In this document: in pieces, positions 1 through 44,301 of the stretch | Layout: each line of letters begins with the position of its first letter | How positions within the stretch are numbered: position 1 is the stretch's first letter | Assembly: GCA_032718475.1 (NCBI GenBank) | Contig: JAUCBJ010007045.1 | Span: forward strand, 1-44,301 | DNA: 44,301 nucleotides | Direction of reading: 5' to 3' | Origin: Nemertoderma westbladi | Taxonomy: Eukaryota > Animalia > Xenacoelomorpha | The notes under the pieces: generated by a model | Told to the model about the DNA's origin: nothing | The model's input: the letters and a program-made list of their open reading frames with translations, nothing else | Database searches by the model: none | Made by a program: the position numbers and the translations under genes

Positions 1-1
1 G

Positions 2-3000
2 TATGGGAAATTTAGTGTCAAAGGATAATGGGGCGTTGGTTAGCCTACCTCCAACACGTATTAACCCATCTATCATGGTACTAGAGAAGCGATCCCTTAA
101 GCGCATCTGTGGATTTCTTAACAACAGGAAATACTTATCGGAATCCTCATAGCATTGTAGGAGTCTCAGCATCTGTTTGTTGGTTTCATCATGCTCCTGG
201 TAACTGATCTTCTCCTTTAGAAACCTGTCGGATATCTTGTATTTGGGAAGATCTTTAACAACATGGACTCGTGCAGATGTTGATGGAGCATCATCACTAT
301 TGGTCTTTGTCCCGGAGTAACGATGATGAAAACATCGTTTCAAATAGGTAACAGCTTTACAGAGCCGATTCCAGGAACTGTAGTGACGTATCGCTCTCTG
401 CAAGAGAGGTGAGAGTCCTTGCGAGATATCTGGTATTCCAGATTTCCAATCCTTGTCACGGATTTCCAAGACTTCTTTAGTCGTGGCGGTGGGTTTCTGA
501 TCCAAAGCATCCTCTCCGGAAGTAAATAATACAGATAGATCAACCGCAGGTTTAAACAACTTCGATTTACTCGCTCGAGTTTTGGGTTTAACTTTCTCCG
601 CTCCCTTGGCCTGTCTGATCTCTGCTGTTGTGAGATGGGGAGGCCATTCTTCTTCTTCCCTGTAGAGAAAGTCAGGTCCTCCTAACCATTCGGGAGTATT
701 TACCAATTCCTTTGGAGTCGCTCCTCGGGACGCGATGTCTGCTGGGTTAATCGTTCCGGGGCAATGTCTCCATTGGTCCATCGTCGTGCGACTAAGTATG
801 ATGGCTACCCTGTTGGTAACGAAGACGCTGAACTGACAGACTTCATTGGTTATATACTCTAACACGAGTAAAGCGTCGGTCCAATAGACAGTTTTCTCTA
901 ATGTATAGTCAATCTGTTCGGTTACATTCCGGCCGATGGCTGTAGCGTATAGAGCCGCTTTTAACTCCGCTCGAGGAACTTTCAACTTGTTGTTGATTAA
1001 TGCCTTAGAAGTAACCAAGGCTACTTTGATTCCATCCGGAGTTTCCACTCTTAGGTAGGCTACTATACCGATTCCCATATCGCTGGCGTCTCCAAACACA
1101 TGGAGTTGATAGGAATACGTAGGGAGAACATGACCAAAATATGAACGGGAAATTATAAACTCCTCGATGGCCGGTAGAGAATCTTCCCATTTCATCCACT
1201 TCTTCAATAATTCTCCCTTAAGTGGATCGTCCCATGAGTGGTTTTCAAGCCACATTTGTTGTACCAAACTTCGAGCAATCAATATAACTGGGCTAATAAA
1301 TCCCAATGGATCGAAATAAGTGCTCAGTATACTTAAGCAAATCCGTTTGGTTCGAACTGGATTATCTCGCTGTTTTAGCTGGAAAAACAGGATATCTCTC
1401 TCTGTGTCCCATTTCAAGCCGAGTGTCTTGGTCTCTGGCAGATCATCTTTGATCAAATCGAGATCTTTCGCTCCTCGATCTTCCGCAGGGATCGACTCCA
1501 GAAACTCACGGGAGTTGCTGGTGAATTTGGTTAATCGAAATCCACCTCTTTTTAAGCACTCTACCGTTCCCTTAGCGACCTCAATGGCTTCCTCAACTGA
1601 TGGGAGGGACTTCAGATTGTCGTCCATGTATATGTCTCTCTTGATGTTGTCGATCACTTCCTTAGAGAATGCCTCTCGGTTGTCCTCTGCAGTAGTACGC
1701 ACTACCGAACAGGCGTTGGAAGGGCTTGAGATTATCCCAAAGGCCTGGATGGTCATCCAGTACTCCACCGGTTTCTGGTTGAGGTCTCCTTCGGGCCACC
1801 ATAGAAATCGTAGGCTATCTCGATCCCTATCCAACACTTTGACTTGCAAGAACATGCCTTCTATATCGGAGGCGAAAGCAATCGAATATTGTCTCAATCT
1901 TAAAAGAATTCCCAACAAAGATTGAAGTAAGTTGGGTCCGGGTAACAATTCAGAGTTAAGGGATTGACCCATGTAAAGAGCGGAGCCATCAAACACTACT
2001 CTCACTTCATTTGGTTTACCGGGTTTAGGAACGTAATGGTGAGTTAAATAATACGTTCTTTCAGTCACAGGTGTTTCTTCCGGTACCCTCTCCGCGTATC
2101 CCTTATTAATAAATTTTTCCAGCTGTGTTTGATACATTGCTTTAGCTGAAGAATTAGCCGTAAGGCGTCGATGGAGTTGCGCGATTCTTTTTTCCGCCAA
2201 AGGTCTGTTATTGATGAACTTCGGTTCTCTCTTGCGAAAAGGTAAACCGACTTCGTACCTTCCTTGATCTTTGAGGAAACGTGTAGTTGTCTCTTGGATC
2301 TGCTTGGCCCTTTCCTCTTCCACCGACAAGGCTTTATCGTAGGAATTGGGCTCTACCGCCTCTTGCGTAAAGAATCGTACAGCATGTTCATCTCGAGTCT
2401 TGGCATTGCAACGCTCAATGACGTCATTTAACTCGTCGTTATAAGCTTCTCGTTCAGATGGATAGAGAAGTTGACATAAGTTCACTTGGTTTTGCCAAGC
2501 CTCGTTTTCCTTAAGGAGATCGATGGTATTCTCCTCATCAAAAAGCTGGTGAACGTCGTCGTTATCTGAGGAGTATGGAATTCCCTCAGTTGAATCGTCT
2601 CCCTCACTAGCATCATCTTCCCATTCACTCACCTGGCAGACTCTCTCTTGCGGTAGTCTTTCTCTGAGTGTTCTACGGGAAGGGCCAGTAAAGTACCAAC
2701 CTACTCTAGTTCTTACCGCATAGGTCTGTAGGGGCTGCGGTTGAGCAGGCCGTTTCTCTAACGTCTCCAGCGCCTCATGCGCGTTTTGGCCGATGAGTAT
2801 TTGCACTCCAGGATAATCAGTCTGGAATCGAGGTATGTTAAGATGTTGGATGCTCTCATCCTCGTCCCAATTATAAAGGTCTGCTTGAGTAGTAGCGAAG
2901 TTCTTTATAGCCACCATTTTCACTGACCTTATGCTGTTTTCTCCTAGTTCGTCCTGGGGGGTGGACAACGCTCCTACATAATAATCAGCTGTTATTGTAG

Positions 3001-6000
3001 ATTTCCAAACTTGCATAATGCCTGACATGTTGAGCTTAGTTTGGAACTTGGGTTGTCCAGCAAATATATCTTCGGCTAACTCTTTATCGATGAATGTTCC
3101 TGTGCTGCCGGAGTCCAGAAGGGCGTTCACTACATAACTCCGTTTAGGTCCGTGCACCCTTACCTGCACCACAGGAAACTCTCGGATCCCTACATTGGAA
3201 GATGGCTCTTTCCAAGATGGTTGTCGTTCAGAAGTAGTTAGAGTAAAGTCGTTGTCTGTATCTTTTTCATATGTGAGTGCTCGATACACTGCGGTATTTA
3301 TCATGTAACAGGATTCGTTTTCGTCGGAGAACTCGTCTGTATAGAATCCTTCCATCTCAGATTGATCAGTATCGTTCACATCACTGAATTGGACATGTAG
3401 CTCGGAATCACTTACCTGATTCGGACTATTTCGATCGAATTCAGCGTGCAACAAGATATGATGTTTCGCACCACACTTTGCACACCTTATGTCAGAGAAA
3501 CAGGTTCGCCGTTGGTGTCCTTGTCTGAGGCAATTATAACATAACCGCTTATCCCACATGACTTCGCGTCTCTCTGTTAATGATTTCTTTAGAAATTCAT
3601 CACACCTATTCAAATGGTGGGTCCCGTCGCACAGCGCACATTTCGGTTTGATGTGACTTACCTTATTTTGAATCACATTGTGTACACTTGCCTTTTCTTC
3701 GGGTTTTCTCACCTGAATTCTCTTGGGAGACGTGGGAGGAGTTTTTCTTACCTGTTCCCTCCTGTCATTTGTTCGAGACTTGAATTTACTTACCTGATCT
3801 TTAGGCATTTTATTCACGTAATAAGATCTATCAATGTCTTTCCCGCTATCTTCTCCTTGAGAAGTCTGGCTTTCGCCGTCGTCTGTATAACACACTGGTG
3901 TTACCTTTCTCCTAGAGACGGGTTTTTCACTTACCTTGTTTTCCGGTTTCTTCTCTCGGGACTGCTTGAGGAGTTGCAATTTCACTTCTCCATCCAAGAA
4001 TGACATGAGATCAGCCATGGTAGGGTCTCGCCGTTGTTGTTCCATCATATATAACACTTTCTTATCCCAGCGTGTACCTACTCCACCTTTCGGTAAAGTA
4101 GAAGCCACTGCTCTAATAACCATAGTATTCTGATACTCATGAGACTTACCTAGCCAATCTAATTGTCTGCAGATCTCCTGGATCTCATCGGAAAACTCGA
4201 TAATTCCGCTACTAATAAACTTTCGGGGAGCTACTAACTTTGCATATAAGTACCCAGCGATATTATTCCTATTACCATACCTGATGTTTAGTGTATCCCA
4301 AACTTGTCTTAATCCGTCTGGATGTCCAATAAACTTTAACGCCATTAACTTGGGAGATCCTTCCAAGCACTCGATGAGGTATCTAAGTTTTTCTCCATTA
4401 GATAGTACAGAGTTCTGTATGTTATCTTTGTAATATTCATTAAAAGGTAACCATTTCATCTCATCTCCATTGAACTTGACGATCTCTCCAACCTTTACCG
4501 CTTGCCGGGCTTCGGTTCTAGCCATTTGACGCGTAAAACTTTCTTGGGCCATTGTGTTATTTAATATCGAATTATCGGTATATAAATTTCTCGGATTATG
4601 ATCAGTTCTATAGGGAATATCATTATCAACAGGTCTATAATTACCCTTAATAGGGTTCACTATAGGAGTTTCTACTTCGCTAGCAGTATAAATGCGTGTA
4701 GGCTCCACACCTTGCGCATGAGATACTTCTGACCTAACGGGTTGACACATTGTTACAGGGGGTGGTGGTATACCCTTTTGTAAATTTACTAATTTATCGC
4801 GCTCTAGCGCGATATTTTGCTGCACTTCTTGCAACTCTAACTTACTTTCCCTCACTGTTCCCTTTAAATGTTGGACAGTCCCTTCCAACTCTCGGACCTG
4901 TTGGGAGGAGAGTCTCCGATTCTCCTTCATCTCTCCGAGGAGAATATCCATTCCCCGCCGTCTCTCGTCTACCCAATCAACCGCCGAAACGGGATCCGCC
5001 AACGTCGTAGCGGGCAGACGAGGGACAACGGGCGACAAATTTGGAATATTTCGCTCGGGGTCCAGGACCTGAACTGTCTCCTGGGCAGTTCTACGGGGCA
5101 CAGGTAGCTTAGTGCTATGCAGAGGGAATTTATAGGTAGCTTCAGGGAGCACAGGTGTATCTATCACCGAAGGGGTGATTTCAAGAACAGGCCTACTTAT
5201 TTCAGGCTCATCTACTATAGTAGGGAGTCTTTCTATTGTAATTATTTGGTCTGTGGGTTCTGTACTCTCTAAGTTGGTGTTGTTTAGTTGCCTTCTAACA
5301 GCTGGAGGCAAATCAGGCAATTTCTGACGGTGGAATGTTCTTTTACGTCTGCTTAGGCGGGATCGATTTCCTCCGCCTTCAGTGTCGGTGGTATCGCCTT
5401 CCTCAGATGATGTATAACCTTGTCGTTTGGGAGTAGATCGATTCATCATCTGCATATTACTAGCTGTTAACTGTTTATTAAAGTTATCTTGCCTCTCTTG
5501 AAGATTTTCCAACTCTAGTTGGGTTGTCTCTTCAGATGCCCTCCGTTCTGCTTCTGCCACTGCTATCTTTCTTTCCGCTTCTGCCGCTGCCGCTTTTGCC
5601 TCTGCCGCTGCCGCTTTCCTTTCCGCCTCTACGGCTGCAGCTGCCGCTTTTGCCTCTGCCGCTGCCGCTTTTATTGCTGCAGCTGCCGCTTTTGCCTCTG
5701 CCGCTGCCTCTGCTGCCTTTCTTTCCGCTTCTGCCGCTGCCACTGTCGCTGCTGCTGTCTTTCTATCTTCTATACGTTTTTTCCTTACTTGTTCTTCCTT
5801 TTCTCTAGCGATGCGGAGTTGTTCATCGAATTTAGCTTGGTTCGCCGCTAACCTATCCACATCAATCGCATCTAACACAAGTTTGGCTCCTTCGCTATTA
5901 GGGCTAAGTCCCTCTAGCCTTCTCCTCAACTCTTCATCTCCCAAAAAACGCTGATAGTCTGACAGATAGATATCAATGGCATCCTTCTTATGCGGTTTCT

Positions 6001-6934
6001 CTGCCGTCGCTTCACTTTCCACTTGGGAAAAAGTAGCGTCCGTCGATTCTCCATGGGTTGAGCGCTCCTCCAACTGAGCTTTCCACTGAGCTGCTCCTTG
6101 AACCTGGCGTCTCACCCTTTGAAGCCAAGTCCTTACGGCAACTTGCAACGACGTGTCTTGTCTTCTTTTAGAAGCCTCTTCAAAGGCGGATAAGATTAGC
6201 CTAATTCGCAGAACTCTTTCTCTAACTTGATAAAGCAGCGATCCCTGCTCTTGAGGTCCTTGAGGTTGTTGAAACAGTTGTCTTTCTACTCGCTCCATAG
6301 AGCTGAAGAATCCCTGTGCGTATCCGGCTGCGGACCTCTTCCATACAGCTGGATCGATGGTTTCCTTGGCTACTCCCATCCGGTGTATGTCTTCCCAGGC
6401 AGCTTCTGATAAATCAAACGGGAGTCCGGGTCCGGGGAAGTTCCATTGCGACTCGACAATAGACTTCAGTTCTTCACTCGAGTACCCCGCATAACTATCT
6501 CTAGTTGATCATTGACTCCTCGCCCAATCGATCTGGTGTTCTTCCACCGCGATCAATAACCTAGTGAGTACGGCTGCAGGAAGGATGAGAAGGGGATCCG
6601 TATAAACCGCATCCGTCATCTCTGCTCCGCGCTCGGGTGTCAGCTCTACAGTATCCTCACTACTGGAGCTGCTGGGCCACTGAGGAATAAGTTCTTGACT
6701 AGCGGGTTGTTGCTGTTCCGCTGCTTTTTGGTCCCGCTTGACCTGAGCTCGAGTGCCTATGATAGACCTACGATGTTGGACCAGCCTAGGTTCTGTTATT
6801 ACTACGGGAGGGATGACCTTCCTCACAGTGGGAGGTGAACTGAACTTACGACCAGACGGTTGTACGTCTCTATCTGAGTCGCAGATAGTTACATCTAATA
6901 AACTGTCTGACAGGTTCTGCTTAGTATCAGACAT
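2..6934 (-). CDS. Bel/Pao Gag-Pol polyprotein (Gag with 3 Zn knuckles, aspartic protease, RT, RNase H, start of integrase region); one in-frame TGA at 6511-6509; 3'-partial
   Basis: Hand translation shows the 141-aa ORF (6934-6509) is in the same frame as the downstream polyprotein. Motifs: Gag IVKFNGDEMKW (~4480), three Cys/His knuckles (~3640-3450), LLDSGSTGTFI (~3110), YMDD (1630-1619), LHVFGDAS (~1100), PRAEL, WTDA, NPADIASRG (~745), GLIRVGGRLTNA (~60). I did not translate every codon of the middle part. Its continuity is inferred from the matching frame at both ends and from the ORF track listing no stop-terminated ORF in this frame. Confidence 0.9.
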
Positions 6935-8257
6935 GACTATGTATACCGTTGAATGTCTACTGCTGTATTACAGTCTGAGTAAGTCTAGTAACTCAGTATT
7001 AACTGCTAGCCTAGTAATTAATTACCGGTACTGCTACTCAGTGTAGCGTGATATATATATAATATATTAGAATACCGGTATACTTATAGTATATATAACT
7101 ATATAAGTATTATTACAGACTAGGTTTATCACAGAATACCGGTATAATTTTAGCACAAATATATAAATATATAATAGGCCTATCGGAATACCGGTATACA
7201 GCTTACAGTTTGTAGTATATATAATTCTGGAATAGAATTAATTACAAGTACCGGTATAATTTCAGCCTAGATTTATAGAAATAAGATAATAGGCCTATCG
7301 TAAATACCGGTATATCAATTATTTTAGAATAATTGAATTTCTGAACTTTAGGGTTACGTGGTTACTTTAACTTACTTTATTACCGTTATTTAAGCAGTAA
7401 TCCAACTGATATTGAGACCTAATGGTTTTATGGTAGGCCTACTATTTATAAATCGTTAGATTTGATTTATAATGTATTTATACCCGTTTTAATGGGTTTA
7501 GTCAATGTTTGAAATAAATGTTATTATTTCTGGGGAGTAATCACTACACAAAGCGGTGCGCTTTCAGTGAAGTGTTACTTATAGGACACTAAAACAAATA
7601 ATTCTAATTTACCTAAGTTACTTAATACTACAAATTACGTACAATTCGGGTTGAGATTACAATCTCTAAATAAACACAAAAATTTACAAAAACGCAAATA
7701 CGAAATTTTTAGGGTAATTTTACAAGAAGTCTACAAACCAGCCTAACAAAGGGTTAGAATTCTGGTTATTATAACGGACAGGGTACTACGGTATTTGAAA
7801 TAATAAGTAGTAGTAAATACACTGCGTTGTCCAGATAGGAAAATACCACCGCCTGACGACCTATAGCCGTATCGCTATAGGTTCTACGTTATGTATCACG
7901 GAGTATTCCTACCTAGAAGTTAATAGAGCTAATCGAACGTGCCTATTAACCACTTTACAACACAAATATAATGCCTACACTAATTACTTCGGAAAGTACT
8001 GTACACTAAACCCTAAATTAGGTACGAGTACTTGTACAACAGATAATCAGTAGTTAAATATACTTGAACAGCTAAAAGAACCACGGCATCTGCTGGAGTG
8101 ACCGATGCACAAAATCACCAGTCTTTACCTACGCCGAGCAGCCCGTGTAGTACCGGAGTTAATTTAACTATAGCGGTATGTATAACAAACACAATTACTG
8201 TAGGAACAAACTTGGGGAATGAATGTTGCGGATAATCGCATAAACTCTGAATAATAA

Positions 8258-8820
8258 ATATTACGCTACGCGTACAAACTACTCAAACAAAATACAGACC
8301 GAACACTGACAGACTACTATCAAGCCTAAACAAACTACGGTATATGCAGACTCCGAAATGATTAGGGAGTATGCGCTCTAACCCAGTAGTGCGACTTATT
8401 CTTTAGTTGGGGGTTTACCTTACAGCGTTCGTGCCCCTACTTCCTAACCGTACTTAATCGGACAAGTGATCTACACACGCCGCAATCCGCTCAGGCCTAA
8501 CAACAGCCAGACAATTATCCAGCCTACAAATTATCTAAATAAATATTATACGCTACCCGTACAGACTTACACAAACAAAGTACAGACTAAACGATGGCAG
8601 ACTACTCTCAAGCCTAAATAAACTACAGGACATGCAGACTCCGAAATGATTAGGGAGTATGCGTTCTAACCCAGTAGTACGACTTATTCTTTAATTGGGG
8701 GTTTACCTTACAGCATTCGCTGCCCCTACTTCCTAACCGTACTTAATCGGACAAATGATCTACACACACTGCAATTCGTTCAGACTTAACAGCAATCAGA
8801 CAACAGCTCAGCCTACAAAT
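8258..8820. repeat. ~288-bp tandem duplication in the 5' leader of Bel/Pao copy A
   Basis: The block ATGCAGACTCCGAAATGATTAGGGAGTATGCG...ACTTAATCGGACAA occurs twice (~8344 and ~8631). Confidence 0.85.
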
Positions 8821-9179
8821 CGTCTGTACAATCTGATCAGGTTTACACGCCTTCTGTTCAATACTGGCCTACAAATAAATAAAACTTGACAGAGATAAGT
8901 AAACCATATAAAGGAATAAGGGTGATCAATCCCTAATCCCTTAAACAGCCTACCGGTATGCAACAATCAAATCGAATAATACTAGTGTACTTATACGGAA
9001 GTACCGGTTAGGACAGCTAGGCCTACGGACCTACAGAAGTACCGGTTCTGGCAGTTGGACCTACGGACCTACGGCAGTACCGGTTCTGGCAGTTGGGCCT
9101 ACTGACCTACAGATGTACCGGTTCAGGTTTACCGGTTGACCGGTACTTTCAACTTTATTGCTTACTGCAATAAAGAAGC

Positions 9180-9191
9180 TATATCCTTTAA
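9180..9191 (-). promoter_or_regulatory. Non-tRNA primer-binding site of copy A (TTAAAGGATATA on the minus strand), complementary to LTR 9933-9944
   Basis: Abuts the LTR terminal ACA with no spacer, has no TGG start, and is an exact 12-nt inverted match to 9933-9944. Confidence 0.7.
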
Positions 9192-10386
9192 TGTTCGCGC
9201 TTTCAGACCTTTGGCAGTTTAATCCGCCAAATTAAGATGTCTTCTAGATATTAAATCGCTTTTTAGCTTATGACAAGTATTTGATTCACTACACTAGTCG
9301 AAACCAATCTGTGCGCGACTATTCACCCGCTGGATATTCCCGGGAGATTGGGTTCGACGGTTTAATTTTATTGCTATGTAAGCCTAATGTATTATTCGAC
9401 TGACAGTGTTATATAATCTCTGACAATATTATTCACCTTCGGGAATATTAACAGTTCCTTTAGGACGTGGCGCTTTATTTATATAAACAGAGTTATGACT
9501 TAAACTACTCACAACGATATGGCTTAATTATAATTCACATATATGGCGCATTCTTTAGGAAATGCTTCTTTAACAGACTCACTCATACACAATGCTGCAC
9601 AATACTGCACACTAATCTGCCAATCTTCACTGATTTTAGTCACATATAAAAGGAACACAGACTGACTCATGTAGGGTCTATCAAATAACATTAGATTCAC
9701 TTCAAACCACTTTAACATAAGTCACAATCGTTATTGGTAACCTTTCTCTCTTACCTTCGGTATATCAAGAATATTGGGTGTCGGGGTTATTTCTCGTTAT
9801 TCCAATATAATAATTCATCAACAAATATAATGAATAACCGACAACAAATAGCAGTATGCAGTATTCACAGATCAATCGTGCCAGTTTGTTTTGAGTTAAG
9901 ACAATCAGTCAGTCATCAGTGTGTTTTGTTTGTTAAAGGATATATGTCCTTATAATTAAACCTACTAGTGTTGAGCTAAAAAGCAGAAAGCACAAAACAC
10001 TAAAAAGCCGTTCTTTCGTGGCTTTGAAAAACTCGTGACTACTGCTCTATACGAGGATACCAACTACCCTTATTCCACGAAGCTCCCGTTCAACACAGAG
10101 AAAGAGCAGTGAGATAGGAAATTTTCAGTTCAGTAGCTCTGTGATAGGTCAAAATCAAGGCTAACTCAAATTCTATTGGGAGATACAAAAACAAGGCTAT
10201 GACGCAACCTCCCTAGGCTTGTTGGCCGATTAAACAGAGCCCAGATGCCTGCGCACAGCAAATCAGCCAATAAGCTGGTAACTTGCACTATTTTTAGCTA
10301 TAGATCACTTTGAGAGTATTCTTAGCGACTGGGGGGGAACTGGCCAACAAGGCAAACGAATCAGTTATCCCACAAAAGCTTTTACA
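9192..10386 (-). repeat. 5' LTR of Bel/Pao copy A (1195 bp)
   Basis: TGT...ACA termini on the minus strand. 9192-~9865 is nearly identical to the copy B LTR 3' portion. AATAAA on the minus strand at 9372-9367. Confidence 0.92.
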
Positions 10387-10602
10387 GGTGGCGAAGTAAA
10401 GACGAGGTCATACCAGATCTACTTCTCTGGCAACCAACTCATGGAAAGCGTAGTCGTGGACGACCGGCCATAACATATATAGATCAACTTGAAAGGGATA
10501 CTGAACTTGGGAGAAACGAAATTGCGACAACTATGGAGAATCGGGAAGCCTGGAAGGATCTCATCTCCACTGTCCGAGTTCGCTCGACCTAGTAGTAGTA
10601 GT
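10387..10602 (+). mobile_element. 3' end of an RTE-clade non-LTR retrotransposon, interrupted by Bel/Pao copy A
   Basis: Translates as WRSKDEVIPDLLLWQPTHGKRSRGRPAITYIDQLERDT..MENREAWK, an RTE C-terminal signature, followed by a (TAG)n tail at 10590-10602. Confidence 0.8.
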
Positions 10603-12520
10603 ATCACTGATATAAAGCAAGACACCAAGAATTGAACCCTGGGAAACCCCATTATCGTTAGTTATACAGCTTGAGCGCGTTTCACCTATGGCGACATATT
10701 GCTCTCTGTCAGACAGATAAGATGAGAACCAATTGCAGGTACTCTGAGTGGCACCCATAGCCCCAAGCTTTTGGATTACATTTTGGTGATCTACGCAATC
10801 AAATGCTTTACGCAGGTCAATTAGCACCATTCCTGTGAGTTGTCCATTATCAATAGAGACACGCGTATATGGTTGTCCAATAGCATAAGAGATGACTCTG
10901 TTAAATATCCTTGCCGATAACTAGACTGCAGAGGGTTCATAATGTTGTTTGATACCAAGTGGTACACCCCTTGGTCGAATACGATGCGTTCTAGAATCTT
11001 TGATAGAATTGGTAATAATGAAATTGGACGAAAGTTTCCACGAACCAGATTGGATCCTTTTTTCTTGTAAATGGGGTTTAAGCGAGCAGTTTTGTAGATC
11101 TGTGGAAATGTTGATGTTTCTATGGATAAGTTAACAATGTGTGAGACTTGACTAGCGAGTCTAGGACATCCCTAATAACTCCATCGTCGATTAGGTCAGG
11201 GCCAGTTGCTTTGTTGACATCTATATTCTGGAATATTTTACCGACTTCAGCTATTGTCACCGGGTGGAGTGAAAATGAATTTCTAATAACACCTTGGACG
11301 GAGTGTCGTAAGCTACTGTAGCATTGTCGTTATAGAGCCCAGGTGGAGTAGGTAACTGGGAAACCAGGTCATTGGCAATATTTGCATAGTATTTGTTGAA
11401 CTCATCGCATATAGTCTTGGTATCGTGATACACATTATCTTGAATTATTAGTCCACTAATTTGTTTGCCGGAACCTCCCAATGTCTTTTTTGTTGGCGGT
11501 CCAATTGTCTTTAAAGCCTTCCAGAGTTTCTTGGTGTCGCCATTTGTCTCTTCGGGTGTTTTCCTTATACTGTAGGTATGCAGCCCGGTACAAATGCAAT
11601 GAGTTCCAACAGCAGAGCAGCAATAATCACAGCACGAAGTATCACTATAGGCTGCGGCCAATGAGATTAAACAACTTATAAATCATTGCATAACGAACAC
11701 CAGAATTAGGCAATGCTGAAAGTACCGCTACTGACAATATTGCGTCCAAATAATTGCATATTATGATAAGACGTTTACTGAACAATAATGGATAATAATT
11801 ATACATAATAAATGTTTGAGATTTGGAATTTATGCACGAGGCTGGCCATATGAATCAACAGAAGGGTAGTGAGACCATACTGTACCCAGTCTGCCAGTGG
11901 GGCCAGATTGGGAAACTGGTCCCAGATAAGATATTTCCACCCCACATACAATACTAGATTGGATTCAAGTGGAATGGAGCGCACTTATTGGTTGATGCTA
12001 TCTTCTCACTGGGAAGATAGCATAGGGGGAGTGTAAGCGGATCCATCCTGCTACACGCCACCTACCGGGAGAATGGGGAGGTCAACTGATTTACTAATCA
12101 GTTCAGGTATGTAGCCAATATTGCATACTAGAGAATGTAGGAAGCAATGTTAGCCAGGAGATGGTTTAATAACCCATCTCAGGGGAAAGGAGCTAATGCA
12201 GGGGAAAGGGGACATGAGATTATAGGAGTGGAATAAGTAACGACAATACTCTTTAGGGTTTGCCAGAGCTTCATTGAGTTGGACTTGTTAGCATCAAGTG
12301 TTTCTTTGATGAATTTGTTTTTCGCCTGCCGTATTTGGTTGGTGGTATTATTGCGCTGTTGTTTGTAGAAATCTTTATTTGTGGGACATCTGTTCTGTTT
12401 ATAGGCCTTCAGTGAGTTTGTTTCTTTCATGAATTAGTTTGTATGAGGTCGTTGGTGATCCTTGGTTGAGAGTGGTGTTTAATTCGTATGGTTCTAATTG
12501 GAGCTATTTTGTTATAATGT
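10603..12520 (-). mobile_element. Degenerate CR1/L2/Jockey-type LINE ORF2 fragments (RT and upstream tether), probably from two copies
   Basis: IDLRKAFDCVDH, WFSSYLSDREQYV, GVSQGSILG (10830-10603); KATGPD (~11200); KKLWKALKTI..DEFNKYYANIA (11560-11360); PWIT-like..MKLWQTLKSI (12480-12240). Many stops and frameshifts. Confidence 0.82.
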
Positions 12521-12714
12521 TTCCGAATTATTATTTAAAATTAACTATTACAAAAAAATTAAAATTTAAAAAAAATTGAATGTTTCCTAATTATCAACAC
12601 AGTTTATTTATACCGTCAACTTACACAAACACAATTGAATCATTAAGTCTAATCTAATATTAGTCAAAAGACAAAAGATTAAATAAATTAATATGGGGGA
12701 ATAGACTTGGAAGG

Positions 12715-12828
12715 TGGGGCGAATCTGTCAACTGACAAAGTCGATTCGCCCCAGGTCCATATGCCCCAAAAATCTGGGGCGAAAGGAATTGGGGCGAATA
12801 GGTCGAGGGGCGAATCGACTCGCACCCC
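12715..12828. mobile_element. Probable terminus of a non-autonomous DNA transposon (MULE-like subterminal repeats)
   Basis: Five GGGGCGAA/TTCGCCCC motifs ending in CGACTCGCACCCC. The superfamily call is by resemblance only. Confidence 0.5.
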
Positions 12829-13106
12829 AAAAAAATATTTCACCTATGCAAACATGTTTTTAATGGGGGCTAAAATTGAAATTAGATGTTAAACCTCAAA
12901 TTTGAGACAAAACATTAAATTTCGCATGTCTTTACAACATTACCAGCAGTAGGGCAGTGGGGGAATAGCAGTAGGCTTACCGGTACCGCGGAGTGCTTAT
13001 AGCAGGCCTGACTGTATTGTGACCGTACTGTACATGTATGTGTGTATAAATTGATAATATTTGTAAAGTGACATGCCGACTTTAGGGCGTTTGTATACAT
13101 CATGAT

Positions 13107-13338
13107 AATTATTAAAACGACAAGGAGTTTCATCGCCCAATGAACACTTCAATATAATCATATAAACAGTGGATTAATTTCTCCCCTTTGGGGCATCATC
13201 AGCACAAAAACTACTGCACTACAGTTAGGCCAAACAGAAAAAACCAAGAAATTAACCAGGGGAGAAATTAATCTACTGTTTATATGATTATATTGAAGTG
13301 TTCATTGGGCGATGAAACTCCTTGTCGTTTTAATAATT
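13107..13338. mobile_element. MITE with ~81-bp terminal inverted repeats
   Basis: 13107-13187 is the reverse complement of 13258-13338 with one mismatch. Confidence 0.88.
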
Positions 13339-13919
13339 CAATTGATAATTTTATTCACACTACACCACTATGTATAATTTGATAATTTTATTTACGTCCT
13401 TCTATCTTCTCATGTTTATTGTTTATAATGGTTATACGTCTCTCTTGTATATGTTCTTGTTAGCTCTACTGTAATTTATTTTTATATTTAATGTCAATTA
13501 AACAATTCCAATTCCTAATATTAAATTAAGGCAGTGATTTTTTATGTCCTTTTATTTGACTTTTTTTGTCCTCCATTTTTTACGAATTGTGCATAATGAC
13601 TTTTGTTGTCTTTTTAATGACTTTTGTTGTCCTTTTAATGACTTTTTATGTATTTTCTTCAAACTGTCAGACTGCTGATTTCTGGACTGTCAGACAGTTG
13701 ATTTCAACATGCCTATACCAAAACATTCAAAATTTGTTGATTTCTGGTCTGTCGGACAGTTGGATTCACTATGCCTGTGCCAAAACATTCCATGATTCCA
13801 TTATTTATAGACTATGAGATAGAATTCCATATGTGCCTGTTGTAAAAGACTCTAAATTTAATAGTTTGTGGTTGTTGTCGATAATCGATTACCACATGAC
13901 GTAGCAAAACACTCACTTT

Positions 13920-14220
13920 ATAGCCAAAAACAATTACCAATTGATGGAAAGGAGCAGGTTAAGGCCGGATTTTCTAACCAAAACAATAAACAGTCACTTT
14001 ACCAAATCAGGGAAAGGAGCAGGTTACAGAGACGGGATTTTCTAACCAAAACAATAAACGATAACATTACCAATTGAGAGAAAGGAGCAGGTTACAGGGG
14101 GCGTTTATTTCCTAACCAAAACAATAAACGATCACTTAACTAATTGAGGGAAAGGAGCAGGTTACAGAGGCGGGGGAAAGGAGCAGGATACAGAGGCGGG
14201 ATTTTCTAACCAAAACAACC
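13920..14220. repeat. ~63-bp tandem repeat (CCAAAACAATAAAC...GGAAAGGAGCAGGTTACAG...TTTCTAA), about 4.5 units
   Basis: Recurring AAAGGAGCAGGTTA and CTAACCAAAACAATAAAC. Inverted dispersed copies at ~14590, ~39740, ~40120 and ~40670. Confidence 0.85.
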
Positions 14221-14912
14221 TGTCAGCCGTTAGGCCTACCAGTACCGTATTTAAATGGTAGGCTACACAGTAGGCCTACAGCAGTACCGGTGCCGGTACC
14301 GGTACTAAAAATACAAAAATACCTGCTTTATACCTACATCTGTACATACAATACAGCAAAATAGTGCTATATATACTAATACCGGTACTGATAGCCTGAG
14401 AGAACAGCAGTAGAGAAACCGGTAGCATGAAACCTAACATTAGATTTTTGGAGGACATAAAAAATAAAAAATAAAAGGACAAAAAAAGGATTTAAACGGA
14501 CAATAAAAATTATTGAGTTAAATTAATATCGAAAAATTGTTGCTTATAGAAGTAAAACATTTACTGTAAATTGTGTTCCTTAATTTATTTTATTGTTTTG
14601 GTTAGAAAAGCTTGCCATTATAACCTGCTACTTGTCATTAAAAGGTACCTTAAATTGTAAATATCGAATTAAATATTCGCGAAATTAAATTAATATGTTT
14701 AAATGGGCTGCAAAAGACACCCCAATTGGTAATATGCGCACTGTACACTTCACTGTACAGCATGACAGCAGACGCTTAAACTGCTTAAGGCTATTCTAGC
14801 ATCGCGGGAAATTTAATATTAGCATTTTAGATTCCTGGCGAATAAGGTACCCTCAAGTGTCCGAGTCAGACCGTAGCTCCAGCCATATTACATCACAGTA
14901 TTAATGTAGGCC

Positions 14913-15939
14913 TAGTGTGGTCCAATTTCAACTCAGTTCGCACATCAGATGTCATCAAATGGGCCCAAACTTCGATATATACAAAAATGTTGATCTGGGG
15001 ATGACAGGAAATATTCCCACAGGCACATTGCCAGATCCCACCCATGGCGCAAGTGAGTCATATTCCCAATTTTTGTGATGGTCAACTTCTAGTATTCCTA
15101 CTGAATTGATACTGTATTATACTGTATTAGAACCGCAATGACCGATTTAATTGGTGTAGACATCTTCAAAACATGCATAGAACGAATAGTTTTTGAGATA
15201 TTGCAAAAAAATCAACAACAAGTCAATTTATAGATGCGATATTGACAAATACGCTTTAAATGATACTTCTAATTATCTCAAGGCATCCAGAATTTACACA
15301 TAACTGCAATGATCAATTTAGGTGATGTTGACACTCTAAAAATATGAGTTGAGTGATTAGTTCTCGAGTTATTGTACAAAATGTCTGGACTGGATCAACT
15401 CAATATAAGGTCATCAATTGGTGGACCTAGCCTTGACATTTTGTACAATAACTCGAGAACTCATATCACCCCAACTCAACCCAACTCACCTCACTCAACT
15501 CATATTTTTAGAATGTCAACATCACCTAAATTGATAATTGCAGTTATGTGTAAGTTCTGGATCCTTGAGATAATTAGAAGTATCATATTTTTAGTGTATT
15601 TGTCAATATCGCATCAAGGCGCTAAAGTTGACTTGTGCAATATCTCAAAAACTATTCGTTCTATGCTTGTTTTGAAGATGTCTACACAAACTAAATCGGT
15701 CATTGCGGTTCTAATGAGCATAATATCAACGCAGTAGGAATACTAGAAATTGATTATCACAAAAATTTGGATATGACTCACTTGCGCCAAGGCCGGGAAC
15801 TAACCATGTGCCTGTGGGAATATTTCCTGTCATCCCCAAATCAAAATTTTGTTATCTATCGAAGTTTGGGCCCATTTGATGACATCTTATGTGCGAACTG
15901 AGTTGAAATTCGGAAAAAGGTTTTTTTTGGACTACCCTA
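14913..15939. mobile_element. Foldback-type non-autonomous DNA transposon with ~470-500-bp inverted arms and a possible 9-bp TSD
   Basis: 14913-15385 is inverted relative to 15435-15939 around a ~50-bp spacer. ATGTAGGCC flanks both sides (14904-14912, 15940-15948). Confidence 0.85.
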
Positions 15940-16029
15940 ATGTAGGCCCTACTGCCCTACTGATGTAGGCTAGGACTACTCGCCTTTAAAGCATTATACA
16001 GGTCAGCAGGTAAAGTACCGGTATGCCAT

Positions 16030-16730
16030 TCTGCTAAGTAGGGCATGTACGCCGAACGCGTTCGGCGCACAATTTTTTCCAGAATTTGGAGCAGGCGCAG
16101 AAAATTGAGAGCGCAGCGCAGCGCCGCGCAGAGAAAATTTAGAGCGCGGCGCGACAGGCGCAGGAAATTGATAGCACGGCTCAGACTTGCACTACAGCAC
16201 TAAGTCAGTACCGGTAAGTAGACCTACCCCTGGCAGTCTGCCGACTACCGGTAACAACAGGGTAATGACAATACAGATAAGACTGTAAGAAATACTGAAA
16301 TAATAAGCCTCCTACTTGCTACTTGGTGTGCTTTAGGCCAGTACAGTAGTAGGCAGGCAGGTACGTGGTAGGAGATTTCGCGCAGTATTTCTGCTGTGCG
16401 CGCCAATGTGTAATGTCAATGCTGTAATGTCAATAATATAATAAAGCGTCCTACTTGGTGTGCTTAGGGCTTGCTTAGGCCAGTAGAGTAGGCAGGCGGG
16501 TAGGTCTAGGTGGTATGGTACAGTACCGGTACTACAGAGGTAGGAGATTTCGCGCAGTATTTCTGCTGTGCGCGCCAATCTCGCGCAGAATTTCTGCTGC
16601 GCGCGCCAATCTCGCGCAGTTTTTCTGCTGCGCACGCGGATTTTGCACTGTTTTCGACTGCGCAGGCGCAAATTTTTTTCTGCGCCGCGTCGCGTTCGGC
16701 GCACAAAAAAGTCACTTAGCATACGGGCCG
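16030..16730. mobile_element. GC/CpG-rich MITE-like element with imperfect inverted ends and GCGCAG subterminal repeats
   Basis: TGCTAAGT..CGCCGAACGCG on the left is mirrored by CGCGTTCGGCG..ACTTAGCA on the right. Tandem ~29-bp TCTCGCGCAG..TTTCTGCTG..CGCGCCAA units. Confidence 0.6.
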
Positions 16731-16843
16731 GTATGATGTATTGAAGTAACTGATAATTTAATAATAATCAAGATTAAGGCGAAACTGCGAACGAAAAGAG
16801 TACACTACACCCCAGTAAAATTGCTAATATTCAATAATAATCG

Positions 16844-17560
16844 ATGGACGACCGCGAATCTGCATTCAGTTCGTTCTACTCGGAAGTTAAACGGATAGAG
16901 GCGCGTGACTCGGTCCTAACATCCGACCAACAGATAAACAGACTGCTGAAACCGGGCTCCAAATACCTCAACCTGAACCCCTTCGAGGTGCTGCAGATAG
17001 CCCCGAGCGCCACAGAAGACGAGATTAAAAAACAGTACAAAAAACTCAGCATTCTAATCCACCCCGATAAAAACTACGAGGGTAGAGAGCGCGCTCAGCA
17101 GGCCTTCGAGTGTGTGAACGAGGCGTTTAGTAAGTTAAAGGAACCAGTGGAACGTCGTAAACACATCGCGATAATAGATGACGCGAAGGATCAGTTGGAT
17201 CACGAACTCGAGTTAAAGAGGAAAAAGTCGAAGAAAGAAGGATTGCCAGGGATTCCTGAAGACGATAAACAATTCTACAAGGAAGTGTTGTGGAAGACGA
17301 CGGTTAAACTGTTTGCGGATCGGGAGTTAAAGCGACTACGAGCGGAGGAGCACGAGGCCAGTCTCCGGAAACGGGAGCGGGAACAAGAGTTGGAGCAGGA
17401 GGAGGCCGTTAAACGGAAGAAGGAAGGGGAGAAGGAATGGGAGGCCGGGAGGGAAGTCCGGATGAATACCTGGCAGAACTGGAAGGCCGGGAGTAGGAAG
17501 TCTAAGAAAGTACCGGTCGGTTCCTTTAAACCTCCTAAACATAAGTCGGAGAGTAGATGA
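16844..17560 (+). CDS. DNAJC8: DnaJ homolog subfamily C member 8 (spliceosome-associated J-protein SPF31), intronless, 238 aa
   Basis: FYSEVKRIEARDSVLTSDQQINRLLKPGSKYLNLNPFEVLQI, a J-domain with the HPD motif, a charged coiled coil and the C-terminal FKPPKHKSESR are colinear with animal DNAJC8. Confidence 0.96.
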   Translation: MDDRESAFSSFYSEVKRIEARDSVLTSDQQINRLLKPGSKYLNLNPFEVLQIAPSATEDEIKKQYKKLSILIHPDKNYEGRERAQQAFECVNEAFSKLKEPVERRKHIAIIDDAKDQLDHELELKRKKSKKEGLPGIPEDDKQFYKEVLWKTTVKLFADRELKRLRAEEHEASLRKREREQELEQEEAVKRKKEGEKEWEAGREVRMNTWQNWKAGSRKSKKVPVGSFKPPKHKSESR

Positions 17561-17719
17561 TCCCCTGTATAGGGGATCCGGTTGTTTCTCGTAGACTGTT
17601 TTAGTTTTATTTTGTATTTATATGTAAAGTTCAACGCAATTATACTTAAAGTTATATTGTTATATAAACTTAATGTTTTATAACCTATTTCTAACTTTAT
17701 TTCGCAACTGATCCGCCAA

Positions 17720-18652
17720 CCCGGCGATATTGACTCTTTGGTTGCCTCCTGGAATTATAATTGTGGTTGACTATGTTCTACGCATGTCCTTAGATCATCA
17801 TAATGATGATGGGGTGATGATTATAACTCCACCTACTGGCTCCAGAAGTCGATGAAATCCTGCCAAGTACCTAACTGATCTAGACTTTGCTGATGACTTA
17901 GGAGTACTCTCAGAATCACTAGAGGGAGCCCAACGGCTCCTCAGCTCATTAGAACATGCTGCTTCTAGTGTTGGTCTTTTTATTAACTCCAGAAAGACCA
18001 AAATTTTGACAGTTAACTTTGAAAGTCCTCAGCAAGTCTCTGATCGGATGAGCTTAAGCTCAAAGGATGGTATGCTTGAGCATGTGGACGACTTCTGTTA
18101 CCTGGGATCATGGATCCTTCGAATACGTAAGGGAAAGGCATGGGCAGCCTTGAATAGGCTCTCCAGGTTTTGGAAGTTACCGAGAATTAATCTGAAACTT
18201 AAGGTCCGATTATTTAGAGCAGCAGTAGTTCCAGTACTCCTCTATGGGAGTCCATGGATGGCACATTCACAAGAAGGCTACGCCGGGTTCATTGTATCAA
18301 GTACAATGCACACATCTCCAACCAGACACTATAACATTGGAGGTGTCTCATTGGTTCCCCCAAGCTTGACACTAGAACAAAATCGCCTCCGCTTTGCAGG
18401 ACATTGCTTTCGCCGTGAGGACCAGCCAGTGCATAATCTTACTTTGGCAGCCTCATGGAGTGAATAAGCATGGTGGACAGCCCATGACTTTCTTGAGACG
18501 CATCTTAAAGGACACTGGCCTTGAAGATGCGGATAATCTAGCAAATGTCATTCGTGATAGGGAGTTGTGGCGGTGCAATTTTGTCGACAAGCCGGCACAG
18601 CATTCTTAAAAATGCAGCTGCAATATAGCATGCCGATCCTAGTCCTAGTAGT
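17720..18652 (+). mobile_element. 5'-truncated, degenerate RTE-clade LINE (RT C-terminal half)
   Basis: LTDLDFADDL, VGLFINSRKTK, VDDFCYLGSWI, RLRFAGHCFR, with a TAG-type tail at ~18638-18652. Frameshifts and deletions relative to the copy at 43302-43903. Confidence 0.9.
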
Positions 18653-18839
18653 GGGATTCGACTTTCACGTTAAACGATAACTTTACTTTACTTTCAGGAA
18701 CGAAATAATTTTCAATTTAGTTTCGTTTTCATAAGTTTCGTTTTTACCAAACCGATCAAATATTCGTTTTTTTTATTTTTTATTAATCTACGAAAATTTC
18801 ATTTTGTTAATTTCCAAAAGTTTTTATAATTCACGAAAA

Positions 18840-19366
18840 TTAATTAATTTGCGCTATTTAGCGGTTTTTTGTACACTGATCACGATTATAGAACTCAAAT
18901 ATAACATTCAAGAAAATTTTTTGGTAATTGTGAATGTGGCCAGTGGGGCATGAAAAAAACAAGTAGTGTAAATATGATAATGAAAAATCACCACAAAATC
19001 AAATTGATTTCATGACCATATAGGTTTTATGGATGCTGATCACGAATATGACACTGAAATATATCGTATATCGCATTTTTGGATATGTGTCAATGCGCGG
19101 CACGACTTCAAAACCAGTATATGTAGCTTCAGAATTATCAAATCAAACACACAATTTTTGGTTTGACATTATTTTACTTGTAGTTTTCGTCCTGGGGGAC
19201 CAAAATAGCACCAAAAATTATGCGTTATTGATCCATATAATGATCCATTATTTTATCGCGTTCAGCGACCTTGAAAACCCTTTATACCATCAAAATTGAA
19301 AATTGAAATTTTTGAGCTAAGATATAAAAAAGTTCTAAAATTACCCCCCGGGCCCGATAGGGTTAA
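18840..19366. mobile_element. Probable piggyBac-like non-autonomous element, right end
   Basis: Ends CCCCCCGGGCCCGATAGGG followed by TTAA (19363-19366), with internal TGATCACGA..TAT repeats. The left boundary is approximate. Confidence 0.45.
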
Positions 19367-20282
19367 ATACCGAACTATATTCAGTTTTTAATTTGTTTAA
19401 TCGAGAATTTGAGGGATTAAATTGACATTAGATACGGAATTTCATCAATCCCGTTATGTTTAATTTTGGTGGGCCTGCGTTTTTAACCACACAACTTATA
19501 ACCAACAGTTGCAGTGCTAAAATCTAAAATAAGTCCAATTGTTGAATACAATTGAAAGATCAGAAATCTATACAGTAAGCTAACTAGCTAAGGGTTAAAT
19601 TAAGGAAATTATACTACACAACACAAACACCATGGTAAATGCATTTCTCCCTAAAAATGTACCATTACCATAAGTTTCTCTATTCAATCTACAATATTTT
19701 GTACTAAAATTTGATTGATTCTTGCCGGGGGCTGACATGTACATTGGTGTATGGTTTTTCCTTTGGACATGTGAAACGGAAGGTCTTTTACTATCGATTT
19801 TAAAATAAATTTGTTTGAACGAAATTTGAAACTTGCATCAACATTCAGTATATATGTACAGTACCTGAAGAAGAACTGTACTAAAGTCTGAAAGCTCGTA
19901 CCTAAACCGTACCTATTATTTCCCTTTTGTTTGTGGGTGAAGACCTTTCTATTATATTAACTGTAGGCCTACTATAAATTTGTTTCTTCTAAAATGCTGA
20001 AATATAGTCCAAAAATTGGTTGAGTTATATCCGCTACAGTATAATAAAATTCCAAGAAAACGTTTTGAAGCAAGCGAAGGGATGTTAACTGTAAGTCTCC
20101 CTTCGGCGTAAGATTTAATGTTGGATTTGCAGCACGAAGCTGCACATTTGAATGTAAATTTGATTTTCGAGGCAGTATCGAAAAATAATTATATTCTATT
20201 GCTTCTACCTGTTTACAGTTCATATCCGCTTAATGTTTAGTGCGTTGTACCCACCCCGCCCATATTTAGTTGTCTGGGGCGG

Positions 20283-21528
20283 TGTAAAAGCCTTTGCTGA
20301 ATTGCCCCGTTATTTTTATTATCTTTTACATTAAAATACTCTGTAGTTGATTTAATAAGTGTAAGAGACCGTATTATTGCTGTATCGGTGTTTTTAGAGG
20401 ATCTAAGACCTATTTCCTCCGTATGTGTACTGTGAAAGGCATATTTTATGAATCTATGGCAATTCGTGACGCAAAGGGGTGATAGCTACTCTTGAACAGT
20501 AGTTACTATGACTACGGTTAACAGCTGACATTCATATGTGTTGATTTCCTTTGTTCTACGGCGTCTCTCAGTTCAGTCAGCCAATTAGAGCGTTTTTGTG
20601 GCTCCTTGTACAGAAAATTTCCGAGAAATGACGCAATGCCTATGTGCAGTGTTTACATTCAGTCCTGAGCCAAAGAAAGAACGGCTTGGAAGTATTTTGT
20701 GCTTTACTGTTTTTTAGTCTTACACTAGTAGGTTTAATTATAAAGGGCATATATCCTTTAACCTAACGACTACCTGACTCATGGAATCACTGCTAACTGA
20801 TCATACATACTGACTGCTGAAACATTGCAAACTCATAACAATCAGTGTTCAGTTGTTGTTTTATACTGCTATTTGTTGTCGGTTATTCATTATATTTGTT
20901 GATGAATTATTATATTGGAATAACGAGAAATAACCCCGACACCCAATATTCTTGATGTGCCGAAGGTAAGAGAGAAAGGTTACCGATAAACGATTGTGAC
21001 TTATGTTAAAGTGGTTTGAAGTGAATCTAATGTTATTTGATAGACCCTACATGAGTCAGTCTGTGTTCCTTTTATATGTGACTAAAATCAGTGAAGATCG
21101 GCAGATTAGTGTGCAGTATTGTGCAGCATTGTGTATGAGTGAGTCTGTTAAAGAAGCATTCCTAAAGAATGCGCCATATATGTGAATTATAATTAAGCCA
21201 TATCGTTGTGAGTAGTTTAAGTCATAACTCTGCTTATATAGATAAAGCGCCACGTCCTAAAGGAACTGTTAATATTACCGAAGGTGAATAATATTGTCAG
21301 AGATTATATAATACTGTCAGTCGAATAATACATTAGGCTTACATAGCAATAAAATTAAACCGTCGAACCCAATCTCCCGGGAATCTCCAGCGGGTGAATG
21401 GTCGCGCACGGATTGGTTTCGACTAGTGTAGTGAATCAAATACTTGTCATAGACTAAAAACAGATTTAATATCTAGAAGACATCTTAATTTGGTGGGTTA
21501 AACTGCCAAAGGTCTGAAAGCGCGAACA
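20283..21528 (+). repeat. 5' LTR of copy B
   Basis: Direct repeat of 30857-32102. The only difference I saw is T20537 vs C31111. TATAAA at ~20739 and AATAAA at 21348-21353. Confidence 0.96.
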
Positions 21529-21540
21529 TTAAAGGATATA
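21529..21540 (+). promoter_or_regulatory. Non-tRNA primer-binding site of copy B (TTAAAGGATATA), complementary to LTR 20750-20761
   Basis: Directly follows the LTR ACA and is the exact reverse complement of TATATCCTTTAA at 20750-20761. Confidence 0.7.
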
Positions 21541-21824
21541 GCTTCTTTGTTGCAGTAAGCAATAAAGTTGAAAGTACCGGTCAACCGGTAAACCTGAACG
21601 GTACACCTGTAGGTCAGTAGGCCTAACTGTTCTAACCGGTACTTCAGTATAAGTACACTAGTATTATTCGATTTGATTGTTGCATACCGGTAGGCTGTTT
21701 AAGGGATTAGGGATTGATCACCCCTTATACCTTTATATGGTTTACTTGTTTCTGTCAAGTTTTATTTATTTGTAGGCCAGTATTGAACAGAAGGCGTGTA
21801 AGCCTGATCAGATAGTACAGACGA

Positions 21825-22388
21825 TTTGTAGGCTGAGCTGTTGTCTGATTGCTGTTAAGTCCGAACGAATTGCAGTGTGTGTAGATCACCTGTCCGATTA
21901 AGTACGATTAGGCAGTAGGGGCAGCGAACGCTGTAAGGTAATCCCCCAACTAAAGAATAAGTCGCACTACTGGGTTAGAGCGCATACTCCCTAATCATTT
22001 CGGAGTCTGCATGTCCTGTAGTTTATTTAGGCTTGAGAGTAGTCTGCCATCGTTTGGTCTGTACTTTGTTTGTGTAAGTCTGTACGGGTAGCGTATAATT
22101 TTATTTAGATAATTTGTAGGCTGGATAGTTGTCTGGCTGTTATTAGGTCTGAACGGATTGCCGCGTGTGTAGATCATCTGTCCGATTAAGTACGGTTAGG
22201 CAGTAGGGGCAGCGAACGCTGGAAGGTAAACCCCCAACTAAAGAATAAGTCGCACTACTGGGTTAGAGCGCATACTCCCTAATCATTTCGGAGTCTGCAT
22301 ATACCGTAGTTTGTTTAGGCTTGATAGTAGTCTGTCAGTGTTCGGTCTGTATTTTGTTTGAGTAGTTTGTACGCGTAGCGTAATATTT
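21825..22388. repeat. ~288-bp tandem duplication in the leader of copy B
   Basis: Units start at ~21825 and ~22113. Homologous to 8258-8820. Confidence 0.85.
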
Positions 22389-23710
22389 ATTATTCAGAGT
22401 TTATGCGATTATCCGCAACATCCATTCCCCAAGTTTGTTCCTACAGTAATTGTGTTTGTTATACATACCGCTATAGTTAAATTAACCCCGGTACTACACG
22501 GGCTGCTCGGCGTAGGTAAAGACTGGTGATTTTGTGCATCGGTCACTCCAGCAGATGCCGTGGTTCTTTTAGCTGTTCAAGTATATTTAACTACTGATTA
22601 TCTGTTGTACAAGTACTTGTACCTAATTTAGGGTTTAGTGTACAGTACTTTCCGAAGTAATTATTGTAGACATTATATTTGTGTTGTAAAGTGGTTGATA
22701 GGCACATTCGATTAGCTCTATTAACTTCTAGGTAGGAACACTCCGTGATACATAACGTAGAACCTATAGCGATACGGCTATAGGTCGTCAGGCGGTGGTA
22801 TTTTCCTATCTAGACAACGCAGTGTATTTACTACTACTTATTATTTCAAATACCGTAGTACCCTGTCCGTTGTAATAACCGGTTTTCTAACCCTTTGTTA
22901 GGCTGGTTTGTAGACTTCTTGTAAAATTACCCTAAAAATTCGTATTTTGTGTTTTTGTAAATTTTTGCATTTATTTAGAGATTGTAATCTCACCCGAATT
23001 GTACGTAATTTGTAGTATTAAGTAACTTAGGTAAATTAGAATTATTTGTTTTAGTGTCCTATACGTAACACTTCACTGAAAGCGCACCGCTTTGTGTAGT
23101 GATTACTCCCCAGAAATAATAACATTTATTTCAAACATAGACAAAACCCATTAAAACGGGTATATATATATTATAAATCAAATCTAACGATTTATAAATA
23201 GTAGGCCTACCATACAACCATTAGGTCTCAATATCAGTTGGATTACTGCTCAAATAACGGTAGTAAAGTAAGTAAAGTAACCAAGTAACCCTAAAATACA
23301 GAAATTCAATTATTTAAAATAATTGATATACCGGTATTTACGATAGGCCTATTATCTTTATTTCTATAAATTTAGGCTGAAATTATACCGGTACTTATAA
23401 TTAATTCTAGTCCAGAATTATATATACTACAAACTGTAAACTGTATACCGGTATTCCCGATAGGCCTATTATATATTTATATATATTTGTGCTAAAATTA
23501 TACCGGTATTCTGTGATGAACCTAGTCTGTAATAATACTTATATAGTTATATATACCATAAGCATACCGGTGTTCTAATATATTATATATATATCCTACT
23601 ACACTGAGTAGCAGTATCGGTAATTAATTACTAGGCTAGCAGTTAATACTGAGTTACTAGACTTGCTCAGACTGTAATACAGCAGTAGACATTCAACTGT
23701 ACACACAAAC

Positions 23711-24704
23711 ATGTCTGACGCAAAGCAGAACCTGTCAGACAGTCTACTAGATACAACGGAGAGTGAAGCGACAGCAGAGAAACCGCATAAGAGGGATGCC
23801 ATTGATATCTATCTGTCAGACTATCAACGTTTTTTAGGTGATGACGAATTGAGGAGAAGGTTAGAGGGACTTAACCCTAATAGCGAAGGAGCCAAGTTTG
23901 TGTTGGACGCAATAGATGCGGAAATGTTGGCAGCGAATAGAGCGGAAATTGATGAAAGAATCCGCATCGTTAGAGAATGGGAACAACAGTTGAAGAAAAA
24001 ACGTATAGAAGACAGAAAGATAGCAGCAGTGGCAGAGGCGGAAAGAAAAGCGACCTTGGCAGAAGCAGCGGCAGAGGCAAAAGCGGCAGCAGCAGAAGCA
24101 GAGGCAAAGGCAACAGCGGCAGCAGCAGAAGCAGAGGCAAAGGCAACAGCGGCAGCAGCAGAAGCAAAGGCAGAGGCAAAAGCGGCAGCGGCAGAGGTAA
24201 AAGCGGCAGCGGTGGCGGAAGCAGAACGGAGAGCATCTGAAGAGGCAACCCAACTAGAGTTGGAAAATCTTCAAGAGAGGCAAGACAACTTCAATAAACA
24301 GTTAACAGCTAGTAATATGCAGATGATGAGTCGATCTACTCCCAAAAGACAGGGATATACATCATCGGAGGAAGGCGATACCACCGATACTGAAGGCAAA
24401 GGAAATAGATCTCGTCTAAGCAGACGTAAAAGAAATTCCACCGTCAGAAATTGCCTGATTTGCCTCCAGCTGTTAGAAGGCAACTAAATAACACCAACTT
24501 AGGTAGTACAGAGCCCACAGACCAAATAATTAAAATAGAAAGACTCCCTACTATAGTAGATGAGCCTGAAATAAGTAGGCCTGTTCTTGAAATCACCCCT
24601 TCGGTGATAGACATATCTGTGCTCCCTGAAGCTACCTATAAATTCCCTCTACAACTGCCCGAGAGACAGTTCAGGTCCTGGACCCCGAGCGAAATATTCC
24701 GAAT
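23711..24704 (+). pseudogene. Frameshifted N-terminal part of copy B Gag (contains an Ala-rich EAKAAAA repeat)
   Basis: ORFs 23711-24487 and 24451-24774 match consecutive parts of the single copy A frame. Relative to A there is a 1-nt deletion at ~24435 and a 28-nt deletion at ~24650. Confidence 0.85.
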
Positions 24705-27700
24705 TTGTCGCCCGTTGTCCCTTGTCTGCCCGCTACGACGTTGGCGGATCCCGTTTCGGCGGTTGATTGGGTAGACGAGAGACGGCGGGGGATGGATATT
24801 CTCCTTGGAGAGATGAAGGAGAATCGGATACGCTCCTCCCAACAGGTCCGAGAGTTGGAAGGGACTGTCCAACATTTAAAGGGCACAGTAAGGGAAAGTA
24901 GACTAGAGTTGCAAGAGGTGCAGCAAAGTATTGCGTTAGAATGCGATAAATTAGTGAACATACAAAGGGGTATAACACCACCCCCTGTAACAATGTGTCA
25001 ACCCGTTAGGTCTGAAGTATCTCATGCGCAAGGTGTGGAACCTACACGCATATATACTGCTAGCGAAGTAGAAACTCCTATAGTAAACCCTATTAAGGGT
25101 GATTATAAACCTGTTGATAATGATATTCCATATAGACCTGATCATAATCCGAGAAATTTAGATACCAATAATTCTATATTCAATAATACGATGGCTCAAG
25201 AAAGTTTTACGCGTCAAATGGCTAGAACCGAAGCCCGTCAAGCGGTAAAGGTTGGAGAGATTGTCAAGTTCAATGGAGATGAGATGAAATGGTTACCTTT
25301 TAATGAATATTACAAAGATAACATACAGAACTCTGTACTATCTAACGGAGAGAAACTTAGATTCCTCATCGAATGTTTGGAAGGACCTCCCAAGTCAATG
25401 GCGTTAAAATTTATTGGACATCCAGATGGATTAAGACAAGTTTGGGATACACTAAACATCAGGTATGGTAATAGGAATGACATAGCTGGGTATTTGTATG
25501 CAAAATTAATGGCGCCCCGAAAGTTTCTTAGCAGCGGGATTATAGAGTTTTCCGATGAGATTCAGGAGATCTGTAGACAATTAGATTGGCTAGGTAAGTC
25601 TCATGAATACCAGAATTCTATGGTTGTAAGAGCCTTAGCATCTGCTTTGCCCAAGGGTGGAGTAGGTACACGCTGGGATAAGAAGGTGTTATATATGATG
25701 GAACAACAACGACGAGACCCTACCATGACTGATCTCATGTCATTCTTAGATAGAGAAGTGAAATTACAGCTCCTAAGGCAGTCCAGAGAGAAGACATTGG
25801 AAAACAAAGTAAGTGAGAAACCCGTTTCTAGGAGAAGGGTAACACCAGTATGTTATACCGACGACGGTGAAAGCCAAACCTCTCAAGGAGAGGACAGCGG
25901 GAAAGACACTGACAGGCCTTATTATGTCAATAAAATGCCTAAAGAACAGGTAAGTAAATCCAAGTCTCGACCCAATGACAGAAGGGAACCGGTACAAAAA
26001 AACCCTCCTACGTCTCCTAAAGGAATTCAGGTGAGAAAGCCCGAGGAAAGAACAAGTGTGCACCACATAGCACAGGTTAAAGTAAGTAACATCAAGCCGA
26101 AATGTGTGCTGTGCGACGGGCCCCACCGTTTAAATGCGTGTGATAAATTCCTGAGGAAATCACTCGAGGATAGACGTGAAGTCATGTGGGATAAGCGGTT
26201 GTGTTATAATTGCCTCAGACGAGGACACCAACGGCGAACCTGTAACTCCGACGCAAGGTGTGCAAAGTGCGGCGCAAAACATCATATCTTGTTGCACACG
26301 GAATTCGAACGAAACAGCCCGAGTCAGGTAAGTGAGTCCGAACTACATGTCCAATTCAGTGATGTGAACGACACTGATCAATCTGAGATGGAAGGATTCT
26401 ATACGGACGAGTTCTCCGACCAAAACGAATCCTGTTACCTAATAAACACCACCGCAGTGTATCGAGCACTCGTGTATGAGAAAGACACAGACAGCGACCT
26501 TGCCTTAACTACTTCCGATCAACAACCATCTTGGAAAGCGCCAACTTCCAATATAGGAATCCGAGAATTTCCTGTAGTCCAGTTACGGGTCCACGGACCT
26601 CAGAAGAGCTATATAGTGAACGCCCTCCTGGACTCCGGTAGCACAGGAACATTCATCGATAGGGAACTAGCCGAAGTCATCTTTGCTGGACAACCCAAGT
26701 TCCGAACCATGCTAAACATGTCAGGGATCATGCAGGTTTGGAATTCTACTGTAGCTGCCGACTATTATATAGGTGAGTTGTCCACCCCCCAGGACGAACT
26801 AGGAGAACATAGCATCAGGTCAGTGAAAATGGTGGCTATAAAGAACTTCGCTACTACTCAAGCAGACCTTTATAATTGGGACGAGGATGAGAGCATCCAA
26901 CATCTTAACATACCTCGATTCCAGACTGATTATCCTGGAGTGCAAATACTCATCGGCCAAAACGCGCATGAGGCGCTGGAGACATTAGAGAAACGGCCTG
27001 CTCAACCGCAGCCACTACAGACCTATGCGGTAAGAACTAGAGTAGGTTGGTACCTTACTGGACCTTCCGGTAGAACGCTCAGGGAAAGACTGCTTCAAGA
27101 TCGCGTCTGCCAGATGAGTGAATGGGAAGATGATACTAGTGAGGGAGACGACCCAACTGAGGGAACACCACACTCCTCAGATAATGACAATCTTAGCTCC
27201 AATGTAGATCAATGGAGATATTGCCCCAAGAAGTTTAATCCAACGGACATCGCTTCCAGAGGAGCAACTCCTCAAGAACTGACAGATACTACAGACCGAT
27301 TAGGTGAACCCGACTTCCTGAGTAAGGAGAATGAATGGCCTCCCCATCTTACTCCGACTGAGATTATACCAGCCAAGGGAGCGGAGAAAGTCGAACCTGA
27401 AACCCGGACGTGTGGATCGGAGTTATTTGAACCCGGGATAGATCTGTCGGTATTACATGTTGCCAGGGACGACGCCGTGGATCTGGGCCTCCCCACCGCG
27501 AGTGGATCCTTCATGAAGATCAGAGAGAGCGATTGGAGCTCTGGAACATCAGACGTCTCGCAGGGACTCTCACCTCTCCTGCAGAGAGCGACGGACCACT
27601 ATAGCTCCTGGAATCGGCTTTGTGACGCCGTCATCTACTTTGAGCGATGTTTCTATCGTCACTATTCCAGGACGAAGAGGAAACCTGGAATTGTATTCAG

Positions 27701-27842
27701 GATGCAGCGACTCAATCACCCAGTCGGTCGTTTGTGTTTATCGGAAGGGAATGGAGGACTCTCCGGAAACTGTGGAAGGCAAGATTCTCTTCCCACGACC
27801 ACCTCCCTAATCCTTCAAACATCTAGGGACTCCATAACGTAA
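24705..27842 (+). CDS. Copy B Gag core, Zn knuckles and aspartic protease fused in frame to the post-RNase H linker (1045 aa from TTG; first ATG at 24792)
   Basis: Gag core (KFNGDEMKWLPF..LSNGEKLRFL), CVLCDGPHRLNAC, CYNCLRRGHQRRTC, CAKCGAKHHILLH, LLDSGSTGTFI, GWYLTGP, then directly QWRYCPKKFNPTDIASRG. No YxDD motif. Confidence 0.85.
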   Translation: MSPVVPCLPATTLADPVSAVDWVDERRRGMDILLGEMKENRIRSSQQVRELEGTVQHLKGTVRESRLELQEVQQSIALECDKLVNIQRGITPPPVTMCQPVRSEVSHAQGVEPTRIYTASEVETPIVNPIKGDYKPVDNDIPYRPDHNPRNLDTNNSIFNNTMAQESFTRQMARTEARQAVKVGEIVKFNGDEMKWLPFNEYYKDNIQNSVLSNGEKLRFLIECLEGPPKSMALKFIGHPDGLRQVWDTLNIRYGNRNDIAGYLYAKLMAPRKFLSSGIIEFSDEIQEICRQLDWLGKSHEYQNSMVVRALASALPKGGVGTRWDKKVLYMMEQQRRDPTMTDLMSFLDREVKLQLLRQSREKTLENKVSEKPVSRRRVTPVCYTDDGESQTSQGEDSGKDTDRPYYVNKMPKEQVSKSKSRPNDRREPVQKNPPTSPKGIQVRKPEERTSVHHIAQVKVSNIKPKCVLCDGPHRLNACDKFLRKSLEDRREVMWDKRLCYNCLRRGHQRRTCNSDARCAKCGAKHHILLHTEFERNSPSQVSESELHVQFSDVNDTDQSEMEGFYTDEFSDQNESCYLINTTAVYRALVYEKDTDSDLALTTSDQQPSWKAPTSNIGIREFPVVQLRVHGPQKSYIVNALLDSGSTGTFIDRELAEVIFAGQPKFRTMLNMSGIMQVWNSTVAADYYIGELSTPQDELGEHSIRSVKMVAIKNFATTQADLYNWDEDESIQHLNIPRFQTDYPGVQILIGQNAHEALETLEKRPAQPQPLQTYAVRTRVGWYLTGPSGRTLRERLLQDRVCQMSEWEDDTSEGDDPTEGTPHSSDNDNLSSNVDQWRYCPKKFNPTDIASRGATPQELTDTTDRLGEPDFLSKENEWPPHLTPTEIIPAKGAEKVEPETRTCGSELFEPGIDLSVLHVARDDAVDLGLPTASGSFMKIRESDWSSGTSDVSQGLSPLLQRATDHYSSWNRLCDAVIYFERCFYRHYSRTKRKPGIVFRMQRLNHPVGRLCLSEGNGGLSGNCGRQDSLPTTTSLILQTSRDSIT

Positions 27843-29135
27843 CAACATATGGAGTGGGTGTGTGACTCTATTATTTATATTATTCTATTATTTTTATATT
27901 TATGTATGTATTACTATGTAATTTTATTATAATCGTTTTATTTAATTTAGTAGAATATTATTTAGCGATTATTTTGTAGAATAGTGCAATATATTCGTGT
28001 TTATTACGTACGTAATTACTTATATTATATTTAGTGCGACGGCGAAGAAATAATTATTTTTTCTCTTTCCTTACTGTCCGTATTATATTATAAATACGTA
28101 ACTACAGTAAGATGAAATGTCCGTACTTATTAAAGTACAATAAAGCCACTACTATATTTAAGTATTATTGGTAGGCAGAGTATTAGGAATGCAAAGTTCA
28201 GATCCTCGTGTCTCGGCTAAATCAAGCTCTGGGTAGACCTTGGAAACGACTTGCCTCTTCACACTGACATTGCTTCGTGCGATATTGCTCTCATACCGTA
28301 TATTAAATAATACATATAGTAGCGTGATGTCCCTTTAACAGTAGCGTATCACGCAAAATAAATCTGTTAAACCCTTTGACCATCTGTAATTCTAGTCGAT
28401 TAAGATATCGTGGCACCCACCGATATACTTGAAAGACAAATTCTAGAATCAGTGGTTAACGTCCCCAGACAAGTTCTGGAATAAATCGGTGCCCATCTCA
28501 AATATTAATTATTTAATATTTGCAAATCTAATACGTCAAAATCTGTAAAATTTAGATCCTTTAACAATTCTAGTCGATTAAGATATCGTAGCATTTACCG
28601 ATATTCTTAAAAAAGACAATTGTCATAGAATTAAGGATCTTGTGTCCCTAGACATGTTCTAGAATCAAAATATGTCAATTTAATTATCAAATAATAAAAT
28701 TTCAGGGAATAAATTTAAATTCATGCCTTTTAATGAATTTAATAAATTGCCATTTTTACGCAATTTATAACATTCCCAAAATTCCATTAATTAATAGATC
28801 AAGGGAGCGGAGATTTATCTTATTATGTGTATGAGTGTGCGAAAGTCTCCCAAACATAGTCAATAGCCGATAAAATTCATAAAGTCATGTATAAAACAGA
28901 ACATTGACTATTAAAGAATACTATTAAATAACATCCCAGATCTGTATGCATTGGAATTGCTCTAATTCTACCGCTAGCTTTGCATAATGTCACCATAGCA
29001 ACAACCACGCTAGAATTAGAATTGAGTTAAAAGAAAAATAGAAAGCTTGTCCCATTGAATAGCATAGGGAATAAATAGCACACTACTAGTATCCAAGGAT
29101 ACATAATAATACAGTGACATTCTGGAAGGCATTGA

Positions 29136-30850
29136 CTAACGGACAAATGGCCCGAATGTGTGTAATTTGTGACAAGTTGTGTGTATGGTATTTGTGAGTT
29201 TATAGGTGAATGTTACTGCTAAGGTGTGTTTACAGTAGCCAGTCGCAATCGTAAAGTAACCTAACTCTCCAAGGAATACCTGAAGTACATCTTAGCCTTT
29301 GGGACGGACAGTCGAGTGACTTGTGCCGGTTGTCGTTGTCGTTGTGCGGCTACGTCGTTGGCGAAAGTACGGCGGCGACGACACATCGGCGCTGAGGATC
29401 TCGTACTGTCCGGGGGTTAATTGGAGTAGGCAGCGACGCTCGCTAGCCTGAATATAAACTCATTATAATATGGATAAACTCATATAGCAGATATGGTTGA
29501 GTTGATAGAAGATGATCTTGGTATCGGGGAGCGATATACTCTACTTTTGCAAGCGTTTGTTGATAGCTTAATACGCGGTGACGTTAGTCTAACTGCTGCG
29601 GAGGACGATGGTCGTTATATCGAACCGACAATGTCCCAAGTGCAGCTCTCGCGAGAGTTGGACTATAGAAAATTCGCTGCTCGCTACACGCATTGTAATG
29701 GTATGTATATGGACTTCTTAACCATTGACCATTCTATCGATTTACACAATACGGACTATGTCGACTATATATCCTGCCCAGCGGAGTCTGAACCATAAAC
29801 TGAAATTCGAATGCGAAAATTCTATTCGAAATCGGCTCGAAAGAAAAGACATTAAAGAAACAAATAAACGCGGTAACTCCAACATATATTTGGAATTCTT
29901 GATAGAATCATTGTAACCACAAATAAATATCATCCGCGTTTCCCCTACCAGACGTGCGTCTTGGGTATTATTACGGTAAATGCCCTAGACCCAGCCAATG
30001 AACGGAAAGACATAAACATCCACGTAAACCGAAACTTGTTGACGTATCACCTATGCTCACTCGGCTCGAACGATCCTGGAGTAAACCTACGATCAGAGTC
30101 CCGGAATACTCGGTCAAACCTCCTCATTCCTTAGTTGGACCTCAGACCTGCGATCTTGGTGGTGTCGCGGATCCTCGCGGACTGTATTCACTGTTCAAAG
30201 ATCTAGTGCTACCCTAACAATTAATCGGTAACACTCCGACAGTGATTTCTAGCTAGCCGCCCATCTTACCTAGCCGGATTGTGACGCGGACACCTAATAT
30301 CACTATCCAACCGTATGGTCGTCCACGTTTAACACGATACAACCCCTCATCAAGGGGAAGGAGAGCGTTGTACGAAACGAGTTAAACGCTATTTTATAAA
30401 GATCAAAAAGGAAACCTGCGTTTGTTCAGATAAACGTAAGTTATAACGGTGAGTCCAATCGATAAACGAATTGGCCTTATCTCAATTCGATTGGGAAATC
30501 CAGAATCTCTAAGAAGTTATCGAACTTGGACGATCCTATTCTCTGCGAGAGTTTTTGGATGAACGTATCCAGCTACGAGCGGAGGAAAATCAGCTCGAGG
30601 AGAAGCATATCGAAACGGTAGATACCTCGACCACAATCCTACACCTTCTGATGCAATCATATTGCACCCTTCACCCAGGAGTTATGGCCCTCCTAGTAAA
30701 GTGGCTCCCCCCAAAGAGAAAAAGACTCTTGCTAGCCTCAAAAAACTGCGTAAACGCCGTCTGCGTAAGAAAGACTAACTGTTTAGAGTATCTTTATGTT
30801 TTAGAAACTGTGATTTTTATATTCTATAGACTGAAAATCCCATTTTCTGG
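29136..30850 (+). pseudogene. Possible decayed accessory ORF in the 3' (env-position) region of copy B, function unknown
   Basis: Higher GC than the flanking UTR. ORF pieces at 29493-29798 and 30555-30908, a Cys-rich start, and long frames broken only by TAA/TAG. Confidence 0.35.
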
Positions 30851-30856
30851 GAGCGG
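30848..30856 (+). promoter_or_regulatory. Short polypurine tract (TGGGAGCGG) before the 3' LTR
   Basis: Purine-rich run directly upstream of the 3' LTR TGT. Confidence 0.65.
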
Positions 30857-32102
30857 TGTAAAAGCCTTTGCTGAATTGCCCCGTTATTTTTATTATCTTT
30901 TACATTAAAATACTCTGTAGTTGATTTAATAAGTGTAAGAGACCGTATTATTGCTGTATCGGTGTTTTTAGAGGATCTAAGACCTATTTCCTCCGTATGT
31001 GTACTGTGAAAGGCATATTTTATGAATCTATGGCAATTCGTGACGCAAAGGGGTGATAGCTACTCTTGAACAGTAGTTACTATGACTACGGTTAACAGCT
31101 GACATTCATACGTGTTGATTTCCTTTGTTCTACGGCGTCTCTCAGTTCAGTCAGCCAATTAGAGCGTTTTTGTGGCTCCTTGTACAGAAAATTTCCGAGA
31201 AATGACGCAATGCCTATGTGCAGTGTTTACATTCAGTCCTGAGCCAAAGAAAGAACGGCTTGGAAGTATTTTGTGCTTTACTGTTTTTTAGTCTTACACT
31301 AGTAGGTTTAATTATAAAGGGCATATATCCTTTAACCTAACGACTACCTGACTCATGGAATCACTGCTAACTGATCATACATACTGACTGCTGAAACATT
31401 GCAAACTCATAACAATCAGTGTTCAGTTGTTGTTTTATACTGCTATTTGTTGTCGGTTATTCATTATATTTGTTGATGAATTATTATATTGGAATAACGA
31501 GAAATAACCCCGACACCCAATATTCTTGATGTGCCGAAGGTAAGAGAGAAAGGTTACCGATAAACGATTGTGACTTATGTTAAAGTGGTTTGAAGTGAAT
31601 CTAATGTTATTTGATAGACCCTACATGAGTCAGTCTGTGTTCCTTTTATATGTGACTAAAATCAGTGAAGATCGGCAGATTAGTGTGCAGTATTGTGCAG
31701 CATTGTGTATGAGTGAGTCTGTTAAAGAAGCATTCCTAAAGAATGCGCCATATATGTGAATTATAATTAAGCCATATCGTTGTGAGTAGTTTAAGTCATA
31801 ACTCTGCTTATATAGATAAAGCGCCACGTCCTAAAGGAACTGTTAATATTACCGAAGGTGAATAATATTGTCAGAGATTATATAATACTGTCAGTCGAAT
31901 AATACATTAGGCTTACATAGCAATAAAATTAAACCGTCGAACCCAATCTCCCGGGAATCTCCAGCGGGTGAATGGTCGCGCACGGATTGGTTTCGACTAG
32001 TGTAGTGAATCAAATACTTGTCATAGACTAAAAACAGATTTAATATCTAGAAGACATCTTAATTTGGTGGGTTAAACTGCCAAAGGTCTGAAAGCGCGAA
32101 CA
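30857..32102 (+). repeat. 3' LTR of copy B
   Basis: 1246-bp direct repeat of 20283-21528, followed by the GGCGG TSD. Confidence 0.96.
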
Positions 32103-32494
32103 GGCGGGTGTTTGCAAAAGGTGGACTGGACACAGAAGACCAATCAGAAACGTATTAAGCAAAGCAGTTTGTAGTGATTGGTCTGTCCAGTTTTCGTTTC
32201 TTAATTACGTATTTGGCTTAATTACGCCGATATCTCAGCTATTTCTCAACGAACTAATAGTTGTTTACTACTTACTTATTTAGAATCGTTGCAACGACAG
32301 CTTTCCAATTCCTCGAACCACTATAAGGATGAAGAATTACTGCGGTGGGACTAGTTGGTGCAATATCGACAAAAATATATTTTATTAAAGAATTTATTTT
32401 CATGCAGTAATTATAATAATAATTAGCATGATTTTATCAATAAAACTACATAGGGGGGGCTATTGTATATTGTAGCCTACAATGCAATATATAA

Positions 32495-32599
32495 AATACT
32501 TTATTTACCTTTCGCTCCTCCATCTGACTTATTTAACTCCCTCGCTGCGCTCGGTCGTTTAATAACACATCTCGGGACGAATGGCAAATAAAGCATATT
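32495..32599. mobile_element. Small palindromic MITE-like element
   Basis: Imperfect inverted arms AATACTTTATTTACCTTTCGCTCC / GGGACGAATGGCAAATAAAGCATATT around a CTCGCTGCGCTCG core. Confidence 0.5.
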
Positions 32600-32727
32600 C
32601 TATTTACCGTAGAATAGATGCAGTAACGCTTTCAAATAGCGTCCTATTGGATCCTAATAGGATCCTAATAGGAACCTAATAGGAAATAAATAACCTTTAG
32701 AAAATCACTTGGAATTTGCCTAATGTG

Positions 32728-34660
32728 CAGTCGGGGTCTCAAAGTGCATCTGTTCTTTGAGATTTTCTCAAAGTTTTTCTAAAAGTGTCTAAAAGTCATT
32801 ACATTACTCCCAACGGCCGCTTTGAATTCTTGTAGACACTTTTAGTTGGGAATCTCAAAGTGATTTTCTGCTTTTAGGCACTTTTAATTCTTTGAATTCT
32901 TTGAGAAATGTCACTTTGAGTTAGTTTGCGGCACTTTGAATTCTTTGAGAAAATAAACTCCGAGGTATTCCTGATTGACAGCTCGTGGTAAGTTAACAGA
33001 TGCAGAGCCATTCTCGGGGAACAATATCATGCGGGCAACAAAGTGATACTTGTGTGCTGCCAGTTGTTGCCTAGAAGCTATTCCCATTAATTTATCATAT
33101 TGAGGTTCCTGAGGTCATTACGGGATGGGTTTTAGGTCGCAAGTACAAATTGAATTTACGGCGCCCTAAAGTCTTTCTAAAAAACATTCTTAAAAATCAA
33201 ATAATGCATGAAACATAATTAGTGAAACAAGATTAATGCTTGACAAGATTGATTATTTTAATAACATAATACAATATCAGATTAACAATTAATATAAGAA
33301 AAACTGCACTGTAGTTTCTCTGTGTATACGCAGTTTCATTATAATGACCTAAAGAAGCCCTGTTGGGAGAGAGCTTGTAATAACTTTTGTCATTCATTTC
33401 ATTAGTCACCTGAGTGAGGTCAAACCGTACTACCTTAACTGTTTAATTAATATGATAATTATGGTGACGAGAGCGCGAGAATTCCTTCTTAAAAACTAAG
33501 AAAGGCTTTCGACTTTCAATTAAGATAGAACGGCTACAATCTTGTGTTGTTTTAGCCTAATAGAGATATTAAAATATCCCCTGCCCCTGGCGTTTATATT
33601 TGAGCACATTTTAAATGTTTGCCTGATATTCAATTGATGTGTACCGCCTTCTGGCAAAGCGGCATCCAGTTTAAGCTATCAATCACAGCTAGCAAGTAGC
33701 GACCTACGGACGGTGACCTTCAAACAAACAGGTGCAGAGTCGGAAAGAACTGTCACAGGCTTTGCTTGGCTTGTGGTACCATTTGATTACATAATAGATT
33801 TTGGCAGACTGGGCGGTCGCTCTGACCATATGCATTGCGCACCAACAATGCCTAAAACATCTATGGGAACAGCCAATTAGTGCGCTTGAATCATTTATCT
33901 TTATTCCTGCCTCTATCGTTATTCTTTACTTTGTATAACACAATTTACAGTGCGGCAAAGTATGGCTGGTTGACCATTGAAATGCATTGGTAAAGGTATT
34001 CGGCGTTCACGTGGGCTAAACAAATTTAAACAGTACAGTTTTAGCACTATACATTAATATAGATAGGGCAACAGACAAACTATCTATGACACAAATACCA
34101 ACACATTCCGATAGCCCGCAATTATGGCGTCTCTAAAGAGTCAAAATATAAATTAATAAAATCCTCTATGAAACAATAAAAATACCTACAAAAAATACTG
34201 CTGTATTAAATATTAGTTACTGCAGTAACATATAACAATTACTGCAGTAACAAATATTTATTACTGCAATAATCAATATTAATAATTTAATAAATAATTG
34301 AATAAAAATTTATACTGCAGTAACAAATTATTTGTTACTGCAGAAAAAGACAATTTTTTATTACTGCAGTGATAATTAATTCTTACTTTCAGTAACAAAT
34401 ATTTATTACTGCAGTATTTTTTGGAGGCATCTTTATTGTTTCATAGAGGTTTTTATTACTTATATTTTACCCTTTAGTCAAAGTCAATATACACCATTCC
34501 ATAGCCAGCTTCAGGCTGGACTGTATGAAATGACTGACAGTACTACTTTGAAATCTTTGAGGACACTTTGTCATTTTCTTAGACCACTTTTAGAACTTTG
34601 AGACACTTTTAGTTCTTTGAGAAAATCTCAAAGAACAGATGCACTTTGAGACCCCGACTG
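32728..34660. mobile_element. Nested non-autonomous TIR element (Tc1/mariner-like CAGT ends, CTTTGAG subterminal repeats)
   Basis: 46-bp perfect TIR CAGTCGGGGTCTCAAAGTGCATCTGTTCTTTGAGATTTTCTCAAAG at 32728, inverted and ending at 34660. Confidence 0.85.
34133..34477. mobile_element. Nested MITE with ~90-bp imperfect TIRs and internal TTACTGCAGTAA palindromic repeats
   Basis: CTAAAG..CCTCTATGAAACAATAAA..AAAAAATACTGC is mirrored at the right end. Confidence 0.8.
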
Positions 34661-34844
34661 TAAGTCTACCTAGAGCGGCTAAATATCAAAGCTTAGAAGT
34701 GTCTGTCAATCAACCTCCCGGGATAGCTGATTGTAGTAAAGAAAGCCGCTCTTTATGGTGGTTGAGTTGTAGGCTAATGGCTAATTAGGCTAATGTTAAA
34801 AGTGCAAAGTACACACTACTGGCTTTAACTCAACATCTGGCCAC

Positions 34845-35090
34845 GGTGTGCGGACACGTCCCCCCCCCCCCCCCCCCCCCGGGCACCCCCCCCCCCAGAC
34901 ACTTCCCCCCCGCGGACACTTCCCCCCCGACTGTTCTTAACTTCGCACATTCGTATTTTTCATTTTGTAAGGTAAACGGACCGCTTGTATCCAGACAAGT
35001 TGTATCCAATGATCAGATCAGAAAATCAGATCAAAGATCAGAAAATGATCTTTTGCATCCTGATTTTACATTTTATATCCAAGTTTTATT

Positions 35091-35124
<34 letters not shown>

Positions 35125-35971
35125 TCCTATAAATTCCATCCCCCGAATGATATACTGTTTTTATTAACTATAGAATTATAATAATTAATTGTTTTAGTTA
35201 TAGGTATTATTATGTGATAGTCTTCTTCAAATTGTAGCAGATGGGGATGAATATTATTGTTGCAATCAAAATTATACCTCTCCAGGGTAAAATCGACATG
35301 CGTCGACCTGTATTCTGTGTTCAGCATTACATATTGATAAATTAATTAAATTTACTGGTTACTTGCAATATTTTTAATAGGATTTTGTTGAATTATATAA
35401 TATTGTACAGTAGTAATTTATATATTAATTTGGTTAACATTCAATACAGCTCCTACTTTAGGCTTAGTCAATTTATTATCTGATGATACAAACATGAATT
35501 AATTATTTCAAAATGGTCTAAGTCTTTCACCACGGGCACGGATTTGGGGGTGAGAGCCCCCAAGAAAAGAAGCGGGGGTTTGGGGGCGGCAGCCCCCAAC
35601 AAAGGAAGCGGGGGTTTGGGGCGGCAGCACCCAACCAAAGAAGCAGGGGTTTGGGGGCGGCAGCCCCCAACAAAAGAAGCAGGGGTTTGGGGGCGGCAGC
35701 CCCCAACAAAAGAAGCGGGGTTTGGGGCGGCAGCCCCCAATTAAAAGAAAAACAAACAAAATTTGACTATAAAAATGTTTCTTTTATAATTTTGAAAAAA
35801 CTTGTCTAAGATACAACTTGTCCTGTAACCATCTTTAACTTTTGTTTATTGCTTTGATGCACCCAGATTAATTTTAACACTTTAACTGGGGGGGGGGGCT
35901 GTCCGGGGGGGGAAGTGTCCGGGGGGGAACTGTCCGGGGGGGAACTGTCCGGGGGGAAGTGTCCTAGATCC
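34845..35971. mobile_element. Nested MULE-like non-autonomous element with C-rich/G-rich subterminal arrays and an 8-bp TSD
   Basis: GGACACTTCCCCCC repeats on the left and GGGGGGAAGTGTCC repeats on the right. CTGGCCAC flanks both sides (34837-34844, 35972-35979). Confidence 0.8.
35545..35740. repeat. ~34-bp minisatellite GGGGTTTGGGGGCGGCAGCCCCCAACAAAAGAAGC (about 6 units)
   Basis: Directly visible tandem units, each containing a TTGGGGGC/GCCCCCAA hairpin. Confidence 0.9.
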
Positions 35972-37888
35972 CTGGCCACATTAACTACCATGCGGTAAAG
36001 GTATCGCCGCTTGTGTAAAATAGGCCCGACAACCCGTTGAGTGCACCTCAACACTCAACGCAACTCAACGTAGTGGGCTGCTAGGGCGTAATCTTATTGT
36101 ATTCGGATGTCAAACTTTTAATAATTTTATTTAAATTATTGTGGTATAATAAATATAATTTATAATTAATATTAATATCAATATGCCAAGAGGTTAAGTT
36201 TGTTACAAACCACTAAACTCATAAGGGTCTGTTATTAATTCCTGTAGGATGTTATGTCATTTATTTGTCGTAGTGGTAGCGATACGGATTGTGACATGTT
36301 GTGGAATCTGCTTGGAGAGTGTAATGTGCTTTGTGAGTGTTATGTTTAAATACGGAACTTGTGTGTCTCAGTAAAATATAGCATTCAATATTACAGTTTA
36401 TCTTCAATATTACGGTTTATCTATGTCGGGAAGGGAGGGAGGGGGGGGGGGGGCAATGGTCCCTAGCCCTCCTTGGGGACTAATCAATGACTTACTGCTG
36501 TACTATTGGCCGAACGGATATTTAACTACACAATGAGATGCTAATAATTAATAGCCCATATTTATTTTTAAGACTATAATAATTGAACACCCAATTACAG
36601 TATCTATCTCTGTACTCCTCTTACAGCAAGCAGTGTTTTTATAGTAAGCAGAATGTCAATGTGTATAGGAAATGAACATTTCCCGTGGATAACATACATT
36701 TATTTAGTCGCCCAGTTTTAGCCCCTGTCTATATTAATTAAACTAATAAATGAAAATAAACTACAGTAATATTTATTCTATTAATAATTACACTTTTACT
36801 CTTTATTACTCAAAATATGTTCAATAGTAACAAATACAGTGTGTGATCCTACATTTATTTGTAAGTTCAATACGATTTTAAATTATTCCAGAGCCCACCA
36901 GCCCACGGACGTTAACTAATGTCCGGATGTGTGTGGATTTCATCTATTAGAGTTTATATTTTAAATATTATTTACGTCAGAGTCTGGCAATACAAGGTAC
37001 AGTAGGAGTGTAATCTTCCATCGACAACCATACCTCAATGTAATGAAATGAACACTACGCAAACTTTATGCTGAGTATAGTCCATTCTATACAACTTAAT
37101 TATTGACAGGATAGAGAAGCAAGTGGACCAGCACAAGCTAGTCTGAGTCAGTCCACCTTCCAGACATCAAAGTAAGCGCCGATTTCCAAGTAAATTCCTA
37201 ATGAAATCCAAGTCAAATCCTAAGTGCCTCCAAGTCTGGAATTTGGGATAAATTTCATTTCCAATTAAATCCTAACTCCAATAGTAGTGAATCAGTGACT
37301 TGGATCCTAATAGGATCCTATTAGGATCCAATACGACGTTATTTGAAAGCGGTACTGTTGTTATTATAATTAACGTTATAAAGCGATATAATATTAACAA
37401 ATATTGAAATATTGATGCTAACGCTCAGCTCACAGACTTCGTGGCTCACACCATATCATTGAACTACTTGGACAATTTCAGTTGGTCACAGTAAGTATGG
37501 GATAATAATAACAATCATCCATAAAAAAAACCTTCTGAAAAATTATTGGAAAATTACTATAAATGTGCAAATCAATCTGATTGGTCAATTCATTGCCTGT
37601 TCTCTCTCAACCCAGTCCATCTCTTTTTCAAATTTGAAAAAGGTACAACAAAGCTGAAAAATGTGGATATGGTGTGTGTCTCAACTCGCCCGTGATTGGT
37701 CTGTCCATTGTCCATGTTTTCTGTGACCAGTCCACTCGATGGGACTGGGTTGTTCGTTCAGTGTACCTCAGTACACAGCAGAAGCCTGCAGCCAGTACCG
37801 TACGTGGTATTATTATTATTATTATTATAATTACAGAATTAAGACACAAGGCCTTCCCTAATAATTGCTGTTGGTTATCCTGTTATCT

Positions 37889-38514
37889 GTGGGGCGAGAC
37901 ACGTAGTCGGCGAGCCTTGGCATACGGTTCATATAGGGCAAATGGGGCATGTCCGTCTGTCTGTCTGTCCGTCCGTCTGTCTGTCCGTCTGTCTGTCTGG
38001 TAAATGTTTGAACGCGAATTTCTCGGCATCGCTGGTTCGGAATTGAACCAAACTTAGTAGGTAAGTAGTAGAGAGAAAGTTTAGAAAGTTTGTAAAGTTT
38101 GGTGAAAAATCATGCAGTCTGACGTCAGCTACGACAGATTATGTGGTTTTTAGAAAATGTTAAATTTCTCGGGAAGGCCTCATTTTCCTGAGCTGAAATT
38201 TTGGTGGCCTGTAGAGAATCATGAAGTCTATCTTTTACGAAATTGAAAAGTTAAGACATTTAATTGGGGATCCGCTAGAGACTCAGAAGTAATGACATAG
38301 GCCTACCGGTACGGTACTGCTGTACAGTGCTGCACTGGTAAGTACGAAATTGCAGAATAACAATTTGACACCACCTAGCGGATTAACATATGATTGTATA
38401 TCGAATGAATACATTTATAGCATGGGATATGGGGTCCAAACTAGACATGCTCCATTTGCTCTATATGAACCGTATGCCAAGGCTTGCCGACTACGTGCTG
38501 CGCGAAGTCCCCAC
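37889..38514. mobile_element. Non-autonomous element with ~55-65-bp inverted ends and an internal (GTCY)n microsatellite (Helentron/HINE-like or unclassified)
   Basis: 37900-37953 is inverted at 38444-38497, with a CTGT/CCGT run at 37951-37998. Confidence 0.75.
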
Positions 38515-38641
38515 GAACGTGTTCCTTGATTTACTGTAAACTGTACAGTTGTAGGCCTATATTACAGTATTAGTTTTTAGTATTCTGGTTTTCTTTTCAG
38601 TTATTCCCTTTTCTGCTTTTCCTACTGCGCTACCGGTAACG

Positions 38642-39583
38642 ATGGCATACCAATCGGAAACTAAAGACGGAACACCCGTGTTCCACTTCCGGAAACCGAC
38701 TAAAAATATTAAACTTCCATCCGATATGACGTCATGGCAACGCAGCCAAGCCTACAAGGATTACTTCTCGTTCGTTCGGCACCTCAACGAATCAGTCAAG
38801 GGTAAAACGACATCGGACCGGTACCCGGTGTCTCCCGCTGTAGAAACAGCAACGGAAATAATCGCGGAACTTTCTAAATGGGTCGAGGAAATCCCCCCAG
38901 TGGACCAACCCCAAAGATTCGGTAACAAGGCATTCCGCGAGTGGTACTCCCGATTGGAGAACAACGCGGAACGCCTCATAACCAAACTAGTAAATATCGA
39001 GAACGCCTCAACCGAACTGAAACCCTATCTAGTAGAAAGTTTTGGTAACCCAATCCGTATTGATTACGGGTCGGGGCACGAAATATCGTTCGCTGCATTT
39101 CTGTGTTGTCTTTGTAAAGTAGAGACTTTTAAAGAGGAAGATTCCGTAGCTATAGTCTTTAAAGTTTTCGTACAATACTTAGAGTTGTGTAGGAAACTGC
39201 AGACAGTGTACCGTATGGAGCCAGCAGGTAGTCACGGCGTCTGGGGTCTAGACGACTTCCAATTTCTCCCGTACATATGGGGGTCCGCCCAGCTGCTAGA
39301 CCACCCCACCATTGAGCCGTCCCACTTCCCGGACCGTTTATCCGCCGATCGGAACGCCTCCGATTACCTGTTCTTCCGTTGCATCCAGTACATTCACGAG
39401 ACCAAGACGGGTCCCTTCTCCGAACATTCCAACCAGTTGTGGAACATCAGCGGTCTCAAGCATTGGTCTAAGGTCAACTCCGGTCTCATCAAGATGTACG
39501 AGAAGGAAGTTCTCGGTGAGTTCCCTATAGTCCAACACTTCCCCTGCGGTTCGCTTTTGTCCTTCGAATGCGTCGCTCCCTAA
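38642..39583 (+). CDS. PTPA: Serine/threonine-protein phosphatase 2A activator (PTPA/PPP2R4), intronless, 313 aa
   Basis: Conserved motifs PQRFGNKAFREW, SFGNPIRIDYGSGHE, YRMEPAGSHGVWGLDDFQFLPYIWGSAQL, KTGPFSEHSNQLWNIS and WSKVNSGLIKMY. Confidence 0.97.
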   Translation: MAYQSETKDGTPVFHFRKPTKNIKLPSDMTSWQRSQAYKDYFSFVRHLNESVKGKTTSDRYPVSPAVETATEIIAELSKWVEEIPPVDQPQRFGNKAFREWYSRLENNAERLITKLVNIENASTELKPYLVESFGNPIRIDYGSGHEISFAAFLCCLCKVETFKEEDSVAIVFKVFVQYLELCRKLQTVYRMEPAGSHGVWGLDDFQFLPYIWGSAQLLDHPTIEPSHFPDRLSADRNASDYLFFRCIQYIHETKTGPFSEHSNQLWNISGLKHWSKVNSGLIKMYEKEVLGEFPIVQHFPCGSLLSFECVAP

Positions 39584-40190
39584 CCCGAATTCTCTACCAG
39601 GAAATATCTCCGATGACGTAAATTACTAAATCCGAAACAAACAAGCCACTTTTAATTTAATTTTTAATACGAAATTAAGATAATTATTGGCTTTTGATTT
39701 GCAATTAAATTGATTTTCTACAGTATTCCTAACTGTCGTTTAGTGTTTTGGTTCCCCCTACAGGTCTGGTCTTTATAACGGTTTCCTTTACTAACCTAAA
39801 AGCCAATTGAATTAAAAATGTAATAAAAGTGGCATTAAACTTACGATTACCCCTGATGGTCATTCAATGTGAGAATAATTTATGATGAATTTATATCTTC
39901 ATATAATTTTCATCGAAGTCGGAAACTTTCCCATCGAGTTTTAGTTAATATTCCCTTCATTTCGAATAAAGTTTATTTTTTTATGAATTACAAAAGCTAA
40001 ATAATATCACCTGGAAGAGAGTAAATGTTATTGGTTGATATTATGAGAGAACAGCTTTTCGAGGGGTGAGTACAAAGCAAAGACTAAAGAACTGTACAAA
40101 ACACATGTGTTAACTTTTGTTTATTGTTTTGGTTCCCCCAACATGCGTCTGTAACCTGCTCCTTTACTAACCTGATCCTTTAAATGGCAA

Positions 40191-40365
40191 TGGGACCTAA
40201 CGCTTTTTGGGACCTAACGCTCTTTGGTACCTAACGCTTTTTGGTATCTAACGCTCTTTGGGACCTAACGCTCTTTGGGACCTAACGCTTTTTGGGACCT
40301 AATGCTCTTTGGTACCTAATGCTCTTTGGTACCTAACGCTTTTCGGGACCTAACGCGACTTTACC
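40191..40365. repeat. 17-18-bp tandem array GGGACCTAACGCT(C)TTT (about 10 units), probably a DNA-transposon subterminal array
   Basis: Visible tandem units ending CCTAACGCGACTTTACC. Confidence 0.8.
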
Positions 40366-41274
40366 TCTTTGTTTTGTACTCACCCCTTTTCAAATTATAT
40401 ATGCGCTTTTATTGTAACTTTGCATGTAAAATAAAGTAGCGCTTTTGTTGTAACTTTGCATGTAATATAATACTCTTAACGTGACATTTATTATGCAGTA
40501 TAAGTTTCTTCTGTGCAACTATTTTATTATAACTCAGATGTATTTCGCTAGCAGATTTTTCGACGCTATAAAGAAAGAATAAAGAAAAAAACCTCTTCAT
40601 GAGAAAATTGACGCAAATAAAAGCGGGTTAATCCCAAAAATAAAACTAGCATGTTCTATTGACTTTAGCTTATTGTTTTGGTTAGAATACCATGCCACTG
40701 TAACCTGCTCCTTTCCCTAAATTGATAATTTAACATTGGGGCGGGATATTAATTCGCCAAGGCGGGTTTTGCGTCCAGTTCCCCACCCCCTCGACGAATG
40801 GTGTAACGTTTCGATCTTATCAAGCCATATTGTTACTTTAATTATTTCAGTAGATCTTATTCATTATTCACTAAACCTACTCTGTTAGGGCCTATTAAGT
40901 CGAAGTTTTATGTCCAATATCAGGGCTGTAGTAGTAGTTAAGTGAAGTGGAGTTATTATTTAGGGTGGGATTACTTTGGAGTTTGGGATGTGTGATGGTA
41001 TTATGTGATATGATACTTCTCCTTTCTGACTTCACTGTCTCGTTCCTGTCGGATAGGAGTGGATCAAGACACACGAACCATTCGCGTCGTTCCCGCCCCA
41101 CAGATTGTAAATAAAGTTGAGTTCGATTGGCAAGGACATATCAGTTATTTCAATCATATACACAAGTATTTTCTAGAGCACAATAGAAGGGTGACACGAT
41201 AGGTGAAGTTTTGTGGGTTTCATAATGATGACAGTTTTTACAAGTACACGGGTTACACTTTACAGTTAAACAAG

Positions 41275-41425
41275 CAACATGACGACAATGACGGTGATGA
41301 CGACGTCAACAACCACGCAGGGCAATGGCGACGGAGACGTTGACGTTCACGTTGCTGATGACAATAACATTGACGATGATGTTTACGTTGACGATAAAGT
41401 TGACGCTTGACGTTGACACTTGACG
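41275..41425. repeat. Low-complexity TGACG/GTTGAC repeat
   Basis: Degenerate hexamer repeats. Confidence 0.6.
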
Positions 41426-42829
41426 GTAGGAAACAATGTGTCTCTTCCATTAGCTACAGTATTTTATGGCACCTACTGTAGAACCAACAGACACGCCCAG
41501 TGAAGTGAAGTCAACATCCTTTTGGACATGAACATTTATGTTTTTAGGAAAACTGATGGAAACTTCCCTTCACCAATAGGGCGAGCTTCCCACCTATCGT
41601 GTCACAATATGGGTGCGGCACCCCAGCTTATTGGTCTGCCTGTACATATCTATAGCATTGAATTAAACAGTTCATCTACCTTTTATATCAATAAAACATG
41701 CTGATTTTGAACGATAATGTAGTAAGTTGCATATAGTCTGTATTAAATTTGATTGATGGTTAAACTGGGATTGCTTGATTTTGTTTTGCTAGAATGCTCT
41801 GGAAAATACCACTCAAATTCCTTTAACTCTCCCAATAATCTCTATACTCCCGCAACACTCCCCCCGTGTGGATATGAAATATCCACACCACTAACATAAA
41901 CTTTTACACTTCTCCTTTCTACACGATCAACTTACGTTTAAGTTTGACGCAATGTCGCCGAATGACACTGCTAGAATTAATCTGAGGGGCTAACTACAGT
42001 CGCTACGCCCTCAGACATCTGATGTGCTTAATAGTACCATCAGGTTTCGTTGACGCCATCGGTGCCCACCCTTTTTCAGATCGTCACACCGACTTAATGC
42101 ACCTCTCACGCAACGCTTTGCTTGGCCACGGGCATTTCCTCATGCCCTCCTACTCACGCACTCAAACATAACCCTAAATCCTGTGTTCCATGTGGTGATG
42201 TATCCAGGTGGAGAGCGCAAATGGAGCATTTGCGCCGTGCGAGCGCATGGCCGACGGCGTTGGCCATGTGGTATTGTTCTAGAATATTACAGTATTATTA
42301 ATCCCATGCAAAGGTAAAAGTTAAAGCCCATGTTGCTGATGGAAAATAACAAATGCCTACCTTGATTTTGTTAAGGTCAGTTTTGTTTATACTTTAAGGC
42401 TTACATATATAAGTATACATGGGCATAATATTCCAAATACTTTTGTTGCGCCTGTCGATTCGTATAAATCGACAGGCGCATAGACCCCCCCAATTTATAT
42501 TACTTGTGTATTATTATTTGTGGAAGTAACACATAACCCTAAGCTGGTGGAAGTGGAGGTCTTTTGGAACACTCCAGAGATACCAGAGAACATTATATAA
42601 ATTATAATTCTTTGCACTAAAGTGAATTCTTCTTGAAATTATGTGCAAAATTTCAACCATGCATACGAATCAGTAGTCATCAATAATAATATATATAGTA
42701 TTCCACAACAATTAGTTATTGTAAATATATTTTAAATGAAACATTTTTTGGTGGGGGTGGGGGGGGGGGGGGGGTTGGTATTTTGGGGTGGAAGGGTCGG
42801 GGTAACCATATACTATAGCTGGGGTTGGG

Positions 42830-43277
42830 TAACTGGGGTCTGAAATTGGTAACCGGAAATTGAATTGGTAACTAGAGATTGGAAACTGAAATTAGTAACC
42901 GGGGACTAAAATTGGTAACTGGCGACTGAAATTGGTAACCAGTGACTGAAATTTGTAACCGGTGACTGAAATTGGTAACCTGGGACTGAAATTGGTAACC
43001 GGCGACTGAAATTGGTAACCAGTGACTGAAATTTGTAACCAGTGACTGAAATTGGTAACCTGGGACTGAAATTGGAAATCAGAAACTGAAATCGGTAACC
43101 GGGGACTGAAATTTGAAACCAGAAACTGAATTGGAAACCAGTGACTGAAATTGGTAACCAGTCACTTGAATTGGTAATCACGGATTGAATTGGTAACCGG
43201 GGACTGAAATTGGTAACCAGTCACTTGAATTGGTAATCGGGGACTGAAATTGGTAACCCGCGTCTGAAATTGGTAAC
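42830..43277. repeat. ~20-bp minisatellite GACTGAAATTGGTAACC(AGT/GGG), roughly 22 units
   Basis: Head-to-tail units without unique spacers. Confidence 0.92.
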
Positions 43278-43301
43278 ATAACACATCACACAAAATGGTA
43301 T

Positions 43302-43903
43302 TACTACTACTAGGATCGGCATGCTGCATTGCAGCTGCATTTTTAAGAATGCCGTGCCGGCTTATCGACAAAATTGCACCGCCACAACTCCCTATCACCC
43401 ATGACATTTGAAAGATCATCCGCATCTTCAAGGCCAGTGTCCTTTAAGATGCGTCTCAAGAAAGTCATGGGCTGTCCACCATGCTTATTCACTCCATGAG
43501 GCTGCCAAAGTACAAGATTATGCACTGGCTGGTCCTCATGGCGAAAGCAATGTCCTGCAAAGCGGAGGCGATTTTGTTCTAGTGTCAAGCTTGGGGGAAC
43601 CAATAAGACACCTCCAATGTTATATAGTGTCTGGTTGGAGATGTGTGCATTGAACTTGACACAATGAACCCGGCGTAGCATTCTTGTGAATGTGCCATCC
43701 AGAGATTTGGTGTCCTCAGCAGTTAGAGCCCAGCATGGACTCCCATAGAGGAGTACTGGAACTACTGCTGCTCTAAATAACCGGACCTTAAGTTTCCGCT
43801 TAATTCTCGGTGACTTCCAAATCCTGGAAAGCCTATTCAAGGCTGCCCATGCCTTTCCCTTACGTATTCGAAGGTCCTCACCTGACTTCCGGATCCATGA
43901 TCC
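43302..43903 (-). mobile_element. 5'-truncated RTE-clade LINE, same family as 17720-18652
   Basis: ORF 43918-43343 contains RIRKGKAWAALNRL, VLLYGS, RLRFAGHCFR and LVLWQPHG. The 3' UTR is shared and the (TAG)n tail lies at ~43302-43313. Confidence 0.92.
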
Positions 43904-44301
43904 GGATTGTATATACAAGCAACTTATTTAAAACCATTTTCAATCAATTCAACACCTTAGAAAACCTTATGATATAAAAAAAATTCATTCGATTTTTTTG
44001 AGGTAATAGAGATGGTTCTGAATTAACAAGGGTGGACCCTGAGCTAACAAGGGTGGCCCTGAATTAACGTGTGAGGACCCTGAGTTAATACGAGTGTTCC
44101 CTGGATTAATAAAAAATAATTAACACCAAAATTAATAACAAAATAAAACACCAAAAATACAATACCAGCAAATACAGAATACTCAAATTAACAAAAAAAA
44201 CAAAAAAGTATTATTTAATAAAAAATTTAATATTGAACTTTTAAAGCTCTACTTAATTACAAAGAAAACCCCATGAAGATGTATTCCAATTACAATTGTT
44301 C

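Follow-up and report, generated by a model that had tools for sequence, protein, structure and literature searches.

Self-priming of reverse transcription has been demonstrated for the LTR retrotransposon Tf1, and other gypsy as well as some copia elements are predicted to use it (PMC4600332; PMC3601003; PMC6317226; PMC7175516, among others). In Tf1, bases 1-11 pair with the primer-binding site (PBS), with cleavage by RNase H between bases 11 and 12 (PMC7175516). The RT of Tf1 adds non-templated bases (PMC3185545), and about half of the Tf1 cDNA retains, at the 3' end, a single-stranded DNA copy of the PBS (PMC11042837); thus, primer and PBS can be matched by copying too. The pretzel duplexes of Tf1 are described in a preprint on S. 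osmophilus (bioRxiv 2022.12.06.519325). Similar to the two elements of this study, Tf1/Tf2 of Schizosaccharomyces pombe, Tj1, Tosmo1-3 and the Tf1/sushi group possess a PBS past the CA end of the LTR that is complementary to 11-12 nt of their own LTR, and they lack a tRNA site. In plants, self-priming of Tcn1 (gypsy) and of TAR, Houba and Osr-1 (copia) is predicted by the same sequence criterion, which is a putative self-primer of at least 10 bp whose pairing starts 0-5 nt past the LTR (PMC6317226). Different from the elements of this study, these belong to other superfamilies and to plant hosts, and a splice-junction primer is not mentioned for them in the accessible text of that source. The tRNA-primed BEL/Pao elements (Belpaoviridae; L060 and L068 in this study) share with our elements the gag-pro-RT-RNase H layout, the triple Cys-His box, the TG..CA LTRs and the 5-bp duplication. 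However, they have TGG 2-5 nt past the LTR and no LTR complement, which is the reverse of what was found here. Among the openly accessible papers searched (subscription papers, Repbase and GyDB lay outside the search, and a prior mention is possible), none was found on self-priming in BEL/Pao elements or on a splice-built primer in any element. The accessible text of PMC3118150 does not mention priming, primer, PBS or tRNA, and that of PMC554778 does not mention PBS or tRNA.

The window analyzed in this study, a 44,301-nt stretch of Nemertoderma westbladi DNA, contains two related BEL/Pao LTR retrotransposons, copies A and B. Copy A is on the minus strand. Its 5' LTR (9192-10386) is 1195 bp long with TGT...ACA ends and is separated by a leader of ~2.7 kb from an open gag-pol frame of 2169 codons (2-6508), which is cut by the window start; the 3' LTR and integrase lie beyond the window. 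The frame encodes DUF1759, a triple Cys-His box, a DSGS protease, a YMDD RT and Peptidase_A17. The Cys-His motifs of Gag are at aa 957, 990 and 1009 and the protease motif LLDSGS is at aa 1130-1135, and both the triple box and LLDxG are marks of BEL/Pao (PMC554778). Peptidase_A17 and DUF1759, together with the protease-RT-RNase H order in a single frame, also identify copy A as BEL/Pao. By these domains it falls outside the Ty3/gypsy chromoviruses, to which the Tf1/sushi group belongs by phylogeny. Moreover, the Pao Pfam family PF05380 was found in 22 of 22 longer homologs.

Copy B is on the plus strand. Its 5' LTR (20283-21528) and 3' LTR (30857-32102), each 1246 bp long, have TG..CA ends and are flanked by a 5-bp target duplication, GGCGG, at 20278-20282 and 32103-32107, as is typical of BEL/Pao. 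Its coding remains (23735-27677) consist of a gag-protease portion interrupted by frame breaks, plus a fragment of late pol, without RT and RNase H. By these features copy B is young and non-autonomous, because its two LTRs are 1 difference apart and the target duplication is present, yet RT and RNase H are missing. The N-terminal part of the gag frame carries Ala/Glu-rich tandem repeats (5547-5755, minus; 24022-24240, plus) that vary between A and B. The ~3.2 kb between the pol fragment of B and its 3' LTR (27678-30856) are without a long frame; four short frames of this region had no Pfam match, and a repeat at 178-nt spacing was found at 28388-28668.

The PBS position of copy A (9180-9191, minus; plus-strand letters TATATCCTTTAA) adjoins the CA of the LTR, and its complement is a 12-mer inside the LTR (9933-9944, minus; LTR nt 443-454). 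The same pair recurs in copy B on the plus strand, where the PBS position (21529-21540) has 12 letters identical to those of A and the LTR 12-mer is at 20750-20761 (LTR nt 468-479) and again at 31324-31335 in the 3' LTR. The first-pass annotation of this DNA had placed and spelled the pair of copy A correctly. Among exact complements of the 40 nt past the LTR, the 12-mer is the longest, and its expected count per LTR is ~3e-4. At 12 nt and an offset of 0 after the CA, it falls within the published definition of a putative self-primer. TGG, which is located 0-5 nt from the LTR end in a tRNA-type PBS, is absent from the first 40 nt past the LTR in both A and B. The primer starts at 37% of the LTR length in A and B, and at 29-55% across elements with known LTR start. 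We consider it probable (roughly 0.7) that the 12-mer is a Tf1-like self-primer of a BEL/Pao element, with a predicted cut site at the edge of conservation described below.

In transcript sense, the 12-mer is followed by a single shared C (9932, minus, in A), which is common to A, B and 12 of 18 lineages and is predicted to be the 3' side of the cut. Past this C are a hypervariable block of 74 nt in A (9858-9931, minus), with an A/C-rich start and five ACTG words, and a variable block of 100 nt in B (20763-20862, plus), whose identity of 52% is close to that of shuffles (48%). The distal R/U5 of A (9192-9857, minus) is then 97% identical to B (648/667) up to the LTR end, and AATAAA is located ~570 nt past the 12-mer start in both copies. 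These results confirm the earlier description, in which the LTRs diverged past the 12-mer for ~70-100 nt before becoming near-identical again and conservation ended about one base from the predicted primer 3' end. Omitted from that description were the sequences upstream of the 12-mer. An island of 72-74 nt (9945-10016, minus, in A), likely the core promoter, is 85% identical between A and B (64/75), and the U3 of A (10017-10386, minus) is unalignable to that of B (52%, equal to shuffles). The chance of an edge lying no more than 1 nt from the pairing end is ~0.8%, by post hoc arithmetic (~3 boundaries x 3 positions / 1195). Similar to A and B, Tosmo shows mosaic LTR divergence near the U3-R junction (bioRxiv 2022.12.06.519325).

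The first-pass annotation had taken the edge between A and B as a sign that selection acts on the pairing itself, which the comparison by itself does not show. At the rate of the island, 12/12 identity has a p of 0.15 and 15/15 identity a p of 0.09. The identity of the PBS between A and B is not independent, since the PBS sits inside the recently shared 97% block, and compensatory changes between A and B were absent. At four-fold sites, 53 of 300 (18%) differ between A and B in gag-pro, at which distance 12/12 is expected ~9% of the time by arithmetic; in the late pol fragment 20 of 46 (43%) differ, and 12/12 would be rare. Copies A and B are mosaics, and hence the distance applicable to the island may be that of gag-pro or that of pol. 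It had also been stated beforehand that a 12-mer no more conserved than its neighbors would count against the reading. The rates above bear this out in part. The 85% island also includes a stretch of at least 20 identical nt, which exceeds the 15-nt stretch that contains the 12-mer. Judged from these alignments, selection on pairing is not demonstrated by the A/B pair alone. The support that the earlier annotation claimed for self-priming comes instead from distant BEL/Pao relatives: the compensatory changes that it proposed to look for in more distant subfamilies are present in other BEL/Pao families, in which the edge recurs.

Under self-priming, transcription would start at the 12-mer or within ~10-14 nt of it, the RNA 5' end would fold back over ~750 nt onto the PBS and be cut past nt 11 or 12, ahead of the conserved C, and the freed primer 3' end would be extended by RT into U5. 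Following the standard LTR cycle, minus-strand strong-stop DNA would copy just up to the cut once the primer is removed, and the progeny would take both its primer sequence and its U3 from the 3' RNA copy. Template switches between subfamilies, strand transfer, recombination and end-of-template errors would then cluster right behind the primer and produce a hypervariable block with a sharp 5' edge. Because the cut end would be both the template end and the strand-transfer site, an edge at the 3' end of the primer is expected from self-priming without selection. Selection would keep PBS and primer matched, and so would copying of primer sequence into the PBS. Copying and template switching explain the edge no less well than selection. 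Taken with the covariation among relatives it argues for self-priming, and neither the edge nor the covariation separates selection from copying.

When an RNA reaching from the 12-mer through the first 60 nt past the LTR was folded, the predicted duplex had a probability of ~1 in both copies for starts from 0 to 10-14 nt upstream of the 12-mer and of ~0 for starts at least 20 nt upstream, long-range prediction of this kind being uncertain. A 9-bp leader hairpin (9153-9175, minus), identified from sequence and fold directly past the PBS, is kept in B via a G-U change. No canonical TATA box was found at -30 in A or B; a TATA-like word ~10 nt ahead of the 12-mer could place the transcription start downstream of the 12-mer. 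Among the relatives described below, TATA at -30 was clear only in L023, and the mean A+T content showed a slight peak at -40 to -21 (0.66 vs 0.51-0.56 nearer). Three further candidate features were rejected. A Tf1-type pretzel is not general, since the leader-LTR helix was at chance level in 15 of 16 relatives; in A and B this helix of 9 and 8 bp, respectively, was borderline (3% and 10% of controls), alongside a U5 stem of 6 bp. A hairpin switch that would hide the primer in the 3' LTR has a hairpin of 5-7 bp in A and B, not above shuffles (96 and 52 of 300, respectively; in relatives, 255/300 for L047, 111/300 for L055 and 21/300 for L039). An A/C-rich spacer past the primer was strong in A, L002 and a few others and is not general.

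Metagenome contigs were scanned with an alignment of 13 RT-RNase H sequences. The search matched 597 stretches, from which 502 relatives were obtained and 80 kept; none was found among viral contigs. Those examined for pairing below were 37-44% identical to A and 40-68% identical among themselves in RT-RNase H. They probably come from few host species, since many contigs carry near-identical copies. A long-range direct repeat was found in 36 of the 80 loci, and the LTR 3' end was fixed in 15 elements by comparison of two copies, that of L057 being set by eye two bases further; L019, L029, L038, L050 and L080 were not scored. Thirteen of the 15 fixed-end elements showed pairing of 10-15 nt between their own PBS and their own LTR, and the PBS differed from family to family. 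In 11 of the 15, the pairing was found solely across a predicted splice junction, with donors GTAAG in 9 and GTACG in 2 and an AG acceptor when any GT..AG was allowed, and shuffled PBSs reached an equal score in 0-3 of 200 trials. The best LTR half-match was often directly preceded by a pyrimidine tract and AG. Two elements, L055 with 11 nt (shuffles 1/200) and L039 with 10 nt (12/200, weak), had contiguous pairing, and the two tRNA-type elements L060 and L068 were at shuffle level (177/200 and 111/200, respectively). Ends were set by eye for two more elements: L015, whose 11-nt pairing is of the spliced type, and L049, with 12 contiguous nt. The spliced-type LTRs, L015 included, were those of L002, L005, L006, L015, L021, L023, L030, L034, L040, L042, L057 and L076, and their predicted GT..AG introns ranged from 67 to 581 nt. 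In L023, a TATATAAG box is located 31 nt ahead of the first paired base, which would imply a first exon of 5 nt. A splice-junction primer was also sought in A and B and rejected, the best match of 7-8 nt being equal to chance.

With stricter donors, own pairing of at least 10 nt was found in 13 of 15 elements (14 relatives and A). Outside one close cluster, cross pairing between unrelated families reached at least 10 nt in 3 of 198 combinations and at least 11 nt in 0 of 198, in a table that omits L034 as a near copy of L030. A single clade comprises L039, L049 and L046, whose primers are contiguous and whose changes are matched on both sides; the LTR end of L046 is from a blind scan and less certain. 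Blind LTR-end scans covered 8 loci with known LTR start and 6 circular contigs. L047 alone clearly beat chance (15 nt; control maximum 10), while L003, L054, L073, L026, L046 and L077 fit the geometry with 10-12 nt, within or near the control range, and L035, L028 and L041 gave nothing convincing in these scans. L011, L022, L027 and L037 were repeats of families already counted. The loop between primer and PBS was 741-767 nt in A and B vs 74-233 nt in the relatives, a much greater span that counts against self-priming in A and B.

The edge recurs in these lineages. At the pairing end, 17 of 18 lineages had A at -2, 13 had C at -1 and 12 had C at +1, and from +2 on there was no consensus; 7 of the 18 have scan-derived LTR ends. 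In an earlier set, C at +1 was found in 12 of 17 lineages (background 0.28, p 3e-4) and, with close families merged, in 9 of 14 (p 0.005). Identity ended 1-4 nt past the pairing in 10 of 12 pairs of related families; the exceptions were 8 nt, between two near-identical families, and 0 nt. Thus, the single extra base shared by A and B is the group-wide C. The A at -2 and the C at +1 may mark a fixed cut site.

Variation at the edge was also found within N. westbladi, where contigs of four public runs were compared with 9000-10450 by summed contig depth, which is not equal to copy number. The depth of bin 9882-9930 vs that of the 12-mer bin was 6,863 vs 343,189, 5,153 vs 215,081, 75 vs 4,393 and, in the fourth run, 0 vs 24. 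Depth fell ~40-60-fold past the 12-mer in three runs and the A-type U3 was still well covered; across the family, the block that follows the 12-mer is therefore hypervariable. At least two joints (run X3) and at least one loose end (run X5) depart from A at 9934, once nt 11 of the 12-mer is passed. Among those listed, the X5 record is the sole one with letters; it has a different base at position 12 and keeps the C at 13. As these records leave A after nt 11, the shared core may be 11 nt, like that of Tf1.

In a tree of 29 sequences, from which seven loci with short matches (L040 included) were dropped and which was built without reference elements of named BEL/Pao clades such as Sinbad, Suzu, Dan and Sailor, A joined self-pairing elements with an SH-aLRT of 97.7, and the two tRNA-type elements paired apart (87.2). 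A was on a long branch, and the node uniting all self-pairing elements was without support. Contiguous primers were scattered among spliced ones (A; L047; L046/L039/L049; L055; L077). Their occurrence at several places of the tree suggests repeated loss of the intron, an outcome that reverse transcription of a spliced 3' LTR copy would produce. The A/B family is likely an intron-less form in a group whose primers would mostly be splice-built, and likely self-primes in a Tf1-like way within a BEL/Pao lineage. For the lineage at large we see about even odds for a joint claim: that a broad animal lineage of BEL/Pao self-primes, that in most families the host spliceosome would join a tiny first exon to the next exon to build the primer of 10-15 nt, that several branches, the A/B family included, have lost the intron and carry the primer in one piece, and that all are cut at a common A-N/C signal, whose position is seen as the sharp edge in the LTR.

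Different from Tf1/sushi, which are Ty3/gypsy chromoviruses, A and B are BEL/Pao elements, their primer and PBS are ~750 nt apart, a three-duplex pretzel is borderline in them and unsupported in the relatives, and most relatives would need splicing to obtain the primer. If the reading is correct, self-priming would reach a third LTR superfamily and represent a further independent escape from tRNA priming, and, with primers of the spliced and the unspliced type side by side in one group, retrotransposition would be linked to host splicing. The edge with A at -2 and C at +1 provides a cut-site prediction that is precise to the base.

The predicted splice-built primers of the relatives bear on one alternative, in which A and B self-prime from a start further upstream, with the island conserved as a 3' splice site together with a short exon, and with a primer extended at its 5' end. 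Inside the island, a T-rich tract whose terminal AG lies at 9977-9976, 31-32 nt ahead of the 12-mer, resembles a splice acceptor. With pyrimidines at 16 of 20 positions, it ranks among the strongest acceptor-like sites of both LTRs, and both copies retain it. The predicted LTR intron at the primer in 11 of 15 relatives fits this alternative too. However, the U3s of A and B share no GTAAG-type donor, and 35 nt of upstream sequence reduced the predicted duplex to 0.00-0.03. We regard an upstream start as unlikely. Slightly less likely again is that the pairing is real but serves RNA folding, such as packaging, a dimer or translation switch or a 5'-3' contact used in strand transfer, and that a tRNA fragment or other host RNA primes. 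Half-tRNA priming is known in Ty1/copia lineages (PMC6317226); no tRNA gene was found within the window. Against this explanation, the pairing always starts 0-4 nt past the LTR end, where a primer must sit, each family's different PBS is matched by its own LTR only, and the two TGG-type relatives are without pairing. It is improbable that the 12-mer is a mere part of the core promoter, with an ordinary recombination or repeat-turnover boundary as the edge and a chance PBS match: the longer identical run in the 72-nt island at 85% identity, the short ACTG repeats of the variable block and the boundary of the Tosmo mosaic LTRs 9 bp from the U3-R junction (bioRxiv 2022.12.06.519325) fit such an origin, but the match probability is ~3e-4 and 13 of 15 relatives show this geometry in different letters.

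Several other features of the two elements and of the window were observed. The long leader of both copies contains a 288-nt tandem duplication (8246-8820; 21824-22398), and in copy A a 38-nt triple repeat is found directly past the PBS (8994-9107). Both LTRs possess a strong donor-like site, AAG|GTAAGAG (9754-9748, minus; ~20966, plus), ~190-216 nt past the 12-mer start; if leader splicing used this donor, the PBS would be removed and a translation-only RNA would result. The host DNA directly before the 5' LTR of copy B (20270-20282) resembles the polypurine tract of B (30843-30856) over ~13 nt, target duplication included, either by chance or by homology-biased insertion. Outside the two elements, a PTPA gene in a single frame (38555-39583, plus; Pfam PF03095, the whole domain without introns) and a DnaJ-domain frame (16841-17560, plus) are either host genes or retrocopies. 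Finally, a second repeat family is represented by an inverted pair (18116-18650 and 43302-43874) that is 90% alike and has weak RVT_1 and DUF6451 matches; its members are likely non-LTR fragments.

Follow-up and report, generated by a model that had tools for sequence, protein, structure and literature searches.

A Bel/Pao retrotransposon family in Nemertoderma westbladi predicted to use the 5' end of its transcript as the primer for reverse transcription

How does an LTR retrotransposon begin reverse transcription when the site that follows its 5' LTR offers no TGG for the end of a tRNA? Members of the Belpaoviridae are described by the ICTV as having an 18-nt primer-binding site (PBS) for host tRNA-Arg or tRNA-Gly (PMC8742986). 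The question is raised by an element, copy A, in a contig of Nemertoderma westbladi (JAUCBJ010007045.1), of which the whole stretch analysed, 44,301 nt, is referred to as the window. The original prediction was that the PBS of copy A is flush with the LTR end, lacks TGG and is the exact reverse complement of a 12-mer within the same LTR, and that the element primes itself as the Tf1 element of fission yeast does. The position of the PBS and its exact complementarity were confirmed, and the AATAAA at 21348 and the TATAAA at 20739 are present in the LTR as described (Table 1). The nearest TGG 3' of the LTR lies at +210, with none in the first 209 nt, and no tRNA genes were found in the window. 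We consider it quite probable, from the sequence comparisons presented below, that this family, which has no tRNA-type PBS, uses the 5' terminus of its transcript as a primer in cis, in a manner like that of Tf1.

Table 1. Positions of the features of copies A and B in the window.
Feature	Position	Strand	Remarks
5' target-site duplication GGCGG	20278..20282	+	identical 5-mer at 32103-32107
5' LTR, copy A (TGT...ACA, 1246 bp)	20283..21528	+	one mismatch to the 3' LTR
Conserved block with putative start and primer	20722..20762	+	39/41 identical between A and B
TATA-like heptamer	20739..20745	+	overlaps the upstream arm of a local hairpin predicted to form with the 12-mer
Putative transcription start, A of CA	20749	+	A at -1/-2 in 24/26 families; folding
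Predicted self-primer, 12 nt, TATATCCTTTAA	20750..20761	+	exact reverse complement of 21529-21540
AATAAA polyadenylation signal	21348..21353	+	no other AATAAA in LTR; R predicted at ~600 nt
Predicted U5 stems by the PBS	21402..21525	+	21402-21414 with 21511-21525; hairpin 21489-21510; P 0.6-1.0
PBS without TGG, TTAAAGGATATA, flush with LTR end ...GCGCGAACA (21528)	21529..21540	+	
Predicted hairpin 3' of the PBS	21545..21567	+	P 1.0; pair preserved in copy B despite a substitution at 21549
Broken gag-protease, copy A	23678..27842	+	two frames; DUF1759, zinc knuckle, LLDSG
Polypurine tract GGGAGCGG	30849..30856	+	abuts the 3' LTR
3' LTR, copy A	30857..32102	+	second copy of the 12-mer at 31324-31335
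3' target-site duplication GGCGG	32103..32107	+	5-mer matches 20278..20282
gag-pol, copy B	2..6967	-	152-codon frame, in-frame TGA 6511-6509, then 2169 open codons
PBS, copy B	9180..9191	-	identical to the PBS of copy A
5' LTR, copy B	9192..10386	-	U3 differs from copy A; primer site 9944-9933

The two LTRs of copy A are of equal length and have a sole mismatch, at 20537. Copy A was probably inserted recently, and because its LTRs differ at only 1 of 1246 bases the PBS that it carries probably served that insertion. RT, most of RNase H and integrase are missing from copy A. Approximately 1.8 kb that copy B has (RT and most of RNase H) is absent from copy A near 27190-27205, and no integrase similarity was found in copy A with four full-length relatives as queries; the ~3 kb at 27843-30848 has no such similarity and holds short frames at 29478, 29877 and 30513 without a Pfam match. 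Copy A is non-autonomous as it is without RT and integrase, and it would have been moved in trans (RT and RNase H) by a helper such as the copy B family. Copy A interrupts a GC-rich hairpin in one of its arms (CACCCCGCCC...GGGGCGGGTG; 20248-20282 and 32103-32110), and the 13 bases 5' of the 5' LTR resemble the polypurine tract of the same element. A strong donor-like site, GAAG/GTAAGAG, lies at 20964-20972 in the predicted R region, and the leader (21529-23710) is 2.2 kb long and contains a 288-bp duplication (21819-22364); with such a site and leader a spliced message that lacks the PBS is conceivable. Two further frames lie in the window, a DnaJ-domain frame at 16841-17560 and an intron-less PTPA of 313 aa at 38642-39583 that is at most 58% identical to animal proteins among the matches listed. 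These frames point to either a divergent host lineage or processed copies.

The family is assigned with the help of copy B, which lies on the opposite strand. The 2169-codon frame of copy B leaves the window before the integrase core, and its pol encodes protease, RT (YMDD at 1630) and the RNase H acidic motifs, in that order. Matches were obtained to DUF1759 (E 1.8e-11) and Peptidase_A17 (E 3.6e-36), and a search with the RT-RNase H region returned 1046 proteins, the best 120 of which are 39-44% identical and all have PF05380. The named sources among the 120 matches listed are cnidarians, echinoderms, molluscs, a nemertean and a fish. The Gag-PR-RT-RNase H order with Pao-type domains is thus present in copy B, and copy A retains gag-PR only. 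Additionally, copy A has TG...CA ends, a target duplication and a polypurine tract 5' of its 3' LTR, and its LTR length is at the upper limit of the ~0.2-1.2 kb of Bel/Pao elements; it does not have the 18-nt PBS for a host tRNA 3' end. Pol is not that of a chromovirus (Ty3/gypsy), and the Pao-type domains place the family outside the Tf1/sushi group. By its proteins the family of copies A and B is Bel/Pao, and its priming, as predicted here, departs from the Belpaoviridae description. No relative was found in the viral contig collection with the protein or the alignment as query. Copy B adjoins a LINE-like fragment, and fragments of other reverse-transcriptase elements are located at 10560-11500 (-), 17856-18650 and 43302-43874.

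The first matter to be decided is whether the 12-nt match could be fortuitous. The expected number of chance 12-nt matches in the LTR of copy A is 3.1-3.7e-4 (the earlier estimate was less than 1 in 1000), and a contiguous search with offsets of 0-2 reached 12 nt in 0/200 dinucleotide shuffles. A looser search (offsets 0-5 plus spliced joins) reached 12 nt in 1/150 shuffles, and when the PBSs of other families were searched against the copy A LTR under this rule, 11 nt was obtained for 1/21 and 10 nt for 1/21. The match in copy A is therefore only suggestive by itself, and it is the relatives that carry the case. Additionally, the 12-mer overlaps a local inverted repeat, and TTAA-AGG here resembles Kolobok/T2-like termini (TTAA plus AGG...CCT), so the complementarity might be a by-product of a palindrome or of such termini. 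The arms end at 12 nt, however, and the element has LTRs, a polypurine tract and a 5-bp duplication. Since the site is also conserved between diverged flanks and the relatives repeat the geometry with unrelated letters, both described below, we regard chance or a by-product of this kind as most improbable. A primer built by splicing was considered for copy A itself and rejected, as the best candidates reached 8 nt and 6 nt, no better than shuffles. Under the rule used for self-priming in plant elements (at least 10 nt complementary to the element's 5' LTR, in a site that begins 0-5 nt past the LTR end), copy A has 12 nt at offset 0.

Relatives of the family were collected by two scans that gave 101 loci, the metagenome scan contributing the best 80 of 505. 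Their RT-RNase H regions are ~35-45% identical to that of the family. Long direct repeats were present in 48/101 loci and the other 53 were left out except L087; both LTR ends were set by the repeat itself in 28 loci, 25 without TGG and 3 of the TGG type. The permitted PBS offset was raised from 2 to 5 after the LTRs had been inspected, and 150 shuffles were searched under the same widened rule. It was determined that 21/25 loci without TGG pair over 10-15 nt with their own LTR (p<=0.02 against the 150 shuffles), 17 of them across a GT-AG intron and 4 contiguously. Significant pairing with the own LTR was not found for L004, L044, L088 and L091, of which L004 and L044 reach 10 nt once the 5' LTR is used. 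None of the three TGG-type loci pairs in this way, their best matches being 4, 4 and 7 nt. In a cross test of 22 families (21 relatives plus copy A), matches of at least 11 nt were found with the own LTR in 17/22 cases and with a foreign LTR in 7/462; the corresponding figures are 19/22 and 19/462 at 10 nt, and 9/22 and 1/462 at 12 nt.

Loci in which the LTR end was found by scanning gave similar results. A first set gave 10-15 nt in 9/9 loci, three of which are copies of families already counted, and a second set in 5/8, L067, L086 and L097 failing; such lengths at scanned ends were matched by at most 1/20 shuffles, and L074, L093 and L096 stand outside these counts. Additionally, the sister pairs L043/L049 (contiguous) and L080/L083 (spliced) have matched changes at primer and PBS. 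Eleven stretches from two contaminated genomes added L102, a distant TGG-type element, and gave no testable self-primer. Prokaryote genome bins of the GTDB (L080-L101, G001-G005) carry animal Bel/Pao contigs as host contamination, with 13 matches in G004. A distant Bel/Pao family is represented by L103-L105, of which L103 and L104 have an extra 572-codon frame after pol; the LTRs of L103-L105 were not found in the stretches examined.

These results bear on a second alternative, in which some host RNA or tRNA fragment is the primer, whereas the pairing serves a structural role in packaging, dimerisation or the control of translation. Half-tRNA primers without TGG do occur in plant copia elements according to the available text of PMC6317226, and TGG-type elements sit amid self-complementary ones in the tree described below. 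The letters of the PBS, however, differ in nearly every family yet match the LTR of the same element, 0-5 nt from the LTR end, and host RNAs would not be expected to track such a match. A search of 20200-23800 against Rfam gave nothing at E<=1, which is a weak test for a 12-mer. Taken together, a structural pairing with a host primer appears quite improbable.

Within the family, the primer site and the PBS are identical in copies A and B, so the covariation that the original prediction called for is not seen at this level; it is seen among the relatives, in which PBS and LTR site change together. The conservation of the PBS between A and B says little in itself, judging from the sequence around it, since the background is 97% identical. 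The primer site lies in a different setting. The identity of A and B by alignment is 39% over 20283-20667 (U3), 70% over 20668-20721 and 34% over 20763-20862, and the remainder of R-U5 is 97% identical. Between these diverged flanks the 41-bp block is conserved (95%) and stops one base past the 12-mer. Together with the joint changes in relatives, this supports the self-priming interpretation.

The 100 bases that follow the primer (20763-20862 against 9931-9830) thus have 34% identity as opposed to 97% elsewhere in R-U5. The same boundary appears in contigs from one public run, X1, the kind of which is unknown. The contig that spans copy A has differences that, among those listed, resume at 20763, one contig departs from the copy B reference at 9932, and further sequence versions begin at the same base, directly after the primer. 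These divergent bases may mark a strand-transfer boundary. On copy B, neither site is changed among the 28 substitution places listed for this run. The joints in the X1 contigs are not GT-AG and give no evidence on splicing either way.

If the 5' end of the RNA is the primer, transcription should start at or next to the 12-mer. The start context was compared in 26 families (25 relatives plus copy A), some of which are sisters and hence not independent. An A is found at -1 or -2 of the primer in 24/26 families (binomial p 3e-7), -2 being A in 19, and a C directly follows the primer in 19/26. The primer usually ends in AAC followed by C, with a paired C as its last base in 20/26 families; in copy A it ends in TAA, the last A being paired, and the C that follows is unpaired. 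The original prediction placed the start just after the TATA-like box, at a spacing that it described as closer than canonical; this box is probably not the promoter. A TATA-like hexamer at -25 to -35 occurs in just 2/26 families, and although L035 has a TATA-like motif at -11 like that of copy A, its sister L030 has the same primer without the motif. A box at -11 is, on this comparison, probably not a canonical promoter TATA; read as one, the box at 20739 would place the start 3' of the primer, which is a point against self-priming. From the A that most families share just before the primer, and from folding, we infer that transcription would begin without a TATA box at the 5' edge of the primer, here at A20749. 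The purine-rich bases before the primer were also considered as a downstream promoter element, a reading that was rejected because RGAY occurs in 7/26 families and no fixed initiator was seen by eye 28 nt upstream.

Folding of the RNA from 20749 predicts the 12-bp primer-PBS helix with P ~0.97 in both copies. When the RNA starts 33 nt earlier, at 20716, the probability of the helix is 0.04-0.43 at 25-37 C and 0.31-0.87 at 15 C, the earlier start weakening the helix because a local hairpin competes. The helix is predicted at P>=0.79 in 13/18 relatives folded. Stems are predicted on both sides of the PBS, and there are nine A/B substitutions in 21395-21575, of which three fall in stems, each changing G-U to a Watson-Crick pair, one in a loop, and the remaining five outside the stem assessment; those at 21410 and 21494 preserve predicted pairs of the U5 stems. 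Two lengths count against the model. The loop between primer and PBS is 767 nt in copy A, whereas the 25 relatives have loops of 44-278 nt, and the distance from the primer to the poly(A) signal is 587 nt as compared with 1-134 in the 18/25 relatives that have one. A hairpin that hides the primer copy in the 3' LTR was predicted in copy A and L043 and was rejected as a general rule, since it was not clear in the other three contiguous relatives folded.

The same primer might be supplied differently, by another RNA molecule or by a 5' end that extends further upstream: a short capped transcript, a dimer partner RNA, a solo-LTR transcript or an upstream start that is cut only at the 3' end of the primer. 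The loop in copy A is three times the longest in relatives, the upstream sequence contains TTAGT (20714-20718), which resembles an initiator, and a pyrimidine tract followed by AGs that resemble acceptors, and spliced relatives that started at the primer would have a first exon of just 3-9 paired bases plus 1-2. Against this, the helix in cis is strongly predicted from 20749 and is weaker with an earlier start, and the A just before the primer is common to nearly all families. A supply of this kind is considered unlikely.

In the cis reading that we prefer, transcription would start at or beside A20749 and the first 12-13 nt would fold back across a loop of 767 nt to pair with the PBS, which is flanked by two stems. 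The RNase H of the element would cut past the paired stretch, after 20761, as in Tf1, and RT would extend from the cut, with the terminal TGT as the first bases copied. The strong-stop DNA would then jump to the 3' R region, and U3 and the primer would be restored from the 3' LTR.

The predicted self-priming, originally proposed for this Bel/Pao lineage, is not peculiar to it; the trait is spread over a wide range of Bel/Pao elements. The primer is interrupted by a predicted GT-AG intron in the majority of relatives, and in copy A it is contiguous. The donors of these introns are GTRAG in 18/20 spliced families and GTAAGT in 14, and since the search demanded GTR only, this extension suggests that the predicted introns are real. 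Most self-complementary families are thus predicted to assemble their primer when an LTR intron is removed by splicing, and copy A would be one of the contiguous forms, without the intron, that are scattered through a wide group of mostly spliced primers.

In the RT-RNase H tree copy B is a long branch, with no relative of more than 45% identity. The contiguous and spliced forms are intermixed (6 or more switches of state across the 25 labelled rows), and we infer that introns were lost by copying a spliced 3' LTR. When distant outgroups are included, copy B is the first to split off, and the TGG-type elements fall inside the set of spliced families. The TGG-type L026, L042 and L052 cluster together among self-complementary families, and a tree that joins the TGG type with the outgroups was rejected (p-AU 0.009; LG+G4, with long branches in play). 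It is possible that L026, L042 and L052 represent a return to tRNA priming, or their position may be a rooting artefact. We lean slightly towards a broader reading, in which a large and overlooked branch of animal Bel/Pao elements primes without tRNA. Most of its families would splice an LTR intron, so that the primer exists only at the spliced 5' end; the present element would belong to one of several lineages from which the intron disappeared when a spliced 3' LTR was copied, and would prime unspliced across ~770 nt, and tRNA priming may even have come back within the branch.

The original statement that no description of self-priming was known for Bel/Pao agrees with the literature, in so far as no description was found in full-text sources and the ICTV gives tRNA priming; notes on the PBS of single families could stand in supplements, Repbase, GyDB or subscription journals. 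The available main text of the Bel/Pao surveys PMC3118150, PMC6238403, PMC8556966 and PMC554778 contains neither 'PBS' nor 'tRNA', and the accessible portions of PMC8220671, PMC3601003, PMC12451622 and PMC5006619 hold nothing on Bel/Pao priming. The feature is real and would represent a known mechanism in a new form, within a superfamily described as tRNA-primed. If true, a third LTR superfamily, in animals, would join the self-primers, contrary to the ICTV description of the Belpaoviridae. Priming that is independent of tRNA would, we expect, escape control via tRNA supply or tRNA fragments. Self-priming would account for the failure of PBS-based annotation to detect these elements and would provide a simple means of classifying them. 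In the relatives with a spliced form, host splicing would be coupled to the onset of reverse transcription, and since the switches between spliced, contiguous and tRNA forms fall on a single tree, the evolution of priming can be put to the test. The predictions for copy A are exact, with a start at 20749-20750 and a cut after 20761.

The closest known system is that of Tf1 and Tf2 of Schizosaccharomyces pombe, in the Tf1/sushi group. In the available texts on these elements, the PBS after the 5' LTR complements 11-12 nt of the own LTR (PMC7175516, PMC10085805), the mechanism of Tf1 is proven (PMC7175516, PMC5341516), as opposed to the sequence-based prediction made here, and it involves a structure of three duplexes (PMC10085805). 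As in Tf1, a stem is predicted here between the U5 end and LTR sequence beside the central helix. Where the Tf1 'pretzel' has a third duplex, between the LTR and sequence after the PBS, a local hairpin is predicted here instead. Unlike the Tf1/sushi elements, the family has a Bel/Pao Pol (DUF1759, Peptidase_A17) rather than that of a chromovirus, and a far larger loop. Self-priming has also been predicted for the plant TAR copia elements (Houba, Osr-1) and for the gypsy Tcn1 lineage, from an LTR match of at least 10 nt starting 0-5 nt after the LTR (PMC6317226). Copy A has such a match. These elements belong to other superfamilies and hosts, and no spliced primer is reported in the accessible text of that study. 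The Belpaoviridae differ from the present family in the tRNA-type PBS given by the ICTV (PMC8742986). The family resembles them, including the aquatic clades Sinbad, Sparrow, Surcouf and Suzu, in its TG...CA LTRs, gag-PR-RT-RH order, Pao-type domains and polypurine tract, and its closest proteins, among the matches listed, are likewise found in cnidarians, echinoderms, molluscs and fish.
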